Source: Bdellovibrionales bacterium (GTDB lineage: Bacteria > Bdellovibrionota_G > JALEGL01 > JAGRMV01). From it: 63,473 nt of DNA. Both the position numbers and the translations under genes were made by a program. A model generated the notes under the pieces. It made no database searches. It worked only from the letters and a program-made list of their open reading frames with translations, and was not told the origin of the DNA. The stretch spans positions 1-63,473 of the forward strand of contig JAGRAX010000002.1 of the NCBI GenBank assembly GCA_020434365.1. Reading direction: 5' to 3'. This document shows positions 1 to 63,473 of the stretch, in pieces (the stretch's first letter is position 1; each line of letters begins with the position of its first letter).

Positions 1-507
1 GCCTTCATACTGATCTTTGCAGTTGGCGATTCCTGCAGAAAGTTCTACAAAGAGATCATCTGAAAAAATTCTTTTCCATGATTGACTCAATCGATCCAAG
101 CGATGGGCGTGTCGATCTCCTTTGAGACTGTGATTGAGAAATTCGACGTCTTGTCCTACATACGCCAACGAATACTGCGTCACCCAAAGTCCTTTTTCGT
201 AATCTCGGACCAACAGTTTAATGTCCATGCTTTCTTGTTTTGTACGATCCAAACCATTGAAGTCAAAGCTGCTTTCCCGTAGGCGTTGTCTCCTAAACTC
301 CATGGCCACGCGACCTGAAAGCCTTTTGATTCCTGATTCATTTTGAACAATCCCAGCATAGGAAGAAGCGTCGACATCAAATGACCTTTGACTTTGGTAA
401 GGAATCAAAGAAAAGCGCTCATACAGCTTCATTTCTGATGCAAAGCAAGGCATACAAAAACATATACCTATGATCATTCCCAACCATGTTTGCTCAGTTC
501 CTTTCAT
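1..507 (-). CDS. hypothetical secreted protein, partial (3' end runs off the left edge of the window)
   Basis: Absent from the ORF track because there is no stop inside the window. My manual minus-strand translation from the ATG at 507..505 stays open for 169 codons down to position 1: MKGTEQTWLGMIIGICFCMPCFASEMKLYERFSLIPYQSQRSFDV... The hydrophobic N-terminus resembles a signal peptide. No clear SD sequence and no family recognised. Confidence 0.4.
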   Translation of the reverse strand, partial: MKGTEQTWLGMIIGICFCMPCFASEMKLYERFSLIPYQSQRSFDVDASSYAGIVQNESGIKRLSGRVAMEFRRQRLRESSFDFNGLDRTKQESMDIKLLVRDYEKGLWVTQYSLAYVGQDVEFLNHSLKGDRHAHRLDRLSQSWKRIFSDDLFVELSAGIANCKDQYEG

Positions 508-840
508 CTCGACACATATAATGCAAAGCTTAGGCCAAGAAAGGTAAGGAAGGCTCAATCGATCGTAACATATTGATATAATAAGATTTATCCTTTGTGT
601 TTCACAAATGGGAGCTATAAAACTGCCTTTGATTTGCTCAATATAAGGAGCACATGTCGCAAAAGATGCGCAGCTTAAGTCCCTAGAAAAAATAGGCTTT
701 TTTTCTCTGACCTGTGTCGACAAGACGCCCAAGGATATGTTTGCAAGTCGGAAAAAACATAGTAACTAGAGACAAAAAGAGTGGCAAAAACCTTCTAGAG
801 CATAGGTATATCCCGAAGCGTTCTCTGCCAGATCCATGAC

Positions 841-2583
841 GTGATTGAAGAAGCAAAAAAACTCTCGAAAAATGGCCAATTTTTAGAAGCGGCCAAGATC
901 TATTCTTCCTTAGATTTTCAAGAAAAAGCACAAGAAATGCTTGGAATGCATGCCCTCCAAAAAAGGGATTTTTCCACGGCTCTTACGCATCTTAGGCAAA
1001 CCAAACGTTTTGATCTTCTTGCAAAAGTATATCAAGAATTGGGCTTGGAAACTCAGTACTTTGAAGCCAAGGGACAAGAGGAGCTTCAAAAAGGTGAGCT
1101 AGAAAGCGCTGCTCAATCGTTTCTGAGAGGAAAGCTTTATTTGAAAGCGGCCAAGGCTTTCGATCAGCTTTCTGATGATCGAAACGCAGCGATCAACTAT
1201 CTCAAAGCAGGAGAAGTTGAAAAAGCTTGTAACCATTTAAGAAAAATTGGAGATCACTTGCGAGTGGCGCGCATTTACGAAATGTATCAGCAGCCTCAAA
1301 AAGCACTTCAAGTCTATCGAAACCTCGGCGTACACAAAAAAGTTGAAGACATCCTGCAAGAGCAAAATCGCATTTTTGAACTCACCAAACATTACTTTGA
1401 ACGAGGTGATTCTGACAAAGCAATTTTATTGATTGATTCCATCCAGTACAACCATCCAGACTTTGCACGCACGCAATTTCTGCTTGCCAGACACGAAAAA
1501 AAACAAGGTGAGTACAAAAGAGTCCTTTCCATTTTTCATCGGTGTTTTGAGGATCATCGAATATCAATCAGTCCTTCGACTTTGTTTGCTTTTGGAGTCT
1601 TGCTAGAAGAGATCGAAGCCTATACGGAAGCTCTCAAGGTTTTCTATAGTTTGATTGAAAAGGATGATCAGAGCCCTGAACTGAAAAATAAAATTGATCA
1701 ACTTGAAAATAAAATTTCTCCGGTTCCTACTTCAGAAATCAAAAACATTAAAAATTATGAAAACCGTTTTCAAGTTCTTCAAACTCTTGGGAAAGGTGCT
1801 ATGGGTGTGGTTTACAAAGCCAATGATATCCTTTTGAATAAAATTGTTGCAGTAAAAACGATGTATAAAAATCATCTTGATGATCAAGAACTTCTGAAAG
1901 CTTTCATTCAAGAAGGCGAAACCGCAAAAAAACTAGATCATCCCAACATCATTCAGGTGTATGACTATGGGATGGATGGGTCACAGTACTTTATCTCGAT
2001 GGAATATCTCAATGGAAAAACCTTAGATTTGGCTCTCAAAAAGCTCCAACGTATGAGTTTAGAAAATTTATTGTCCATTGCCATACCTCTATGCAGTGCG
2101 ATTGATTATGCACATGAGCATGACATCATCCACCGAGATATCAAACCTTCGAACGTTATGCTCTTGCCTTCAAAAGGCGTAAAGCTCATGGACTTTGGAA
2201 TTTCAAAAATTGTGAATAAGACCTTTAGCTATCGCTCTCTGGCAAGAGGAACTCCTATCTACATGTCTCCAGAACAAATTTTGGGCATACAAACCAACAA
2301 GCAATCAGACCTTTATTCTCTAGGGATTTTGCTGTTTGAAATGGCCTGCGGCGAGCCTCCCTTTAAAAAGGGAGATGTTTTGTACGATCACATTCATAAA
2401 TCGCCACCAGAGCTGGCCAAACTTGATCCCAGCGTCCCCATGGAATTGGTCAATGTCATCATGCCCTGCCTGGCCAAAAAACCTGAAGGCCGACCTCAAA
2501 GCGTAAAAAAAATCATGGACGTTCTTGTGTCTTTACAACACCAACTTGATCTGGTTCATCGAGAACTGGAAACAGACTCGTAA
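841..2583 (+). CDS. Ser/Thr protein kinase (Hanks type) with an N-terminal TPR-like helical repeat region
   Basis: 580-aa ORF with a GTG start. The C-terminal half carries the G-loop GKGAMGVVYKA, VAVK, catalytic loop HRDIKPSNVML, DFG (MDFGISK) and GTPIYMSPEQ. The N-terminal ~300 aa contains recurring helical units (AAKIYSSL.., LAKVYQEL.., AAKAFDQL.., VARIYEMY..). Confidence 0.85.
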   Translation: MIEEAKKLSKNGQFLEAAKIYSSLDFQEKAQEMLGMHALQKRDFSTALTHLRQTKRFDLLAKVYQELGLETQYFEAKGQEELQKGELESAAQSFLRGKLYLKAAKAFDQLSDDRNAAINYLKAGEVEKACNHLRKIGDHLRVARIYEMYQQPQKALQVYRNLGVHKKVEDILQEQNRIFELTKHYFERGDSDKAILLIDSIQYNHPDFARTQFLLARHEKKQGEYKRVLSIFHRCFEDHRISISPSTLFAFGVLLEEIEAYTEALKVFYSLIEKDDQSPELKNKIDQLENKISPVPTSEIKNIKNYENRFQVLQTLGKGAMGVVYKANDILLNKIVAVKTMYKNHLDDQELLKAFIQEGETAKKLDHPNIIQVYDYGMDGSQYFISMEYLNGKTLDLALKKLQRMSLENLLSIAIPLCSAIDYAHEHDIIHRDIKPSNVMLLPSKGVKLMDFGISKIVNKTFSYRSLARGTPIYMSPEQILGIQTNKQSDLYSLGILLFEMACGEPPFKKGDVLYDHIHKSPPELAKLDPSVPMELVNVIMPCLAKKPEGRPQSVKKIMDVLVSLQHQLDLVHRELETDS

Positions 2584-2606
2584 GGCTACATTATTTTTAG
2601 GCTTAT

Positions 2607-2984
2607 CTAGGATACCACATGAAGATCAAAAAACTCTCTTATGTAGCGATCAATGGCTTGGCTCATTTCATGTTCTAATTCTATAAAATTAAGCGCAATA
2701 ACCGGAGGGCTTTGATCCGAAAGATCAATGCGCACCACCCTCGCCTTGGACGATACCACTTGGTTTGTCTTGGGTACTTTGAATGTGATTTTCATGATTT
2801 GGCTAATCTCGGGGAGACTTTGATTTTCACCCACAATATTTGCGCATACGCAAAGACCATTTTTGGACAAATCTCTGGCATAACCAAACACAATTTTTTT
2901 CTCATCTTGCGCCTCGACAGTCATAGAGACCGGAACCCTAGGAAATTTTCGGCGTTCCTGGCGATGCTCAGTGTTGATACCCAT
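2607..2984 (-). CDS. PilZ domain protein (c-di-GMP binding)
   Basis: 125 aa. The N-terminal RRKFPR (RxxxR) is followed about 25 aa later by DLSKNG (D/NxSxxG), which together form the bipartite PilZ signature. Confidence 0.75.
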   Translation of the reverse strand: MGINTEHRQERRKFPRVPVSMTVEAQDEKKIVFGYARDLSKNGLCVCANIVGENQSLPEISQIMKITFKVPKTNQVVSSKARVVRIDLSDQSPPVIALNFIELEHEMSQAIDRYIREFFDLHVVS

Positions 2985-3182
2985 TTCTTAATGCTATGAT
3001 ACAGGATCTCATCTGCAAAAGCTATGTAGAAGCTTTTTTAAGGGACTTTCGCCTATATTATAACTTGCACAGACTCAAAAAGTTCGTTAGCACTATTGCG
3101 TCATTGGGAAAGTCTCGATCCAGTAGCAGGAGCAAATCACGCTCAAAAGAAGAATTCAATCGAGACAAGTGGGAGAACGAAA

Positions 3183-4625
3183 ATGAGAAAATATGTATCA
3201 AGTTTGGTCATCTGTATACTTGCGATAAGCGCACAAAGCTGCTCTACACAGGACATCATTTATAATTTTATTTATGGTTTCGATAGCCTGATCAGAGCCT
3301 CAAACAAAGGTCAAGAAGATCGCTTTGGAGAACAAATCTCTTACGATGGAAGCACTCTGGCCGTCGGAGCACGTCTGGAAGATGGCAATGACAGCGGCAT
3401 GGAGGTCAGCAAAGGTAAAGTCTACTTATATCAAAAAATAGATCAGGTCTGGACCGAAGTTGCTGTAATCACGGCAGATGATGGCGAAGCAGGTGACCAA
3501 TTTGGATTTTCTGTTTCCATTCAAAGTCCGTATTTATTTGTAGGTGCGCGCTACCACGATGGCGACGACTCTGTAGACCAATTCCAACGAGGAGCTGTAT
3601 ATGTTTTTAAATACAATAGAGGCACCGATACATGGGAAAAAAAGCAAACCTTGCAGCACACAGAATTTGACCCCTCAGATGCATTTGGTTCCCTTGTCAA
3701 AGCTCATAAAAATAAAAAATATCTGTTCGTATACGCAGAAGGAGATGATGGCGAAAACAACATAGAAAGCACAACTGGTGCCGTGTACGTATTTAAGAGA
3801 AATGGTGAAACTTGGAAACAGCATCAAGTACTACACGGATCTAACTACAATGCCTTTGACTACTTTGGTAGTTCCATGGACTCCAGTGGAAAATATCTTG
3901 TTGTGGGTGCCAAGGAAACTGATGGAGATGATTCCGGTAACCAAGATGAATCTGGCAGCGCCTTTGTTTTTAAGTTGGAAGATGATGAAACTCTAGGAGA
4001 AAGCTGGAATCAAAAACAAGAACTCACCGCTTCAGACAAATCTGAGGGGGATCAGTTTGGTACTTCTGTAGCCATCGATGGGAATCGCATCATTGCCGGT
4101 GCTCCTGACGAAAATGGGGATAAATCTACACCACAAACAGGCTCAGGTGCGGCCTATATTTTTGAGAAAAAAGAGTCTGTATATGTGGTCGCCAATACCG
4201 AACCTGTCAGTTCAGAATCTTGGCTGCAAAGTCATAAAATCAAGGATCCCAGCATCGATGATGCCACCACAGGCACAGCTGTCAATCCTGGAACCAATGA
4301 TGGATTTGGTTTTTCAGTAAATATCGAAGGTCAGCGTGTGGCCATTGGTTCTCCTGGAGAAAATGGAAGCGACGACGGAAACCAAGATGATAGAGGTATC
4401 GTCGTAACATTTGGTCTCAATGATGAAACCCAAAATTGGGAAATCACCAATCGTTTGAGTATCCCAAACTACAGTATGAATGACTCTATGGGTAGCGAAG
4501 TCATTATGGATGGAGAGGTACTCTTTGCATCTGTACATTTTGAAGATGGAGATCATTCTTTAAGTCAGACCAATATTGGTGCCGTGGCTATTTTTGGACC
4601 CGGCGAATTCTCGACCATTGAGTAA
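3183..4625 (+). CDS. secreted FG-GAP repeat protein (7-bladed integrin-alpha-like beta-propeller)
   Basis: Seven tandem ~60-aa units carry FG cores (EQISYDG, DQFGFSVSI, DAFGSLV, DYFGSSMD, DQFGTSVAIDG, DGFGFSVNIEG, DSMGSEVIMDG). Each is followed by an Asp-rich loop (EDGNDSG, HDGDDSV, GDDGENN, TDGDDSG, DENGDKS, ENGSDDGN, EDGDHS) and a G-A-x-Y-V/I-F strand. I moved the start to the ATG at 3183 (MRKYVSSLVICILAISAQSCS, signal-like), which has GGGAG 7 nt upstream. The ORF track extends to 3096. Confidence 0.8.
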   Translation: MRKYVSSLVICILAISAQSCSTQDIIYNFIYGFDSLIRASNKGQEDRFGEQISYDGSTLAVGARLEDGNDSGMEVSKGKVYLYQKIDQVWTEVAVITADDGEAGDQFGFSVSIQSPYLFVGARYHDGDDSVDQFQRGAVYVFKYNRGTDTWEKKQTLQHTEFDPSDAFGSLVKAHKNKKYLFVYAEGDDGENNIESTTGAVYVFKRNGETWKQHQVLHGSNYNAFDYFGSSMDSSGKYLVVGAKETDGDDSGNQDESGSAFVFKLEDDETLGESWNQKQELTASDKSEGDQFGTSVAIDGNRIIAGAPDENGDKSTPQTGSGAAYIFEKKESVYVVANTEPVSSESWLQSHKIKDPSIDDATTGTAVNPGTNDGFGFSVNIEGQRVAIGSPGENGSDDGNQDDRGIVVTFGLNDETQNWEITNRLSIPNYSMNDSMGSEVIMDGEVLFASVHFEDGDHSLSQTNIGAVAIFGPGEFSTIE

Positions 4626-4637
4626 ATTACTCTTATC

Positions 4638-4690
4638 ACTGCGATCGAGCTCCAATTAAAAGAGCTCGATCGCAGTACTTTTTTTATTTT
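4638..4690 (+). terminator. rho-independent terminator after the FG-GAP gene
   Basis: A perfect 15-bp stem (actgcgatcgagctc at 4638..4652 pairing with gagctcgatcgcagt at 4662..4676), a 9-nt loop, then a T-run starting at 4679. Confidence 0.75.
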
Positions 4691-4772
4691 TTCAAATTGA
4701 TAAAAAGCTCTCAGACTTTCTCAATAAAACGTTGAATTCATGTAAGAAACATATGACAATGTTTCTCCTATC

Positions 4773-6941
4773 ATGAGCGATTCAAATTCTCCTTTTTGGA
4801 ATCATCCTAGAATGTTTCGGCTTTTATTTGGATGTCTATGCATTTTTTTTCTTCTCTTGTGTTTTCAAAATACTCCAGGAGTGTTTACAGACCAAGGTGT
4901 CATTCTCAATGATTCGGACCCTTATTATCGACTGTCGCGTATAGAATCTCTTACAACACAGTCCATCAGTTACCCGATGAAAGATCCACGATTGGATTAT
5001 CCAACGGGATTTTCGGTACCATGGCCGATGGGGCTTGATTACCTTCTGGCAATGCCTATGCGTTTTTTTGGTGTTAAAGACCGAAGCTCAATGGCCATTT
5101 TTTCTTCTTTAAGCATTCCTTTCTTGTCACTTCCCATTTTGATTGCGGTAGTTTTAAGCACACTAATGCTAACAAACTCTTTTATTTTTTCTCTTTTGGC
5201 CGGTCTTTTCATATGCATATTCCCCTTTGTCCGCTATCAATCTGGAATCGGACGCATCGATCATCATTTTCTAGAAGCACTTTTATGCGGCATGTCCTTT
5301 ATGTGCGTTCAATGGATACAAAAAAAAGAAACTTGGACATGCAAAGCTCTGTTGATTCTCTGTTTGGGCCTTGGACCGAGTTTTTGGCCACAGGCTTGGA
5401 TAGTTGGGCCCATGGTTTTTTTGGCCTTTTTATCCATGCATTCCAACATCGCTTTCTCTACACAAGCGTATTTATTTTTAATTGCAGCTTTTGTTCACAG
5501 TTTTTTCTTGGCATTTTCTCAAAATTTTTTGTCTGGAACTTTTTCTCTCTTTGGATTTTCGTGGTGGACGACCATCCTATATCTATCGATCGCAACAATA
5601 CTTTCCATTTTATCTTTGCTAAAAAAAGAAGCTCGCAGTCTTCGATGCTTTGCAAGTTCGATAAGCACGCTAAGTATCGCAAGCACTTTTCTTCTATGGA
5701 AAAACGGATTGTTTGAGATGAGCCGCGAGATTCAATCTACAAGCCAAGTACTTATCCGGGATACAAAGCACTTATCTGCTTCAACATTAGAAGCCAAACA
5801 CCTACATTTGATGAGCTCAAACATATGGCTGCACCAAGGCTTGTATTTGATTCCTCTATCCTGTTTTTCTTTGATTTTATTTTCGATAAAAAGAAAATAT
5901 AAAACTCTCATACTCTACAGCTTGATTCCTCTAGCTTTGTGTTGGATTCAAATTCGTTTTGTAACCATGGCTTCTACCCTAGTTTGCATTGTAGCAACTT
6001 TGCTATTACATGAGCTTTTTGAACTTCTATCTGACCGAAGTCAGAGAGTTCGCTGCTCTATTGTCAGTATCTTGGTTTTGATTTTAGCCTTTCCCATTCT
6101 TCCTCAATGGGGTTGGACACGTTTTTCCAACTCCCATCCTTTTTTTCCCAGCATTTTCCAATTTGGACGCTTTGTAAAAGCAGAGCAAGAGATCCGTGTT
6201 CTCTCTCAGACAACAAACTCTGTCATGGCTCATTGGGATTATGGACACTGGCTTTTATATTTTACAAATTTCAATGTAATTGCTCACCCCTTTCAAACAA
6301 AACTTTCACAAAAGGTAACCAATCTTCTGGTCTCGAAAAATATCCATGCACTCAATCGTTTTGCAGAAAAACATGACGTTCAGTACTTGCTAACAGAATT
6401 TTCTCCAAAAAGAACCCATCAATGGCTTCTCAACTCTGGGCAAGATCCTGCACCCTACATTCATATTGTACATAGTCCACAGGGAGACCACTATCAAATC
6501 AAGGATGATCAATTTATAGATCTCAACATAGCTCAATTTTACTTTCTCAATGCACAAGAAAAAAATGGAGACCACTCTAAGCATTGGAGACTGGCTTTTA
6601 TCAGCCCCTATGGATCCCCAGGCTATGGACAGCTCACCGCTATGAAAGCCTTTGAGAGAGTCAAAGGTGCAAGGGTGCGCTTAAAAAATGCGTCACTTGA
6701 TGTATCCAGGATAGAAGCTCCAATTGATTATGTGTACAAAAAGCAGTTTTTATTTTCTCAAAAACCTCAAAGAGATGGAAAAGATCTTTTATGGATTGTT
6801 CCCTATGCCCAATACGATCGGGGAGGCGTTCGTTTTGATGGATACTATTATATAAAATCAGATCAAGGTCAGGTCATCGCCAAGGTTGGCCCCATTCAAG
6901 AACTGGAAGTACTTCACGGTGAAGAATTGATTGTATATTGA
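4773..6941 (+). CDS. oligosaccharyltransferase, AglB/STT3/PglB family (polytopic membrane protein with a C-terminal soluble domain)
   Basis: 722 aa, with roughly 11-13 hydrophobic segments in the first ~450 aa. Four motifs occur in the canonical order: NDSDPYYRLSRIE (acidic DxD-type first loop, aa 47-49), GRIDHHFLE (D-H-H metal-site motif as in archaeal AglB, aa 163-165), SASTLEAK (TIxE/SVSE-like loop motif, aa 337-340), and MAHWDYGHW (WWDYG motif variant, nt 6231..6245). Confidence 0.75.
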   Translation: MSDSNSPFWNHPRMFRLLFGCLCIFFLLLCFQNTPGVFTDQGVILNDSDPYYRLSRIESLTTQSISYPMKDPRLDYPTGFSVPWPMGLDYLLAMPMRFFGVKDRSSMAIFSSLSIPFLSLPILIAVVLSTLMLTNSFIFSLLAGLFICIFPFVRYQSGIGRIDHHFLEALLCGMSFMCVQWIQKKETWTCKALLILCLGLGPSFWPQAWIVGPMVFLAFLSMHSNIAFSTQAYLFLIAAFVHSFFLAFSQNFLSGTFSLFGFSWWTTILYLSIATILSILSLLKKEARSLRCFASSISTLSIASTFLLWKNGLFEMSREIQSTSQVLIRDTKHLSASTLEAKHLHLMSSNIWLHQGLYLIPLSCFSLILFSIKRKYKTLILYSLIPLALCWIQIRFVTMASTLVCIVATLLLHELFELLSDRSQRVRCSIVSILVLILAFPILPQWGWTRFSNSHPFFPSIFQFGRFVKAEQEIRVLSQTTNSVMAHWDYGHWLLYFTNFNVIAHPFQTKLSQKVTNLLVSKNIHALNRFAEKHDVQYLLTEFSPKRTHQWLLNSGQDPAPYIHIVHSPQGDHYQIKDDQFIDLNIAQFYFLNAQEKNGDHSKHWRLAFISPYGSPGYGQLTAMKAFERVKGARVRLKNASLDVSRIEAPIDYVYKKQFLFSQKPQRDGKDLLWIVPYAQYDRGGVRFDGYYYIKSDQGQVIAKVGPIQELEVLHGEELIVY

Positions 6942-7010
6942 TACGTCGCATGGCTTTTTATGCGAATGAAACATTGAATTTTTATATTGATGTAGTAGCC
7001 TTCAAAACCT

Positions 7011-7451
7011 ATGAATCTTTCATCAAACCAAATCACAAACTTTCTACTGTTCGGCATTTTTCTACTTTTGGCTGTGGATGTATTTTCACCCAGGCAGGCA
7101 GCACAAAGATCAATCGATCCCCAGCAACGCCAACTATCTCAAATGGGAAGATCACCAGGAATGGGAGGACACGGTGAAGTCAAAGACATGGGAAATCCCC
7201 ATACTGGTGACAATGGCTTTAGTTTTGAAAATATGGTGTTTGCAGCACTGAAATGTCCATCGGATCCTGTTCTCACACTTTCCGATCTTTCGTGTACGGG
7301 ATCTGAAGCCGAGAAACGCAAGCAAGTCGTGCAAGAACTTTCCTCTCAAAACCTTCCTCCTAGACTTCTCTTTGACCGAGTGATTGACGAATTTGGTGAG
7401 GGCGCCCTTACAGACCAGGCCTTAGAGATTCGAAGAGCCAATAGAGGCTAG
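7011..7451 (+). CDS. hypothetical membrane-anchored or secreted protein
   Basis: 146 aa with an N-terminal hydrophobic segment (ITNFLLFGIFLLLAVDVF). It lies 70 nt downstream of the oligosaccharyltransferase on the same strand. No family confidently recognised. Confidence 0.5.
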   Translation: MNLSSNQITNFLLFGIFLLLAVDVFSPRQAAQRSIDPQQRQLSQMGRSPGMGGHGEVKDMGNPHTGDNGFSFENMVFAALKCPSDPVLTLSDLSCTGSEAEKRKQVVQELSSQNLPPRLLFDRVIDEFGEGALTDQALEIRRANRG

Positions 7452-7481
7452 GAAATTTCGAAGGCCTTGTTCTTTTGGATC

Positions 7482-8846
7482 TTACGAAAGATCTTGAGCA
7501 AGGAGACTTCGGTAGGTCTCTACATCGGAAAAAACTTTGCTTTTATCAACCTGTAAAAAATTTCGATCCCGGTACACGACTTCTCCGTCTACAATTACCG
7601 TAGAAACATCTGAAGATTTTGTGGCATAGACCAATTGAGAATAAGGGTTGTAACAAGGCATCTGATGAGGTGTATCTCGATCAACCAAAATCACATCGGC
7701 CTTTTTTCCCACTTCCAGAGACCCTATTTCATGCTGCATAGAAATGGATCGGGCTCCTTCTATTGTGGCCATCTCAAAAACACTTTGTGCTGGCATGACC
7801 GTAGGATCTTTTTCTATGAGTTTATGAAGTTTCGCTGCGAGGTCCATTTCTTCCCACAAACTCAAGTCATTATTGGAAGCAGCTCCATCAGTTCCCAAAC
7901 CCACTGCGATTCCCTGCTTGATCATGGCTGGAATTCGAGCGGTTCCCGAAGCAAGTTTCATATTGGAATGTGGACAATGCACAACACCAACTTGCGCATG
8001 CTCAAGCCTCTCAAGATCTTTGACTCCGGGAGTCCAAATCACATGAGCAGCGATCATACGCGAGTCAAGAATCCCAATGTCATATAAATACTCAATGACT
8101 GAGTTCGCTTTTTTCCCAAAATTTTCCTGGATCTGCTGCACTTCGGTTTCAGGCTCAGCTACATGAATCAAAAATGGCGCTTGCAACTCTTGTGACAATT
8201 GATGAGCCTGAATCAAATGCTCAGGCGACACTGCATAAGGGGAGTGTGGAGCTAGACCTGGAGTAATTCGCCTATGATCTTTCCAATGATCGTGAAACTC
8301 CCTGGCAAGTTCTAGACCTTCGTCCCAACCTTTGGGATTGTCAGGTGTAGGAAAATCAATAAGATTTTGCCCTGAAATCGCTCTCATGCCGGTGTGATCA
8401 ATGGCGCGAGCTACGGAATGTGCATGAAAAAACATATCTGCAAAGCAAGTGATTCCAGCCGCCATCATTTCCATACAACCCAAAAGAGATCCCGTATATA
8501 CAAAATTCTCATCTGCATGTTTGGCTTCGGCAGGCCAAATGAAATGTTGTAGCCAATCCATGAGCATTCGATCATCTGCAAGACCCCGAAATAAGGTCAT
8601 TGCCACATGGCTGTGGCCGTTAATCAATCCAGGAAGAATCCATTTGCCTTTTGCATCTATCGTTGTCTTGGCACTTTGGTACTCGGCATTTTGCTGTGGG
8701 CCTACATATACAATTCTGCCGTCAATCACACCCAGCCCGGCAGATTCATAGATGCTTCTAGAAGGATCCATGGACACCAGGGTTCCTCCATGAATCCACA
8801 GGTCAAAATGTTTTTTTTTCTCTTCGAATGGATCTCGAGACATCAA
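7482..8846 (-). CDS. mtaD: amidohydrolase, 5-methylthioadenosine/S-adenosylhomocysteine deaminase-like
   Basis: 454 aa. PGLINGHSHVAMTLFRGLADDRMLMDWLQHFIWPAE is the typical metal-binding HxH region of the MtaD/chlorohydrolase subfamily. HVAE, HCPHSNMKL and GTDGAASNN are also present. Confidence 0.75.
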   Translation of the reverse strand: MMSRDPFEEKKKHFDLWIHGGTLVSMDPSRSIYESAGLGVIDGRIVYVGPQQNAEYQSAKTTIDAKGKWILPGLINGHSHVAMTLFRGLADDRMLMDWLQHFIWPAEAKHADENFVYTGSLLGCMEMMAAGITCFADMFFHAHSVARAIDHTGMRAISGQNLIDFPTPDNPKGWDEGLELAREFHDHWKDHRRITPGLAPHSPYAVSPEHLIQAHQLSQELQAPFLIHVAEPETEVQQIQENFGKKANSVIEYLYDIGILDSRMIAAHVIWTPGVKDLERLEHAQVGVVHCPHSNMKLASGTARIPAMIKQGIAVGLGTDGAASNNDLSLWEEMDLAAKLHKLIEKDPTVMPAQSVFEMATIEGARSISMQHEIGSLEVGKKADVILVDRDTPHQMPCYNPYSQLVYATKSSDVSTVIVDGEVVYRDRNFLQVDKSKVFSDVETYRSLLAQDLS

Positions 8847-8881
8847 ACCCCTAAACTCCTATAAAATTTTTATAAAGTTTC

Positions 8882-10270
8882 TTATCCTATCAGGGCGCGA
8901 AGTCTTTGTATGCTTCTTTCTTTTCCTACAATCTCAAAAAGCTCAAAAACACCTGGACCAAAAGGACCTCCCGCCAATGCAAGGCGAACCAATTTTCCAA
9001 GTTGAGGAAACTTCAGCCCATGTGTTTTCAAAACCTGCGAAAAACTTTTTTCCAAATCTGCTTCTTCAAAGCTATTGTTCTCAATTTCCAAAATGAGATC
9101 TTGATAGGCATCCTTGACTTCATCCGTATACAGCTTTTTCTTAAGCTCGGGGTCAGGAGTGATCTGATCCGAGAAATGAAATGCCGCTAGCTCTGCAAGT
9201 TCTTTGAGAGTTTTTGCCCGATCCCTGAGCACTTCAATGGTACGATGACTTTTGGGATCATCGATTTGATCAGGACGAATCTCAATAAAGGCGCCAAGAC
9301 CTTCGATTACTTCTTTGTATGGCTTATCTTTGATGTAATGTTGATTGAGCCAAAGCAGCTTTTCTTCATTAAAAACACCCGGAGATGTACCTACCGCATC
9401 CAGATCAAATTTTTCAATCAGTTCTTCCAAGGAAAAAATTTCCTGATCCTTGTGTGACCAACCGAGCCTTGCCAAAAAGTTGATGATACTGTGAGGAAAA
9501 TACCCTTGATCTCGATACATCTGCACCGCGGTAGCTCCGTGACGTTTCGAAAGCCTTGTTTTATCTTTCCCCAAAATCAAAGGTAGATGAGCATATTGTG
9601 GAAGATCATAGTCCAGAGCCTCTCCCAAAAGGATCTGCTTAGGCGTATTGGCCAAGTGATCGTCCCCACGAATGACATGTGTCATTCGCATCTCATGATC
9701 ATCCACAACCACAACAAAATTATAGGTCGGAGTTCCATCACTTCGAGCGATCACCAGATCTTCAATCTCTCGATGTGCAATATCTATCGGACCTTTCACC
9801 AAATCTTCAATTCGAGTTTGTCCTTCTGGCACCGCAAAGCGAATCACAAAAGCTTGATCACTGGGAGCATCTTTTCGATGCTTGCAACGCCCATCATACA
9901 TTGGCTTTTTACCCTGGGCTTTCAAAGATTCTCTCATTTGATCCAACTCTTGCGGGCTACAATAGCAACGATAGGCTTTTCCAGATTCCAAAAGACGCTC
10001 TAGCTCCTTTTGATACAGAGACTGTCTCTCGGTCTGAAAAAAAGGACCTTCATCCCAATTCAACCCCAACCATGTCAATCCATCCAAAATGGCTTCCACC
10101 GCTTCCGGTGTGGAACGCTCTCGATCCGTATCTTCGATTCTCAAAATAAAGCTGCCTTGATGCTTTTTGGCATAGAGATAGTTGAAAAGCGCCGTTCTCG
10201 CGCCTCCAATATGCAAAAATCCCGTTGGACTGGGTGCAAAGCGCACACGAACTTTTGATGCTTGGGTCAT
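8882..10270 (-). CDS. gltX: glutamate--tRNA ligase
   Basis: 462 aa. RVRFAPSPTGFLHIGGARTALFNY (HIGH region) and KLSKRHG (KMSKS region), with class I GluRS layout. Confidence 0.95.
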   Translation of the reverse strand: MTQASKVRVRFAPSPTGFLHIGGARTALFNYLYAKKHQGSFILRIEDTDRERSTPEAVEAILDGLTWLGLNWDEGPFFQTERQSLYQKELERLLESGKAYRCYCSPQELDQMRESLKAQGKKPMYDGRCKHRKDAPSDQAFVIRFAVPEGQTRIEDLVKGPIDIAHREIEDLVIARSDGTPTYNFVVVVDDHEMRMTHVIRGDDHLANTPKQILLGEALDYDLPQYAHLPLILGKDKTRLSKRHGATAVQMYRDQGYFPHSIINFLARLGWSHKDQEIFSLEELIEKFDLDAVGTSPGVFNEEKLLWLNQHYIKDKPYKEVIEGLGAFIEIRPDQIDDPKSHRTIEVLRDRAKTLKELAELAAFHFSDQITPDPELKKKLYTDEVKDAYQDLILEIENNSFEEADLEKSFSQVLKTHGLKFPQLGKLVRLALAGGPFGPGVFELFEIVGKERSIQRLRALIG

Positions 10271-10606
10271 AGTCTGGATTCCTTAGCTCAAAATCCTTGT
10301 TAGGTCTAGAGCTACCGCTGAAACATAGGGCTCCGTCCCCATTTTTGAATCAGAGTCCCTCATTTTGAAGAAATCAAAAATGTAACTTTAGTTTACACTA
10401 GAAACTTTTTTTTCTTTTTTGATTGTTTTTTTCCATCAGTCTAGTACTCTGTAAGTATGTCGAGGTTTTTAATCAAAATCCTTCCTCTCCAAAAACAACT
10501 CAGCTCATTCTCCAAAAAAAATCTCGACTCGCAACGCTTAATTTGATGCATTGCATTTACAACTGCGTTGCGTTACATTAACAAGAGCAGGAGGTACAAC
10601 ATCAAA

Positions 10607-11203
10607 ATGAAAAGAAGGCCACAGAGATGGATGCTTTTGATCCTCACCAGCTCGTGCATTTTTTCTTCAAGTTATTGTTTTTCTTCCGTATTTTTATATG
10701 AGCACCCAGAAGAGCTCGCTGAAAAATCAGACGCCATCTATATCGGCCAAGTGAGATCCATGTACTCTTCAATCAACGAAGATCACGGCATCAGCACCTA
10801 TGTAAAGTTCAAAGTTCTACAAACGGTCAAAGGACCCGAGCAGTCTGAGCAGATCGCCATTGTTCATGGGGGAGAAACCACATTTCAAGGCAAGCACTTT
10901 CGCCAAAAAATCCATGGCGCAGCAGAGTTCCATCAAGGTGAAACCGTGATGGTGATGATCAAGTATGTCAAACAAAGACCTATCATCCAGTATTTTGGGG
11001 CAAAGCTACTCTTGAGAGAAAATGCCCAGAGCGGAGGAAAAGAGTGGGTGCGCCAAATTCCTTCCAACGTTGAATTTGCGCAGGAGCATGGTGACTCTGA
11101 GCACGCTGGCTTTCATATTGAAAAATCCGCCTATATGAAGGAAGAAGTCTTTGACTACCAACAGACCCTTCACAACATTCAGGCTCAGGAGAAAAGACCT
11201 TGA
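10607..11203 (+). CDS. hypothetical secreted protein, translationally coupled to the downstream metalloprotease
   Basis: Start moved to the ATG at 10607 (MKRRPQRWMLLILTSSCIFSSSYCFS, signal-like), with GGAGG 12 nt upstream. The ORF track begins at a TTG at 10568. Its stop overlaps the TTG start of the next gene (ttga at 11200..11203). Confidence 0.6.
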   Translation: MKRRPQRWMLLILTSSCIFSSSYCFSSVFLYEHPEELAEKSDAIYIGQVRSMYSSINEDHGISTYVKFKVLQTVKGPEQSEQIAIVHGGETTFQGKHFRQKIHGAAEFHQGETVMVMIKYVKQRPIIQYFGAKLLLRENAQSGGKEWVRQIPSNVEFAQEHGDSEHAGFHIEKSAYMKEEVFDYQQTLHNIQAQEKRP

Positions 11204-12336
11204 ACAAAGCATGTGTAAGCCTTTTGACCTTTTCCTTGCTTTACTCAGCACAAACACACGCATTTTCAACCATTCCTTGGAAAGGTGTACCCGCTCGCAT
11301 TCCTGACTCTACTGACATCGCGGTAGAAGTTGATGATCGTTACGGTCAGTACTTTCCCAACTCGGGCTGCGACGAAGCTGGCGATTGCAAGACACCTTTT
11401 ATGGCCATAAAAAATGCCATCTCTACCTGGCAATCTGTTTCTGGAATCAAGCTTGCATTTACTTCGATCAAGTCCAAAAGAATCAACAATCGCATTGCTT
11501 TTGATGGCGTCAATCAAATCAAAATGATTCACTCCAACTGGGGCTCTCAGCCTGGTAGTCCTCCTTCTTCTGCCTTGGCTGTCACCATTTCAACCTACGA
11601 GGATCCACAAGACATTGTAGACTTTGATATTATCGTCAATGCGGACAATCAAAGATGGGCCGACATCAACGATCACAGAGAGTACAATTTCCATGATTTT
11701 CAGAGCGTGCTCACACACGAAATTGGTCATGGTTTGGGTCTCGATCACTCATCTACAAACTCTAGAGAAGGTCTAGAAGAACTCCGAGACGCCACGATGT
11801 TTTTTGCTGCAGGCATGGGAGAAACGCACCAAAGAAGTCTTGGACAAGACGACATCCATGGCATTCGCCATCTCTATACTTCCACAAATTTTTCTACACC
11901 CAGTATCACTTTGGTGACTCCTGATCGATTGGACGCCACCATGCAAAGCCGAAGCATTGTAGAAATTCAAGGCAGTGACTTCACCGCGACCACCGCTGTA
12001 TACATCCTACAAAATCAATCCGCGCCCGATGTAGTGGGAAGAGTGATCAATGTCGAAAGTGATAAAATCGATGTGGCCTTTGACTTAAGTTATCTTCCGA
12101 CTGGAACCTATTCTGTCCTCGTTGCCAACTCTTACAATCGTTTTACAAAAGTCAAAGACGTTTTGGAAATCAACAACCCCAATGGCATCACTCTTTCTAA
12201 CGCAAATTATGGAAGGCTCGCTCAGACTTCAGCTTGCAAATCTAATGGTGCTCCTAACGTAAGTTTACTTTGTGCCTTTCTATGTGCTCTTTGGATTTTG
12301 TCCCGAAGAAAAAAATTTGTTATGATTTCCTCCTAA
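11200..12336 (+). CDS. secreted matrixin-like (M10) zinc metalloprotease with a C-terminal beta-sandwich domain and a Cys/TM/Arg-rich sorting tail
   Basis: 378 aa. Signal peptide MNKACVSLLTFSLLYSAQTHA. HEIGHGLGLDHS (nt 11716..11751) equals the metzincin/matrixin consensus HExxHxxGxxHS, and a Met-turn candidate (DATMFF) follows. The protein ends in SACKSNGAPNVSLLCAFLCALWILSRRKKF. Confidence 0.8.
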   Translation: MNKACVSLLTFSLLYSAQTHAFSTIPWKGVPARIPDSTDIAVEVDDRYGQYFPNSGCDEAGDCKTPFMAIKNAISTWQSVSGIKLAFTSIKSKRINNRIAFDGVNQIKMIHSNWGSQPGSPPSSALAVTISTYEDPQDIVDFDIIVNADNQRWADINDHREYNFHDFQSVLTHEIGHGLGLDHSSTNSREGLEELRDATMFFAAGMGETHQRSLGQDDIHGIRHLYTSTNFSTPSITLVTPDRLDATMQSRSIVEIQGSDFTATTAVYILQNQSAPDVVGRVINVESDKIDVAFDLSYLPTGTYSVLVANSYNRFTKVKDVLEINNPNGITLSNANYGRLAQTSACKSNGAPNVSLLCAFLCALWILSRRKKFVMISS

Positions 12337-12338
12337 GC

Positions 12339-12388
12339 AAACAAAGACGAGGTCCGCTGTTAACATCGATTGGTCCTCGTCTTTGTTT
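12339..12388. terminator. bidirectional rho-independent terminator between convergent genes
   Basis: A 14-bp perfect stem (aaacaaagacgagg at 12339..12352 pairing with cctcgtctttgttt at 12375..12388), with A-runs and T-runs on either side. It sits between the stops of the protease (+) and cbpA-like (-) genes. Confidence 0.65.
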
Positions 12389-12391
12389 CTT

Positions 12392-13285
12392 TTAATCCTT
12401 CAAAGACTCTTGAAATTTCTTAAGCAAATTCTTAGATTTCTCACTGAGCATTTTTGGGCTTGTAATTTTGATCTGAACATAATGATCACCCACTTCTCTG
12501 GAATTCTTTTGGATCCCCTTTTTCGATAACCTTAGGCTTTGACCGCTAGACGTACCTTCAGGAATCTTAATTTGAGAATGCCCATGAATGGTTTGCACAT
12601 CGAATACACCTCCCAATGTGGCTTCTACAATCGTCAAACTAAGTTGAGAATAGATATCCAAAGCCTTTCGAGTAAACTGTGGATGCGCACCCACGGAGAC
12701 CTCAATCAATACTGCTGCTTGTTTGTCATCTGAAATACGGATTTTTTTTCCACTTTCTATGCCAGCAGGAATTGTAATTCTTTTGCGCTTTCCTCCTAGA
12801 TCTACATCCATGTTTCCACCCAGAGCTGCGGTCATAAAATCAACGTTCATTTGATAGCTTGGATGTGCTGGCCGCTGTGAATAAGATTGTTGACCATAGC
12901 CTCTTGATTGGCCCGCTCCAAAACCGGAAAATCCTTCAAAAATATCTTCCAAACCACTCATATCAAATTGAAAGCCGCCACCTCGACCACCTCCAAAGTG
13001 AAAACTTTGAGATTGACCTCCCGATTGGTATCCACGAAAGAAATCAGAAAAATCAAAGCCCGATTGAAATCCCGACGGACCTACAGCATCATACTGCTGA
13101 CGTTTTTTTGGATCGCTGAGGACTGCATAGCTTTCTGTAATTTCTTTGAATCGTTTTTCGGCCTCTGCATTGTTTTGATTCACATCTGGATGATATTTTT
13201 TGGCCAATGCTCGATATGCACTTTTGATCTGGGCATCACTGGCATCTTTATTTACGCCCAACACCTGATAATAGTCTTTACTCAT
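12392..13285 (-). CDS. cbpA: J-domain co-chaperone, CbpA-like (DnaJ family lacking the zinc finger)
   Basis: 297 aa. The J domain reads DYYQVLGVNKDASDAQIKSAYRALAKKYHPDVN (HPD motif), followed by a G/F-rich linker and a DnaJ C-terminal domain. There are no CxxCxGxG repeats. Confidence 0.8.
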   Translation of the reverse strand: MSKDYYQVLGVNKDASDAQIKSAYRALAKKYHPDVNQNNAEAEKRFKEITESYAVLSDPKKRQQYDAVGPSGFQSGFDFSDFFRGYQSGGQSQSFHFGGGRGGGFQFDMSGLEDIFEGFSGFGAGQSRGYGQQSYSQRPAHPSYQMNVDFMTAALGGNMDVDLGGKRKRITIPAGIESGKKIRISDDKQAAVLIEVSVGAHPQFTRKALDIYSQLSLTIVEATLGGVFDVQTIHGHSQIKIPEGTSSGQSLRLSKKGIQKNSREVGDHYVQIKITSPKMLSEKSKNLLKKFQESLKD

Positions 13286-13353
13286 CTTTTACCCTTTGCA
13301 AATATTACCCTCTCGGCAGTATAGGCCCTTATGCGAGCTTCGCAAGGTGAGGC

Positions 13354-13581
13354 TTATTCCCATACAAACGGGACTTTTGAAAGCTCCTTTTCGCCGTCCT
13401 TACAACACTTCTCCACTACAAGACCTTTTCGACCTGCAGCATCTCGAATGTTTTCATATAATTTTGCGGCATCTTGAGCTTCTTTCATAAGTTGATCCAA
13501 ACCCAATTCCCGACTCAATATCGTCTCAGATTTTTTTTGCAGTTCTTGTATCAAACCGAGGATGTTTTTTTGATTTCGCAT
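13354..13581 (-). CDS. xseB: exodeoxyribonuclease VII small subunit (probable)
   Basis: 75-aa helical protein immediately downstream of xseA, overlapping it by 31 nt. The size and the LQELQKKSETIL...LDQLMKEAQDAAKLY pattern fit XseB. The call rests mainly on context. Confidence 0.6.
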   Translation of the reverse strand: MRNQKNILGLIQELQKKSETILSRELGLDQLMKEAQDAAKLYENIRDAAGRKGLVVEKCCKDGEKELSKVPFVWE

Positions 13582-14879
13582 TGAATTTTCCCTTCTGAAA
13601 GCACAATTTCCAAATCTTGCTTTTCCGACACCTGCCTGTGAGACGTAACGATCCGATTGTTTTTGTCTCGAACCACACTGTACCCTCTCGACAAAATCGA
13701 CATCGGATCAAGCAACTCTAAATTACTTTGTATTTTACGAAACCTGGCTTTTTGGTTTTCGATCAAACTCTTTCCTCTGGAGAGCAAACGATCCAAACTG
13801 CGAGAAAACGTGGCATCATATTGCTTACTCTTTGCCACAATCAACTGGGTCAGACGCTCTTTTGCAAGATCTACATCTTGTATATGACTGGCAAGCAGAT
13901 AACTTGCATCCCTCAATACGGGATTTCGAGACACGCTTTGGTACCTCTGTCGATAGGAATGCTTACGATGTGACAATTCTCGAATGATATTTTCCATCAT
14001 AGATTTGGACTGTAAAAGAAGCTCTTTTTGATCTGGAACAATCATTTCTGCAGCATGGGAAGGTGTTGCTGCTCGGATGTCAGCAACAAAATCGCAAATT
14101 GTATAGTCTGTTTGGTGCCCTACGGCAGAGACCACTGGAAGATCTACATCATAGATCGCTCTTGCCACAATCTCTTCATTAAATGGCCAAAGATCTTCTA
14201 TCGATCCACCTCCACGCCCTACAATGCAAACATCAAACTTCTGCTTATGCTTTTTAATCAATGAAAGGGCTTCTACGATATCTTGCGCCGCTCCTTCTCC
14301 TTGGACTTTGACAGGGAAAAGTACTACCTTGACATGAGGAAAACGATGAGAAATCACATGTAAGATATCTTTGATCACAGATCCCGTTGCAGATGTAACG
14401 ACGGCGATCGATGTAGGCCATTGTGGCAGGGCTCTTTTCTTTTCCTCATCAAAAAGCCCTTCGGCTTGCAGCTTCTTCTTTGTTTCTTCAAATTTTTGGT
14501 GCCACTGTCCTTCCCCCGACAACTTAATTTCATCCACAATCAGTTGGTAGTTGCCTCCTTTTTCCCATAGATCGATTTTTCCTCCTGCAATGATCTCCTG
14601 ACCTTCCTTCATCTCCACAGTTGACTTGGCATTGGCAAAGCGAAAGAACACACAAGAAATCACAGCGCTTTGGTCTTTGAGCCTAAAATAGATGTGACCT
14701 GATTGATTCTTGCCTCGATAGTTAGAAATTTCTCCACGAATCCAAATTTTTTTTCCTCCAGCCTCAGAAGCCAAAATCGCATTTTTGATCTCTAGCGTCA
14801 GTTCCGAAACGGAGAAAATTTTATCCTGTTTATCCTTAGACTCTTTTTCTTGAGCGCTACTGTATTCAAATAAATCCAC
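13551..14879 (-). CDS. xseA: exodeoxyribonuclease VII large subunit
   Basis: 442 aa with a GTG start. The N-terminal OB fold reads FSVSELTLEIKNAI...IWIRGEISNYR...SGHIYFRLKD, followed by the catalytic core with GRGGGSIEDLWPFN. Confidence 0.9.
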   Translation of the reverse strand: MDLFEYSSAQEKESKDKQDKIFSVSELTLEIKNAILASEAGGKKIWIRGEISNYRGKNQSGHIYFRLKDQSAVISCVFFRFANAKSTVEMKEGQEIIAGGKIDLWEKGGNYQLIVDEIKLSGEGQWHQKFEETKKKLQAEGLFDEEKKRALPQWPTSIAVVTSATGSVIKDILHVISHRFPHVKVVLFPVKVQGEGAAQDIVEALSLIKKHKQKFDVCIVGRGGGSIEDLWPFNEEIVARAIYDVDLPVVSAVGHQTDYTICDFVADIRAATPSHAAEMIVPDQKELLLQSKSMMENIIRELSHRKHSYRQRYQSVSRNPVLRDASYLLASHIQDVDLAKERLTQLIVAKSKQYDATFSRSLDRLLSRGKSLIENQKARFRKIQSNLELLDPMSILSRGYSVVRDKNNRIVTSHRQVSEKQDLEIVLSEGKIQCEIKKTSSV

Positions 14880-14931
14880 AGAGCAGGTATATCAAAAAGT
14901 CTCCGCGAAACAAGCTCAGAGAAAAAATCTG

Positions 14932-17064
14932 TTAAGACTGAGCCATTTGAAGGTGCTGCTCTGCCTCTTCAATCCACTGCATTTCTTTTTCTTTGGGGTC
15001 TTGTTCAAGCATGCCTTTTTGATACATACTTGCGCGATTTCGTCCTGAATTTTTTGAATGATAAAGAGCAGTGTCTGCCAGTTGAATCAAATCTTCTCTG
15101 GTCAATGCATGGGCAGGAAAGGACGACACCCCAATAGACAAGTTCACGCGTAAGGAGAGCATATCCTGTTTGAATTTTTTCTGTGCGACTTCCTCGACCA
15201 ATCTGTTTGCAATGACCATCGCATCTTCAGCTTCAGTTTGTGGGAGAACCATCGCAAACTCTTCTCCTCCATATCTTGCGACAAAATCAATGGAACGCGT
15301 GTCTCGTTCTAAGAAACTCGCGATCTCTCGAAGAATGAAATCACCTGTCGGGTGACCATAGTCATCATTAAATTTTTTGAAATGATCGATGTCAATAAGA
15401 AGTAAAGAAAGCGATGAAGAGTCCCGAGAGCTTCGCGCAATTTCATTTTCAAGAGTTTCTTGGAAGGTTCGGTGATTCATCAAGCCCGTCAAACCATCTG
15501 TGGTAGCCAATTTTTCTAATTCTTTTACGACATTTGCATTTTTCATAGCTACAGAGGCCTGCATACACAAAACCTCCAGCATCTTACGAGAAGACTTATT
15601 AAAAACATGGTTCTTCTCAGCCAACAAAATCAAAGCACCAATTCTTTCTTTCTGAACATGCAAAGGAATGATCAAAACGGAGTCAAAGCGGTTGGGAACT
15701 TTCCATTTTTTATGAAAAAGACTTGATTTGTTCTGCTTGGTCATAAAACTTTCAAAGGAGAGCGGCGTGAGATTGTCAATCACCCAAGAAACCAAACCTC
15801 GATTGGAACTTGTAGAAAAACTTCTTCCCACCCAATCATAAGAATATCGACCACTCTCTGCAGCGACTCGATTGCTTCGATTGTCACAGTCATGAAGACA
15901 AATCAGTCCCAAATCAAATTCAACCATTCTTCCGGCCATCAAAAGGAGCGCGTCCAGAACTTCTTGCATACGCAAGGTATTATTAAGTGCCGAACTTGCA
16001 GAATAAAAAGTAGCCAACTCTTCTTTGAGATGAAAATAAGAATGAATGGTTTCGGAATCTTCCAGCATTTGAAGCAATTGCTGCGCGATTTGTGCAATGA
16101 CATCATACTCTTGTCTGCTCAGTTTTGTCTGCCTCGAAAAATCCATCACAATCAGAGCTCTAAGTTCGCGATTCGATTTGACAGGATAGAGCAAAACTGA
16201 ATCAACATCTTCTTCTTTTTCGTAATAGTTCAAACCTCGCAAATCATTTTGTCCTCGAACCATGTAGATAGGTTTTTGATGTTTGGTAATGGCCTTGAAT
16301 ACGCCTTCTTCAGCTTGAAATTTTTTCTCCGCAAAAAGTTTAGATTGGGTCTGGTGGGTCTTGAGCAAAAAGCCCTCTTGGACCGGATCATACACATAGA
16401 TTGCGGTCGTATGCGTGGTAAAAATAGTAGATAAAATCGACGAAAAATCTTTAATCTTTTGATTTTGGTCTTTGAGCGTATGAATGCCATGAAGCCTTTT
16501 TTGTTTTCCAATATCCAAACGATTTTCAAATTCCTCAGCCCGCGTAAATAACCTGCGGGTTTCATTTTCATAGGATTCCAGACGCTTTTGCAATTGAATG
16601 CGCTTGTTTTTTTCTCGATTTCGAAACAAAAGCGCCAAAGCCGTCCAAATAAAAAGCGTCACCAAGTGAAAAGAGTATGAAGGTCTCCAAGAGTCTGAGA
16701 CATAGTCGATCAAAGCATGAACCCCAAAGAGAAAGAGAAGATCAATTTTTTTATAGTCGGAATAAATAAATACAAGGACCAAGGGGAAAATCATCCAGGA
16801 CAGTGGTCGAAATTCGATATATCTAGCGATCAAGTCAATGGCGACCAAACTACAGATGGCAATTTCGACTTTGTTGCGTCGTCCAATCTTTCCCTGGAAA
16901 TATCTTTTCGAAGGAAGCGCAACAAAAATCAATATGGTCAAGAGTGAAAGTGTAATCTGACTCCAATGGGGCAAACGCGAATAAAAACTTGCAGTAAAAA
17001 GAGCAGCCGAAAACAATGCAAAGGGCATTGAGAAAGCGAATGTACTCCAGCTACGCAGTTTCAT
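14932..17064 (-). CDS. membrane-bound GAF-domain diguanylate cyclase (GGDEF)
   Basis: 710 aa. The N-terminus has several hydrophobic segments and a coiled coil, followed by two GAF-like regions. The C-terminal GGDEF domain has an RYGGEEF active site and an RSID (RxxD) I-site five residues upstream. Confidence 0.85.
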   Translation of the reverse strand: MKLRSWSTFAFSMPFALFSAALFTASFYSRLPHWSQITLSLLTILIFVALPSKRYFQGKIGRRNKVEIAICSLVAIDLIARYIEFRPLSWMIFPLVLVFIYSDYKKIDLLFLFGVHALIDYVSDSWRPSYSFHLVTLFIWTALALLFRNREKNKRIQLQKRLESYENETRRLFTRAEEFENRLDIGKQKRLHGIHTLKDQNQKIKDFSSILSTIFTTHTTAIYVYDPVQEGFLLKTHQTQSKLFAEKKFQAEEGVFKAITKHQKPIYMVRGQNDLRGLNYYEKEEDVDSVLLYPVKSNRELRALIVMDFSRQTKLSRQEYDVIAQIAQQLLQMLEDSETIHSYFHLKEELATFYSASSALNNTLRMQEVLDALLLMAGRMVEFDLGLICLHDCDNRSNRVAAESGRYSYDWVGRSFSTSSNRGLVSWVIDNLTPLSFESFMTKQNKSSLFHKKWKVPNRFDSVLIIPLHVQKERIGALILLAEKNHVFNKSSRKMLEVLCMQASVAMKNANVVKELEKLATTDGLTGLMNHRTFQETLENEIARSSRDSSSLSLLLIDIDHFKKFNDDYGHPTGDFILREIASFLERDTRSIDFVARYGGEEFAMVLPQTEAEDAMVIANRLVEEVAQKKFKQDMLSLRVNLSIGVSSFPAHALTREDLIQLADTALYHSKNSGRNRASMYQKGMLEQDPKEKEMQWIEEAEQHLQMAQS

Positions 17065-17104
17065 AGCGCAAGAATATAACTCATTGCATTAAAAAAAGAA
17101 AGTC

Positions 17105-17506
17105 TTATCGCCATACAAATTGTATCTCCTGATCGCCTTTTAGTTTTAAGTTTTTACGCGCATAAGCCTCGATCGTGGCGTCGTCATGGCGAAACTTGTA
17201 AATATCTGTTTTTAATTGTTTATTTTCCTCTATCAAAAGCTCCGTGAGCAGCTCGAGGCGTTGTTTTTCCTTCCACAAATGGTAACTGGTCAAAAGGCCC
17301 TGATCTCCAAGCAAAGAAAATACCACAAGCAAGCTCAAATAAGCACAGACGACACCCACGAGCCAAGATCGTTTCTTCTTTTGCTTTCTTTTTTGGGGAC
17401 GGAGCATATCAGAGATCATACCGTAAGGATTTCTCTCCGTCATGATTTCACATAAACATAATGTAGCATACGCCTCCAACAGCGTTTTAACGTCTGTTGT
17501 TATCAT
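17105..17506 (-). CDS. ftsB: septum formation initiator family protein (FtsB/DivIC-like)
   Basis: 133 aa. A basic stretch is followed by a single TM (WLVGVVCAYLSLLVVFSLLG) and a coiled coil (LWKEKQRLELLTELLIEENKQLKTDI...IEAYARKNLKL). The true start may be an internal Met. Confidence 0.6.
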   Translation of the reverse strand: MITTDVKTLLEAYATLCLCEIMTERNPYGMISDMLRPQKRKQKKKRSWLVGVVCAYLSLLVVFSLLGDQGLLTSYHLWKEKQRLELLTELLIEENKQLKTDIYKFRHDDATIEAYARKNLKLKGDQEIQFVWR

Positions 17507-17609
17507 TTTTGTCTCCGAAGTTGAAAAAAACAGGGATTCGGCATAAAAACTTGAGCGAGAACTCCGTCGATCACTTCACTTATAGACGGTCAAAGACAAA
17601 GCATAAGAA

Positions 17610-18848
17610 ATGGTAGACTACGACATTCAAAGAAAAAAGAGAACGGCAATCGTGCTTTCGGGAGGAGGGTCTCGAGGTGCATATGAAGCAGGTATCGTCC
17701 ATTACATACGCACGGGCCTACCCAAAGAATTGGCTCAAAATCTATCTTTTGAGATTCAATGTGGAACCAGCGTTGGGGCCATCAATGTAGCTCATATGGC
17801 CGCGCATGCCCAGGACCCCTTCAGACAAGGACAGGATTTGGTCCGTCTATGGAAAAAACTCCAAACCAAAGATATCTACCGACGTGGCCCTTTTACTCTG
17901 GGAAAATTTGTGTTTACTTCGGCCGCCAGTGCTTTGAGCAGGCTTATAGGCATAAAGGGAAATCGAGGAGATGACTATAACCTGCACTTTCAGGGACTTT
18001 TTGATACCAAACCTTTTTTTCATTTTTTGCTCGAGAACTGTCCTTGGCCCAACATTTCAAGAAACATCTCAAAAGGTCATCTCGATGCCATGGTCATTGC
18101 AGCCACCAACATCACCTCCGGACAGGTGGAGCTTTTTATGGAGCACAACACCAGCTTAGCTCCAGAGCTAAGTCAATTGGTCCGCAAAGTAAAAATGAGT
18201 CCCAGACATGTCATGGCTTCTGCGGCTCTTCCTGTTCTTTTTCCGGCAGTTCCGATCTACGGCGTTCACTACAATGACGGTGGACTTCGCCTCAACACTC
18301 CTTTAGGTCCAGCCGTGGGTCTGCAAGCCAATCGAATTCTAATCATTGGAACCGACGATCCAGGAGACCTAAAAGCCAATGAATCGGAAAAAGAAGGTAC
18401 ACCTGGCCTTGGAGGTATTCTGGCAAAATTTTATCACGCCGCTTTGGAAGATCGCATGCATGCCGACTTCTCACAACTGGATCGAATCAATCGAATCTTG
18501 GAACATGTAAAAAACAATACCAGTCCGGATCAGTTTGAAAGCATATGTAGACAAGCAAGAGTATCCCCCATTGATACCTTAAGTTTTTTTCCAAGCGAAA
18601 GCATTGCTGGCCTCGTAGATGATGCGCTGAAAAAATCATTTCGAAGACTAGAGTCATTTGGAATTTTGGAACGCGCGATTGTGAGACTCTTAGATATCGA
18701 TGTCAAAAGAGGTAGCGATCTCTTGAGTTATTTTATGTTCGAACCTTCTTATATTTCTCAACTGATTGAATTGGGATATCAAGATGCAAAGAAAAAACAC
18801 GACGAGCTTTGCAATTTTGCGCAGCAATCAATAGACGAAAAAAAATAG
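17610..18848 (+). CDS. patatin-like phospholipase
   Basis: 412 aa. It has the oxyanion GGGSRGAYEAG, the nucleophile elbow GTSVG (GxSxG) and the catalytic DGG (YNDGGLRLNTP). Confidence 0.85.
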   Translation: MVDYDIQRKKRTAIVLSGGGSRGAYEAGIVHYIRTGLPKELAQNLSFEIQCGTSVGAINVAHMAAHAQDPFRQGQDLVRLWKKLQTKDIYRRGPFTLGKFVFTSAASALSRLIGIKGNRGDDYNLHFQGLFDTKPFFHFLLENCPWPNISRNISKGHLDAMVIAATNITSGQVELFMEHNTSLAPELSQLVRKVKMSPRHVMASAALPVLFPAVPIYGVHYNDGGLRLNTPLGPAVGLQANRILIIGTDDPGDLKANESEKEGTPGLGGILAKFYHAALEDRMHADFSQLDRINRILEHVKNNTSPDQFESICRQARVSPIDTLSFFPSESIAGLVDDALKKSFRRLESFGILERAIVRLLDIDVKRGSDLLSYFMFEPSYISQLIELGYQDAKKKHDELCNFAQQSIDEKK

Positions 18849-18862
18849 TGCTACAGAACACA

Positions 18863-20830
18863 TCAATCCAAAAGATCTTCGGCAATCTTTTCAAAAGCTG
18901 CCAAAGATTTAGGATTTTTTAGCGCATCTTCGTTGCCAAGCTTCTGCCCAGAAAAAATGTTTTTTACCGCCAGTTCCACTTTCTTTCCGCTAATTGTATA
19001 GGGAATTTCTTTGACCCGAAAAATATGCGTGGGAACATGTCTAGGAGAAGCTCCTTTTCGAACGTGATCTTTCAAAAGTGTTTTAAAAGAAGCATTAAAC
19101 TCTACCGACTCATCTAGAACCAAGAAAAGAAGAATTTCTTCATCTCGACCGTTTTCTCTTCCAACCACTAGACTATCTACAACACCCCCCATTTTTTCAA
19201 CTTGGCGATAAATCTCAGCAGTTCCAATTCGTATTCCACCAGGATTTAAGGTCGCATCGGAGCGTCCATAGATCACAGCACCTCCACGGTCGTTGATCAT
19301 GACATAATCTCCGTGAGCCCAGACTCCAGAAAATTTTTCAAAATAACTGCTTTTGTATTTTTTGTGCTTGGGATCATTCCAAAACTCCAAAGGCATGGAT
19401 GGAAAAGGTTTCTTACATACCAGCTCACCCTTTTCCCCTACAATCTCTTCTCCCTGATCGTTGAATGCCGCAACATCCATCCCTAAGCCTCTGCACTGAA
19501 GCTCGCCTCGATACACGGGAACAATCGGACATCCGAGAAAAAAGCAAGACACGATATCTGTACCTCCCGAAATGGATGACAAAATCATATTTTTTTTGAT
19601 CTCTTGATAAGCCCAATCGAAATCCTCGGGTGTCAACGGAGATCCTGTGGAAAAAATGGTACTCAAAGAATCCATCGAGCAAAGAGCTCTGGGCCTAAAG
19701 CCCTCCATACGACAAGAAGAAAGAAACTTTGCTGAAGTTCCAAAGTGCGTAATGCTTTCGGATTCAATGATTCTCCATAAACGCTCAATGGAAGGATAGT
19801 TTGCAGATCCATCATAAAGCACGATCCGACAACCCGTCATCAAAGAAGAAACCATCCAGTTCCACATCATCCAGCCGCAAGTTGTATAATACATAAAGAC
19901 ACTCTTTTCATTGAGATCTCCATGCAACCTAAGTTCTTTTTGATGTTGCAACAGCGTTCCCCCTGCTCCATGAACAATACATTTGGGCGCGCCTGTGGTT
20001 CCAGAAGAATAAAGTATGTAGGCAGGGTGATCAAAAGGGGTCGATACAAACTCTATCGGCGTTTTATTTTTTTTCTCGATCAGCTCTTTCCATTTGAGGG
20101 TTTTGACCTGTTTGGAGTGGTACTTCTCTTGATTTTTTTCTACAACAATCAAATGAGAAAGAGAGTCAATCCCTTCAACAATCGCATCAAGTTTTTCTGT
20201 CATGGAATAATTGCGACCATTGTAGGAGTAATTGGAGACTGCAATCAAAACTTTGGGTTTGATTTGGCCAAAGCGATCCATAATTCCAGAAGCTCCAAAA
20301 TCAGGTGAACAAGAAGTCCATATGGCCCCTAAAGACGTACAAGCAAGCATACTCACAATGGCTTCATAACCATTGGTGACCACAGCAGCGACGCGATCCC
20401 TTGGCTTTACATCCATGTCACGAAGCGTCTTCCAGACCGAAGACACATCCCTCAAGAGCTCTTTGGCTGTAATTTCTCTTCGCTCTCTTTCCTCAGTGAT
20501 TTCAACAATCACAACATCGAGGGGATTCTTTTCATATATGTTTTGTAAAAGGACACGCGCAAAATTCAACCTCGCACCTGCGAACCATTTGGTTCCAAAC
20601 ATTTCGTCTTTGCTTACAATTCGATCGTAGCTTTTATCAAGCACGATGCCGCTCCACTCTAAAAAGTGACTCCAAAAATGATCCGGCTTATCGATACTCC
20701 ATTGATAAAGATCGTTATAACGTTTCATGCTCGGATATCCCCGCTGACCTAGCCAAGTCATAAACTGCGCGATCTGACTTTGTTTTAAATGTTCAGGAGA
20801 AGGATTCCATAAGAGATCGCTACGAGCCAT
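18863..20830 (-). CDS. acetoacetyl-CoA synthetase (acetoacetate--CoA ligase)
   Basis: 655 aa. An AMP-binding enzyme (YSSGTTGAPKCIVH) whose N-terminal LWNPSPEHLKQSQIAQFMTWL region and overall length are typical of acetoacetyl-CoA synthetases. Confidence 0.8.
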   Translation of the reverse strand: MARSDLLWNPSPEHLKQSQIAQFMTWLGQRGYPSMKRYNDLYQWSIDKPDHFWSHFLEWSGIVLDKSYDRIVSKDEMFGTKWFAGARLNFARVLLQNIYEKNPLDVVIVEITEERERREITAKELLRDVSSVWKTLRDMDVKPRDRVAAVVTNGYEAIVSMLACTSLGAIWTSCSPDFGASGIMDRFGQIKPKVLIAVSNYSYNGRNYSMTEKLDAIVEGIDSLSHLIVVEKNQEKYHSKQVKTLKWKELIEKKNKTPIEFVSTPFDHPAYILYSSGTTGAPKCIVHGAGGTLLQHQKELRLHGDLNEKSVFMYYTTCGWMMWNWMVSSLMTGCRIVLYDGSANYPSIERLWRIIESESITHFGTSAKFLSSCRMEGFRPRALCSMDSLSTIFSTGSPLTPEDFDWAYQEIKKNMILSSISGGTDIVSCFFLGCPIVPVYRGELQCRGLGMDVAAFNDQGEEIVGEKGELVCKKPFPSMPLEFWNDPKHKKYKSSYFEKFSGVWAHGDYVMINDRGGAVIYGRSDATLNPGGIRIGTAEIYRQVEKMGGVVDSLVVGRENGRDEEILLFLVLDESVEFNASFKTLLKDHVRKGASPRHVPTHIFRVKEIPYTISGKKVELAVKNIFSGQKLGNEDALKNPKSLAAFEKIAEDLLD

Positions 20831-20831
20831 A

Positions 20832-21245
20832 TTACCCGTCCTTTCTTGTCGTGATACCCACGTTGCTTAAGCCCAAAGCTTTGATGACATCCATAACGGC
20901 AACAACACTCCCGTGTTTTGCATTTGCGTCCGCACGTATCAAAACTGGAAGGTCTTTTTTCTTTCCCTGAATTTTCTCTTGTACAAAATCATGAAGCTGA
21001 CCCGCAAAAACAAATTGATTGTTAACTGCGAGATCTCCATTTTCATGAATGGCAATGGTCAAAGATTGTAGATTTCCCACAGCATTGGCTACTTCAGAGG
21101 TCGGAAGGTCCACAAAAAAAACCGTGTCCAATCCAAAGCTGGTTGTCACCATAAAGAAAACCAAAATATTCATGAACAAATCAATCAAGGGAATCATGGA
21201 GATCTCCGCCTTTTTGTTCCGAGACTGTTTCTTTCGAAAATTCAT
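20832..21245 (-). CDS. exbD: ExbD/TolR family biopolymer transport protein
   Basis: 137 aa. The TM segment is ISMIPLIDLFMNILVFFMV, and the periplasmic domain contains LIRADANAKHGSVVAVMDVIKALG. The start overlaps the exbB-like stop (ATGA). Confidence 0.85.
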   Translation of the reverse strand: MNFRKKQSRNKKAEISMIPLIDLFMNILVFFMVTTSFGLDTVFFVDLPTSEVANAVGNLQSLTIAIHENGDLAVNNQFVFAGQLHDFVQEKIQGKKKDLPVLIRADANAKHGSVVAVMDVIKALGLSNVGITTRKDG

Positions 21246-21862
21246 AAATATTTCTTACAATTCATCCATACACTTTGGATAAAATCTTCCATCTCCATCA
21301 CGTAGTTTTCAACTCTTCGATAGTAGAGCCTTTGGAATACGAACGCAGGGATGGCTACAATGAGTCCTCCCGCAGTATTGAGTAAAGCTTCCGCGATCCC
21401 CCCCGAGAGTTTTAAAGGATCCCCCACACCAATGACCTTAATCACATCAAAGGTTTGTATCATCCCTGTTACGGTTCCTAGCAAACCCAAAAGCGGTGCA
21501 ATACTTGCGATCACACCCAAAAACTCTAGGTTTTTTTCCAGAACCACAGCCTGTTTTCGACCACTCTGCTGCATTTTTTCTTCCATTTGCTGAGGATCTG
21601 TAACATCTAAAGAGTCTGCTAAAATTCTCGCGATTGGAGATTCATGGGTCTTGGATAGAGACCACATCGCCTCAATTTGACCTTTGTCGAGTAAGCTGTG
21701 AATTTCATTAATGAAACTCTCTGGAAAAATTTTCTTTCGTGAAAGAGCCCTCCACCTCTCTATAATAAGGGTAAGAGCAATCATGGAGCTCAGAACAATA
21801 GGGAGCATGACAGGCCCACCCCGGGCTAGATAGTCGTAGCTCTGTGAAATAAAATCCGTCAT
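21242..21862 (-). CDS. exbB: MotA/TolQ/ExbB proton-channel family protein
   Basis: 206 aa with three TM segments. The C-terminal signature is GGIAEALLNTAGGLIVAIPAFVF. No TonB or TolA gene is adjacent. Confidence 0.85.
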   Translation of the reverse strand: MTDFISQSYDYLARGGPVMLPIVLSSMIALTLIIERWRALSRKKIFPESFINEIHSLLDKGQIEAMWSLSKTHESPIARILADSLDVTDPQQMEEKMQQSGRKQAVVLEKNLEFLGVIASIAPLLGLLGTVTGMIQTFDVIKVIGVGDPLKLSGGIAEALLNTAGGLIVAIPAFVFQRLYYRRVENYVMEMEDFIQSVWMNCKKYL

Positions 21863-21975
21863 AAAAACAGCAGTCTACGTCAAATGAGCCAAAGGAACAA
21901 AAAAAACCCTTTTTTCTCTCTCTCATCATAGCTAGGTAAAAACCCCAATTTATACAAGATGGTACGGAAATCGCA

Positions 21976-22001
21976 TATATAGTTATATTTATAACTATAT
22001 A
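21976..22001. repeat. 26-bp inverted repeat (candidate operator) in an AT-rich divergent intergenic region
   Basis: The sequence is tatatagttata-tt-tataactatata. The 12-bp arms (21976..21987 and 21990..22001) are perfectly complementary, separated by a 2-nt spacer. It lies between the exbB-like gene (-) and the pilin-like gene (+). Confidence 0.6.
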
Positions 22002-22191
22002 AAATAACGTTTTATATTAAATGCTTAATAATAAATTGATAAAAATAATGAAAATACGTAAAAAATATACTTGATACGTTCTTTGCATTCTCTAAGGCAA
22101 AGTTATACAATATAGTCCTGGAGCATGCGTTTTGACTGTAGGATGTAAAGAGCTTGTCCAGAAAAAAATCTAGGAAATTGTTGAGTCCAAA

Positions 22192-23445
22192 ATGAAACAA
22201 ATCATATCAAGCAATATCCGAGTATCTAAGGGTCTTGGAGTCATAGAATTGATGATCGCAGCGGTCCTTTTTGCGGGAGTCTTTGCCGCTGGATTTTCTA
22301 TCTTTCAAAAATCCACAAAAAAAGGCGTTGCCTTACAAAAAAACACTAAGAATGTGAGAGAAAAAGTTAAGTTTTTGGATCGTTTCAAATTTGAAATCGA
22401 AAACGCCATTCCTTTTTACAATGCTGAAAATATACGTTTGCAAGTCAACAGGCCTTCGGCTTGTACCTCTGGAGGAGTCTCTACAGTATCATGGGGCGTT
22501 AGACCTTATCCGGGCTATGATAAAAATGAGTACGAAGCTGCAAACAATGCCATCATCGATCCTTCTGACGAAGTTTCTTTATTTGACGGAGTCAATGACG
22601 ACAACGATGCGGTACAGATCGTCTATATTCCACAGCAGAGCTCGTTTATTCGCCTGGCCGTGGATGGATCAAATGAAACCTTTTCCACCAGTGGCGTAAA
22701 TCCTGTGACCGTATCATCGATCGAAAACTTGGCCGTGGGAGATTACGTTGTCGTCATTGATTCAGAGCAATCTGATTTGTTTCGGATCACAAGCATTCAG
22801 AGCACATCCAACGGCTACGATCTCTACCACTCCAGTCGTTCGTATTGGAACCCTGCAGACTTTACACATGAATACGGTGAAAGCGATCCTGACAGTGCTT
22901 ATGTATTTAGAGTCAAAATGGCGAGCTACGCCTTCGATCCAGACAACAACACTGTAGTTCGTGACGACCATTCCTTAGACGATTCTTTTGATCCAGCGAC
23001 GCTGGAGTATCTCCCAGGGGGAGCCGCGGAGATGACACATCAATGGGAACCTGTATTGCTTTCTGCTGAGAGGCTACAAATTCTATATAACTTGTTCAAT
23101 CAAACCGTTCCGATTCGAACACCCCGTATGGGACTTCCCGGAGAGCAGTGTTTTCAAGACATCACCGGGTCATTGGATTGCAGTTGCACCAATCAAATTG
23201 GCATGCCTGGTCTTCAATTTTTTACAACCTCTCTCCAGATTGAGCAAGCTGCAGAGTCCTCGGAGAGCTTTCGCTTCTCACCTCACAATCTAAAGAATGG
23301 AATCGCAAACCTCTCTAGAGGCGCTGAGCTTACAGGAGATCCCGTAGTTCTTGTCAACCAAGAGTACATGGCGACTGAAGAAGCTTATACTGGTGGCGGA
23401 ACCGGAGGCGACGGAGGTCCAAACATCGGTGGTGGAGGTCAATAA
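22192..23445 (+). CDS. prepilin-type N-terminal cleavage/methylation domain protein (PilW-like minor pilin or pseudopilin)
   Basis: 417 aa. The N-terminus MKQIISSNIRVSKG|LGVIELMIAAVLFAGVF fits the G-x-x-x-x-E prepilin peptidase motif, with Glu at +5 followed by a hydrophobic helix. The C-terminus has a Gly-rich tail (GGGTGGDGGPNIGGGGQ). Confidence 0.7.
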   Translation: MKQIISSNIRVSKGLGVIELMIAAVLFAGVFAAGFSIFQKSTKKGVALQKNTKNVREKVKFLDRFKFEIENAIPFYNAENIRLQVNRPSACTSGGVSTVSWGVRPYPGYDKNEYEAANNAIIDPSDEVSLFDGVNDDNDAVQIVYIPQQSSFIRLAVDGSNETFSTSGVNPVTVSSIENLAVGDYVVVIDSEQSDLFRITSIQSTSNGYDLYHSSRSYWNPADFTHEYGESDPDSAYVFRVKMASYAFDPDNNTVVRDDHSLDDSFDPATLEYLPGGAAEMTHQWEPVLLSAERLQILYNLFNQTVPIRTPRMGLPGEQCFQDITGSLDCSCTNQIGMPGLQFFTTSLQIEQAAESSESFRFSPHNLKNGIANLSRGAELTGDPVVLVNQEYMATEEAYTGGGTGGDGGPNIGGGGQ

Positions 23446-23446
23446 A

Positions 23447-25576
23447 ATGGTGGGTATGGAGACAAACATGAAACATTGGAAGCGTCATCAAGGCATGGCT
23501 GTTTTTGGGGTTTTGATTCTCATTGTGGTTTCGGTCGCGATTTTTCTTGCCGTAAATCAGGGAAATCTTTCAGTTCAAAAAATTGCGAGTCTCATTCGAA
23601 AAAACATCACGCTCCAGAACCAAGCAGAAACAGGATCGGATATTGCGAAGGGTATGCTCATCAAATTGGCGGAAAACAATATGGAGAACCAGTACTCAGG
23701 CTCGAGTCTTGCGAGTTTTTCCAACCCAGGAGATGGAATCAATCCCGTTGAGCAGGGGTATGTTTACGATAGTGATCGGTCCACATTGACCGCTTTGATC
23801 GACAGCACCCAAGGCAGCACAAAGACTTTGGTGTATTTGTTTCCAGAAGACCCCAATCCAGCAATAGACTGGTCTTCTGACCCTACTGAATATGATGGAG
23901 AGTACCCAAAGAGATTTTTGATCGTATCTCAGGCCGAAAATACGCAAACCGGAGAATCATTTTCCATCGAAACCTTGGTAGAAATCACAGAAGAACCTTT
24001 TTCTGAAATCCTCTATGGAATTCTCGGATCTGGAGGGGTCCCCAGTGAATTTTATATTGAGCCTGGAATTTTTGAGGGTCGTGTGCATTTCAATCTTGAC
24101 CCTACAGAACTGTATATGAACTCTTCGAAACAAATTGGAGACTTGGTTGGCTATGGCATCGCCGTGAACGAAGGCATGCCCTCAAGCCCCACCTACGAAG
24201 AGGCCATGCAATATGGATATGAGCTCGACGATCAGGCGCACTATTATCTTGGACATGTAACTTTTGCCAACAGCACCCCCTCAGGACAAGAGTATCCTTT
24301 CAAAAGAACTGGATTTGCTTATGACGATTCAGAAAGCTGCACGCAAGACTGTGGATACGGTGAACGTTACACCGAAATACTATTTCAGGAAGGCTATTCA
24401 GAAGGCTACGACAAGGTCAAGCCTTTGGATACCAGCTATTTTTCCAATCTGATTCCCAATGCTGACGTAGACTTTACAGGCTCGGGAAAAACTGACGTCT
24501 GTCTAAAATTTATCAACACCGTTGGAGGAGCCAAGCTTAAAGAATACACCTGCAACACTGATCAGCCCTATGTATGGGATCGTTATGTAGGTGAGGAAGA
24601 TGATGTTCGAAATGGAACCGACAGTTCCATCGCCACCTACGATGCAGGAGGCCTTATTGCTTGCGGGGATTGCGATGTTCACATCAAAGGTATTGTCGCT
24701 GATACTACAAGTGTAGTAGCTCAAAACGTATATATTGAAGGAGATCTTGTCTATCAGGACCCCTATAACAATATGCTGGGTGTGATGGCCATCAATGATA
24801 TTGTGGTTCCCGATGGCGTTCCTCAGCATGAGAGACCCATGTTTTCTAACATGATGGCTCAAACCATTGACTCTTACAATCCTTTAAACTCAAGCAGTCA
24901 AAATGGTCTCCTACGAAACATCACAAACTTCATTCCCGAAGACAGCAATGGAGATCCCATTGATTTGGATATCGAGGACACCACCTACCCCGCGCAGTGG
25001 ATGTATAAAGCTGCTCTTCAGGGTATTGGCTTTGTCAACGGCGCCGCCACACTGGACTTAGAAGGACATTTCATTGCGGGAAATTATTTCAGAATGCAGG
25101 GCATATGGCAGCCTGAAATGGACGCCGACAAAGCCATTGGAATCATGGCTACGGAAGATGGTGGAGCAACATGGGACAGGTATCTCCTAACCGAGTGGGA
25201 TCAGCCCAACTCTTTTTACATCACGGATCCAATGGACCCCTCAAAGAAAATTCCAAGACCTGGAATCGAGCCTGCTTTTTATAGAGATGGTCATTTGAAC
25301 AAAACTCCCAAAGATGGCGTGTATGACTATGGTGAAGAGTTTATCCGCATTCCCCAAGGTCAGTTACACATTCGAGGCAGTGCCAACCATTTGTATGCAT
25401 ACTCTTCTCGCCTCTTCAACCAGCAGACCAATGGTTTTTTTCGTAGGGTCCATAGAGAAGACAAAAGGGTAGATGCCACGCCTCCTTTATTTTTTCCCAG
25501 AACAGGAGAGGTTGTCATTGGAAGCAAGTTTACCAAGAGCTACAAAGGCAAAAGCTCTTTGATTCCTCAATCGTAA
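23447..25576 (+). CDS. large PilX-N-terminal-like pilus-associated protein
   Basis: Start moved to the ATG at 23447, which lies 1 nt after the upstream stop and has GGAGG about 9 nt upstream. The N-terminus KRHQGMAVFGVLILIVVSVAIFLAV resembles the PilX N-terminal anchor (basic residues, Q-G, hydrophobic helix). The remainder (~660 aa) has beta-helix-like segments (VHIKGIVADTTSVVAQNVYIEGDLVY) and no family that I recognise. Confidence 0.6.
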   Translation: MVGMETNMKHWKRHQGMAVFGVLILIVVSVAIFLAVNQGNLSVQKIASLIRKNITLQNQAETGSDIAKGMLIKLAENNMENQYSGSSLASFSNPGDGINPVEQGYVYDSDRSTLTALIDSTQGSTKTLVYLFPEDPNPAIDWSSDPTEYDGEYPKRFLIVSQAENTQTGESFSIETLVEITEEPFSEILYGILGSGGVPSEFYIEPGIFEGRVHFNLDPTELYMNSSKQIGDLVGYGIAVNEGMPSSPTYEEAMQYGYELDDQAHYYLGHVTFANSTPSGQEYPFKRTGFAYDDSESCTQDCGYGERYTEILFQEGYSEGYDKVKPLDTSYFSNLIPNADVDFTGSGKTDVCLKFINTVGGAKLKEYTCNTDQPYVWDRYVGEEDDVRNGTDSSIATYDAGGLIACGDCDVHIKGIVADTTSVVAQNVYIEGDLVYQDPYNNMLGVMAINDIVVPDGVPQHERPMFSNMMAQTIDSYNPLNSSSQNGLLRNITNFIPEDSNGDPIDLDIEDTTYPAQWMYKAALQGIGFVNGAATLDLEGHFIAGNYFRMQGIWQPEMDADKAIGIMATEDGGATWDRYLLTEWDQPNSFYITDPMDPSKKIPRPGIEPAFYRDGHLNKTPKDGVYDYGEEFIRIPQGQLHIRGSANHLYAYSSRLFNQQTNGFFRRVHREDKRVDATPPLFFPRTGEVVIGSKFTKSYKGKSSLIPQS

Positions 25577-25703
25577 CTATGTAGAGGCGATAAATCTCAC
25601 CGTTTCAATGGATGTAGTATTTTCGTCCGTATAAAAAATCTGACAATCCTAAGCTTTCCGATGACTACGCAGTTTTTTTTACCGAATGCTTTGGATAGAA
25701 AAC

Positions 25704-27236
25704 TCACACGTGGAATCGGCGTCTGCGCATCCAAACACATCCAAAAAGCATCAAGATCACAAGATAAGTAAATGTTTCTTGCGCTTGAGATGTACATGCG
25801 GCCCGGCTTCCTCCCAATACAAAGCCCTCTGTATCGCAGGCATCTCCCACTCCGTTGCCATTGGAATCCACCTGATTGACATTTTTAATCAAAGGGCAAT
25901 TGTCTAGCGGGTTGACAAGACCATCTCCATCAATATCTGGATCACAAACATCTCCCAAAGCATCTGAATCTCGATCCTTCTGATCTTCATTTGCCACTGC
26001 GGGGCAGTTGTCTTCAGAGTCCTCCACACCATCTCCATCTTGATCTCCCTGACATGGGTTTCCAAAACCATCATTGTCGTCATCAGCCTGGCTTGGGTTG
26101 AAAACCAATGGACAATTGTCCACACTGTCTATGATCCCATCATTGTCATTGTCATTGTCGCAGGCGTCCCCCAAGGCATCTCCATCAACGTTGCTTTGAA
26201 GAATATTTGCAAGGGTACGGCAGTTATCCTGCGCATCGGGAACCGCATCATCATCAGAGTCCGTATCTTGAAAGTCTGGAATTAGATCGCCGTCCGTATC
26301 TACAGGATCGGGAGCCAAGCTGGATTTTCCAGCTTCTACAGAGTCTGAAACTCCATCGCCATCGGAATCCGTATCCATTTTGTCGGGAATTCCGTCAGAA
26401 TCCGTATCCAAAACCACACCCGGAAAACTCTCATCTACATCGTAAATATTGTCACCATCACTATCCAAAGATAGTGGGGCCGAGGAAATATTTAAGGGAT
26501 CTGTACAAGCCAAAAACTCTCTGAGCAGGTGAAATCCATCCCCGTCATTTTCTGCTGTAAAGCTGTTGGCCACATCAGGATCTAGACCCAAATCTTTTCC
26601 CGTATTGCTGTCTTCTTCTCCCCGAACCCCTGCAGCGCCGTAATAGATCTCAAACCCATCGGGAAGCCGATCTCCATCGGAATCTTCCATACTTCCTGAA
26701 AAGCCCAGACTTGTTTGCTCTGAGGAAAAAACCGAACCCAAATTGATCAACGAAAAAGTCAAAAGCTCTTCCACCGGACAGGGAGGATTCTGAAGATCTC
26801 GAATCACCAGAGTTCCATTGCCATTGTTGGCCGAAGGACTAAACTCAACATTGATGGTCTTATTTACATTGTCAACCGTCACAGCAGAAACCGACACGTT
26901 GAAGCCAAGCCCCCCTGTAAGGCCACTGATCGAAACATCCCCCAACTCGATGTTTGCCAGATTAAATCCTGTCGTAGCCCCCACGCCAAAAGAACTCAAG
27001 TCAATCTCAACTTCAGCGACTGAACTGAAGGCCGGTATGTCAAATTGATAGCTGTGCACCACATGCGTATTGGATTGACTGTCGATGCCATTGGTCCCAT
27101 CTACTCCGATAGAAGTTGCAGAAGAACTCAAAGAGAGACTAAATGACCACAAACTTTGAGGAAAGCAAAAGGGTGAGGATAAGAGAATGACCGAAACCAT
27201 CAACGAAAACAGAGCAGCAGATTGTTTTTTCATCAT
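25704..27236 (-). CDS. secreted thrombospondin type 3 (TSP3) calcium-binding repeat protein with a C-terminal Cys/TM/Arg sorting tail
   Basis: 510 aa with a signal peptide. Residues ~184-468 (nt 25833..26687) are Asp-rich TSP3 repeats, for example DTDSDGIPDKMDTDSDGDGVSDS, DNCPLVFNPSQADDDNDGFGNPCQGDQDGDGVEDSEDNCPAVANEDQKDRDSDALGDVCD and DNCPLIKNVNQVDSNGNGVGDACD. The protein ends in SRAACTSQAQETFTYLVILMLFGCVWMRRRRFHV. Confidence 0.85.
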   Translation of the reverse strand: MMKKQSAALFSLMVSVILLSSPFCFPQSLWSFSLSLSSSATSIGVDGTNGIDSQSNTHVVHSYQFDIPAFSSVAEVEIDLSSFGVGATTGFNLANIELGDVSISGLTGGLGFNVSVSAVTVDNVNKTINVEFSPSANNGNGTLVIRDLQNPPCPVEELLTFSLINLGSVFSSEQTSLGFSGSMEDSDGDRLPDGFEIYYGAAGVRGEEDSNTGKDLGLDPDVANSFTAENDGDGFHLLREFLACTDPLNISSAPLSLDSDGDNIYDVDESFPGVVLDTDSDGIPDKMDTDSDGDGVSDSVEAGKSSLAPDPVDTDGDLIPDFQDTDSDDDAVPDAQDNCRTLANILQSNVDGDALGDACDNDNDNDGIIDSVDNCPLVFNPSQADDDNDGFGNPCQGDQDGDGVEDSEDNCPAVANEDQKDRDSDALGDVCDPDIDGDGLVNPLDNCPLIKNVNQVDSNGNGVGDACDTEGFVLGGSRAACTSQAQETFTYLVILMLFGCVWMRRRRFHV

Positions 27237-28537
27237 CTCTTGCTCCTTTGAAGAATTTTGATTTTCATTTCTCGATCTGAAGGATCTGCGCCTTGGACTT
27301 TGTATCCTAGATAACTTTGGGATGTGATTCTTTCCGGTGACAAGCCTAACATTTCTAAATGGTCTCTAACTTTTTTGGCTCTTCGAAATGCCAAGTGAAG
27401 CTCAGAAGCTCCCACATTTGGATCATTAGGTGTAAAGACTGCGATCTCAATTTTTTCTATCCATTGATTTTCCTGCAGCACGCCAAAGAGAAGTTCTAAG
27501 GTCTCTTCACAATTTTCGATCATGATGTCGCTTTCAGGAGCAAAACGTATGGGCTCACTCAAAAGAATTTCTTCATCCGAAATTTTAATCTTTCCTTGAG
27601 TTTCCTGATCAATCACATCCTCGGGACTTGCGCGGCGTTTGGGATCCAAACCATAAGAAACCATCGCAACCACTTGATGATCACCTCCAATGTAGCCGTT
27701 GACTAAGTTGCGCCCATAAGACAGAGAAAAACTCCAAGGCTGGGTCTCATCCCAACGCAGGCCCATCAGCCCATCCATCAGCACATGACTTCCAGAAAAA
27801 CGAAATCGATTCATCTGCCCATACAGCTCAGCAAACAAGGAAAGCTGATGGAAAGATGTAAAAAGATAGGCCACGGCTACATTCCACTCTAGATTTGAAC
27901 CTACAGCAAAATTTAAAAACTCTGTTTTCTTTCGGAATGTAAAACCCAGGTTTGCAGCAAAAATAAAATCCCTATATCTATAGTCCGCGATCACTTTCGG
28001 CGCCAAGCTCAAAAACTCATCCCCTCCAAAATCCACCTGCGATGTCGGCAAACTTGCGTTTGCTTGATAGGCCAAACGAAGCTTTTCCCACCTGTCCGAA
28101 AATAGCCTGCCTCGAACAAAAAGATAGAGGTCTCCCAAACCTCCAGAGCGGATATCGGTAATGTTGGCCACTGACTGTTTGGGTCCCGATTGGTCCAAAA
28201 TGATAGGCATAACAAGACCTATATTTAGACCGTACTCCCATCCAAAATTCACGCCCAGCTCAGAATACAAGCGATGTCCTAGAATTGAATCCACAAGATC
28301 ACCTTGATCTGAATAAATGGCTACAGGCCGATGCATGAAGCCCAGACCACTTTGCAATTCTATGTGTTTTTCCTCAATCATCTGCGCGCTTTCAGTCATC
28401 ACCCAGGGACCGGCTCCAGGAGCCCTCCAATGTCTGGGGAAAAGCGTAAAATCTGTGGCTTGAAGAGACGAGCAACATAGAAATGAAACAAGGACCAAAA
28501 TACGGCCAAGCCATCGATATGGAAAAAACAAATACAC
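27233..28537 (-). CDS. outer-membrane beta-barrel protein with a C-terminal OmpA-like domain
   Basis: 434 aa with a signal peptide. Alternating aromatic and hydrophobic beta-strand patterns run through ~aa 300. The C-terminus (IRFAPESDIMIEN...IEIAVFTPNDPNVGASELHLAFRRAKKVRDHLEMLGLSPERI) resembles an OmpA_C/peptidoglycan-associated domain. Its stop overlaps the start of the TSP3 gene (ATGA). Confidence 0.65.
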   Translation of the reverse strand: MYLFFPYRWLGRILVLVSFLCCSSLQATDFTLFPRHWRAPGAGPWVMTESAQMIEEKHIELQSGLGFMHRPVAIYSDQGDLVDSILGHRLYSELGVNFGWEYGLNIGLVMPIILDQSGPKQSVANITDIRSGGLGDLYLFVRGRLFSDRWEKLRLAYQANASLPTSQVDFGGDEFLSLAPKVIADYRYRDFIFAANLGFTFRKKTEFLNFAVGSNLEWNVAVAYLFTSFHQLSLFAELYGQMNRFRFSGSHVLMDGLMGLRWDETQPWSFSLSYGRNLVNGYIGGDHQVVAMVSYGLDPKRRASPEDVIDQETQGKIKISDEEILLSEPIRFAPESDIMIENCEETLELLFGVLQENQWIEKIEIAVFTPNDPNVGASELHLAFRRAKKVRDHLEMLGLSPERITSQSYLGYKVQGADPSDREMKIKILQRSKR

Positions 28538-28749
28538 GATATTGCCACCACAATCTTGTAGTTAGTCCCGACAGCAACGACCAGCGCTCCGATCCAAGAT
28601 GGATCCAGGGAAAGTCCATAGTGAGCGAAAAAATAGATTACGCCAAGTTCTCATTATAACTTTTTTTAAAAAAATGATAAACTCAAAGCGTAGTAAATTG
28701 ATATCATAAGCTTTTTATTCCATGCATTACACTCTATGATCGAAATCTC

Positions 28750-30543
28750 ATGAAATCCAAAACACATCAATTTGGAAAATACTTTTTAGAAAGGCGCATT
28801 GCAGTAGGAGGAATGGCTGAGGTCTTCAAAGCCACCTTCTCTCCAGCCGAGGGCATTGAAAAAGATGTCGCCCTAAAAATCATTTTGCCCGACCTCAATG
28901 AGGAAGAAGAATATCGCAATCTCTTTGTGGAAGAAGCCAAAATCTCTGTAAAGTTCAATCATCCCAACATTGTCCAGGTCTATGATTTTGGCGAAATCAG
29001 CCAAAGATATTTTTTCGCAATGGAATACATCCAGGGTCTCAACGCGAAAAGTTTGATCAAAAAATCATACCGCGAACAAAGTGTGATCCCCATTGAAATT
29101 GCCTGTGAAATTGTAAGGCAAATTCTTTTTGCGCTCGACTACGCCCATAACCTCACGATCAATCAAACTCATCAAGATGTCATCCATAGAGATGTGAGTC
29201 CGCAAAATATTTTGATCTCTTTTGATGGAATCGCGAAACTCACGGACTTTGGAATCGCCAAAACTTCTTTGAGAAGTTCAAAAACCAAAACAGGTGTCGT
29301 CCGAGGAAAAATCAAATACATGTCCCCGGAACAAGCCTATGGCAAGGAAGTCGATCAGCGTACCGATCAATACGCACTTGGAATTGTTTTTTATGAACTT
29401 CTGGTAGGAATGAACACCGGCGACTCAGAAATGATCGGCCCAGACCTAGCACCTGTAACCGCCTATCGAAAAGAAGTTCCCGGAGCCATCGAAAAAATCA
29501 TCAAAAAAATGACTTCTTCTAAGAAAGAAGACCGCTTTTCTAACTGCAAAGAAATCATCCGTGAAATCGATACCATTTTACAACCCTTTCCAAGCAACAA
29601 TTTACGTAAGCGTCTGGGACAATGGGTACAAGGCGTAGAAACCAAATATCCTAGCGCAAACGAAGACTTATTGATTGAGCCTTCTTCCCAATGGAAAACA
29701 GTCAACAGAAGCTATGTCAAACGAGCCATTCGCCCCGGTATAAGTTTGGTATTTTTTCTTGTCGTCGCCTTTGTATTTTTCCCCAAATACCAAGAATGGA
29801 TGAAGCAAGATGCCGCTGCAGAATCTGTACGCATTGAAACCCAAAAAGAAGTCTCTGACACTCCCCCAAACACAAAAAATTCCAAACAAGTGGCAGATAT
29901 ATCACCCGCAAAACCCACAAGTGAAAAAGCAGCATCCAAAATTCCCATCGTTAAAACTCAAGCGCGTTGCCCCAGAGGCATGATCAAAATCACTGGAGGA
30001 TCTTTTCTCTATGGCTCTGAGGAGAAGGACCCAGATCGCAACGCATATACAGAAACTTTGCTTCACGACGAAACCCTTAACAGTTTTTGTATTGACCAGT
30101 ACGAATATCCCAATCAAAAGGGTCAATTTCCCATTACGGGAACGCCGTGGGAGCAGGCCTCTCAAATGTGTGGCCATCAAAACAAGCGCCTATGCAGCGA
30201 AGCGGAGTGGGAACGAGCGTGCAAAGGTCCCGATCAAAGCAATCGAAATTTTAGTTATGGAAGCACCTTTATCGCAGAGTCTTGTAACGTTGGAAATCAA
30301 GAACCCAACTCTCTACCTTCAGGATCTTTAGATTCCTGCGTTACCGATGAAAAAGTATATGATCTAACTGGAAACGTCGAAGAATGGGTTTCAAGTTCTG
30401 GGCGTTTTCGAAAAGACTTCAAGCTCACCAAAGGAGGCGCCAGTCATATTTCTTCATGGGCAGGAAGATGCGCCTCAAATCAAGAAAGTCCTCTCGATAA
30501 AAAAAGTCCATGGATCGGATTTCGATGTTGCAAGAGCCTATAA
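28750..30543 (+). CDS. Ser/Thr protein kinase fused to an extracytoplasmic FGE-sulfatase (SUMF1-like) domain
   Basis: 597 aa. The kinase region has GGMAEVFKA, ALKI, HRDVSPQNILI, DFGIAK and YMSPEQ. A TM segment (ISLVFFLVVAFVFF) follows. The C-terminal domain has GGSFLYGS...RLCSEAEWERACKG...GNVEEWV...KGGAS...GFRCC, the FGE-sulfatase pattern. Confidence 0.85.
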   Translation: MKSKTHQFGKYFLERRIAVGGMAEVFKATFSPAEGIEKDVALKIILPDLNEEEEYRNLFVEEAKISVKFNHPNIVQVYDFGEISQRYFFAMEYIQGLNAKSLIKKSYREQSVIPIEIACEIVRQILFALDYAHNLTINQTHQDVIHRDVSPQNILISFDGIAKLTDFGIAKTSLRSSKTKTGVVRGKIKYMSPEQAYGKEVDQRTDQYALGIVFYELLVGMNTGDSEMIGPDLAPVTAYRKEVPGAIEKIIKKMTSSKKEDRFSNCKEIIREIDTILQPFPSNNLRKRLGQWVQGVETKYPSANEDLLIEPSSQWKTVNRSYVKRAIRPGISLVFFLVVAFVFFPKYQEWMKQDAAAESVRIETQKEVSDTPPNTKNSKQVADISPAKPTSEKAASKIPIVKTQARCPRGMIKITGGSFLYGSEEKDPDRNAYTETLLHDETLNSFCIDQYEYPNQKGQFPITGTPWEQASQMCGHQNKRLCSEAEWERACKGPDQSNRNFSYGSTFIAESCNVGNQEPNSLPSGSLDSCVTDEKVYDLTGNVEEWVSSSGRFRKDFKLTKGGASHISSWAGRCASNQESPLDKKSPWIGFRCCKSL

Positions 30544-32303
30544 ACCAAACCTTTAAAAAAGAGCTTCGCGTCCTCGCTCTGGGCTTTTCTAGCTTTGATC
30601 ATGGTTTCATTCAAAAATCTCTTGGACTGTCTCAGCATTATCTTTGCAAAATTCGATACGAAAAAGACTATCAAGAAGTCTTGTCCATCATCAACGGAGA
30701 CGAAGTCGGTCTTTTGATTTGGAAAGTATCAAAGAGTCAAGGCGAGCAAGAATTGGAACTGATGAAACAATTCCAACAATACTGCCCCATCCTCGCATTC
30801 TGTGATCGAAAAAATGAAAATCTCATTATAAATGCCATGCAACATCAAGTCTTGGATGGATATTACGTCAAGCAAACCAAGTCGCCTCTCTCTTTTCTCA
30901 AAGCATTTTGTGAAAGTTTAGAAAAAAGAAGAATTTCTCATCAGATCAAACTCATACGAAAACTCATCAAAACCGAAGAAAGTTTCAGACGTGTGATTTC
31001 AGAAAGCTCTGATGGGATCGTCATTGTAGATCCACTTAACCAAGTTCTTTTTATCAATCCCAAAGCCGAAGATCTTTTTCAGCTCAACACTTTACAAATT
31101 CTCAACATGCCTTTCCCAGAAGACCTAAGAAAAGAAAAAGTCTGGATCAAAGAATTGGAACACTCCATGGACAAGTCACTCTATGTCCAGTTTCAAACTG
31201 TTCCGATCAGTTGGGATGGCCAAGATTGTTTTCTGTGCACCATTCGAGATATCAGCTCTCGAATTTTGCTCGAGAAAAAGAAGGATGACTTTTTTAGTGT
31301 AATTTCACATGAAATTCGCACTCCCATTACCGTTATCAAAGAAGGACTACACCAAGTCATTGATGGCTTACACGGAGAAATCAATGACAAACAAAAAATG
31401 TTTTTGGATCTAGCACTTGATTCAACAAACGAACTCAACACACTCATTACGAATCTTCTAGATCTCTCAAAATTAGAAGTTCAAAAGACCACGCTGGACT
31501 GGGATCCATGCAAGCTTTCAGCAACCGTGAACAAAGTCGTACAAAAATTTCGCATCCCTGGAGAAAAAAAAGGCCTCAGAGTCGATGCGGTTTTACCCGA
31601 AACTGATCCCGAAATTTTTCTAGACGCAGGAAAAATCACACAGGTTCTTACAAACCTAATGTCCAATGCCTTAAAATTTACGGAGCAAGGGAGCATAGAA
31701 TTGCACCTCATCGACAAGCCTCACGAAATTGAAATCTCAGTACAAGATTCAGGTGTAGGCATTCCACAAAAAGACATTCAGCGTGTCTTTGATCGATTTG
31801 AACAAGTCGGACGCGACTCCAACAGTGGAACCCAAGGGACAGGTTTGGGTTTGGCCATATGCAAAGGCATCGTGGAGCTTCATGGGGGAAAAATATGGGC
31901 GCAGCAGGGCCAAGAGGTGGGCACAGAATTTCACTTCACCCTTCCAAAAAAAGAATTTCAAGATATCTGTCGGGATTATGTAGAAGAATACATTGAAAAA
32001 ATAGAAGAAGGTCAACTCTTTTGGACCATGCTTCTAGAAAGCTCAGAAACTGAAAAAAGCAAAACAAATCAATGGTTTAAACTCATTCAACATACCCTTC
32101 GCTCAAATTCTGATTTCTATTTGAAAAATAATGAGAAAATCTTTATCATATTGTTTGACGTTAAATCTCTGACCCCAGAGGCATTCAAGGAGCGTCTGTC
32201 GTCCATTGAAGCTCAGGTTCAGATTAGCGTTTCGCACAAGTTGGCTCGGTTTCCCGAAGATGGGAAAACTTCTCACGCTCTGCTCCAAAAAATAAACCTT
32301 TAA
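30510..32303 (+). CDS. sensor histidine kinase (pseudo-receiver, PAS, HisKA, HATPase_c and a C-terminal extension)
   Basis: 597 aa. H-box FFSVISHEIRTPITVI, N-box LTNLMSNALKFT, G-boxes DSGVGIP and GTGLGLAICKGIVELHGGKIWA. A PAS-like region (FRRVISESSDGIVIVD) is present. The start (ATG 30510 or 30525) overlaps the 3' end of the kinase-FGE gene. Confidence 0.85.
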   Translation: MDRISMLQEPINQTFKKELRVLALGFSSFDHGFIQKSLGLSQHYLCKIRYEKDYQEVLSIINGDEVGLLIWKVSKSQGEQELELMKQFQQYCPILAFCDRKNENLIINAMQHQVLDGYYVKQTKSPLSFLKAFCESLEKRRISHQIKLIRKLIKTEESFRRVISESSDGIVIVDPLNQVLFINPKAEDLFQLNTLQILNMPFPEDLRKEKVWIKELEHSMDKSLYVQFQTVPISWDGQDCFLCTIRDISSRILLEKKKDDFFSVISHEIRTPITVIKEGLHQVIDGLHGEINDKQKMFLDLALDSTNELNTLITNLLDLSKLEVQKTTLDWDPCKLSATVNKVVQKFRIPGEKKGLRVDAVLPETDPEIFLDAGKITQVLTNLMSNALKFTEQGSIELHLIDKPHEIEISVQDSGVGIPQKDIQRVFDRFEQVGRDSNSGTQGTGLGLAICKGIVELHGGKIWAQQGQEVGTEFHFTLPKKEFQDICRDYVEEYIEKIEEGQLFWTMLLESSETEKSKTNQWFKLIQHTLRSNSDFYLKNNEKIFIILFDVKSLTPEAFKERLSSIEAQVQISVSHKLARFPEDGKTSHALLQKINL

Positions 32304-32359
32304 CCCCCTTTCGCTGCGTATGGATCATCATGCGACGGCGATGAATCAAGGAAACCCTC

Positions 32360-32734
32360 ATGAAAAAAAAGATCTTAATTGTGGATGATGAAGAACGGAT
32401 TGTGGTCATTCTCCAAGCCAGATTGGAGTCTAAGGGCTACACGACACTTAAAGCGGGAAACGGCCACGAAGCTTTGGAGCTGATCCAAAAAGAAAAACCG
32501 GATTTGATCTTGTTGGACGTGCGCATGCCCAAAATGGACGGATATACCTTTCTCAACAGTCTCAAGCAGATCCCAAATGCTGACGATATTCCCATCATAG
32601 TATGTACGGCCCAAGGAAAAGTGGAAGATCTATTTGTTCAAAGGGATGTCGTCGACTTTGTCACCAAGCCCTTTGATACCCAGTCTCTGCTTGAAAAAAT
32701 CAAAAACACCATCGGCGAAGCGCCTTTGGTATAG
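32360..32734 (+). CDS. single-domain response regulator (CheY-like receiver)
   Basis: 124 aa. KILIVDDEE, the phospho-acceptor context DLILLDVRMPKMDG, CTAQG, and the conserved Lys in VTKPF. Confidence 0.9.
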   Translation: MKKKILIVDDEERIVVILQARLESKGYTTLKAGNGHEALELIQKEKPDLILLDVRMPKMDGYTFLNSLKQIPNADDIPIIVCTAQGKVEDLFVQRDVVDFVTKPFDTQSLLEKIKNTIGEAPLV

Positions 32735-32776
32735 GATATGCGTATGGGATAAAAAATTGTCCCAAAGAAAAAAACC

Positions 32777-33919
32777 CTAAGATGCCAGAACCTGCCCAGC
32801 AATGACTTCTCTTTGGATTTCGCTCGTACCCTCTCCGATTTGGCAGAGTTTAACGTCTCGATAAAAGCGCTCAACGGGATATTCTTTTACGTAGCCGTAG
32901 CCCCCATGAATTTGAATGGCCTGATTGCATGCCCTCCAAGCTGCCTCTGATGCATAGAGTTTCGCCATGGAGCTTTCGGCTTTTGCATACATACCCTGAT
33001 CGTGCATCCAAGCTGCGCGGTACACGAGCATTCTCGCAGCTTCCAGCTCGGTCACACTATCTGCAATTTTCCATTGAATGGCTTGAAGCGCGGAGATGGG
33101 TTTTCCAAAGGCTTTTCTTTCTAAAGCATATTTCATGGCTTCATCTATCGCTGCCTGCCCCAAACCCAAAGCCAAGGCGCCAATCACCACTCGGCCTTTA
33201 TCTAGAATTTTTAGAGCGTCCGTAAATCCCTGACCGGGTTCCCCCAACACATTCTCTTCAGGAATTTCCAAATTTTCAAACGTAATCGATGTGGTATCAC
33301 TGGCTCTCATGCCCATCTTGTTTTCTTTTTTGCCCACGACCAAACCTGGCCAGCCTTTTTCGGCCACAAATGCTGTAATGCCTTTGTTGCCTTTGGAAGG
33401 ATCGGTTTTGGCCATGATCACATACACATCTCCAAAAGTACCATGCGTAATAAAATTTTTGCTCCCGTTGATAACCCACGAGCTTCCTTTTTTCTCAGCT
33501 ATTGTAGACATGGATCCAGCATCGGAGCCCGAGCCTGGCTCGGTCAAACACCAAGCAGCCAAACGTTCTCCACTGGCAAGAGAAGGCAGATATTTATTTT
33601 TGATTTCTTCACTCCCTGAGAGCAAGATATGTCCAGAGCCCAGTCCATTATGCGCTTGCACAGAAAGCGCCATGGAACCATCTACTTTGGCAATTTCTTC
33701 GACCGCAATAGCATAACTGGTTACATCCATGCCCGCTCCGCCGTAGCTTTCCGGAAGCATGATGCCCATCAGCCCCAACTCGCCGCATTTTCGGCAAAGC
33801 TCCAAGGGAAATTCCATCGATTCATCTCTCTCCATAGCTCCTGGCGCGACTTCGTTTTGGGCAAAGTCTCGAACCATTTCTCTGAGCATGTTTTGATCTT
33901 CGCTATGCTCTATCTTCAT
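32777..33919 (-). CDS. acyl-CoA dehydrogenase
   Basis: 380 aa. [14 protein letters not shown], and the C-terminal [15 protein letters not shown] that carries the catalytic Glu region. Confidence 0.9.
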
Positions 33920-33922
33920 TGC

Positions 33923-34339
33923 TTATCCTGCTTCCTTGGTTGAACGGATGTTTTCACGCACCCATGATGTAATCTCTTTGAGCGTTGCGCCCGGTGTGAA
34001 AATTTTGGCTACGCCTTCTTTTTCTAGTTTTGGAATGTCCTCATCGGGAATGATCCCCCCTCCAAAAACCTGAATGTCCTGCGCCCCTTTTTCTTTAAGG
34101 AGTTTGATCACTTCCGGAAACAAATACATATGCGCCCCCGACAGAACCGACAGACTGACCGCATCTACGTCTTCGTCCACAGCTGCGCTCACGATCATTT
34201 TGGGCGTTTGATGAAGGCCCGTATAGACCACCTCAAAACCAGCATCGCGAAGCGCTCGAGCGACCACCTTGGCTCCCCGATCGTGACCATCCAGACCAGG
34301 CTTGGCCACCAAAATTCTCAATGTTTTTTCACTTGCCAT
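33923..34339 (-). CDS. icmB: B12-binding small subunit of a split acyl-CoA mutase (isobutyryl-CoA mutase-type, by partner)
   Basis: 138 aa. [34 protein letters not shown] contains the DxHxxG base-off/His-on cobalamin motif. It lies immediately downstream of the catalytic subunit. Confidence 0.75.
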
Positions 34340-34348
34340 ACTGCGCTC

Positions 34349-36019
34349 CTATAACCATTTTGGATCCACATATTCACCAAAAGCATCTCGAAACACATCA
34401 CAGATCTCCCCCAAAGAAGCATAAGACTCTACGGCCTCCAAAATATAGGGCATGAGATTGTCCGGTCCTCGCGCAGCTTGCTCGAGCTTTTGCAGACTCT
34501 TTTGCACTTTGCCAGCGTCTCTCTTTGCTTTTGCTCGACGCACATTTTCGATCTGAATTTTTTCAACCTCTTCATCAACCGTCAATGTCTCGATTGGAGT
34601 CTCGTTTTCTTCAATATATTCATTGATGCCCACGATGATTTTTTCTCGGGTCTCCAGCTGCTTTTGATAGAGATAGGCAGCATTTCCGATTTCTTTTTGA
34701 GGATAGCCTTTTTCAATGGCCTCAATGATGCCTCCCATCTGATCGATGTTTTCAATATACGTCAAAGCCTGCGCTTCCATCTCATCAGTCAGAGACTCCA
34801 CAAAATAGCTTCCCCCAAAAGGATCTGCAGTCGCCGCCACACCTGATTCCTGCGCAATGATCTGCTGCGTGCGAAGCGCAATGCGAACCGTCTCCTCAGT
34901 GGGCAAGGCCAGGGTCTCATCCAGAGAATTGGTATGCAAAGACTGCGTCCCCCCAAGTACAGCCGCCAAGGCTTGCACTGCAGTCCTCACAACATTGTTG
35001 TAGGGCTGCTGCGCCGTGAGCGAACATCCGGCCGTCTGCGTATGAAAACGACACATCATGCTCTTGGGGTTTTTTGCGCCAAAACGCTCTTTCATAATGC
35101 GGGCCCAAATTCTTCGGGCGGCGCGATACTTGGCAATCTCTTCAAAAAAATCATTGTGCGCATTAAAGAAAAAAGACAAGCGCGGCGCAAAGTCATCGAC
35201 ATCCATTCCCGCCTCAATCCCCGCCTCCACATAGCCAATTCCATCAGCCAAAGTAAAGGCCAGCTCCTGCACAGCCGTCGAACCTGCCTCTCGAATGTGA
35301 TAGCCGGAAATCGAGATGGTATTCCACCTGGGTACATGATCTTTGGCAAAAGACATCATATCTGTAATGAGCCTCATGGAGGGTTTGGGCGGATAAATCC
35401 ATGATTTTTGGGCAATGTACTCTTTTAATATGTCGTTCTGTGTGGTTCCACCGATTCGGTCCCAAGACACGCCCTGCTTTTTGGCCACTGCCAAATACAT
35501 CGAAAACAAAATCGTCGCTGGCGCGTTGATGGTCATCGAAGTCGTGACTTGATCCAAGGGAATGCCTTGAAAGAGCGTTTCCATATCCTCGAGCGTATCG
35601 ATCGAAACCCCTGTTTTTCCCACTTCACCCCGGGAGCGATCATGATCCGAATCGTAGCCCATAATCGTCGGCATATGAAAAGCTACCGACAAACCCGTTT
35701 GACCCTGACTGAGAAGGTAATGATAGCGAGCATTTGAGTCTTTGGCCGTCCCAAAGCCCGCAAACTGTCTCATGGTCCAGAGCTTTCCCCGATACATCGT
35801 GGGATGAATCCCTCGCGTATAGGGATACTCTCCGGGGTTTCCCAAATCTCTCTCATAATCGAGGCCAGAAACATCTAAAGGTGTATAAAGCCGGCGAATC
35901 TCATGATTGGAAATCGTGGAAAAATGCTCCTGCCTCTCAGGTCTTTTCTCTAGGGTGGGTTTGAGCGTCTCTTCTTCCCACTGCGCAAGCTGACGCTCTA
36001 GATCTTTCACATCCGCCAT
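34349..36019 (-). CDS. icmA: acyl-CoA mutase large (catalytic) subunit, probably isobutyryl-CoA mutase
   Basis: 556 aa. The TIM-barrel mutase motifs are [65 protein letters not shown] and [20 protein letters not shown]. The positions matching Tyr89 and Arg207 of Propionibacterium methylmalonyl-CoA mutase (RQYAGF and FMVRNTY) are Phe (RQFAGF) and Gln (YIAQKSW) here. Confidence 0.7.
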
Positions 36020-36022
36020 GGC

Positions 36023-37174
36023 CTATCCCTGGATTTCTTTAAGGCTTTGGCTCGCAATCACAAGGCGCTGAATCTCGCTGGTCCCCTCGTAGATTTCACA
36101 AATTCGGGCATCGCGAACAAAGCGCTCAACATCATATTCTTTGGTATAGCCGTAGCCTCCATGAATTTGCAGAGCAGTATTGGTCACAAAAGAGGCTGTC
36201 TCAGATGCAAACAGTTTGGCAATGGCAGAGTATTTTGTAAAACGTCCGCCCAAGGATTTTTTGTAGGCAGCTTGGTAAATCAAGAGGCGAGAGGCCTCAA
36301 TCCGACTGGCCATGTCCGCAATCATCCAACGAATGCCTTGGAACTCTGCAAGGCTTTGATCAAACTGCTTTCTCTCTTTGGCATAGGACAGCGCCGATTC
36401 ATAGGCAGCCTGCGCGATTCCCAAGGCCTGCGCCGCAATTCCAATACGGCCATTGTCTAAGGTAGCCATCGCCACCTTAAAACCAAAACCTTCTTCCCGA
36501 AGCCGCTGAGACTCCGGAACTTTCACATCTGTAAAACTAATGGTGCAGGTACTGGAGGCGCGAATGCCGAGCTTGTTTTCCTTGGCTCCGATCTCAACGC
36601 CTTCGGATTTGGCATCTAGGACAAAAGCTGTAATGCCTCGATTGCCTTGGGTGGGATCTGTCATCGCAAACAAAATCAGCGTATCGGCGTCTGGACCATT
36701 GGTGATCCAGTTTTTGGCGCCGTTGATGACATAGTGATCACCTTCTTTTTTGGCGCTGGTCTTCATCGTCGCTGCATCAGAACCTGACATCGGCTCGGTG
36801 AGGCAATAGGCTCCCAGGGTTTCACCTTTGGCCATGGAAATTAGAAATTTTTGTTTTTGCTCCTCGGTTCCGAAATTCTTGAGAACCTCACAGGCCAAAG
36901 AGTTGTTGACCGACATCGTTACCGCCGTCGAGGCGCAGACCCGGGAGATCTCCTCCATGATCACCACATAGGCAACAGGATCGAGCTCACTCCCACCATA
37001 ACTTTCAGGGATTGAAATCCCCATAAAACCCAGCTCCCCGAGCTTTTTGACAGCTTCCTGAGGAAAGGTTCCGCTTAAATCGATCTGCCGCGCAATCGGG
37101 CGAAGTTCTTTTTCTGCAAAGTCACGAGCCAAAGTTTGAAGAGAACGGTGTTCATCTGTAAGAGCAAAATCCAT
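36023..37174 (-). CDS. acyl-CoA dehydrogenase (short/branched-chain type)
   Basis: 383 aa. CLTEPMSGSDAATMKT, and the C-terminal [17 protein letters not shown]. Confidence 0.9.
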   Translation of the reverse strand: MDFALTDEHRSLQTLARDFAEKELRPIARQIDLSGTFPQEAVKKLGELGFMGISIPESYGGSELDPVAYVVIMEEISRVCASTAVTMSVNNSLACEVLKNFGTEEQKQKFLISMAKGETLGAYCLTEPMSGSDAATMKTSAKKEGDHYVINGAKNWITNGPDADTLILFAMTDPTQGNRGITAFVLDAKSEGVEIGAKENKLGIRASSTCTISFTDVKVPESQRLREEGFGFKVAMATLDNGRIGIAAQALGIAQAAYESALSYAKERKQFDQSLAEFQGIRWMIADMASRIEASRLLIYQAAYKKSLGGRFTKYSAIAKLFASETASFVTNTALQIHGGYGYTKEYDVERFVRDARICEIYEGTSEIQRLVIASQSLKEIQG

Positions 37175-37277
37175 AGGCCGCCGAGTTTTTCACAAAAGCC
37201 CCCAGGACTCAAGAAACTAATCATACGCGATGTGTTAAGAAGCCCTCCGCCATGATACTTAAAGTGTTCTTACAAAC

Positions 37278-40200
37278 CTACGAGCTGGGCTTGAAAATCT
37301 GTATGGTTGATTCTTCTTCATTCGCACCAAACCATTTCCAACTGATTTCTTCTTCAACTTTCGAAAAGAATTCTTGTCTCGTAAATACTTTTCCAAACCA
37401 TGCAGAATCAATAAACAAGTCATTGTCAGGGTCGTACACCACAGTATGAGGAATTTCTGTTCCATCGCCTCCAATAAAAATTACAACTTTGATCTCCGTC
37501 TTAACGCCCTTCGAAGAGAAAAACGCTTGAAGACCCAAGGACTGTTCATGACATAAAGCTGCTTTTTCAATCAAGACTTCAGCAAAGTGTGGTTTGGATA
37601 AACCTGCTTCGACATTTAGTGAAGCAATTTCACGCCTCAAATGAGATCTGTGGTTTGTTAGACCGATGATATAATCACCCTCGGGTCTGGATCTTTGTCT
37701 TATAAAGTCTATGGCCTTCTGGTAAAAGCGCTGCTGGTAACCCTGAACCCTAATGGCAGGAATCGATATATGCGACATTTCATGAATAAACTGCTTTAGA
37801 TATGGCGAATACACATTATGATCATACCCAAAGAAATTATCAACAACACTTTGGTATCCCTGAACTTCTAGTTCGATGTTTGAAATGGGCCGTGAAAAAT
37901 TGTTAAGACTTCTAGCACCTTCATATGAAAACTCTTGAAGAGCTCCAGGGTGATTACTAAAATACCTTTGATACGACTGAATCGCGGTACTACTTTCGGA
38001 TGTAAAAAACTGGGTTTCTTCTGGCCCTACTCGAATATTTGTAACGTCCGACTGATGGAACTCAATATCTTCAAGACTATCATTGATAGGTTTGTAGATA
38101 GAGAATTCTGATTCATTATTGTAGTGAAGAAAATCTCTCCATCTTCTATTGTTTCTCCACGTTGCAAAATCTGTCACGACTCGAGAGTAGTTAGAATCTA
38201 TCATTAAGCCTGATGCCGGATGAAAAAAAATCGCATGAATTTCTCCCACACCCAGAGTTCCAAGCCGTACTTTTGATTCCAGCCCATATCTTGCCGCAGT
38301 AAAATGCAAGAATGTAGAAAGCTCCAAACATGCCGCATCTTTATGAGAAAGTACTTCCGCCCAGTGCGCGACGCCATCCAAAGAATCAGGATATCCCACA
38401 CCATTGAAACCATAATCAGCAGTCCCAATATTTGACCGTGGTGATTCATACTTTTGCGCAAAAGCCATCATTTTCTCAAAAAAATCTTTCAGCTTGTTTG
38501 GCTGATCCAACTCAGCCATCACTTTAGCTCTGCCTCCTATGTATTGATCAAACGCATTGGACAATCTGATAAGATCATCTCCCATAATACCTGCTCGATA
38601 ATTATCTGTAAGAGCTCTCATGGCCCCTCCCCTGGGATCATAAAACACCTCTTGGGAGATTCCACTTCGCTCTGCTCTACGTATTCTAATGGTATTGTGA
38701 TCAATACTTTCTTCAGCAACACCACCACGCAACTGATCAAACTCAGTTTTTCTAGAATCAATCAAGATCCCTTCCTCATCAAAATAGCTTTGATAACGTT
38801 CAATTTCATCCACAAATTGTTTTTTTTGATCGAGAGAAAAAGTTTTTCCATTGACATGATATTTTCCACCTCCGATCGAGAGGTCGTCAAAATACATCAA
38901 TATATTTTCCATGCGATCAATCTGAGCCTTCCATCCAGCGCCCCCATTTTGACTTCTTGCAAAAGCCACAAAATAATCCAAACCGTTCCATGGATGATTC
39001 ATTAAAAAATCTTGTGCCAAAATCCTATTCATATAACCCGATCTTATGATGTCTCCTGCGTTCCAACCAAAATTCATGTTACCCAACACACCTAGGTCCG
39101 CTAAGACCTTGATTTGAGTTTCAATCGAATCATTAGATATCGAAAGATTATTTCGCCTTGCATAGGATTTGCAATAATCAATGAACGTGTTGATGGCTTC
39201 TCTTTTTTCTCGACTTACAGAGTTTGACAAGCCAAAAGTTGTAGCAACATTGGAAGAAGCATCGTTGCCCGTCATATGAACATAATATGCAGCACCCATG
39301 AGCTCTCTTTCAGCTTGAGTTGACGGTGAACTTGAGAGGATACCCATCGTCTGCATAAAACCATCCCAAGCGCTTTGCTGTCCACTGAGTTCATCCAGGT
39401 TTGTAAAATAGCTAAGCACTTCACCATTGGGTTCCATGTTATATGAACGAGCGTTTTGAGATAAATTTCTGACACGATCATCTACAGCGCGCAAAGATCT
39501 AATTTTATATTCAAATGTATCCTTAATTCTAGATACGATCGAACTCTCCACCCCTCTGCGATTTAGAATAGATATCAAGTCATCAAAAGCTTTGGCGGCT
39601 TCTTCTTCTTTACCTTGATCTAAAAGAATTCTAACTTGACGTAGTTTTTCCAATCCTTCTGTCTCACGAGAAAGAACAACCAAGAATTCTGTGAATTCGA
39701 ATTTGGAATAGGATCTAAATACGCTATGTTTTCTCAAAGCAATAAACAATTCTCTTTCTTGAGCAATAAAACCCGAGAAATCATCTAAAGATGAATACAA
39801 ATTCTTCTCTCCCAGAACCAACATCGTTCTTGCATAAGCAGCTAGATCTATAATTGCAGCAAGCCCAGCAACAATAGCACCTATTTCCAATCGATCAATA
39901 TCATCGGCATAGCGAAGCATGAGATTGATATGATGATAAAATTCACGACTCGTAGCCTGAGTTCGATATTGATTCATAGAAATACCAGAGCCCGTCGAAT
40001 TGTTATGAAATGTTTCAGACTTCATTGTAGCCAAAGAAAAAAGAGTCGAGGCTTCATACAAAGACATCACAAAACCTATTTTGGAAATCGCTGACAAAGA
40101 AACACCGTAAAAAGCAACTCCAGGTGCCAAAACAGCTCCGATACCTGTAGCTACAGCTGCCCCCATGGTAGCATATCCAGCATATATAAACGCCTTCTCA

Positions 40201-42221
40201 ATATTTTTACTTCTCTCTTCCTCGGCCTCTCTTAGTTCTTCGATATGACTGACCAAGCTTCGAAGTACAATAGAATATGAAGAATTTTCCGAAAGCGCCG
40301 CCCCAATAGCAGAAGGATAATCTCCAACCAACTCAAAGCCACTTTCATAGTATTCTTTGTTGGATTCGGCCTTCATTTGCAAATAAGTTTCAAATTCAAA
40401 TTTTTCCTCTTTGATCTGTTCAACAAGTACATTTTTGTCGGTGGGGCTTGTATTAAAAAAAGATCTTGGAGCATATCGAGCATCCAGAAGAGGTTTATTG
40501 TCTCTAACATCTTGGGTAAAAAGTTTATACCCGAGCCAAAAAAGTTTCTTTGTTGGATATTTTGACCACTGAAGGGTGGAGAGTTTTCTGCATCTTTCTG
40601 GGGCATTTTCTTTAAATTCATCTTTGGCAATTTGAACCACTATATCCAATCGATTTTTATCGATGCTCAATCCCGCTCTCGACATAAAACTCGGGTTCAA
40701 ATATTTTCCGTTTTCTTTGGCTTTTCCTTCTGCAACTTCTTCGGCAGAGTAAATCTTTCCAAACCACTGATAAAACACTTTTGTATTGGTGATCAGGGCT
40801 ATACTAGGATGCCTAAAAATAACATGTAAGATTCTTTCGTATTCACTGGACCAATACTTTCGTAAAGTTGGATCATTGGCATAATATCGAAGATTTTTTT
40901 TCGTATGATCAAAGTCTGTCATTAAAAATCTAATGATCTTAAAATCAGTCTTTGCTTGTTCACCAAGAGAGCTTTGATCCACGGCATGAAAGACTCGATG
41001 TAAGTCCACAGCTTCAGAGCGAGTCGCTCCCTCACCCAAGAGTCGTTGAAGCTCTTCAACCCCTTTTTTATCTTTGCTCCAGCTATTTTGAATCTCTCTC
41101 AAATGTGACCGTGCTACTGAAATTCCCTGAAGAACTCTTTTGTTTCCTACATTCCAGGCATAATCAAAAGCGACTCCATCCACTTTTCTTTTCTTTAAAA
41201 AGGTTTGACTCACAATACAAGACTGAGGATCCACAGAACCTTCTCCATATCTTCCATTATAATAAACCATGGATTGAGCCATTTGAATTCTTGCAAGCTC
41301 TACTGCATTACCAAGAAGTAGTAGTGTTGAGAGATCAAATTTCTTTGAATCATTTGCTGTATTGTATTTTACATCAAGGGGTTGTGTACCAGGTGTCATT
41401 ACTGGAACAATTACATGCTCATCAGTTGCCTCGATCCATGACATAAAAACTTTCATAGATCGAACATCATCGAAATACTGCAGGCCAAAACTTTCGTAGC
41501 TATTGATACCTGCCCCTACAGATCTAATGATCTGCTTTAGATATTCACTCAGATCATCTGTTTTATAATAAACGTCATTGAGCATATAACTTGTAACAAA
41601 CGATTGTGCTCTCCGGATTTTTTGAGAAAGAACAAAAAAACCCTGATCCTTGCCGACTTTTTCTGCTGATGTAGAATTGTAATAAGACCATAAAAAGAGT
41701 GTTGCCTCGTGAATCACCTGAGCAATGTTTTGCACATTTGAATAGCGCAATTTACCGAAAGACAGGTAATCTAGTGCATCAATATACAACAACAGTTTTG
41801 CCTGCTGTTCCTTTGAGACTCCAGGTCCACCTTCATCGCTGGCCAATTGAAACATTTGATATCTTCGAGCTCGATTGAGCAAGAGATCATTGAGCCCAAG
41901 CAGAGCTTGCTGAGTCTGTTCAGGCCCTTTTCTTGCTTCAAGAAGACGGGCATCTTTTACCAATTGCTTGTGAATCGCAAAAGGGTTTGAACTGCTTAAA
42001 GCATAGGCATTGATAAGCTCACAACTGACCTCAGTCTTGCTTGCGGTACTCGCAGCTCCACTTTCAAAAGTAAGAAAAAGGGTTTTCTGGCTTTGTCTCG
42101 CACAAATCTTTAGATCTTCCTTCGACAATACTCCTTGACTCGCATAGGCAGACATCGAAAAGAGACAAACCAATAGCAGTGTTAACAATATGGTACTTCT
42201 TAGCGTAACTTGAGTGATCAA
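37278..42221 (-). CDS. giant secreted protein of unknown family with central hydrophobic hairpins and C-terminal tandem Cys-His-Asp modules plus HExxH
   Basis: 1,647-aa uninterrupted ORF. TTG start with a G-rich SD (ccggggggaatt TTG). Signal peptide MITQVTLRSTILLTLLLVCLFSMSAYA|SQG. Hydrophobic blocks at aa 677-733 and 779-804. Duplicated C/H/D modules around C1298 and C1557. HEMSH at aa 1480-1484. Confidence 0.8.
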   Translation of the reverse strand: MITQVTLRSTILLTLLLVCLFSMSAYASQGVLSKEDLKICARQSQKTLFLTFESGAASTASKTEVSCELINAYALSSSNPFAIHKQLVKDARLLEARKGPEQTQQALLGLNDLLLNRARRYQMFQLASDEGGPGVSKEQQAKLLLYIDALDYLSFGKLRYSNVQNIAQVIHEATLFLWSYYNSTSAEKVGKDQGFFVLSQKIRRAQSFVTSYMLNDVYYKTDDLSEYLKQIIRSVGAGINSYESFGLQYFDDVRSMKVFMSWIEATDEHVIVPVMTPGTQPLDVKYNTANDSKKFDLSTLLLLGNAVELARIQMAQSMVYYNGRYGEGSVDPQSCIVSQTFLKKRKVDGVAFDYAWNVGNKRVLQGISVARSHLREIQNSWSKDKKGVEELQRLLGEGATRSEAVDLHRVFHAVDQSSLGEQAKTDFKIIRFLMTDFDHTKKNLRYYANDPTLRKYWSSEYERILHVIFRHPSIALITNTKVFYQWFGKIYSAEEVAEGKAKENGKYLNPSFMSRAGLSIDKNRLDIVVQIAKDEFKENAPERCRKLSTLQWSKYPTKKLFWLGYKLFTQDVRDNKPLLDARYAPRSFFNTSPTDKNVLVEQIKEEKFEFETYLQMKAESNKEYYESGFELVGDYPSAIGAALSENSSYSIVLRSLVSHIEELREAEEERSKNIEKAFIYAGYATMGAAVATGIGAVLAPGVAFYGVSLSAISKIGFVMSLYEASTLFSLATMKSETFHNNSTGSGISMNQYRTQATSREFYHHINLMLRYADDIDRLEIGAIVAGLAAIIDLAAYARTMLVLGEKNLYSSLDDFSGFIAQERELFIALRKHSVFRSYSKFEFTEFLVVLSRETEGLEKLRQVRILLDQGKEEEAAKAFDDLISILNRRGVESSIVSRIKDTFEYKIRSLRAVDDRVRNLSQNARSYNMEPNGEVLSYFTNLDELSGQQSAWDGFMQTMGILSSSPSTQAERELMGAAYYVHMTGNDASSNVATTFGLSNSVSREKREAINTFIDYCKSYARRNNLSISNDSIETQIKVLADLGVLGNMNFGWNAGDIIRSGYMNRILAQDFLMNHPWNGLDYFVAFARSQNGGAGWKAQIDRMENILMYFDDLSIGGGKYHVNGKTFSLDQKKQFVDEIERYQSYFDEEGILIDSRKTEFDQLRGGVAEESIDHNTIRIRRAERSGISQEVFYDPRGGAMRALTDNYRAGIMGDDLIRLSNAFDQYIGGRAKVMAELDQPNKLKDFFEKMMAFAQKYESPRSNIGTADYGFNGVGYPDSLDGVAHWAEVLSHKDAACLELSTFLHFTAARYGLESKVRLGTLGVGEIHAIFFHPASGLMIDSNYSRVVTDFATWRNNRRWRDFLHYNNESEFSIYKPINDSLEDIEFHQSDVTNIRVGPEETQFFTSESSTAIQSYQRYFSNHPGALQEFSYEGARSLNNFSRPISNIELEVQGYQSVVDNFFGYDHNVYSPYLKQFIHEMSHISIPAIRVQGYQQRFYQKAIDFIRQRSRPEGDYIIGLTNHRSHLRREIASLNVEAGLSKPHFAEVLIEKAALCHEQSLGLQAFFSSKGVKTEIKVVIFIGGDGTEIPHTVVYDPDNDLFIDSAWFGKVFTRQEFFSKVEEEISWKWFGANEEESTIQIFKPSS

Positions 42222-42541
42222 AATTCCCCCCGGAATAAATACTGCGTCGCAGTGTACAACAATTTCTTTACAAAATCAACATCCACCCCTGAAGGTAAAG
42301 CAATTTTTGTTCCAAAAAAATATGTAAAAAAAAACATGTAGTTACATTTTGGATGTGCTTATATTTTGCTCAATTAAAAAGCTGTGAATATGGATTCGTG
42401 ACCTGAAGGTCTAGAGGGTATCACCATTCATTGTAGATGTTAACATTGATATCCGAAAACATGCCAAATTAAGCCCCAAAAATGCGACGTAATCACCCCA
42501 AACAGAAGGCTCAAAGCCCTCAAAACCCCTCAAATTGGGGA

Positions 42542-42571
42542 TTGACAGTTGGAATGCTTTTTGCTTATAAT
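42542..42571 (+). promoter_or_regulatory. near-consensus sigma70-type promoter for the 42614 gene
   Basis: TTGACA (42542..42547), an 18-nt spacer, then TATAAT (42566..42571). It lies ~43 nt upstream of the ATG, and GGAGGG sits at 42601. Confidence 0.5.
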
Positions 42572-42613
42572 GACGCAGTTGTAACACTTAGAATTTCCGA
42601 GGAGGGAAATGTC

Positions 42614-43237
42614 ATGAAAAAATTTTTAGCATTATCAACAATTGGAGTTTTAGCTGCTTTGATATCTACGCAAAGTGGATTTGCTCAGGAAGATCTCGGC
42701 AAATATAAAGTTTTGGAGATCATGGTTGTAGATGGAGATAACCCAGGAGAAGTCATAGAAGACGCTGGTATAAGGCTACGATCCACCTTCACTCAAGAAA
42801 CAGAAACAGGAGAAGACGGTGTTGCTTCTTTGGTGGTACCTGTTGGAGTCCAAGGAAAATTAAGTATATCAGCTATTGGGTACCAAGCAAGAGAGATTAA
42901 AGTCCGTGACATTACAAACATCGGCAAAAAGATAGCTGTTGTATATCTGTATTCAAACGGTGGAGATAGAGTTGAAACCTATGATTTTAAGTTTAGAGTA
43001 GTCAATTTAAATGTCTCAGATAGTCCTTTAAAAGGTGCTATGGCTTTGTTTATTGGAACGTCTACAGGAGATTTTACGGATGAGAACGGCTTGGTAAGTG
43101 TGGCTCTGTCTTCAAAAGAAGCAAAAGGCAAAAGCATCAAAATTGCTTTGGAAGGTTATGAAACCGCTTCCTTTAAGCTTACACCATCCATGAGAAACGG
43201 TGTGACAGATGTATATTTGACACCTGTATCTAAATAA
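42614..43237 (+). CDS. small secreted protein with two carboxypeptidase-regulatory-like beta-sandwich repeats
   Basis: Start moved to the ATG at 42614 (MKKFLALSTIGVLAALISTQSGFAQ) with GGAGGG 7 nt upstream. Two similar units are present: GEDGVASLVVPVGVQGKLSISAIGYQAREIKV and DENGLVSVALSSKEAKGKSIKIALEGYETASFKL. Confidence 0.6.
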   Translation: MKKFLALSTIGVLAALISTQSGFAQEDLGKYKVLEIMVVDGDNPGEVIEDAGIRLRSTFTQETETGEDGVASLVVPVGVQGKLSISAIGYQAREIKVRDITNIGKKIAVVYLYSNGGDRVETYDFKFRVVNLNVSDSPLKGAMALFIGTSTGDFTDENGLVSVALSSKEAKGKSIKIALEGYETASFKLTPSMRNGVTDVYLTPVSK

Positions 43238-43280
43238 ACCAATTGGGTCCAAATTAAAAATACTTTTGGATCTAAAATTA

Positions 43281-43328
43281 AAAGCCGACATGTAACTTTG
43301 CCAGTTCAAGTCGGCTTTTGCATTTTTT
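43281..43328. terminator. rho-independent (bidirectional) terminator
   Basis: aaagccgac (43281..43289) pairs with gtcggcttt (43310..43318), followed by ttgcatttttt. It lies between convergent genes. Confidence 0.6.
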
Positions 43329-43385
43329 GTTTCGTTCGTTGGAAATACTAGGTTTGTTTTTTAAGTAATTTTAAGCTCAATTCGC

Positions 43386-43754
43386 CTAGCGGCAGCGAAA
43401 AGACACGAGCGTTGTGTATTGAGAGTCTTCGGTTGCGATGGCGCTGGCGTTTTCGGCGTCGCCTACGCCGAAGATTGTACCGATTTGGCCTACTTTTCTT
43501 ACGGTTTTGGCGGCCTCTTCTGTAAGACTGCCGGAGTATGTTGTTTCTGAATTCAGGAGCATATAGGCTTTGTTTTGGCGCGCGCAGTGTTTGGCGGCGA
43601 GCGCCTCTGATTTTTGTTTGGAGGCTTGCTCATCGCTGTGCACATATTGCAATCGATAGCTTCCATCTTCTTGCAAAGACACAGGATACTTTTTTCCCGC
43701 ACAGGAAACAGCACATAAGAACACGAGCGTATACAATCCAAATCTTTTGATCAT
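43386..43754 (-). CDS. hypothetical lipoprotein
   Basis: From the internal ATG at 43754 the N-terminus reads MIKRFGLYTLVFLCAVSCAGKK (lipobox AVS|C). The ORF track starts 9 codons upstream at 43781. No family recognised. Confidence 0.55.
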   Translation of the reverse strand: MIKRFGLYTLVFLCAVSCAGKKYPVSLQEDGSYRLQYVHSDEQASKQKSEALAAKHCARQNKAYMLLNSETTYSGSLTEEAAKTVRKVGQIGTIFGVGDAENASAIATEDSQYTTLVSFRCR

Positions 43755-43807
43755 GTATGTATTTTTATATGGATCTGTCATGTATGAAAAGCTTTCTTAC
43801 CATAAAA

Positions 43808-45022
43808 CTACGCCAAGATTTCTTCCTGAATGCAGCGGTACTGCGCTCCGTCCCATAAAAATTCTGCCGGACGAGAGCGTAAATTGTAATGACTGCTCAT
43901 GGAATATCCATAGGCCCCCACATGCATCATCGCCAATATGTCTCCCTGCATGCATACTGTAAATGTAATATTTTTGGCAAAGGTATCTGTGCTTTCACAT
44001 ACGGGTCCCACCAAATCCATAGTTTCATGGTTTTTGCTTTCACCTAGATATTCCAAATGAACAGGGGCTTCATACAACGCGGGTCTCATATAATCATTCA
44101 TCCCTGCATCCACAATCACAAAGGTTTTGTGCGAGGTTTGTTTGCGATACAGAACTTGCGTCAGTAGGATTCCTGCATTGCCAAAAATAGAGCGGCCCGG
44201 TTCTACAAAGATTTTTATATTTTTTCCATGACTTTCATCTACAATTTTTTTCATATGCATTTCAATTGCATGAATGTGCTCTTCAATGCTTTGCTCTCTA
44301 AGACCGATGCCTCCGCCGACATTCAAAAACTCCACTATCATAGATTGTTTGCGCAGTTGATCGATCAGTGTAAAAGCTTGGTCAAGAGCTTGATCATAAG
44401 GATCCTGCGTAAAAATCTGAGATCCCAAATGAAAGTGAATCCCCACTGCTTGAATCCATGGATCCTGATGAGATCTCTTATAGAGATCTTCCACTTGAAG
44501 ATGATCCATCCCAAATTTATTCTCAAACATTCCGGTTGAAATTTTTGGATGCGTGTTCGCATCTACGTTGGGATTTAAACGAAAGCTCAAGCGAACTCTT
44601 TTTTGTTTTTCTTTGCAAAGGTTTTGGATGAGCTCAAACTCTGCTTGGCTCTCTACATTGATCGCTGCAAGACCCGCATCGATGGCGCGCTCCAACTCTG
44701 AGCGCCTTTTGCCCACGCCAGAAAACACAATTTTTTGTCCTGGAACGCCACAATCTAGTGCACGCTGAGCCTCTGCCCAGGATACCACATCCACACCAGC
44801 TCCATGAGCTGCCAGAATTTTCAAAAGTTCGGGATTTGAATTTGCCTTGATTGCCACGCAAACTCTACCTTGATTTTCAGAAAGGTGTTTTTGATAGGCC
44901 AAAAAATTATGTTCTACAATAGACTTGGCGTAGATGTACGCAGGTGTTTCATGCTGCCGCGCAAATTCTTTGAGCTTTTCTTTGCCTCCAAAAAAAGAAA
45001 GCAGATCTTTTATTTTTTCCAC
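43808..45022 (-). CDS. lysA: diaminopimelate decarboxylase
   Basis: PLP-Lys context VCVAIKANSNPELLKILAAHGAG, plus GGGIG, EPGRSIFGNAG and CESTD. The longest ORF (to 45115) would overlap the upstream crotonase by 106 nt. I therefore place the start at the GTG at 45022 (VEKIKDLLSFF...), which leaves a 13-nt overlap. The start is uncertain. Confidence 0.8.
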   Translation of the reverse strand: MEKIKDLLSFFGGKEKLKEFARQHETPAYIYAKSIVEHNFLAYQKHLSENQGRVCVAIKANSNPELLKILAAHGAGVDVVSWAEAQRALDCGVPGQKIVFSGVGKRRSELERAIDAGLAAINVESQAEFELIQNLCKEKQKRVRLSFRLNPNVDANTHPKISTGMFENKFGMDHLQVEDLYKRSHQDPWIQAVGIHFHLGSQIFTQDPYDQALDQAFTLIDQLRKQSMIVEFLNVGGGIGLREQSIEEHIHAIEMHMKKIVDESHGKNIKIFVEPGRSIFGNAGILLTQVLYRKQTSHKTFVIVDAGMNDYMRPALYEAPVHLEYLGESKNHETMDLVGPVCESTDTFAKNITFTVCMQGDILAMMHVGAYGYSMSSHYNLRSRPAEFLWDGAQYRCIQEEILA

Positions 45023-45786
45023 GTGGCAGGTCTTTTTTCTAGAAAGGCTTTCATTCCTTCGGCCTGATCGGGATGCGCAAAACACAGCGCAAAATTTTGC
45101 TGCTCTATTGCGCAAGCTGTGCGCAAGTCAAGGCCCTGACCCTGGGTCATGGATTTTTTGATGCCTTCAATGGCAACTCTGCTTTTTGAGGAGATCGAGT
45201 TTGCAATCGACTCAACTTTTTCAATGAGCTCAGCGGCTGGAAAAACATCGTTGCACAAACCCAAAGTCAAAGCCTGTTGAGCATCAATCATCTCTCCAGT
45301 CAAACACAGCTCCAAGGCTTTGGCTTGACCGATTCTACGAGGAAGTCTCTGCGTCCCTCCAAAACCTGGGATCACGCCCAAAGCAATTTCAGGCTGACCG
45401 AACTTGGCCTTTTCACTGGCGTAGATGAGATCACAAGCCATAGCGAGCTCACAGCCCCCTCCCAAAGCAAAACCTTGAACCATCGCAATAAAAATTTTTC
45501 CACTTGCCTGCATCATGTTGGCAATGCGATGTCCAAGCGCAGAAAAATTGCTGGCTTCCAGAGGCGTAAAATTTTGCATCGTCGAAATGTCTGCACCTGC
45601 AACAAAAGCCTTTTCTCCAGCGCCTGTAATCACAGCCACCTCGAGCTCAGTGGAATGAACCACCTCGCTGATGTGTTTTCTCAAACCCAAAAGTACGTCC
45701 TTATTGATGGCGTTGAGCGCCTCGGGTCGATTGATTGTGATCCAGGCTACGCGGCCTTTGATCTCCATCTGTACGCATTCGCTCAT
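45010..45786 (-). CDS. enoyl-CoA hydratase (crotonase family)
   Basis: 258 aa. ITGAGEKAFVAGADI, GGGCELAMACD and the C-terminal EGMKAFLEKR. Confidence 0.9.
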   Translation of the reverse strand: MSECVQMEIKGRVAWITINRPEALNAINKDVLLGLRKHISEVVHSTELEVAVITGAGEKAFVAGADISTMQNFTPLEASNFSALGHRIANMMQASGKIFIAMVQGFALGGGCELAMACDLIYASEKAKFGQPEIALGVIPGFGGTQRLPRRIGQAKALELCLTGEMIDAQQALTLGLCNDVFPAAELIEKVESIANSISSKSRVAIEGIKKSMTQGQGLDLRTACAIEQQNFALCFAHPDQAEGMKAFLEKRPATWKK

Positions 45787-46649
45787 GAGTTGCCTCCCGT
45801 GTATTCGTAAAAACCTTGGCCCGATTTGCGACCATAGAGACCCGCTTCAACATACTGGCGAAGCAGCGGTGCCGGGCGGTATTTGTCTTCGCCTAAACCT
45901 TCGTGCAGCACTTCCATAATGGCCAAAACTGTATCGAGTCCTACAAAATCCGCGAGCTCTAAAGGTCCCATGGGTTGGTTGGTTCCAAGCTTCATCGCTG
46001 CATCGATATCTTTGGGACTTGCAATGCCTGACTCCAATGCAAACACAGCTTCATTGATCATGGGGCATAAAATTCGATTGACCAAAAAACCCGGGAAATC
46101 TTTGGCCGTTACTGTTGTTTTTCCAATTGCCTTAGAAAGCTCCAAGACGGTTTGGGTTGTTTCTTCAGAGGTTCTCAAACCATTGATGACTTCTACAAGT
46201 TTCATGATCGGCACTGGATTCATAAAATGCATGCCAATGACTTTTTCTGGCCTCTGAGTTACGCCCGCAATTTTTGTAATGGAAATCGAGGACGTGTTGC
46301 TCGCCAAGATTGCGTCTTTTTTGATCAGCTGATCAAAGCGGGAAAAAAGGGATAATTTCAAATCTACATTTTCCGTAGCGGCTTCAATGAGCAGATCACA
46401 ACTTGCGAGATCTTCTACTTTTGTACTCGTGGTAATGTTGGATAAGCAGCTTTGCTTTTGCTCCGCTGAAATTTTTTCTTTTTTGACCAGGCGATCGAGG
46501 CTCTTTTCGATTACACCTTGCGCGCGATCCAAACTCTCTTGTGAAATGTCTTGCATCCGTACCTGGAATCCTGAACTTGCACATACTTGGGCAATTCCAC
46601 TGCCCATTTGTCCGGCTCCTACCACTGCAATTTCTTTGATCTGACTCAT
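45783..46649 (-). CDS. hbd: 3-hydroxybutyryl-CoA dehydrogenase
   Basis: 288 aa. The N-terminal Rossmann motif is IAVVGAGQMGSGIAQV, and the protein has the 3HCDH N- and C-domain layout. It is start/stop coupled to its neighbours. Confidence 0.9.
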   Translation of the reverse strand: MSQIKEIAVVGAGQMGSGIAQVCASSGFQVRMQDISQESLDRAQGVIEKSLDRLVKKEKISAEQKQSCLSNITTSTKVEDLASCDLLIEAATENVDLKLSLFSRFDQLIKKDAILASNTSSISITKIAGVTQRPEKVIGMHFMNPVPIMKLVEVINGLRTSEETTQTVLELSKAIGKTTVTAKDFPGFLVNRILCPMINEAVFALESGIASPKDIDAAMKLGTNQPMGPLELADFVGLDTVLAIMEVLHEGLGEDKYRPAPLLRQYVEAGLYGRKSGQGFYEYTGGNS

Positions 46650-47821
46650 CTCTCTACTCCCAACGCCACGGCTTCCCCGCCCCCAATGCAGAGACTGGCA
46701 ATGCCTTTGTGTTTATTTTCTTGTTTCATACTGTGAAGCAAGGTCACCAAAATTCTAGCGCCGCTGGCGCCGATGGGATGTCCCAAGGCAATGGCGCCTC
46801 CCCTGATATTGACTTTGCTTTCATCCAAACCAAGAAGTTGATTTACAGCCAAAGATACAGTCGCAAAAGCTTCGTTGATTTCAAACAAATCGACTTGATC
46901 TTTGCTCCACGAAATTTTATTCAGTAGTTTTTCAATGGCGTCTGCTGGAGCCGTGGTAAACCACTCGGGCTTTTTCGCCGCTTGCGCCTGCCCCGAAACC
47001 CAAGCCAAGACTTCCAAGGAATTCTTCTTGGCATAGTCTTCACTACATAGAACCAAAGCCGCAGCCCCATCATTGAGAGAGGAAGCATTGGCAGCTGTAA
47101 CTGTGCCTTCGGAATCAAAGACAGGTTTCAACGAAGGAATTTTGTCGAAACGAACTTTGGAGGGCTCTTCGTCTTCTGTAATGTTGATCGTGCCTTGCTT
47201 ACGATCCGAAATTTCCACAGGCGTAATCTCGCTCTCAAAGGCGCCATGTTTCTGCGCCTCGATCGCTTTTTGATACGAGAGCGTAGCGTAGCGATCCTGC
47301 TCCTCCCGGCTCACTTTACATTCACGCGCGCAGAGCTCTGCAGCCTGTCCCATATGATAGTCATTGTATACATCCCATAGGCCATCTTTGATCATCGTAT
47401 CAACCATTTGATCATGACCCATACGAAGACCTCCTCGAGCTTTGGTCAGAGCATAAGGCGCTTGGCTCATATTCTCCATGCCCCCAGCCACAACCACATC
47501 GGCGTCTCCGCACGCAATGGCTTGAGAGGCGAGCATCACAGCTTTGAGCCCCGATCCGCAAACTTTTCCAATGGTGGTGCATGGAGTTTTTTCCGAAAGT
47601 CCTGCAGCCAAGGCCGCTTGCCTGGCAGGGGCTTGGCCCATCGCAGCTGTGAGCACGCAGCCCATATACACTTCATCTACCTGATCTGCTGAAACCTTAG
47701 CTTTTTCCAAGGCGGACTTGATTGACACCGCGCCCAATGTAGGCGCTGACAGTGAGGACAAAGTCCCCATAAAACTTCCAATGGGCGTACGCGTCGCCGA
47801 AACAATACAAACTTTTCTCAT
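46646..47821 (-). CDS. acetyl-CoA C-acetyltransferase (thiolase II)
   Basis: 391 aa. Active-site Cys in KVCGSGLKAV, plus NEAFA, GHPIGASGARIL and CIGGGEAVALGVE. Confidence 0.9.
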   Translation of the reverse strand: MRKVCIVSATRTPIGSFMGTLSSLSAPTLGAVSIKSALEKAKVSADQVDEVYMGCVLTAAMGQAPARQAALAAGLSEKTPCTTIGKVCGSGLKAVMLASQAIACGDADVVVAGGMENMSQAPYALTKARGGLRMGHDQMVDTMIKDGLWDVYNDYHMGQAAELCARECKVSREEQDRYATLSYQKAIEAQKHGAFESEITPVEISDRKQGTINITEDEEPSKVRFDKIPSLKPVFDSEGTVTAANASSLNDGAAALVLCSEDYAKKNSLEVLAWVSGQAQAAKKPEWFTTAPADAIEKLLNKISWSKDQVDLFEINEAFATVSLAVNQLLGLDESKVNIRGGAIALGHPIGASGARILVTLLHSMKQENKHKGIASLCIGGGEAVALGVER

Positions 47822-47901
47822 GCTGGTGTTCTAACACGAAGAACGGTGCCTGGCACCTTTTCCGGGAAAAGGTGCCATACTAGAATCGGTCGGTGGTTTG
47901 A

Positions 47902-48309
47902 TTATGGGGCTTTGGGAGTCGTTTCGGTCGTTTCTTCAGGAGCGGCTTCCTCTGCAGCTTCTTGGAGATCTTCCGCGCTTTTTTCAGGAGTTTCTGATGC
48001 TTCTTGAGTTGCTGCCGCGGGGACGTCTTCCAACAGATCTTCTACTTTTTCTTCTTCTTTGAGCAAAGAGTCCGAAGAATCTTTGGAGGAATGATAAGCC
48101 AAGGCCAAGCTAGTGGACATAAAAATCACAGCAAGAATGGTTGTGAATTTACTTAAAAAAGTCGCAGCTCCACGAGCGCCCAACACAGACTGGCTTCCGC
48201 CACCGCCCAGCGCAGAGCCCATACCTTCACCTTTTCCCTGCTGAAGCAAAACCACCAAAATCAAAAGAATGCTCACAATACTGTGGATCACAACTAAGGC
48301 TATAAACAT
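47902..48309 (-). CDS. secG: preprotein translocase subunit SecG with an acidic C-terminal extension
   Basis: 135 aa. MFIALVVIHSIVSILLILVVLLQQGKGEGMGSALGGGGS...FLSKFTTILAVIFM matches the SecG two-TM pattern. The last ~55 aa are rich in Glu, Ala, Thr and Pro. Confidence 0.85.
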   Translation of the reverse strand: MFIALVVIHSIVSILLILVVLLQQGKGEGMGSALGGGGSQSVLGARGAATFLSKFTTILAVIFMSTSLALAYHSSKDSSDSLLKEEEKVEDLLEDVPAAATQEASETPEKSAEDLQEAAEEAAPEETTETTPKAP

Positions 48310-48312
48310 GTT

Positions 48313-49065
48313 CTATTCTCCAAACTGTACAATTTTTACAAAGCTCTCTGCGTTTAAGCTCGCTCCGCCCACGAGTGCTCCATCAATGTCTTTTTGAGCC
48401 ATGAGCGCAGCCATGGTCTCGGGCTTTACCGACCCTCCGTACACGATCCTAACCCGACTCGCAATGCTTTTTGAGCGGGTCTGGATGAGCCAATTTCGGA
48501 TCATCGCATGTACTTCTTGGGCCATCTCTGGCGTCGCAGACTTTCCCGTGCCAATGGCCCATACCGGTTCATACGCAATCACAACACGTTCGATGTCTTC
48601 GTCAGAAAGCCCCTGAAGACCCCCATGAAGCTGATGCTCGATCAAGCTAAAGGTTTTTCCGTCTTCTCTTTCTGGCAAGGTTTCGCCCACACAAAAAATG
48701 GGCGACACTTCGTGCTCCAATGCTGCCGCAACTTTTTTGGAAAGGCTTTGATCACTTTCAGCAAAAAGCGTTCGACGTTCGGAATGTCCAATGATCACAT
48801 AATCACAATCTAGATCCAAAAGCATGGGAGCACTGATTTCTCCGGTGTAAGCCCCGTACTCTTCCTCGGCCACATTCTGCGCAGCCAGCTTGATTGCGCT
48901 CCCAGCAATCGCAATGCTTAGGGGATGCAGGCAAGTATATGGAGGCGCGATCACAATCTCAGCATCTTGTTTTCCCGAAAGCTGTGTTTTGAGCTCGGTC
49001 ACAAGCCGGATGGCTTCATCCACGGTCTTGTTCATTTTCCAATTTCCTACAATCAGAGGCTTCAT
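48313..49065 (-). CDS. tpiA: triose-phosphate isomerase
   Basis: MKPLIVGNWKMNKT, IGHSERR and AYEPVWAIGTG. The start is placed at the ATG at 49065 (canonical TIM N-terminus, AAGGA 10 nt upstream). The ORF track extends 8 codons further to 49089. Confidence 0.9.
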   Translation of the reverse strand: MKPLIVGNWKMNKTVDEAIRLVTELKTQLSGKQDAEIVIAPPYTCLHPLSIAIAGSAIKLAAQNVAEEEYGAYTGEISAPMLLDLDCDYVIIGHSERRTLFAESDQSLSKKVAAALEHEVSPIFCVGETLPEREDGKTFSLIEHQLHGGLQGLSDEDIERVVIAYEPVWAIGTGKSATPEMAQEVHAMIRNWLIQTRSKSIASRVRIVYGGSVKPETMAALMAQKDIDGALVGGASLNAESFVKIVQFGE

Positions 49066-49134
49066 ATTTTTGCTGTCCTTAGATTTCATTGTGTAAAGAT
49101 GTATATGAAGAGACTCGCAATGTCCACAGCCCCT

Positions 49135-50334
49135 CTAGCTCGCAAGAGCGCGAAGGCCCGGAAGGCCACCTTTTTCTATGTATTCCAAGCTGGCGCCTCC
49201 CCCTGTTGAGATATGATCAACTTGATCCGCCAAACCACTTTGATTGATGGCCGCAACCGAATCTCCTCCACCAACAACGCGGTATGCATTGCACTTTGAA
49301 ATGAGGGTGGCGAGTTCAAAGCTCCCGCGGTGAAACGGCTTCTTTTCAAAAAGTCCCATGGGACCATTCCAAAACAAAGTCTTTGAGCTCTCAAGGTACT
49401 CAGAAAAGTGCGCCAAGGTTTTAGGACCAATATCCAATCCCATCATTCCATCGGGAATGCTCACACTTGAACAATACTGAGGCTCTCCAGGATCTTCCAC
49501 GCTTCGACCCAAGTAAAAATCTTTAGGAAAAAACAAAGATACCCCCCGATCACTGGCCTGATCCATAATTTTTTTGGCTCGGGGAATCATATCTTCCTCC
49601 ACCAGAGAATTTCCCACACGGTGTCCTCTGGCTTTCAAAAAAGTAAACACCATCGCACCCCCCAAAAAAATTCGATCGGCTTTTTTGAGCAGTGCCTCCA
49701 CTACTTTGAGTTTGTCTGAAATTTTTGCACCACCTAAAACTACAGAATACGGTTTGCTGGGAGTTTTTATGAGCCGGCTCAAAGCTTGGAGTTCTTTTTC
49801 AACCAAAAGTCCCGCATATTTTTTGTCAAACAACTTTGGCAGCGCAGCTGTACTGGCATGTTCGCGATGAAGGGCTCCAAAAGCATCCGAGACGTAGGCA
49901 TGATGTTTGGACTTGAGTTTGCGCGCAAACTCAGCATTGTTTTGCTCTTCATCGGCATGAAATCGAAGATTCTCCAAAAGAATAATTTGATCGTCTTGTT
50001 GGTCTAGCAAATGTTTGTGAACCCCTGTGCCAATGCAGTCATCGGGGAAAACCACTTCGATATCTAAGAGCTCGGCCAAACGCTGCGCCACAGGCAGAAG
50101 GGACTCACCCGCAATCACTTTCCCTTTGGGTCGTCCCAAATGAGAGGCAATTGTAATTTTGCATTTTTTTTCTATCAATCGCTTGATTGTAGGTAGCGCC
50201 GCGCGAATTCTCGTATCATCGGTAATCTCATCACCTCGCAAAGGAACATTTAGATCCAAACGTAAAAAAACCGAAACTCCATCTTCGAGATCTTCTAAGG
50301 TATGGATGTGCTGATGATGATACTCAATAGACAT
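49135..50334 (-). CDS. pgk: phosphoglycerate kinase
   Basis: 399 aa. RLDLNVPL, SHLGRPKG, WNGPMGLFE and GGGDS. Confidence 0.95.
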   Translation of the reverse strand: MSIEYHHQHIHTLEDLEDGVSVFLRLDLNVPLRGDEITDDTRIRAALPTIKRLIEKKCKITIASHLGRPKGKVIAGESLLPVAQRLAELLDIEVVFPDDCIGTGVHKHLLDQQDDQIILLENLRFHADEEQNNAEFARKLKSKHHAYVSDAFGALHREHASTAALPKLFDKKYAGLLVEKELQALSRLIKTPSKPYSVVLGGAKISDKLKVVEALLKKADRIFLGGAMVFTFLKARGHRVGNSLVEEDMIPRAKKIMDQASDRGVSLFFPKDFYLGRSVEDPGEPQYCSSVSIPDGMMGLDIGPKTLAHFSEYLESSKTLFWNGPMGLFEKKPFHRGSFELATLISKCNAYRVVGGGDSVAAINQSGLADQVDHISTGGGASLEYIEKGGLPGLRALAS

Positions 50335-50351
50335 TGTGTGCTCTCTATCTC

Positions 50352-50621
50352 TTACTTTAGAACCATAAAATCAATTTTAGAAAAAGGCAGAAAAATGGTT
50401 TGAAAAGGAAAATCTCTCAAACGTTCTTTGAGATTGCTCATTTCTTCAACCTGTAAAATCAAACCGGCCTCGTGACTTTTTTCAATCGTTCCCGAAACCC
50501 GAACTGTGTTTTCTAAAAAAGATTTTTCCTCGCCGTCTTTCATGTAACGAATCTGGAACAGCGGCGTTTGTAAAAAAATTTCAACCTTTTGATTGTCTAA
50601 ATCTGATACTGCTTTACTCAT
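50352..50621 (-). CDS. hypothetical small protein
   Basis: 89-aa ORF between the kinase and pgk on the same strand, separated by short gaps (30 and 17 nt). No motif recognised. Confidence 0.4.
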   Translation of the reverse strand: MSKAVSDLDNQKVEIFLQTPLFQIRYMKDGEEKSFLENTVRVSGTIEKSHEAGLILQVEEMSNLKERLRDFPFQTIFLPFSKIDFMVLK

Positions 50622-50651
50622 AGCAAAAAATCTCCGATTCGGTGTTCACCT

Positions 50652-51740
50652 TTATACAAAGGCTTTATAGAGAAAATCGAGCAAAATCACCAGAACGATG
50701 ACAAAAAACACATATCCAGACCATTGCAGAAAGCTTTGCAATCCTTTCGAAGAAGCCGTCGCTTTTTTTACGACCACGCTTTTCATACGTTTCTTAGATA
50801 TGTCTGGCAGGGCTGCATTGATACTAAAACCCACGACCGGAAAAAGGCTCTGCAAAAAGGCTTCGACCTCTGTTCGGCGTGAATTGGGATAGTGAATCCG
50901 AAGAACTCTGGCCAAATCATCGGCCATACTTGGACCGTCACGATATCGATCGTCTGGATCATGTGCGAGTGCGCGCATCACGACATCATTAAGCATAGAT
51001 GGAACATCTTTTCTTTTTTTATGTAATGGGGGGACTTTGCAGGCGCGGACCGCATCTAGGGTTGCCTGCTCATTCTCTCGAAGAAATAGTCTCTTAGACA
51101 AAAGAATTTCATGCAGCATGACTCCCACACTGAACAAATCTGAACGATGATCCAATACTTCACCAAAAGATTGCTCAGGAGACATATAACTGAACTTTCC
51201 ACGAATGACTCCAGGCTGCGTCTGAACGCCCTTATTACGAATCTCCGCTATCCCAAAATCAGCGACTTTTGCTTGGCAATTTCTCGTTACCAAAATATTG
51301 GGTGGACTGATATCTCGATGAACAATTCCCAATGGCTGATCATAGTGATCTCTTTTGACATGTGCGTAAGCCAAACCTTCGCATACATCCATCATAAGCC
51401 ACAGAGCGACGTCTACAGGAAAAGGAACATTCATTTCCATCTGCTGACGAATGACATCACTCAAAGCTTTGCCATTGATCCATTCCATGGTGAAAAAATA
51501 AGAGTCCTGAATTTTTCCAAAATCCAACATCTGAACAATGTTGGGATGTCTCAAACTGATTACAGCGCGGGCCTCATCCAAAAACATTTGGATGAATTTT
51601 TTTTTGGATGCAAAATTGGGATGGATGCGTTTGAGGGCAATCGGTTCACCATTGGCAGCGTAGGCGAGATAGATTTCTGCCATTCCCCCCACAGCCAATT
51701 TTTTTTCAATCGTATATTTCCCGAAACGAAGCGCCATCAT
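50652..51740 (-). CDS. Ser/Thr protein kinase (Hanks type) with a C-terminal membrane anchor
   Basis: 362 aa. GGMAEIYLA, ALKR, HRDISPPNILV, DFGIAE and YMSPEQ. The C-terminal TM segment is YVFFVIVLVILLDFLY. It resembles the kinase domain at 28750. Confidence 0.85.
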   Translation of the reverse strand: MMALRFGKYTIEKKLAVGGMAEIYLAYAANGEPIALKRIHPNFASKKKFIQMFLDEARAVISLRHPNIVQMLDFGKIQDSYFFTMEWINGKALSDVIRQQMEMNVPFPVDVALWLMMDVCEGLAYAHVKRDHYDQPLGIVHRDISPPNILVTRNCQAKVADFGIAEIRNKGVQTQPGVIRGKFSYMSPEQSFGEVLDHRSDLFSVGVMLHEILLSKRLFLRENEQATLDAVRACKVPPLHKKRKDVPSMLNDVVMRALAHDPDDRYRDGPSMADDLARVLRIHYPNSRRTEVEAFLQSLFPVVGFSINAALPDISKKRMKSVVVKKATASSKGLQSFLQWSGYVFFVIVLVILLDFLYKAFV

Positions 51741-51847
51741 CCGCCAATCTACAAGGCGCTATTGTACTCTATGAGGCAGAGAATAGGAAATGAAACAAAG
51801 TAATGGATGAAAAACATGCATTGCAGGAGCATGGATCTTTGTCAGAT

Positions 51848-52063
51848 CTATACTCCTGCTGATTTTTCTTCGTCTAAAGTATTGGCGTAGGTGATTTGAT
51901 CTGCTGCAACTTCTCTGAGCGCAGTCACGATATGCTTGTTTTTGGAACGGACCAAAGAGGTGGACCCTTTGGCAAGTTGACGTGCTCTTTCAGAAACCAA
52001 ATGCACCAAGGCAAAACGGTTATTGACCTGTTCCAAACAATCTTCAATCGAAATTCTAGCCAC
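51848..52063 (-). CDS. rpoZ: DNA-directed RNA polymerase subunit omega
   Basis: (M)ARISIEDCLEQVNNRFALVHLVSERARQL is the canonical RpoZ N-terminus. The start is placed at the GTG at 52063, with GGAG 10 nt upstream. The ORF track starts at a TTG at 52072. Confidence 0.85.
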   Translation of the reverse strand: MARISIEDCLEQVNNRFALVHLVSERARQLAKGSTSLVRSKNKHIVTALREVAADQITYANTLDEEKSAGV

Positions 52064-52138
52064 TTTATACAAACTCCTGCAAAGGTTTCTAAGATGACCT
52101 ACATCTAACGGCTTTTCTTAGAAATAACAAGACCCTTT

Positions 52139-53476
52139 TTATTCACAAGAAGTGAATTTGATCTCTACTTCGTCACCAAAATCTAGATCGTTGGCGCTAT
52201 CGAGGACCACTTTCTGGCCTGCAGCCACATAGCTAAATGCGCTCGTAGACACCCCTTCAATTTTGACACTGATGTCATCTTCATAGCCTGAACACACAGC
52301 ATCACTCAAGTGAAAGGTCGTGACCAAGGACACCGTTTCAGACAGATCATCTGCTAGCGTTGAAAGCGAGGCATTGAAGGCCGACTGGTTGCCATTGGTA
52401 GCATCCGCAAGGTCTGTAATGGTGTTATTTCCCATGAGCTGCGCAATCTCAATCCCAAAATAAAGAGGTCCATTTTCGCCTCCTGTAGGGAATGAAGAGC
52501 CTGGAATATAACTGATCGTAGACACGGCAACCGGCAAGGCATTGTTAAAATCCTTCAAATCATTGACGAACTTTTGAGGTGTGAGTTCCAACTCATACTC
52601 TCCCATGGCATTGGGCGTAGCTTTGGAATAGAACTCTTTTCGAAACTCTTGTTCCAAACAATCAACATCCCGAGGACTGTCATTTCCAGAGTTAAATTGC
52701 TCTGCAAATTTATAGTTCTGGCTACAATTGTTATTTGCACTTGCATGACCATAGCTTTGGGCCTCAAGCAAATTATTTGAGTCACTGAGACTGCCGCCGA
52801 TGTCGTTCTCATCCGCTACAAACACATAGGCCTGGCCTGCATTAGCACGCTGGCAACCTTTGGCCATGTTGTATGTGGTCGCATTGGAGTTGGTAAAACT
52901 CTGGTGCGCTGAATATACCAAAGCCTCTCCGCCATCCGACGGTTCGGTATCTTTGAACCATGACTTATTGTGGTTATCCATAATGTACTGAAGATTCTGG
53001 CCAAACTTGCTTACAATCTGGCTATTACTCAAGTTTGAAGAGCAGAGACACTCTTGACCGGCTACAGCGCCTTGAACCTTACCGGATCTGGCTCCACCAT
53101 GTCCTACCATCGCAGCCACGCAGTAATCCACAATTCCTTGAGAGTTCATCGTTGATAAAAAGTTAGTAATTGCATTTTTCAGCGCATTAAACTCCTGGCT
53201 CATCGAACCGGAACTGTCTAAGACAAAATACAAATCTACAGGAAAGTTCCCTGAACTATTGGGTTGATCAAAGGTATTGGTAACATCATAGTAGGTCAGC
53301 AGTGGATCATCTCCTGTGCCTGGATCTTTTTCTTTTTTGATCACTGAAGTCGGATCATTATTTTCCGACCTGGTAAAGGCTGACAAACCCCAACCATATC
53401 TCTCACCCCCACAATACGATAAAAACAACGCGGCGCTGACCACAAGGGCCCCCCCTGACAAAGCTTTGATTTTCAT
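52139..53476 (-). CDS. von Willebrand factor type A (vWA) domain lipoprotein
   Basis: 445 aa. MKIKALSGGALVVSAALFLSYC|GG (lipobox LSYC). MIDAS motif DLYFVLDSSGSMS (DxSxS). Nine Cys residues are spread through the mature protein. Confidence 0.8.
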   Translation of the reverse strand: MKIKALSGGALVVSAALFLSYCGGERYGWGLSAFTRSENNDPTSVIKKEKDPGTGDDPLLTYYDVTNTFDQPNSSGNFPVDLYFVLDSSGSMSQEFNALKNAITNFLSTMNSQGIVDYCVAAMVGHGGARSGKVQGAVAGQECLCSSNLSNSQIVSKFGQNLQYIMDNHNKSWFKDTEPSDGGEALVYSAHQSFTNSNATTYNMAKGCQRANAGQAYVFVADENDIGGSLSDSNNLLEAQSYGHASANNNCSQNYKFAEQFNSGNDSPRDVDCLEQEFRKEFYSKATPNAMGEYELELTPQKFVNDLKDFNNALPVAVSTISYIPGSSFPTGGENGPLYFGIEIAQLMGNNTITDLADATNGNQSAFNASLSTLADDLSETVSLVTTFHLSDAVCSGYEDDISVKIEGVSTSAFSYVAAGQKVVLDSANDLDFGDEVEIKFTSCE

Positions 53477-53598
53477 TCTAATTCTTCCTCTCTATTATAT
53501 TTCAGCTTCTACCCTTGAGCCGTAATACTGGTTCTTAAATGTATACAATATACATGCCAAGTTTGGATTTTATAATATCAATAACTTAGAAATTGATC

Positions 53599-53639
53599 TA
53601 TGAAAAAAATGCGTGGTTTAAATATGCATTTTTTTCATA
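53599..53639. repeat. 14-bp perfect inverted repeat (weak terminator or binding site) in the gmk / vWA intergenic region
   Basis: tatgaaaaaaatgc (53599..53612) and gcatttttttcata (53626..53639) are exact reverse complements, separated by a 13-nt loop. Confidence 0.55.
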
Positions 53640-53690
53640 GTGTGGTGAAAATAAGCTCAGTGCGTAATATTGCATTGCGACATTTTTGAC

Positions 53691-54314
53691 TTAAGAAGAA
53701 CACAGCTCCTGCACAAGCTTCTGATTTCGAGATAGCTTTTGTCTTTCCGCATAAAGAATGTTTGCCAGCTGCTCGGCGGCCTCTTCGATGTCCTTATTGA
53801 CCACAACATAATCATAGCCCGCCATCTTTTGAATTTCTTGTTTGGCCTGATCCATTCTGCGAGCTACATCTTCGGGTTCTGAGCCAGGTCGATTTCGGAT
53901 GCGCTCTTCCAGCGTTTTTACACTGGGTGGAAGAAGTAAGATCAATGCATGTTCTGGAAACTTTTGCTTGATGGCTTGTGCGCCTTGAGATTCAATCACC
54001 AAAAGCACATCTTTCCCCTGATCTAAGATGCTTTGAACTTCTTTTTCAGACGTCGCATATTTTCTGTCATAGACCTGCGCCCATTCCAGAAATTGGCCTT
54101 GATCTTTCAGATCCTCAAACTCAGACTCTTGAACAAAGTAATAATCAATGCCGTGATGCTCTCCAGGTCTAGGTTTTCTTGTTGTATGGGAGATGGTTTT
54201 TTGAAGCTGTGGATCTCTCTCCAAAAGGAGCTTGGCCACGCTGGTTTTTCCTGCAGCCGAAGGCGAGGACAGCACAAAACAAATGCCTGTTTGTTTTTGA
54301 TTTCTATGCATCAT
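53691..54314 (-). CDS. gmk: guanylate kinase
   Basis: 207 aa. P-loop SSPSAAGKTS and TTRKPRPGEHHGIDYYFV. Confidence 0.9.
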   Translation of the reverse strand: MMHRNQKQTGICFVLSSPSAAGKTSVAKLLLERDPQLQKTISHTTRKPRPGEHHGIDYYFVQESEFEDLKDQGQFLEWAQVYDRKYATSEKEVQSILDQGKDVLLVIESQGAQAIKQKFPEHALILLLPPSVKTLEERIRNRPGSEPEDVARRMDQAKQEIQKMAGYDYVVVNKDIEEAAEQLANILYAERQKLSRNQKLVQELCSS

Positions 54315-54373
54315 ATCGCCTCTTCATCATAACTGATCTCAATATAAAATTCGCCCATAAGAATAAAAGCTTT

Positions 54374-55252
54374 CTATTCAAGGTTTTGAACCTGTTCGCG
54401 AATTTTTTCCAACTCCATCTTCATATCCACTACATAAACGGCCAACTCCCCATCATGTACTTTGGCCCCAACCGTATTGAGTTCTCGATGAATTTCTTGA
54501 ATCATAAAATCAAGTTCTCGACCCAGAGATTTTTCCACGCTCTCGCCAAGCCTTCGCAGCATGTATTCAATGTGACTATATAAACGAGTGATTTCCTCTG
54601 AAATATTATTTTTTTCAAGCTGCAAAAGCATTTCCTGATAGAGTCGATGTTCATCTACTTTGTAATCTTGCAACAAACTCTCAATGCGATCAGCTTGCAT
54701 TTGCGTTTTCGTTTTCAAACTTTTTTGGGAAGATTTCTTCAGTTTTTTCAGATCACCTAACAACTTCCGACATCGAAGCCTTACGTCTTTGGCCAATACA
54801 TTTCCCTCTCTTTGTCGAGAGAGTGTAAGCTTGTGCAATGCTTCTACAAAGAGCTCATGAATGTGCTGCTCATGTTGACCCTCGCTTTGATGTACTTTTT
54901 CACCGAGTGGCAACATCAATGCAGCCTCCAAGCTTAAGGGCTGAGAAATTTTCAATTTTTTTCTTAGCGTCTCAAGCTTCATCCAGGTTTTTTCGATCTG
55001 ATCCAAAGGAATCTCTTTCGAAGGATTTGTAGACAGCGAATCAATCTGAACCAAAACATCAAACTTTCCTCTCTTGAATGTTTTTTTGATGAGCCCTTCA
55101 AAATGATGTTCGGTTTTGATATCAGATTTTAGACCTTGGATACGCGTATCCACAAAACGGCTGTTCACACTCTTGATTTCAATAAGGTATGCATGTGTCG
55201 CGCTTTTTTTCGAGGCCGAACCAAACCCTGTCATACTTTGAATCAAACCCAT
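54374..55252 (-). CDS. yicC: YicC family stress-induced protein
   Basis: 292 aa. The N-terminal IQSMTGFG and the C-terminal EIHRELNTVGAK...MKMELEKIREQVQNLE are typical of YicC. Confidence 0.85.
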   Translation of the reverse strand: MGLIQSMTGFGSASKKSATHAYLIEIKSVNSRFVDTRIQGLKSDIKTEHHFEGLIKKTFKRGKFDVLVQIDSLSTNPSKEIPLDQIEKTWMKLETLRKKLKISQPLSLEAALMLPLGEKVHQSEGQHEQHIHELFVEALHKLTLSRQREGNVLAKDVRLRCRKLLGDLKKLKKSSQKSLKTKTQMQADRIESLLQDYKVDEHRLYQEMLLQLEKNNISEEITRLYSHIEYMLRRLGESVEKSLGRELDFMIQEIHRELNTVGAKVHDGELAVYVVDMKMELEKIREQVQNLE

Positions 55253-55259
55253 ATCCTCC

Positions 55260-55646
55260 TTACTTTTTTCGAATCATGGCCACGGCTGTCGCGTAGTCCT
55301 CACAGTGAGAAATGCTCACGGAGCATTCAAAAGCATCTTGAATTTCTTTATCCTGATAGAGCATTTTGCAAACATAGGGCGCGCGGTTTTTGTGATGTCC
55401 GATTTCAATTCCTGACACCAGCAGCGCATAATGATCTTGCATGGCTTTAATCACGGCCTCTTTGGCACAAAACAAACCCAAAAAATGAGGAACAGGATCC
55501 ATAAAACGCTGACAGTACTGCTGCTCGGAGGCCGCAAACAAACGGTTCAAAAAACTCTCTCCTCCGTCTTCCAAAATTTTCCGAAAACGTGCCATTGATT
55601 CAATATCAATGCCCATCTGAGGCAGCTTATTTTGGTCTCGCTCCAT
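55260..55646 (-). CDS. acpS: holo-[acyl-carrier-protein] synthase
   Basis: The MGIDIESMARF core is followed by FCAKEAVIKA. The true start may be the internal ATG at 55616 (MGIDIES). Confidence 0.85.
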   Translation of the reverse strand: MERDQNKLPQMGIDIESMARFRKILEDGGESFLNRLFAASEQQYCQRFMDPVPHFLGLFCAKEAVIKAMQDHYALLVSGIEIGHHKNRAPYVCKMLYQDKEIQDAFECSVSISHCEDYATAVAMIRKK

Positions 55647-55681
55647 GACAAAAAGGATGTCGTGCTATATATCCTCTACAA

Positions 55682-55966
55682 ATGAGGAGTACAGTGAAAA
55701 AAGAACCAAAACTACATATCGGCTCAGGCAGTATCATTGGTGCGGGCAGCATCATCGAATCGGGTCGAATTGGAAAAAATGTTCGCATTGGTGCGGGCGT
55801 TGTCATTGGCAAGATGGTACAGATTGAAGATCATGTTGTCATTGGACCTTCCTGTCTGATTCAAGACCAGGTTCATATTGCTGCAAATGCAAAAATTGAT
55901 GGCGGACTCGTCATCTCTCAAGGCGCTCAAATTCCCGAAAACAAGCATCTCAAAACTTCAGTTTGA
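55682..55966 (+). CDS. hexapeptide-repeat (left-handed beta-helix) protein, minimal or truncated acyltransferase-like
   Basis: 94 aa consisting almost entirely of [LIV]-G-x-x-x-x hexads: IGSGSIIGAGSIIESGRIGKNVRIGAGVVIGKMVQIEDHVVIGPSCLI. There is no N-terminal substrate or CoA domain. Confidence 0.55.
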   Translation: MRSTVKKEPKLHIGSGSIIGAGSIIESGRIGKNVRIGAGVVIGKMVQIEDHVVIGPSCLIQDQVHIAANAKIDGGLVISQGAQIPENKHLKTSV

Positions 55967-56064
55967 AGAACTTGCTTTAATGAATCGATAGAAGTTCCCA
56001 AAAACTTTACAGTTTTTAAAAAAAATGAAAGACTTCTTAGAGTTTTGGCCCTATATATATAGCA

Positions 56065-57156
56065 ATGATAGACTTACAGACTCATACTGAAGATTTCACT
56101 AAAGATTCCAGGTTCTTTCTTTCAATCTTTAAAGAAGTTCTTGAACCTTCTTTAGAAGGACGCTACGCACAAAGCTTTGAACAAGACTTTGCGCAGCATT
56201 TGGGATCGGTATACTCTATTTCTACACATTCCTTGGCACGAAGCTTACAAAAATGCTTTGATTATTTTTCCATAGGAGAATGGGATGAAGTGATTTGCCC
56301 TTCATGGCTAAGCACGCAGTACATTCAAACAGTCATTTCTTCAAAAATTTCTCCGGTTTTCGCCGAAATCTCTCCCTACACTTTGGGAATCGATTTTAGG
56401 GATGTCAGTCACAAACTGTCCTCGAAAACCAAAGCTGTCATTATGACTTATCCCTATGGGATTCCCAGCGACATCAGCTATCTCCAAAATCTCTGCAAAG
56501 AAAAAGGGATTTTACTGATTGAAATTGTGCCGCAGGCTTTCGCAACGAAATATCGGGGCAAAAATATCGGGACTTTTGGGGATGTAGGACTGATCGAATT
56601 TCACCCCAAGCATATGTACAGTGAAGCAAACTCAGGCATCGTAGCCACCGACTGTGATGCCTTGGCCTTTGCCTTAAGGAATGATCCAAAACGCAACAAA
56701 GAGGTAGACTCTAGCTTTAGCGAAATGGAAGGCGCCATCGGTTTATGGATACTCGACTACTTGGACAAAAATCAAGACAAGAGAATGCACCTTGCGCAGC
56801 GTTTGGACAAAAGTTTTGAAATCATTCCCAACGTGAGCATTTTTCATGAACTTTGCGGAGCCCAGTGGGACAGGCAGATCTACCCCCTACGAGTGTCCTC
56901 CCATGTGCGGGAAGAGCTCTTTGATCTCCTCAAATCACAAGGGGTTCAGGTCATCAAACCTCAAAGTCCTTCTCATCTGCATTCTTTTATACAAGCACAT
57001 TTGAGACCTCCTCAGTTGATCCAAACCGAAAGACTCTCCAAAGAAATTCTCTTGATTCCTATTTCTGCAGGCTTAAGCAAGCAAGAAGAAATTACACTCA
57101 CGGAAACGGTGAATTCTTTTTTTTTACACCGGCGTGATCTGCGATATTTCGCGTAA
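56065..57156 (+). CDS. DegT/DnrJ/EryC1/StrS-like aminotransferase homologue (divergent, possibly inactive)
   Basis: 363 aa. The layout matches the DegT family: FEQDFAQHLG..., DEVICPSW, VFAEISPYTLGID, KTKAVIMTYPYGIP, GILLIEIVPQAFATKYRGKNIGTFGD, and EFHPKHM with the Lys retained. The usual ED (PLP-pyridine Asp) reads EI, and the sGT.AL segment reads STHSLA. Confidence 0.55.
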   Translation: MIDLQTHTEDFTKDSRFFLSIFKEVLEPSLEGRYAQSFEQDFAQHLGSVYSISTHSLARSLQKCFDYFSIGEWDEVICPSWLSTQYIQTVISSKISPVFAEISPYTLGIDFRDVSHKLSSKTKAVIMTYPYGIPSDISYLQNLCKEKGILLIEIVPQAFATKYRGKNIGTFGDVGLIEFHPKHMYSEANSGIVATDCDALAFALRNDPKRNKEVDSSFSEMEGAIGLWILDYLDKNQDKRMHLAQRLDKSFEIIPNVSIFHELCGAQWDRQIYPLRVSSHVREELFDLLKSQGVQVIKPQSPSHLHSFIQAHLRPPQLIQTERLSKEILLIPISAGLSKQEEITLTETVNSFFLHRRDLRYFA

Positions 57157-57176
57157 GATATCGTAATAAAAAATTC

Positions 57177-58391
57177 TTATTTCCACTGAGGATTTTCTAG
57201 AATCATGGCAATACCTTGTCCCCCGCCAATACATGCACTTACCAGGGTCCAGCGTTGTTGCCGTCTACGCAATTCCAATAAGCTGCTTAAAGCGATACGA
57301 GAGCCACTTGCGCCTAGGGGATGTCCAATGGCAATGGCCCCGCCATTTACGTTGAGTTTTTTCTGATCAATGCCCAATTCAGAGACAACGGCCAAGGTCT
57401 GAGAAGCAAAAGCTTCGTTGACTTCAATCAAATCCATATCTTTGAGTGTTTTCCCAAAATCCAGCAAAGCCTTTCGAGAGGCTGCAACCGGACCAATACC
57501 CATGATATCGGGATCACAACCCGTAACGCCATAACTTTTGATTTCACCCAAAATCGGGAGATCTCTGCGTTGAGCCTCGTACTTGCTTGTCACGATAAGC
57601 GCAGCCGCTCCATCACAAATTCCACTGGCATTTCCGGCTGTCACCACGCCATCTTTTTGAAAGACAGGAGGCAATTTTTCTACATCTTTGAGCTGCATAT
57701 CTCGCCTTGGATGTTCATCTCGGTCCAATAGCGTGTTTTTTCCCTTGCCCGCAGGCACCTCAATCTGACAAATCTCGTCCTTGAAATATCCGGCATCGAA
57801 GGCAGCTTGCGTTTTAAGCTGAGATTGGAGGGCAAATTCATCACACTGCGCTCTGCTGATCTTATATTGCTTGGCCAAATTTTCGGCAGTAATCGCCATC
57901 GGCATACGATTGTAAGAATCTGTCAAACCTTCTTGAAGGGCGTCTTCCAATTTGGATGGACCCATCTTAAATCCGTGACGATAGCCTCGAATGACATGAG
58001 GGGTTTGTGTCATGTTTTCACTTCCACCCGCGAGGACAATCTTTGCTCTTCCAAGCAAAATTTCATGAGCTGCATTGATCAAAGCCTGAAAACCCGAACC
58101 ACAAAGGCGATTGACCGTATACGCAGGAATTTCCTTAGGAATCCCCACTCGTAGACCCACATGACGAGCCAAATAAGCCGCATCCCGACTGCTCTGCATG
58201 ACATTGCCCATGATAACATGATCAATCTGCTCTACTGATATCTGTGAGCGATCCACAGCTGCCTTAGAAGCATGAACCGCAAGATCCGTAGCCGTAAGTG
58301 AAGAGTATGATCCACAAAATTTGGCAAAAGGCGTTCTGGCCCCTGCCACAATTACGATTTCTCTTTTTGGATCCAAATGATTTCCCAACAT
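57177..58391 (-). CDS. acetyl-CoA acetyltransferase / 3-ketoacyl-CoA thiolase
   Basis: 404 aa. NRLCGSGFQAL, NEAFASQ, GHPLGASGSRI and CIGGGQGIAMILE. Confidence 0.9.
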   Translation of the reverse strand: MLGNHLDPKREIVIVAGARTPFAKFCGSYSSLTATDLAVHASKAAVDRSQISVEQIDHVIMGNVMQSSRDAAYLARHVGLRVGIPKEIPAYTVNRLCGSGFQALINAAHEILLGRAKIVLAGGSENMTQTPHVIRGYRHGFKMGPSKLEDALQEGLTDSYNRMPMAITAENLAKQYKISRAQCDEFALQSQLKTQAAFDAGYFKDEICQIEVPAGKGKNTLLDRDEHPRRDMQLKDVEKLPPVFQKDGVVTAGNASGICDGAAALIVTSKYEAQRRDLPILGEIKSYGVTGCDPDIMGIGPVAASRKALLDFGKTLKDMDLIEVNEAFASQTLAVVSELGIDQKKLNVNGGAIAIGHPLGASGSRIALSSLLELRRRQQRWTLVSACIGGGQGIAMILENPQWK

Positions 58392-58501
58392 TTCCGTGAC
58401 ATGTAAAACACGGAATTCAAATTAGTGCAATCCCGAAATCACAATAGCTCTTGAAATGCTCAACTCTATCTAGACTTCATAAATTTTGATACACCAGCAT
58501 C

Positions 58502-59113
58502 ATGCAAGATACTCAAAAGCAAACCCTGGCCCCAAAAGTGGTGATGAATCTTCTTACAAGGCATATGTGCTTTCCGCTGGGAAAAGCCTATGGTCAAATT
58601 TCCAGTGTCGATGAACTATACGCGCCTCATACCTGCACGGTTCATTGGCATGCATTTCCAGATCTAGGAGTACTTGGGTTCAATACGCATCAGAAATCTG
58701 ACAAAATCAGCCGACTCAAAAATAACCCTGCTCTGTCCGGATGCTACTGGAACGCAGAACAAGGATTTCAAATGCGTTGGAGAGCGCAGGGAGATCTATC
58801 TCAAAAACTCATTTCAGAAAATATGCGCATGGATTTATGGATGAGTCTTCGGCCTCAGGTTCGACGAGCCTATTGGCTTTGTGAGCTAGACCTCCCACTA
58901 GATATCAAAATGTTGCCCTCTTTAGATCTAGAGACTGTCCCTTCTCAGTTTATGACTGTACTTTGTAGAGTGAATTCTTGGGATATTTTTTGGGACGCCT
59001 CCTCCAATCCCGACTCAGAATATCGATTTGGACAACGTCTTCGATATGACTGGAAACAAAATCAATGGGTAGAGCAGCACATCAACCATGTTCATTCTCA
59101 AATCATAGCCTAG
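58502..59113 (+). CDS. pyridoxamine 5'-phosphate oxidase-like (FMN-binding split barrel) family protein, tentative
   Basis: 203 aa. GFNTHQKSDKISRLKNNPALSGCYWNAEQGFQMRWRAQGDL resembles the PNPOx pattern FxTNxxSxKxxxLxxNPxaaxxxxWxxxxxQxRxxG. The similarity is weak and judged from memory only. Confidence 0.4.
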   Translation: MQDTQKQTLAPKVVMNLLTRHMCFPLGKAYGQISSVDELYAPHTCTVHWHAFPDLGVLGFNTHQKSDKISRLKNNPALSGCYWNAEQGFQMRWRAQGDLSQKLISENMRMDLWMSLRPQVRRAYWLCELDLPLDIKMLPSLDLETVPSQFMTVLCRVNSWDIFWDASSNPDSEYRFGQRLRYDWKQNQWVEQHINHVHSQIIA

Positions 59114-59156
59114 GCATTTTTTTCATTTTCATGCTCGGCTATGATAAAAGCATTCG

Positions 59157-60158
59157 ATGTCCGTAATTCATAGAGCTGCCATCACTGGTGTAGAACACTA
59201 CTTTCCAGAAAAAATTCTCAGCAATGCAGACATGGAAAAGCTCGTCGATACTTCCGACGAGTGGATTCGTACAAGAACAGGCATTGAAAAAAGACGCCGC
59301 GTATCTCCTGGGCAGGCCTCCAGTGACTTGGCCTGCAAAGCCATCACGAAACTACTCAAAAAGAAAAAAATGGCTGCAAAAGATATTGAACTCATCATTG
59401 TCGCCACAGTCACTCCCGACATGATGTTTCCTTCCACAGCATGTAGAATCCAAGAAAAAATGGCTGCCACACATGCCTGGGGCTTTGATCTTTCCGCCGC
59501 ATGCTCAGGTTTTGTCTTTGCACTTGCCACCGCCGATCAATTCATCTCAAGTGGTCGATACAAAAATGCTTTGGTTGTGGGTGTCGATGTCATGAGCTCG
59601 ATCATTGATGATCACGACCGCAATACATGTGTGTTATTTGGTGATGGATGTGGCGTCGCTCTATTGCAACCAGAACCAGAGGCCTCGAGCTTGGGTATTC
59701 TCGATCACCTTTGTCACATTGATGGCAAAGGCGGGGAGTTTTTATACATGCCAGGAGGCGGAAGTCTATATGGAACCAGCTCTGATACCTTAAGCAAAAA
59801 TATGCATGTGGTTCACCAAGAAGGCAAACAAGTATTCAAACATGCGGTCACAGAAATGGCGCGTGTTTCCGAAGAAATCTTAGAAAAAAACAATTTAAGC
59901 TCAGAAGATATTGATTATTTCATTCCCCACCAAGCCAATCTGAGAATCATCGAATCCTGTCAAAAAAAACTCAAGCTCAAAGATGATCAAGTCATTGTCA
60001 ACATCAAAGACTTTGCCAACACCACATCCGCAACCATTCCTACTTGTATGTCTCAAGCTGTAGATGACAAAAAAATCAAAAAAGGCGATTTGGTTTTGAT
60101 TGCTTCTTTCGGAGCGGGATTTACTTGGGGCGCGAGTTTGATTCGCTGGGCTTTTTAA
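59157..60158 (+). CDS. fabH: beta-ketoacyl-ACP synthase III
   Basis: 333 aa. Active-site Cys in LSAACSGFVFAL, plus HQANLRII, NTTSATIP and GAGFTWGA. Confidence 0.9.
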   Translation: MSVIHRAAITGVEHYFPEKILSNADMEKLVDTSDEWIRTRTGIEKRRRVSPGQASSDLACKAITKLLKKKKMAAKDIELIIVATVTPDMMFPSTACRIQEKMAATHAWGFDLSAACSGFVFALATADQFISSGRYKNALVVGVDVMSSIIDDHDRNTCVLFGDGCGVALLQPEPEASSLGILDHLCHIDGKGGEFLYMPGGGSLYGTSSDTLSKNMHVVHQEGKQVFKHAVTEMARVSEEILEKNNLSSEDIDYFIPHQANLRIIESCQKKLKLKDDQVIVNIKDFANTTSATIPTCMSQAVDDKKIKKGDLVLIASFGAGFTWGASLIRWAF

Positions 60159-60247
60159 ACGATGTAAGGGAAATTCCCAAAACTCATAAGAAAATGCGCA
60201 CATTCTTTGATTTTTCAAAAGAGGCCATGTAGTAGGTTTTTTATCTA

Positions 60248-60829
60248 ATGGAACTGTTTTGGTCAGAATTTGAAAGTTCTTGGGGCAGCATGCTCTTGGT
60301 TTCCAGCCATCGTGGCATAATAAAAGTAACTTTACCTGATTCCAACTCACATCAAGAAGTTCTAGAATCTCTGATCAAAAAAAAAGAACACATTGTCACA
60401 CACAAAGAAAATAGCATTCTCTATCAATGCAAAAAACAACTCGAAGACTATTTTGAAGGGATATGCTTTCGATTCAACCTTCCCCTTTCTATGCTTGGAA
60501 CAGACTTTCAGGTTTCTGTATGGAAACATTTGCAACTCATCCCCTTCGGAGAAACCTGGTCTTACAAAACTGTTGCCAAAAGTATCGGAAACGAAAAAGC
60601 GTCTCGCGCTGTGGGAAATGCAAACAATAAAAATCCTCTACCTCTTCTTGTGCCTTGTCATAGGGTCATTGGGGAAAATGGAAAGCTCACCGGCTTTGCA
60701 GGCGGACTTACGCTCAAACAAAAGCTTCTAGATTTTGAAAAAAATCTATCTCAATCTTCAGACTTTCGTAGCTCGGGTCGAGATTTCGCTCTGCAACCAA
60801 GTTTGCGTCACATCACACCACAACATTAA
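60248..60829 (+). CDS. ogt: methylated-DNA--protein-cysteine methyltransferase
   Basis: 193 aa. The active site is LLVPCHRVIG (PCHR), with FQVSVWKHLQLIPFGETWSYKTVA upstream. The C-terminus extends ~30 aa beyond the usual end and overlaps the convergent gene. Confidence 0.85.
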   Translation: MELFWSEFESSWGSMLLVSSHRGIIKVTLPDSNSHQEVLESLIKKKEHIVTHKENSILYQCKKQLEDYFEGICFRFNLPLSMLGTDFQVSVWKHLQLIPFGETWSYKTVAKSIGNEKASRAVGNANNKNPLPLLVPCHRVIGENGKLTGFAGGLTLKQKLLDFEKNLSQSSDFRSSGRDFALQPSLRHITPQH

Positions 60830-61648
60830 ACCCTGGTAAGGATCAAAGATTTCGTACTCGCTTCGAATTTTTGCGTCACTTGGAAGCTGCTGTAGTTTCC
60901 ACATGGATTGTAGCTGCCCACGAACCCAACTGTCCGTTGCTAAGCCTTCGTAATATCCCAAAAACCTCATCATATTCTCAGCTACATAAGGTCCAACCCC
61001 AGGAAGAGAGAGTAAATGTTTTTTTAGATCTTTGGCCGATCCTTTTGAGCTCAACCAGGCTTCTGGATCGATATCGCCCGAAGCCACCATTTTTGAGATT
61101 CTTGAAATGTAAGGTCCTCGATACCCACATCGAATATGATCAGAAAAAAATGACGCTTTTTTTTTGGCTAGGAGATCCGGAGTCGGAAACAAAAACAAAC
61201 CTTGCACCTCCTCTCCAGCGAATGTGCACAAGTTTTGCACCATTTTCTTTGTGAAACTCCAGCTACAATTTGTGGTCAAGATCAATTTGATTAGATCTTC
61301 AAAAACCGTCTGCGCCGTCATGAGTCTTCCCATTTTAGCTTTGACAATCCAAGGTCTTCTATGTTTCTTGGCTAAAGTATAAAAGGACTTAAGCTTTTGA
61401 TTGAAACCAAAAATTTTTTCGACGGAGGAAATAGAATGAGCATCTAATGCTCTTGGACTTTCTGCAATGACTCCATTTTTATATGAAGAAACTGTAAGCA
61501 CCTGAGCAGAGTTTTTAGACCTTAAGGGGAATGTAATAGATGTGTAATCCTTCTCAAGAACAAAGGGAGCCAAACTTGACCAACCATGAGAAAGCATAAC
61601 AGCCCGAAAGTCAAAAGGCTCCTTTGAGAGAAATACTCTACATGCCAT
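60758..61648 (-). CDS. HhH-GPD superfamily DNA glycosylase (AlkA/Ogg-like)
   Basis: 296 aa. The helix-hairpin-helix LLSLPGVGPYVAENMMRF is followed by a conserved Asp (GLATDSWVR). Its position next to ogt suggests alkylation repair. Confidence 0.7.
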   Translation of the reverse strand: MACRVFLSKEPFDFRAVMLSHGWSSLAPFVLEKDYTSITFPLRSKNSAQVLTVSSYKNGVIAESPRALDAHSISSVEKIFGFNQKLKSFYTLAKKHRRPWIVKAKMGRLMTAQTVFEDLIKLILTTNCSWSFTKKMVQNLCTFAGEEVQGLFLFPTPDLLAKKKASFFSDHIRCGYRGPYISRISKMVASGDIDPEAWLSSKGSAKDLKKHLLSLPGVGPYVAENMMRFLGYYEGLATDSWVRGQLQSMWKLQQLPSDAKIRSEYEIFDPYQGLMLWCDVTQTWLQSEISTRATKV

Positions 61649-61665
61649 AGAAAACGCGCCAGCCT

Positions 61666-62832
61666 TTATTCAAAGGCAGCAATACCTGTCAGACTTTGAC
61701 CTATGACCAATTGATGAATGTCGTGAGTTCCTTCGTAGGTATATACAGACTCCAGATTCATCATGTGCCTCATGCTGCTGTATTCATCCAAAATACCATT
61801 GCCGCCCAGAATATCTCTTGCATCTCTGGCAATATCTCTTGCAATATTGACGTTGTTCATTTTGCCCATTGAAATTTGCGCGGGAGTCAACTTGCCTTGA
61901 TCTTTGAGCTGCCCCAAACGAAATGCCAAGAGCTGGCCTTTTGTGATTTCCGTCGCCATTTTCGCAAGTTTTTGTTGAACCAATTGAAAACTGGCTATGG
62001 GTTTACCAAACTGAATTCTTTGTTTGGAGTACTCCAACACTTCATCAAAACAGGCCCCCGCAGCCCCCAAAGCACCCCAAGCTATTCCGTATCGCGCCTG
62101 AGAGAGGCAGCTCAGCGGGCCTTTAAGACCCACTACATTTGGCAAAATATTTTCTTCTGGGATTTCACACTGATCAAAAGAAAGTTCCGCCGTATCTGAG
62201 GCTCTCAAACTTAACTTGCCTTTGACTTCTTTGGAAGTAAATCCGGGACGATCTTTTTCCACAATGAAACCCCGAATGCCTTCATCTGTTTTCGCCCATA
62301 CAATCGCAACATCAGCCATGGTTCCATTGGTAATCCACATTTTTGTTCCATGGATAACCCAAGAGGATCCTTTCTTTTCTGCCCGGGTCAACATTCCCGA
62401 GGGATTGGATCCAAAATCCGGTTCGGTCAAACCAAAACATCCTATTTTTTTTCCACTGGCCATCAAAGGAAGCCAGGTTTCTTTTTGCTTCTGTGAACCA
62501 AACGCATAGATTGGGTACATACATAGAGAACCTTGAACTGAAGCAAAACTCCGAAGACCTGAATCTCCTCTCTCTAACTCTTGCAAAATCAAACCATAGG
62601 CAATGGCGTTCATTCCCGCACAGTCATATCCTTGTAAATTTGCACCCAAAAGACCTAGCTCTCCCATGACAGGAATCAAATCTGTAGGAAATGTACCTTT
62701 TTGAGCATGCTCACTAATAACCGGAAGAACTTGATCGCTGACAAAGTTACGTACCGTATCCCGAACCATGAGCTCCTCTTCTGAGAAAAACTCTGTCATC
62801 AAAACATAATCTAAGCTTTCATATTTTTTCAT
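61666..62832 (-). CDS. gcdH: glutaryl-CoA dehydrogenase-like acyl-CoA dehydrogenase
   Basis: 388 aa. GCFGLTEPDFGSNPSGMLTRAEK, YTYEGTHDIHQLVIG and the overall N-terminus are typical of the GCDH subfamily. Confidence 0.8.
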   Translation of the reverse strand: MKKYESLDYVLMTEFFSEEELMVRDTVRNFVSDQVLPVISEHAQKGTFPTDLIPVMGELGLLGANLQGYDCAGMNAIAYGLILQELERGDSGLRSFASVQGSLCMYPIYAFGSQKQKETWLPLMASGKKIGCFGLTEPDFGSNPSGMLTRAEKKGSSWVIHGTKMWITNGTMADVAIVWAKTDEGIRGFIVEKDRPGFTSKEVKGKLSLRASDTAELSFDQCEIPEENILPNVVGLKGPLSCLSQARYGIAWGALGAAGACFDEVLEYSKQRIQFGKPIASFQLVQQKLAKMATEITKGQLLAFRLGQLKDQGKLTPAQISMGKMNNVNIARDIARDARDILGGNGILDEYSSMRHMMNLESVYTYEGTHDIHQLVIGQSLTGIAAFE

Positions 62833-62852
62833 ATTTGCTTTCTCCTAGATTT

Positions 62853-63473
62853 TTACGCTAACAGCTGACTAAGCTCTTTACTTTCTACACCCAAAGCCTG
62901 CGCCACTGCATGGTAAGTAATATGTCCATCGTAGGTATTTACGCCCAATTGAAACCCATAATCATCCGACAAAGTTTTTTCAAAACCTTGAGATACAATT
63001 TTTCTCGCATACGCCAATGTTGCATTTGTGAGTGCGTAAGTTGAAGAATTGGCTACAGCACCAGGCATATTAGCCACGCAGTAGTGCAAAACCCCATCCA
63101 CAAAGAACGTAGGATTGTCGAAATTGGTGGCTTTGCAGGTCTCAACGCAGCCTCCTTGATCCACAGCAACATCCACAATGACCGAACCTTTTTTCATGGC
63201 AGAAACCATTTCGCGCGTCACCAATTTTGGGGCTTTGGCTCCTGGCAAAAGGACCGCACCAATGAGCAAATCCGAGGCCAAAACAGCTCTCTCAATATTG
63301 TATGAATTGGATTTTAAGGTTGTAATTTTAGACCCAAATACATCATCTAAATATTCCAAACGATCAATATCTAGATCAATCATCGTGACATCTGCGCCTA
63401 GTCCAACAGCAACTTTGCAAGCATTGGTTCCAACCACACCTCCTCCAATGATCGTGACTTTTCCACGATCAAT
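62853..63473 (-). CDS. ald: alanine dehydrogenase, partial (5' end beyond the right edge of the window)
   Basis: The frame is open to the window end: ...IDRGKVTIIGGGVVGTNACKVAVGLGADVTMIDL (GxGxxG Rossmann motif), LLIGAVLLPGAKAPKLVT, VIVDVAVDQGGC and HYCVANMPGAV. Confidence 0.85.
   Translation of the reverse strand: MDRGKVTIIGGGVVGTNACKVAVGLGADVTMIDLDIDRLEYLDDVFGSKITTLKSNSYNIERAVLASDLLIGAVLLPGAKAPKLVTREMVSAMKKGSVIVDVAVDQGGCVETCKATNFDNPTFFVDGVLHYCVANMPGAVANSSTYALTNATLAYARKIVSQGFEKTLSDDYGFQLGVNTYDGHITYHAVAQALGVESKELSQLLA

Follow-up and report, generated by a model that had tools for sequence, protein, structure and literature searches.

The largest gene of the window (the whole 63,473-nucleotide stretch of DNA analyzed here) encodes a protein of 1,647 amino acids with the features of a signal peptide at its N terminus and no relative among the public proteins searched. 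It ends in a duplication whose two copies share an invariant Cys, His and Asp, and the similarity of this duplication to the PF01841 (Transglut_core) profile was above that of every control. Our preferred reading, to which we give somewhat less than an even chance, is that this is a lineage-specific, Sec-exported multidomain protein whose working end would consist of two highly divergent thiol-enzyme domains of the transglutaminase-like (papain-fold) type. Judged by its sequence, the host is an uncultured Bdellovibrionota-like bacterium related to the predatory Bdellovibrionales. The features of the gene and its product are listed in Table 1.

Table 1. Features of the giant gene and its product, with their positions in the window.
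Feature	Residues	Position	Strand	Remarks
Complete ORF	1-1647	37278..42221	minus	1,647 codons plus stop, TTG start
Shine-Dalgarno-like GGGGGG		42226..42231	minus	direct sequence reading; 4 nt 5' of the TTG start
Signal peptide	1-27	42141..42221	minus	MITQVTLRSTILLTLLLVCLFSMSAYA/SQG (slash, predicted cleavage); negative Hessa energy, A-x-A motif, no lipobox
N-terminal region	28-677	40191..42140	minus	no recognizable domain (no Pfam, NCBIfam or PDB match)
Hydrophobic pair H1/H2	678-735	40017..40190	minus	Kyte-Doolittle 1.7-1.8
Hydrophobic segment H3	778-803	39813..39890	minus	LEIGAIVAGLAAIIDLAAYARTMLVL; contains E779, D792 and R798
Middle region	804-1239	38505..39812	minus	no recognizable domain; only sub-threshold FIMAH, aa 859-910
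Repeat 1	~1240-1380	38082..38504	minus	putative transglutaminase/papain-fold domain; C1298, H1329, D1342
Inter-repeat linker	1381-1499	37725..38081	minus	lone HExxH (HEMSH, aa 1480-1484, window 37770-37784)
Repeat 2	1500-1647	37281..37724	minus	second copy; C1557, H1592, D1605

The next-largest ORF of the window is 741 aa long, in agreement with the first-pass annotation, which had singled out this gene as the largest. The start site differs between two public gene calls: P0001 begins 11 codons later (1,636 aa), and P0002 has the long start. The chance that 1,647 codons stay open at random is about 5e-49, and the GC1>GC2>GC3 coding signature was uniform across all eleven blocks of 150 codons. 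An independent Logan assembly of run SRR7638773 matched the sequence base for base (100% identity over 18,968 bp). The giant ORF is a real gene. That it is non-functional, whether misassembled, fused from pseudogene pieces or open by chance, might be suspected from its being a singleton with homologues found nowhere. We regard this as extremely improbable, because the open frame and its codon-position signature, the identical sequence in an independent assembly, codon usage typical of the genome, the presence of a signal peptide and a Shine-Dalgarno-like sequence, and an ancient internal duplication that is still in frame all argue against it.

Homologues were then sought on a large scale. A word-indexed search of 5.8 billion clustered proteins with the whole protein returned only the protein itself, and the same was true of aa 448-1647 when phmmer was run exhaustively against 1.84 billion representatives. 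A word-indexed search with aa 28-680 was empty; since the protein itself was not returned either, this is a weaker negative. The repeat profile retrieved nothing from the 5.8 billion proteins in a word-indexed search. Scans of the whole protein and of seven segments against Pfam, NCBIfam, PADLOC and PHROGs gave nothing apart from the sub-threshold FIMAH match in Table 1, and a PDB sequence search with the whole protein and the repeat profile gave no match. No relative was detected by pattern and tblastn scans of genome contigs, viral contigs and metagenome contigs, the last in two rounds of which the second used the repeat alignment, and no paralogue or remnant was found by tblastn in the window and 80 mutase loci. 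As far as sequence comparison reaches, the giant protein is a true singleton, with no detectable relative in the billions of public proteins searched. The annotation had called it an orphan of no recognizable family. Its orphan status proved more extreme than could be seen from the window, and Pfam left the family unrecognized for the whole protein and its segments. The absence of a recognizable family stands for about 1,240 residues, but the C-terminal ~400 aa form a tandem duplication whose resemblance to the transglutaminase-like (papain-fold) superfamily exceeded that of every control tried. In the absence of orthologues, conservation under selection cannot be shown.

The N terminus was judged by rule (tripartite structure, small residues at -3 and -1, no lipobox) rather than with a trained predictor. 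It has an n-region with R8, an h-region of about 12 residues (ILLTLLLVCLF) with a Hessa sum of -0.3 kcal/mol, and a c-region, SMSAYA/SQG, with Ala at -3 and -1 that predicts cleavage at A-Y-A/S. The h-region is the only segment of the protein with a negative Hessa insertion energy. These are the features of a Sec-dependent SPase I substrate, as the annotation had claimed in describing a clean Sec signal peptide. A lipoprotein identity was rejected because there is no lipobox. We propose that the TTG-initiated precursor is exported via Sec and cut after Ala27, and that the N-terminal part of ~650 aa and the middle part of ~440 aa would be novel scaffold or targeting modules.

When the protein was compared with itself, aa 1286-1378 aligned with aa 1545-1645 at 30% identity (E of 2e-8 pairwise and ~1e-7 against the whole protein). 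This is the only internal repeat of the protein. From this alignment, the C terminus is an ancient tandem duplication, newly found here. MAFFT carried the match further upstream, and the Cys, His and Asp stayed invariant between the copies, with a Cys-His spacing of 31 residues in repeat 1 and 35 in repeat 2 and a His-Asp spacing of 13 in both. Cysteine is rare in the protein (8 in 1,647 aa), and two of the eight are the aligned pair in the repeats. The enzymatic look that the annotation had noted at the C terminus therefore has a basis in conserved Cys, His and Asp residues present in two copies of ~30% identity. The linker between the repeats contains HEMSH, and a zinc metalloprotease was considered on this ground and rejected, as the motif is not duplicated and no metalloprotease family matched. 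An HExxH is expected by chance about 0.05 times per protein (arithmetic from amino-acid composition), and HEMSH presumably fails the PROSITE zincin pattern at one position.

A transglutaminase relationship of the repeats was first suggested by eye and then tested. As a reference we used a profile of eight genuine PF01841 domains, each with an E value of 1e-20 to 1e-29, which were taken from plasmids because a regex search found no genuine transglutaminase domains in the 1.4 Mb of fetched loci. When the two-repeat alignment was compared with this profile by hhalign, it scored 22.9 in local mode (P = 0.0048) and 21.8 in global mode (P = 3.8e-4), and the alignment set C1557 and H1592 on the catalytic Cys and His of the PF01841 domains. 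None of 150 column shuffles reached these scores (local 10.6±1.9, global 2.8±2.0), nor did any of 157 natural 155-aa segments (maximum 20.1 local and 9.5 global). Five unrelated profiles of eight sequences each gave 9.7-15.5 local and 1.2-9.9 global. Repeat 1 alone exceeded all 157 natural controls (23.2 local, 16.6 global), and repeat 2 alone was not distinctive (13.5 local, 6.6 global). The hhalign probability for the two-repeat alignment was only 7-15%, and the third catalytic position was assigned to H1334/D1597 and not to the invariant Asp. Transglut_core was not matched in Pfam by the whole protein or the seven segments, even at E≤10; a HMMER profile of the eight reference domains did not find the repeats with its filters off; and hhalign against the PeiP sequence alone gave nothing.

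Structure prediction was applied to the same region. A single-sequence AF2 model of aa 1271-1647 was unusable (pLDDT 36). With the two-row alignment, the model of repeat 2 reached a mean pLDDT of 57.6, with 70-79 in most of the core. In this model of low to medium confidence, a helix leads into four strands, of which strand 2 carries H1592 and strand 3 carries D1605. A papain-like core consists of a helix with the Cys at its N terminus and a following antiparallel sheet in which strand 2 bears the His and strand 3 a polar residue (PMC10318531). The predicted core resembles this arrangement except that the Cys lies inside a long helix and not at the helix N terminus. Foldseek searches with the model gave nothing significant, the best E values being 0.36 in the PDB and 0.01 in the viral library BFVD. 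Among the weak matches, about 15 of the top 50 PDB chains have a papain/transglutaminase fold (PeiW/PeiP, USPs, Pan2 and arylamine N-acetyltransferase), and N-acetyltransferase and PeiP recurred among those in BFVD. The AlphaFold and Foldseek check put forward in the annotation thus showed an enrichment of papain/transglutaminase-fold chains in which no single match was significant. According to the profile and model results, the C-terminal repeats are probably two very divergent transglutaminase/papain-type Cys-His-Asp domains, a fold call of only moderate confidence because HMMER, Pfam and Foldseek stayed non-significant.

The fold, catalysis, location of the C terminus and substrate that we infer would fit together as follows. 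In each repeat the nucleophile would be the cysteine (C1298 or C1557). H1329 or H1592, on the next-but-one strand, would activate it, and D1342 or D1605, on the following strand, would orient that His. Their substrate would be an amide or isopeptide bond, in a protein or a cell-wall peptide located outside the cytoplasm, which the domains would cleave, deamidate or cross-link. The prey envelope is our favored target because of the lineage; the producer's own envelope could also serve.

The same data bear on whether the protein is an enzyme. As a structural, adhesive or scaffold exoprotein, it would carry its Cys, His and Asp as structural leftovers of the duplication, and the likeness to transglutaminases would be fortuitous or reflect an inactivated fold. 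Papain-fold domains without activity are common, every standard homology and fold search was non-significant, and further large exported proteins of the repeat or adhesin-like type are encoded in the window. We nevertheless consider such a role quite unlikely. At 30% identity all three triad residues are still identical, in canonical order and spacing; the similarity to the PF01841 profile beat every control; and the protein has no adhesin-type repeats, its single duplication being its only internal repeat.

Three hydrophobic segments were located at aa 678-706 (H1), 709-735 (H2) and 778-803 (H3), which upheld the annotation's report of hydrophobic regions in mid-protein; they are moderately hydrophobic and rich in small residues. 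Gly, Ala, Ser and Thr make up 44-55% of H1 and H2, with small-xxx-small runs at residues 687-703. The Hessa sums of H1 at lengths of 19-23 residues, and those of H2 at 19-21 residues, lay between +3.2 and +5.2 kcal/mol; at 23 residues H2 gave +7.4. Because the sums were mostly +3 to +5 kcal/mol, H1 and H2 are marginal as membrane segments. The Kyte-Doolittle hydropathy of all three segments was above the usual transmembrane threshold, and their flanks had no K/R bias, that is, no positive-inside pattern. Going by these properties, the segments do not look like classical stop-transfer anchors. Three genuine transmembrane passes would place the C-terminal domains in the cytoplasm. In our preferred reading, Gly/Ala-rich, moderately hydrophobic helices at aa 678-803 would associate the protein with a membrane.

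These segments are central to the model of the first-pass annotation, that of a self-translocating AB-type toxin or predatory effector. Its N-terminal part would bind a target cell, the hairpins at aa 678-803 would insert into the membrane of that cell, and the C-terminal Cys-His-Asp modules would be delivered across it. The layout is consistent with this by analogy with CNF1, PMT, DNT and the large clostridial toxins: a signal peptide, a long N-terminal part, mid-protein hydrophobic helices and C-terminal thiol-enzyme-like modules. The segments are marginal on the Hessa scale, rich in Gly, Ala, Ser and Thr, internally charged and free of positive-inside bias, and such marginal hydrophobicity is expected of helices that are soluble during export and insert later. 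However, helices buried inside an ordinary soluble domain would give the same picture.

The locus was examined for further indications. The gene is separated by 103 bp from the start of an acyl-CoA dehydrogenase gene downstream (at 37174) and by 392 bp from the likely start (42614, MKKF...) of a divergent CarboxypepD_reg-like gene upstream, and both non-coding flanks agreed with those given in the annotation. Its description as a single-gene unit lacked support, as no terminator-like site turned up in a consensus scan of the interval from the stop codon to the downstream gene. The flanks contained no RNA element in Rfam and tRNA scans. The neighbors are acyl-CoA metabolism genes, an Orn/DAP decarboxylase gene and genes for a 112-aa lipoprotein and a 207-aa secreted CarboxypepD_reg-like protein. 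The neighboring mutase shares 78% identity with its counterpart in the MAG 'Bdellovibrionales bacterium HKST-UBA31', and synteny extends through the surrounding operon. The slot of the giant gene, the lipoprotein gene and the CarboxypepD_reg-like gene holds different genes in the nearest relative found. Since the apparent island includes the Orn/DAP decarboxylase gene, it is better termed a gene-order difference from a fairly distant relative. The window also encodes large exported repeat/adhesin-like proteins with FG-GAP and thrombospondin type 3 repeats.

The giant gene has a G+C content of 39.4% (GC3, 32.6%), compared with 48-50% for the mutase operon and 39.3% for the other neighbor (42482-43237), and several other genes of the window are similar to it in G+C. 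The annotation's view that the gene differs compositionally from its neighbors is therefore correct for the mutase operon but not for 42482-43237 and several other window genes; of its two hand counts, 39 G+C at 39001..39100 was exact, and 35001..35100 holds 53, not 55. Codon usage (B=0.22) and the dinucleotide signature (51.6 versus 41±13.6) are ordinary for the window. By both measures the gene appears native, and its low G+C does not point to a foreign origin. No tRNA, integrase or flanking repeat was found at the locus, and horizontal transfer or a mobile island was rejected on the basis of these results.

For the toxin model, the relationship of the organism to predatory Bdellovibrionales and the different slot content in the nearest relative found are favorable points. 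Against it, there was no similarity to toxin translocation, receptor-binding or catalytic families in Pfam, NCBIfam, PDB and PADLOC, and PADLOC and Pfam gave no match to trafficking domains of the polymorphic-toxin type (PAAR, Rhs, VENN, MuF and similar). Nothing in the native composition, with no flanking repeats or tRNA, hints at a mobile toxin cassette. Nearby, no gene for immunity, a chaperone or dedicated secretion was recognized. The annotation's report that no such partner is adjacent is nonetheless uncertain, as the genes for the lipoprotein and the CarboxypepD_reg-like protein share the slot and the lipoprotein may be a partner. Taken together, we consider the toxin model unlikely. 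A bolder version strikes us as very doubtful: a new family of Sec-exported, self-translocating predatory effectors, whose glycine-zipper-like hairpins would insert in the prey membrane and deliver a pair of transglutaminase-fold cysteine enzymes to a compartment that the predator has not entered, with the N-terminal 650 aa and middle 440 aa as new targeting folds.

By analogy with TgpA, the protein could instead be a resident of the producer's envelope, which it would remodel or maintain, with the hydrophobic segments as inner-membrane anchors. TgpA provides a precedent (PMC3507681), the Kyte-Doolittle values exceed the usual threshold for such anchors, and native codon usage and core metabolic neighbors, with no terminator-like site before the next operon, would suit a resident protein. 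We hold this to be rather improbable. The Hessa energies are positive, charged residues lie within the segments, and there is no positive-inside bias; moreover, three passes after a cleaved signal peptide would put the enzyme domains in the cytoplasm, unlike those of TgpA. DUF3488 and PF01841 were not matched, and a housekeeping role is hard to square with a lack of homologues even in the nearest available relative.

If the preferred reading of an exported twin thiol enzyme is correct, the protein would be an extreme lineage-specific invention in a relative of predatory bacteria, with ~1,240 residues outside every known family and two copies of a thiol-enzyme fold too diverged for standard annotation to detect. 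Proteins of this kind would be an uncharted part of the 'attack' repertoires of predators and a possible source of new enzymes that target the envelope or of new modules for membrane insertion. At present the practical value is limited, as the organism is known only from metagenome assemblies and there are no orthologues for evolutionary tests. As a point of method, an internal duplication used as its own two-row alignment can rescue a fold hint for a singleton.

Compared with PF01841 Transglut_core and COG1305-type proteins, the giant protein has the same Cys...His...Asp order. The likeness extends to a Cys helix, ~15 residues further on a 'G-[ILV]-x-[AS]-[RK]' turn (ARYGLESKVR in the giant protein and R.LGIPARYV in the reference domains), and the strands that follow, first one bearing the His and next one bearing the Asp. 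Between His and Asp the hairpin is shorter, with 13 residues versus about 19-23 in the eight reference domains, and the domains of the giant protein lie below the significance levels of Pfam, HMMER and Foldseek. A tandem C-terminal duplication in a 1,647-aa orphan is an architecture unmatched in the Pfam, NCBIfam and PDB searches run. In the large single-chain AB toxins CNF1, the Pasteurella multocida toxin and Bordetella DNT, an N-terminal part is followed by a hydrophobic translocation region at the center of the chain and, at the C terminus, by a deamidase or transglutaminase of the Cys-His(-Asp) type; this module order is shared with the giant protein. They have one catalytic module, whereas the giant protein has two catalytic-like modules, and to our knowledge they have no Sec signal peptide. 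No sequence or profile similarity was found between the giant protein and the domains of these three toxins, the large clostridial toxins or MARTX in Pfam, NCBIfam and PDB.

TgpA (PA2873) of Pseudomonas aeruginosa lies in the inner membrane and is predicted to have six transmembrane helices; its PF01841 domain is in the periplasm and has transglutaminase activity. The protein is important for viability (PMC3507681). Like TgpA, the giant protein would be an extracytoplasmic protein that pairs hydrophobic membrane segments with a Cys-His-Asp transglutaminase-like domain, in its case as predicted from sequence. TgpA is widely conserved and 668-688 aa long, with an N-terminal DUF3488 that contains five transmembrane helices and a single clear PF01841 domain, whereas the giant protein has a cleavable signal peptide, ~650 non-hydrophobic residues, marginal segments in mid-protein, no DUF3488, two cryptic domains and no homologues. 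The phage pseudomurein endoisopeptidases PeiW and PeiP use a transglutaminase fold as a lytic enzyme acting on cell-wall isopeptide bonds (PMC2989375, PMC4592898). Their size, domain context and the type of cell wall attacked differ from those of the giant protein, and their E values were non-significant; they were nevertheless the weak Foldseek matches of best probability, namely, 8jx4 (probability 0.63, rmsd 2.3 Å over 40 columns), 8z4f and the psiM2 PeiP in BFVD.

As the first-pass annotation had stated, the giant gene is by far the largest of the window, the runner-up ORF encoding 741 aa. Given the off-frame stop density, 1,647 open codons would occur by chance with P~5e-49, and the GC1>GC2>GC3 and purine-first signature was alike in 11 of 11 blocks of 150 codons. 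Therefore, the reading frame is no chance product. We regard a non-functional ORF as extremely improbable. The protein cluster had two members, a 1,636-aa call in the NCBI record and a 1,647-aa call in a Logan assembly of run SRR7638773. The Logan contig was 100% identical to the window across 18,968 bp; an independent assembler therefore yielded the same gene. A run of six G residues precedes the TTG start by 4 nt. Every rule-based SPase I feature was present at the N terminus, in agreement with the Sec signal peptide proposed earlier, and this was the only segment of the protein with a negative Hessa insertion energy (-0.3 kcal/mol).

The spacing reported earlier was also reproduced: the acyl-CoA dehydrogenase gene starts 103 bp downstream, and 392 bp upstream lies the likely start (42614) of a divergent CarboxypepD_reg-like gene. 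A consensus scan from the giant stop to the acyl-CoA dehydrogenase start (37175-37277) found no terminator-like site, so transcription could continue into the mutase operon. For the giant gene, no promoter-like site comparable to the sigma-70 consensus was found. A 12/12 match to this consensus (TTGACA, 18 nt, TATAAT) lies in the divergent intergenic region that the giant gene shares with the CarboxypepD_reg-like gene, 43 nt before the likely start of the latter.

Positions of the giant gene, segments of its product and other features of the window
Feature	Position	Strand	Description
Giant gene	37278..42221	-	1,647 codons, TTG start
Segment H1	aa 678-706		passes Kyte-Doolittle threshold
Segment H2	aa 709-735		passes Kyte-Doolittle threshold
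Segment H3	aa 778-803		passes Kyte-Doolittle threshold
Putative triad, repeat 1	C1298, H1329, D1342
Putative triad, repeat 2	C1557, H1592, D1605
HExxH (FIHEMSHIS)	37770-37784 (aa 1480-1484)	-	inter-repeat linker
Sigma-70 consensus	42542-42571	+
Secreted protein	42614-43237	+	207 aa, signal peptide, weak CarboxypepD_reg-like matches; variable slot with giant gene
Predicted lipoprotein	43386-43724	-	112 aa (MIKRFGLYTLVFLCAVSC...); variable slot with giant gene
ORF without Pfam family	4773-6941	+	722 aa
ORF without Pfam family	23351-25576	+	741 aa
ORF without Pfam family	27233-28537	-	434 aa
ORF without Pfam family	52139-53476	-	445 aa
Ser/Thr protein kinase	841-2583	+	eukaryotic type
Ser/Thr protein kinase	28750-30543	+	eukaryotic type
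Ser/Thr protein kinase	50652-51740	-	eukaryotic type
FG-GAP repeat protein	3096-4625
Thrombospondin type 3 repeat protein	25704-27236

The view that the protein belongs to no recognisable family was borne out by searches of Pfam, NCBIfam, PADLOC and PHROGs, which gave no match for the whole protein. Pfam searches of seven overlapping segments at E<=10 returned solely a sub-threshold FIMAH match, and a sequence search of the PDB had no match. The full-length protein retrieved itself alone from a word-indexed search of 5.8 billion proteins, as did aa 448-1647 in an exhaustive phmmer search of 1.84 billion representatives, aa 1-447 being covered through the word index alone. A word-indexed query with aa 28-680 had no match and missed even the protein's own entry, found by the full-length query; negatives from such sub-fragments are therefore to be read with caution. 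No relatives were found in 185,579 species-representative genomes, in JGI metagenome contigs (scanned twice) or in IMG/VR contigs. At the sequence level, the giant protein is a singleton family, with about 1,240 residues outside any assigned family. Four more sizeable ORFs of the window lacked a Pfam family (E<=1e-5), and proteins without an assigned family therefore appear common in this genome. Within its 63 kb, the window also carries three genes for Ser/Thr protein kinases of eukaryotic type, of which one has TPR repeats and another is fused to an FGE-sulfatase-like domain.

The gene had been described as compositionally unlike its neighbours, on hand counts of 39 G+C at 39001..39100, which was correct, and 55 at 35001..35100, where the count is 53. 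Its G+C content was 39.4% and its GC3 32.6% (44.2±2.9% and 42.3±5.3% on average for the window genes). This differs from the G+C-rich acyl-CoA operon (48-50%) but not from the neighbour on the other side (39.3%), and several further window genes were at 39-41%. In codon usage, its distance from the other genes, taken as a pool, was among the lowest (B=0.22), and the dinucleotide signature was 51.6 versus 41±13.6 for windows of the same size, 20% of which were equally or more deviant. Around the gene, no tRNA and neither flanking nor tandem repeats were found. With codon and dinucleotide usage within the window's spread and no such island marks, a foreign origin inferred from composition was rejected. 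The whole window carried no rRNA, tRNA or Rfam elements.

The adjoining methylmalonyl-CoA-mutase-family protein was 78% identical to that of the MAG Bdellovibrionales bacterium HKST-UBA31 (locus L001); the second-best match, from an uncultured delta proteobacterium, was at 70%. For so strongly conserved an enzyme as the mutase this identity is modest, and by this measure the two genomes are not close. They share the gene order PGK-TIM-SecG ... thiolase-3HCDH-ECH-[x]-ACAD-mutase-B12-ACAD. Slot [x] holds one 284-aa multi-pass membrane protein in L001, and an Orn/DAP decarboxylase, the 112-aa lipoprotein, the CarboxypepD_reg-like protein and the giant gene in the window. No trace of the giant gene was found in L001; this means no more than that two genomes this far apart do not have the gene in common, and does not demonstrate a recent insertion. 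L001 has an insertion of its own elsewhere in this cluster: secG and the thiolase gene are separated by the gene (2055-5054, + strand) for a 999-aa protein, unrelated to the giant, with a hydrophobic pilin-like N terminus. Thus, in both genomes a large lineage-specific gene interrupts the metabolic cluster. The lipoprotein and the 207-aa secreted protein had no family assignment in Pfam, PADLOC or PHROGs, and could conceivably be partners or immunity-like factors of the giant protein.

A segment-against-rest BLAST revealed exactly one internal repeat, aa 1286-1378 versus 1545-1645 (30% identity; E 2e-8 pairwise, ~1e-7 against the whole protein), which MAFFT lengthened to aa ~1240-1380 (repeat 1) versus 1500-1647 (repeat 2). 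The invariant columns include each copy's only Cys, one His and one Asp, spaced 31/35 (Cys-His) and 13/13 residues (His-Asp) in repeats 1/2. The shared motifs, K-x-A-x-C...G-[LV]-x-[ST]-[KE]-[VI]-[RK]...H-x-[IV]...L-x-I-D-S, suggested the transglutaminase-like superfamily, an idea that was then put to the test. The linker contains the protein's lone HExxH. Adjoining it, SIPAIRVQGYQ was the best, non-significant HMMER match to GIPARvvsGY of the transglutaminase profile, with Tyr at the expected Cys position; this stretch could represent a third copy that has degenerated, or a chance likeness.

A search with a hand-written consensus yielded 531 plasmid records; among the matches listed, most with an annotated feature were named transglutaminase family or domain proteins. 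Eight diverse domains, 8/8 matching PF01841 (Transglut_core) at E 1e-20 to 1e-29, were aligned into a profile. Run with this profile and without filters, HMMER did not detect the repeats, and they showed no PF01841 membership in the Pfam sense. With hhalign, the score of the two-repeat alignment against the profile was 22.9 in local mode (P 0.0048) and 21.8 in global mode (P 3.8e-4). The profile's catalytic Cys and His were matched by C1557 and H1592, and SSKGVKTEIKV was paired with RTLGIPARYV. The controls were 150 column shuffles of the alignment (local 10.6±1.9, maximum 17.0; global 2.8±2.0, maximum 10.8), 157 natural 155-aa segments taken from the remainder of the giant and from further proteins of the window (local 11.4±2.0, maximum 20.1; global 3.0±1.7, maximum 9.5) and five unrelated 8-sequence profiles (local 9.7-15.5; global 1.2-9.9). 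Repeat 1 alone outscored every control (local 23.2, global 16.6), but repeat 2 alone did not (13.5 and 6.6); repeat 2 is linked to repeat 1 solely through the duplication. The third catalytic position was assigned to H1334/D1597 by opening an 11-residue gap; the invariant D1342/D1605, where the following predicted strand ends, seems to us the better candidate. Against PeiP alone, hhalign was negative.

Single-sequence AF2 of aa 1271-1647 was unusable (pLDDT 36). With the duplication used as a two-row alignment, the repeat 2 model reached pLDDT 57.6 and pTM 0.54, most of its core being at 70-79. It has a helix (44-71, model numbering) and four strands (77-84, 90-98, 103-106 and 112-115), with the His on strand 2 and the Asp on strand 3. 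As modeled, this would be a papain-like core as defined previously (PMC10318531), except that the Cys lies within the long helix and not at its N terminus. Foldseek returned nothing significant for this model (lowest E-value 0.36 for PDB and 0.01 for BFVD). Papain- or TGase-fold enzymes accounted for some 15 of the 50 highest-ranked PDB chains among these non-significant matches, including the phage pseudomurein endoisopeptidases PeiW/PeiP, several USPs, Pan2 and arylamine N-acetyltransferase; an N-acetyltransferase and psiM2 PeiP reappeared, again non-significantly, in the viral library (BFVD). From the profile and model comparisons, a transglutaminase/papain fold seems reasonably probable for the C-terminal repeats. 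That the protein would instead be a non-enzymatic scaffold or adhesin we find rather improbable.

The hydrophobic segments H1-H3 do not resemble classical stop-transfer anchors, because their best 19-23-residue windows had positive Hessa energies (mostly +3.2 to +5.2 kcal/mol; +7.4 for H2 at 23 residues), they are rich in Gly/Ala/Ser/Thr (38-55%, versus 28% for the whole protein) with small-xxx-small runs at aa 687-703, H2 and H3 contain internal charges, and the flanks show no K/R bias. They would fit helices that pass Sec and associate with the membrane later and, equally well, the buried core of a soluble domain. A self-translocating AB-toxin, a model that follows the toxin-like layout noted in the first-pass annotation, seems unlikely to us; it is an analogy without any homology support.

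We tentatively favor an exported, lineage-specific multidomain protein whose effector end would be the paired transglutaminase/papain-fold domains. Outside the cytoplasm, these thiol-enzyme domains would have an amide or isopeptide bond as their substrate, and the central helices would supply membrane association. Because of the lineage, the prey envelope would be the favored target. The protein would be well suited to expression tests and to structure prediction by better tools. A resident envelope enzyme like TgpA, the membrane transglutaminase of Pseudomonas aeruginosa, has a precedent (PMC3507681) but is hard to reconcile with the zero conservation of the giant, and we think it improbable. 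As to its kind, the most economical view would make the giant protein an exported papain/transglutaminase-fold enzyme of a new architecture, a variant among such enzymes.

What the first reader, a model, noticed from the sequence alone, without database searches (positions are those of the whole stretch)
37281..38375. Internal duplication at the C-terminus of the giant protein: two Cys-His-Asp (transglutaminase/papain-like) modules flanking an HExxH motif
Two ~100-aa segments align with each other residue by residue:
- Module 1 (aa ~1283-1378): HWAEVLSHKDAACLELSTFLHFTAARYGLESKVRLGTLGVGEIHAIFFHPASGLMIDSNY...EFSIYKP
- Module 2 (aa ~1545-1645): HFAEVLIEKAALCHEQSLGLQAFFSSKGVKTEIKVVIFIGGDGTEIPHTVVYDPDNDLFIDSAW...STIQIFKP

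Both modules keep a Cys (C1298 and C1557), a His 31-35 residues later (H1329 and H1592), and an Asp 13 residues after that (D1342 and D1605). This order and spacing, with Cys at the start of a helix followed by a Gly-containing loop and a strand-embedded His, is that of the transglutaminase-like/papain-fold Cys-His-Asp triad. LapG-type bacterial transglutaminase-like cysteine proteases and PNGase are examples.

Between the modules lies KQFIHEMSHISIP (HEMSH, nt 37770..37784), which has the hydrophobic context of a zincin HExxH site. By rough residue-frequency reasoning an HExxH is expected by chance only about once per twenty proteins of this size. It is therefore suggestive, not proof.

Tandem cysteine-protease/deamidase-like modules plus a possible metalloprotease site would make this a multi-warhead effector.
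Basis: seen in the sequence. Interest (0 to 1): 0.65.

Follow-up and report, generated by a model that had tools for sequence, protein, structure and literature searches.

The report
Tandem cysteine-protease-like modules, orphan protein
The tail of a 1,647-residue secreted or membrane protein from an uncultured wastewater bacterium holds a real, ancient tandem duplication that is probably two very divergent transglutaminase-like Cys-His-Asp enzyme modules, while the HExxH "metalloprotease" motif between them looks like chance.

Summary
Residues 1286-1379 and 1545-1645 of the 1647-aa ORF (37278..42221, minus strand) are a true internal duplication: 30% identity, Smith-Waterman 89 against 32±5 for shuffles.

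Pfam, NCBIfam, PDB sequences and 1.84 billion representative proteins give nothing; the C-terminal half is a complete orphan. Profile-profile comparison, however, places the Cys helix on the catalytic Cys helix of transglutaminase-like peptidases. The best match is the lasso-peptide B2 type (PF13471): P 1e-4, probability 57%, beaten by 0 of 1000 shuffles and 0 of 1200 real windows. His and Asp fall in register. NlpC/P60 and Tox-PL1 controls are negative. AlphaFold models were poor (pLDDT 35 and 55) and Foldseek found nothing, so the fold is unproven.

HExxH is expected by chance in 5-14% of such proteins and nothing else supports it.

New context: the protein belongs to a small lineage-specific family. 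Members share an N-terminal domain and a Gly-rich hydrophobic hairpin, and carry unrelated C-termini. One relative has a papain-fold toxin-like C-terminus. This layout resembles polymorphic toxins.

The parts
37278..42221 (-). Giant ORF, 1647 aa plus stop. TTG start at 42221; the database model starts at the TTG at 42188 and gives 1636 aa.
   Evidence: reproduced without differences in contigs of three studies' metagenomes
42141..42221 (-). Predicted Sec signal peptide (aa 1-27, ...SAYA|SQG)
   Evidence: read from the sequence; hydropathy peak at aa 5-23; the cleavage site is inferred
39732..40379 (-). Family-conserved 'hairpin module' (aa 615-830). It comprises a YPSA motif, two Gly/Ala-rich hydrophobic lobes (aa ~680-733), a third hydrophobic helix (aa 778-801), and a K-N-x-x-S-L-D-D boundary.
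   Evidence: hydropathy; four-way alignment with G001, G008 and G003 relatives; hhalign P 0.013; profile search
38082..38501 (-).
38328..38330 (-). Cys1298 codon (TGT), candidate nucleophile of unit 1
   Evidence: aligned to the catalytic Cys of PF13471, PF01841 and PF06035 alignments
38235..38237 (-). His1329 codon, candidate general base of unit 1
38196..38198 (-). Asp1342 codon, candidate third triad member of unit 1
37734..38081 (-). Inter-unit linker (aa 1381-1496), no recognisable family
37770..37784 (-). HEMSH (aa 1480-1484), the only HExxH in the protein; judged a probable chance motif
37281..37733 (-). Repeat unit 2 (aa 1497-1647), runs to the C-terminus
37551..37553 (-). Cys1557 codon, candidate nucleophile of unit 2
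37446..37448 (-). His1592 codon; first residue of the most confident beta-hairpin in the AF2 model
37407..37409 (-). Asp1605 codon; end of the second strand of that hairpin

Best explanation
The last ~400 residues are two ancient tandem copies of a ~140-aa domain. This domain is a very divergent member of the transglutaminase-like branch of the papain fold. A Cys lies on a helix, and a His and an Asp lie on the two strands of a following beta-hairpin. The closest sequence pattern is that of lasso-peptide B2 leader peptidases (Transglut_core3). Both copies keep all three residues, so both are probably active thiol enzymes: protease, deamidase or transglutaminase. The chemistry cannot be told apart from sequence.

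The modules form the species-specific C-terminal payload of a lineage-specific protein family found in uncultured, reportedly Bdellovibrio-like bacteria. Family members share a Sec signal, an N-terminal domain and a Gly-rich hydrophobic hairpin module that ends in K-N-x-x-S-L-D-D. After that boundary the C-termini are unrelated between species. One relative has a papain-fold-toxin-like (Tox-PL1) C-terminus, one has an HExxH, and one has nothing. By analogy with polymorphic toxins, the conserved half would export and anchor the protein and perhaps insert it into a membrane, and the variable tail would act on a target protein. The HExxH between the modules is most likely not a zinc site.

Shown: the duplication, the residue alignment, the profile-level similarity, orphan status, and family membership with variable tails. 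Inferred: fold, catalysis, export route, target.
For: Duplication: BLASTP E 2e-9; SW 89 against 32±5 for shuffles. There are 39 invariant columns, many of them polar (H, E, K, C, E, S, H, D, S), at only 28% identity.

Transglutaminase-like signal, two-module profile A1:
- Against 12 PF13471-type sequences: hhalign score 31.4, P 1.1e-4, probability 57%.
- Against a 15-sequence version: 28.9. This was exceeded by 0 of 1000 column shuffles (maximum 23.7) and by 0 of 1200 real 150-aa windows from the same genome (maximum 24.3).
- Each module alone hits the same register: 24.5 (0 of 1200 windows reach it) and 18.6 (7 of 1200). The two modules are the best-scoring windows along the whole giant protein.
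- Against PF01841: 21.8, P 0.007, 7 of 400 shuffles reach 20.5. Cys, His and Asp all fall on the catalytic columns when the alignment is extended.
- Against LapG (PF06035): P 0.086, with Cys and His in register.
- Negative controls: NlpC/P60 P 0.12; Tox-PL1 P 0.55.

Spacing: Cys-to-His is 31 and 35 in the modules, against 33-37 (B2), 33-36 (LapG) and 34-49 (PF01841). His-to-Asp is 13, against 12 in the CLxRSL B2 subgroup and 15-17 in PF01841 and LapG. The B2 domain is a Cys-His-Asp protease (PMC11420955).

AF2 with the two-row alignment (pTM 0.52) puts His98 and Asp111 on adjacent strands of its most confident element (pLDDT 75), after a long helix that bears the Cys.

Family context:
- The same-genus genome has, in the same slot between the acyl-CoA dehydrogenase and lysA, an 808-aa protein. 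It matches the giant's N-terminus (E 2e-4 and 8e-5) and its pre-hairpin and hairpin region, but lacks the tail.
- Relatives of 1083 aa and at least 1229 aa share the hairpin module (E 6e-18 and 2e-7). Their C-termini show no similarity to each other or to the giant.
- The G003 tail matches PF15644 'papain fold toxin 1' at E 0.0023 and carries its GH-x-FNA...D-x-Q motif.
Against: No curated model sees the modules. Pfam and NCBIfam give nothing even at E 10. PF01841, PF13471 and PF06035 genome scans do not touch this ORF. My own HMMs of these families do not rank the ORF in the genome.

The hhalign signal is a 24-49-column local match and depends on the template. A deep but narrow B2 subfamily gives only 19.6, P 0.021.

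AF2 confidence is low and Foldseek against the PDB finds nothing (best E 0.5, TM at most 0.31).

In the model the Cys lies mid-helix. No Gly or Pro precedes it, unlike in all three reference families.

No homologue exists, so conservation of Cys, His and Asp rests on two paralogous copies only.

No immunity-like gene follows the ORF; the acyl-CoA dehydrogenase starts 103 nt downstream. No secretion-system genes are adjacent.

If the three hydrophobic segments are ordinary transmembrane helices, the tail would be cytoplasmic in the producer, not delivered.

The giant's link to the family is individually weak (P 0.013; E about 1e-4) and leans on synteny.
Confidence: 0.45

Rival explanations
1. 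The modules do have the transglutaminase-like fold, but the protein is an ordinary inner-membrane protein of the producer. The N-terminal domain would be in the periplasm. Three transmembrane helices would place the C-terminal 820 aa in the cytoplasm. There the modules would act in cis or on the cell's own proteins (processing or regulation), not as a delivered effector.
For: A signal peptide plus three hydrophobic segments (aa ~680-704, ~705-733, 778-801) gives an N-out, C-in topology by simple counting. Thiol enzymes prefer the reducing cytoplasm. No immunity gene and no secretion-system genes lie nearby. The neighbours are housekeeping genes. GC content is uniform along the gene, so there is no sign of a recently grafted tail.
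Against: Tails differ completely between close relatives, and one looks like a polymorphic-toxin domain. That is unusual for a housekeeping membrane protein. The hydrophobic lobes are Gly/Ala-rich and only moderately hydrophobic (19-residue Kyte-Doolittle means of 1.7-1.9). The gene is absent or replaced even in the same genus.
Confidence: 0.2
2. The repeat is a duplicated domain of some other, possibly new, fold without thiol catalysis. The conserved Cys, His and Asp would be structural or would bind a ligand or metal. For example, the invariant H-x-x-E ahead of the Cys together with the later His and Asp could form a metal site. The resemblance to transglutaminase-like peptidases would then be a short helix-turn-strand coincidence.
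For: There are no HMM hits. The significant hhalign core is only 24 columns and weakens with another template. Foldseek is negative. The Cys is predicted mid-helix. Other invariant polar residues (H1286/H1545, E1289/E1548, K1294/K1553) have no role in a classic triad.
Against: The match is specific to the catalytic Cys helix in three related families and in both modules independently. It was never reached by 1200 real windows. His and Asp spacing fits. Papain-fold controls outside the transglutaminase branch are negative.
Confidence: 0.25
3. This is the first reader's full picture: a three-warhead effector in which HEMSH (aa 1480-1484) is a working zincin metalloprotease site between two cysteine enzyme modules.
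For: HExxH is present with hydrophobic flanks. A family relative (G008) also has one HExxH (HEYQH at aa 890) in its unrelated tail.
Against: Expected by chance at 5% (composition) to 14% (genome rate). No zincin family or PDB sequence matches the linker, even at E 10. No similarity to the G008 tail (SW 37 against a null of 34.7). The motif lies about 15 residues before the start of repeat unit 2, and the equivalent stretch before unit 1 has no such motif. The 116-aa linker is short for a zincin domain. AF2 gives no confident structure there.
Confidence: 0.06

Closest known systems
Lasso-peptide B2 leader peptidases (Pfam PF13471 Transglut_core3; C-terminal domain of McjB)
   Same: Cys-His-Asp order. 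Cys-to-His spacing is 33-37 against 31 and 35 here. His-to-Asp is 12 against 13. The motif C-L-x-x-S-L-x-L-x5-R-x-G-[IL]-x-[AS]-x-[LIV]-x-[LIV]-G is closely mirrored by CLELSTFLHFTAARYGLESKVRLG. This is the best profile-profile score (P 1e-4).
   Different: It does not reach the Pfam model at all. The H-A-W signature is replaced by H-A-I and H-T-V. No Gly or Pro precedes the Cys. The modules are tandem copies at the end of a 1647-aa protein, not a ~150-aa stand-alone protein. No lasso precursor, cyclase or RRE gene is nearby.
Transglutaminase-core proteins (PF01841, e.g. TgpA-like membrane proteins) and LapG-type BTLCP peptidases (PF06035)
   Same: Catalytic Cys, His and Asp fall in register in extended hhalign alignments. 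The hydrophobic-hydrophobic-D-[SN] ending of the Asp strand resembles LapG's L-V-L-D-N.
   Different: Similarity is weak (P 0.007 and 0.086). The His-Asp hairpin is shorter (13 against 15-17). The modules lack the G-x-C and G-D-C motifs. There is no LapD/LapA-type partner.
Polymorphic toxin systems with papain-fold C-terminal toxins (Tox-PL1 / PF15644 Gln_amidase)
   Same: The N-terminal half is conserved, there is a sharp boundary, and the C-terminal domains are unrelated between close relatives. One relative's tail is Tox-PL1-like.
   Different: No adjacent immunity gene. No known trafficking domain (Rhs, CdiA, WXG, PAAR and so on). The modules themselves are not Tox-PL1 (P 0.55). Only five family members are known, in four genomes.
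Hydrophobic helical hairpins of membrane-inserting proteins (diphtheria toxin T domain, pore-forming colicins, chlamydial Inc bilobed domains). This comparison is from general knowledge and was not tested here.
   Same: Two back-to-back Gly/Ala-rich hydrophobic stretches lie in the middle of an otherwise soluble, exported protein.
   Different: No sequence relation was sought or found. Here a cleavable Sec signal precedes the hairpin, and a third hydrophobic helix follows it.

Membership tests
Transglut_core3 / lasso-peptide B2 peptidase (PF13471) | Scores above the curated Pfam cut-off (26 bits) | tested here: not met
   No hit at E up to 10 for the whole protein or for either module alone. 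The PF13471 genome scan gives no match in the window's own genome. My own HMM of 15 members does not rank the ORF.
Transglut_core3 / lasso-peptide B2 peptidase (PF13471) | Cys, His, Asp in that order with family-typical spacing | tested here: met
   Cys-to-His is 31 and 35 against 33-37. His-to-Asp is 13 against 12 in the CLxRSL subgroup.
Transglut_core3 / lasso-peptide B2 peptidase (PF13471) | Profile-level homology over the domain | tested here: inconclusive
   hhalign probability 57%, P 1.1e-4 over 24 columns. None of 1000 shuffles or 1200 real windows reach it. A narrow 120-sequence subfamily gives only P 0.021.
Transglut_core3 / lasso-peptide B2 peptidase (PF13471) | Encoded in a lasso-peptide cluster (precursor, B1/RRE, cyclase C) | tested here: not met
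   The neighbours are acyl-CoA dehydrogenases, a B12 mutase, lysA and a beta-sandwich protein.
Transglutaminase-like / papain fold in general | Helix bearing the Cys at its N-terminus, packed on an antiparallel sheet bearing His and Asp | tested here: inconclusive
   AF2 gives pLDDT 35 and 54.7 with pTM 0.52. His and Asp lie on adjacent strands, but the Cys is inside a long helix. Foldseek against the PDB finds no match.
Transglut_core (PF01841) | Scores above the Pfam cut-off (23 bits) | tested here: not met
   hhalign gives only P 0.007, with the triad in register.
LapG / BTLCP (PF06035) | Scores above the Pfam cut-off; periplasmic partner system LapD/LapA | tested here: not met
   No PF06035 match in the window's own genome. 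hhalign P 0.086. No LapD/LapA-type genes among the flanking ORFs scanned (28750-37174 and 42482-45786); partner genes elsewhere in the genome were not searched for.
Zincin metalloproteases | HExxH within a recognisable zincin domain with a third zinc ligand | tested here: not met
   The motif is present. No family or PDB match for the linker. Chance expectation is 5-14%.
Polymorphic toxin systems | Conserved N-terminal region with unrelated C-terminal domains among close relatives | tested here: met
   The sample is small: five proteins in four of 17 genomes.
Polymorphic toxin systems | Cognate immunity gene immediately downstream | tested here: not met
   The next gene, 103 nt downstream, is an acyl-CoA dehydrogenase.
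Any thiol enzyme | Cys-dependent catalytic activity | not testable with these tools
   Requires biochemistry.

The most novel reading that the evidence does not exclude
The giant protein is one member of an undescribed polymorphic effector scaffold of a small, uncultured Bdellovibrio-like phylum. A Sec signal, an N-terminal domain and a Gly-rich hydrophobic hairpin (ending at K-N-x-x-S-L-D-D) would carry the protein out, insert into a target or prey membrane, and pass an interchangeable C-terminal warhead across it. Here the warhead would be a new, unrecognised subfamily of transglutaminase-like thiol enzymes present as two active copies.
Probability: 0.18. Interest if true: 0.7.

Novelty: new variant of a known kind. 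Interest (0 to 1): 0.45.

Why it matters
If the reading is right, these modules are a branch of the transglutaminase/papain superfamily so divergent that no curated model detects it and none of 1.84 billion representative proteins resembles it. That would show how much enzyme diversity lies beyond profile searches.

The more useful result may be the carrier. It is a lineage-specific family whose conserved N-terminal half and hydrophobic hairpin bear unrelated tails, one of them toxin-like. That would be a new delivery scaffold in poorly known, possibly predatory bacteria from activated sludge.

If the reading is wrong, this is one more orphan repeat in a metagenome-assembled genome.

Tried and rejected
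- **Family scans.** Pfam and NCBIfam on the whole protein and on each piece gave nothing apart from one sub-threshold FIMAH hit at aa 859-910.
- **PDB sequence searches.** Searches with the tail and with the two-module profile returned only noise at E about 1. The B2 family itself has no solved relative by sequence.
- **Homologue searches.**
  - A word-index search of 5.8 billion proteins with the tail and with aa 28-830 found only the protein itself.
  - An exhaustive phmmer search of aa 831-1647 against 1.84 billion representatives found only the protein itself.
  - Genome-contig and metagenome-contig scans found nothing, and one alignment was too divergent to scan with.
  - The module profile found nothing in the other 16 genomes of the phylum.
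  - There is no paralogue in the window's own genome.
- **Structure.**
  - AF2 on the single sequence gave pLDDT 35.
  - AF2 with the only possible alignment, the two units against each other, gave pLDDT 54.7.
  - Foldseek on that model gave no match.
  - I did not feed lasso-B2 sequences into AlphaFold as pseudo-homologues.
- **Plain HMMER.** Self-built PF13471 and PF01841 HMMs searched against all ORFs of the genome did not rank the giant ORF.
- **Third copy.** A search for a third copy of the module elsewhere in the protein found only a weak His-hairpin-like stretch at aa 463-496, without a Cys.
- **Tail comparisons.** The giant's tail shows no similarity to the tails of the G008 and G003 relatives.
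- **Population variation.** All public contigs are identical, so no selection test was possible. No RNA runs were found.
- **Mosaicism.** GC and GC3 content is uniform along the gene.
Full report
**What is there**

The finding lies at the 3' end of one long minus-strand ORF, 37278..42221, of 1647 aa. The gene is real. Contigs assembled independently from wastewater and activated-sludge metagenomes of three studies (2015, 2018, 2019) cover it piecewise with zero differences. No RNA data sets were found.

**The duplication**

- Residues 1286-1379 and 1545-1645 align at 30% identity over 101 columns, BLASTP E 2e-9.
- The Smith-Waterman score is 89, against 32.3 ± 5.1 (maximum 58) for 1000 shuffles.
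- MAFFT extends the repeat about 45 residues upstream, to F-[FY]-x-K-x3-F. The units are then aa ~1241-1380 and ~1497-1647, separated by a 116-aa linker.
- At 28% identity the two copies share 39 invariant columns, many of them polar. These include one Cys, the His 31 or 35 residues later, and the Asp 13 residues after that.
- The protein has only eight Cys. Of the three in the C-terminal 817 aa, two are these aligned ones.

**The protein is an orphan**

- Pfam and NCBIfam give nothing relevant for the whole protein or the pieces, even at E 10. PDB sequences give nothing.
- The word-index search of 5.8 billion proteins returns only the protein itself, both for the tail and for aa 28-830.
- An exhaustive phmmer search of aa 831-1647 against 1.84 billion representatives also returns only the protein itself.
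- There is no paralogue in the genome.
- The module profile has no match in the other 16 genomes of the (small) phylum.
- No orthologue was found among 60 relatives, including the same genus.

**Fold, by structure prediction: inconclusive**

- AlphaFold2 on the single sequence of aa 1241-1647 gave mean pLDDT 35.
- With the only available alignment (unit 2 with unit 1 as its homologue) it gave pLDDT 54.7 and pTM 0.52.
- The most confident element of that model (pLDDT about 75) is a beta-hairpin with His1592 at the start of the first strand and Asp1605 at the end of the second. It follows a long helix that contains Cys1557.
- This is the order of elements in a transglutaminase-like core. However, the Cys sits inside the helix, not at its N-terminus.
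- Foldseek against the PDB found nothing (best E 0.5, TM at most 0.31).

**Fold, by profile-profile comparison: a modest, specific signal**

I collected true members of candidate families from whole genomes and aligned them:

| Family | Sequences |
|---|---|
| PF01841 | 28 |
| PF13471 | 15, later 12 as A2, plus 120 |
| PF06035 (LapG) | 4 |
| PF00877 (NlpC/P60) | 28 |
| PF15644 (Tox-PL1) | 3 |

I then compared these with the two-module profile A1 using hhalign:

| Template | Score | P | Notes |
|---|---|---|---|
| PF13471 type, 12 sequences | 31.4 | 1.1e-4 | probability 57% |
| PF13471 type, 15 sequences | 28.9 | 2.5e-4 | |
| PF01841 | 21.8 | 0.007 | |
| Narrow 120-sequence B2 subfamily | 19.6 | 0.021 | |
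| LapG | 16.6 | 0.086 | |
| NlpC/P60 | 14.0 | 0.12 | aligns a different segment |
| Tox-PL1 | 10.7 | 0.55 | |

- In every transglutaminase-like case the module Cys falls on the catalytic Cys column.
- In the extended alignments His and Asp also fall on the catalytic His and Asp.
- For the PF13471 template, 1000 column shuffles of A1 reach at most 23.7. 1200 real 150-aa windows from long ORFs of the same genome reach at most 24.3.
- Module 1 alone scores 24.5 and module 2 alone 18.6 (exceeded by 7 of 1200 windows). Both are in the same register.
- Along the giant protein, the windows that contain the two modules are the top scorers.
- For PF01841, 7 of 400 shuffles reach 20.5.
- The pattern is visible by eye. 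CLELSTFLHFTAARYGLESKVRLG compares with CLERSLALWLLLRRQGIDCQIRLG of a B2 protein.
- Spacing agrees:

| Spacing | Modules | B2 | LapG | PF01841 |
|---|---|---|---|---|
| Cys-to-His | 31 and 35 | 33-37 | 33-36 | 34-49 |
| His-to-Asp | 13 | 12 (CLxRSL subgroup) | 16-17 | 15-17 |

- B2 domains are Cys-His-Asp proteases of the transglutaminase-like group (PMC11420955).

Evidence against the fold assignment:

- The significant core is short.
- The signal depends on the template.
- HMMER with the same family alignments does not rank the ORF in its own genome.
- The modules lack the H-A-W signature and the Gly or Pro before the Cys.

I put the transglutaminase-like fold at roughly two in three.

**HExxH**

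- HEMSH (aa 1480-1484) is the only such motif in the protein.
- It is expected in 4.8% of composition-matched shuffles. At the genome-wide rate in long ORFs the expectation is 0.14 per protein of this size.
- The 116-aa linker matches no family or solved protein at E 10.
- The motif lies just before repeat unit 2. The equivalent stretch before unit 1 has none.
- I regard it as chance, with about 6% for a real zinc site.

**Context, which changes the picture of the whole protein**

- The flanking genes are housekeeping: two acyl-CoA dehydrogenases, a split B12 mutase, lysA and a crotonase operon.
- In the same-genus genome G001 these flanks are conserved, but the slot between the dehydrogenase and lysA holds different genes.
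- Among them is an 808-aa protein with these features:
  - Its N-terminus matches the giant's (E 2e-4 and 8e-5, reciprocal).
  - Its pre-hairpin and hairpin region matches aa 624-723 of the giant.
  - It ends about 90 residues after the hydrophobic region.
- That protein has clear relatives: G008 (1083 aa, E 6e-18), G003 (at least 1229 aa, E 2e-7) and a second copy in G001.
- A four-way alignment shows a shared module. It comprises:
  - a Y-Y-P-S-A-A motif;
  - a charged linker;
  - two Gly-rich hydrophobic lobes (L-T-G-[VI]-G);
  - a polar stretch;
  - a third hydrophobic helix;
  - a K-N-x-x-S-L-D-D motif.
- The giant has every element, at aa 615-830.
- Beyond that boundary the proteins have nothing in common:
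  - G003 carries a sub-threshold but motif-perfect papain-fold toxin 1 / Gln-deamidase domain (PF15644, E 0.0023).
  - G008 carries an unrelated tail with one HEYQH.
  - G001 carries almost nothing.
  - The giant carries about 820 residues ending in the two modules.
- A conserved N-terminal half with interchangeable C-termini is the layout of polymorphic toxins.
- Limits of this support:
  - No immunity gene and no secretion-system genes lie nearby.
  - Only five family members are known.
  - Simple topology counting would put the tail in the producer's cytoplasm.

**Organism**

- The assembly is 2.05 Mb, about 92% complete, with 41.7% GC.
- Its phylum has only 17 species genomes in the collection.
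- RpoC is at most 73% identical to anything named, the best matches being 'Deltaproteobacteria' MAGs.
- An earlier, unchecked note calls the lineage Bdellovibrio-like.
- The habitat is activated sludge and wastewater.

**Verdict**

The modules are probably tandem transglutaminase-like thiol-enzyme modules, not proven, and closest in pattern to lasso-peptide B2 peptidases. They are not members of any defined family.
- The HExxH is not supported.
- The effector role is plausible from family architecture but is inferred.
- I file this as a new variant of a known kind, of moderate interest.

Noticed in passing
L190:2959-6645 (+) = G003:C76, ORF of at least 1229 aa cut by the contig end: A family relative of the giant protein. 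Its C-terminus (aa ~950-1080) looks like Pfam PF15644 'papain fold toxin 1, glutamine deamidase' (E 0.0023, below the cut-off). It carries the motifs E-I-N-C-T-G and G-H-M-F-N-A...V-V-Y-Y-D-F-Q, which match true members.
   Followed up: partly
L189:3111-6362 (-) = G008:C15, 1083 aa: Another family relative with a signal peptide, the same hairpin module and an unrelated ~460-aa tail. The tail contains a single HExxH (F-A-H-E-Y-Q-H-F at aa 890). No Pfam match; it was not examined further.
   Followed up: partly
L089 (G001:C3:68001-88000), 5220-11733: The syntenic slot in the same-genus genome holds a different gene set. It includes a DUF6036 nucleotidyltransferase plus an HTH-like gene (a toxin-antitoxin-like pair), a 406-aa protein with a SAM-methyltransferase domain, the 808-aa hairpin protein, and a 261-aa orphan. 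This slot is a variable island between conserved metabolic genes.
   Followed up: partly
window 40734-40835 (aa 463-496 of the giant protein): The stretch HVIFRHPSIALITNTKVFYQWFGKIY resembles the His/Asp hairpin of the C-terminal modules (hhalign P 0.003, uncorrected; no Cys upstream; Asn in place of Asp). Its second half (V-F-x-x-W-F-G-K-I) recurs in the N-terminal domain of the second G001 family member. It could be a degenerate third copy or just a family motif.
   Followed up: partly
window 42186-42221: Two in-frame TTG starts. The public gene model (1636 aa) uses the one at 42188. The one at 42221 follows a G-rich Shine-Dalgarno-like run and gives a better signal peptide, with an Arg in the n-region.
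   Followed up: no
proteins P0003-P0122: The 120 best 'lasso peptide biosynthesis B2' hits form a narrow subfamily (T-P-W-x-S-x-C-L-x-Q-A...A-H-A-W-L-R-C-G). Position His+12 is an invariant Gly, not Asp, so it may work with a Cys-His dyad or use another acid.
   Followed up: no
G000:C154:7608-7817 (+) and G000:C147:3893-4084 (-): These are the only transglutaminase-core-like stretches in the genome, both below the Pfam cut-off (22.5 and 19.7 bits). The TgpA-like protein found in most other genomes of the order and phylum was not detected in any of the six genomes of this family.
   Followed up: no
window 37100-42400: Contigs from activated-sludge and wastewater metagenomes of three separate studies (2015-2019) match this stretch with no substitutions; the only difference is a 1-nt deletion at 42326, in the intergenic region upstream of the gene, in one X4 contig. 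This suggests a widespread, nearly clonal population.
   Followed up: yes
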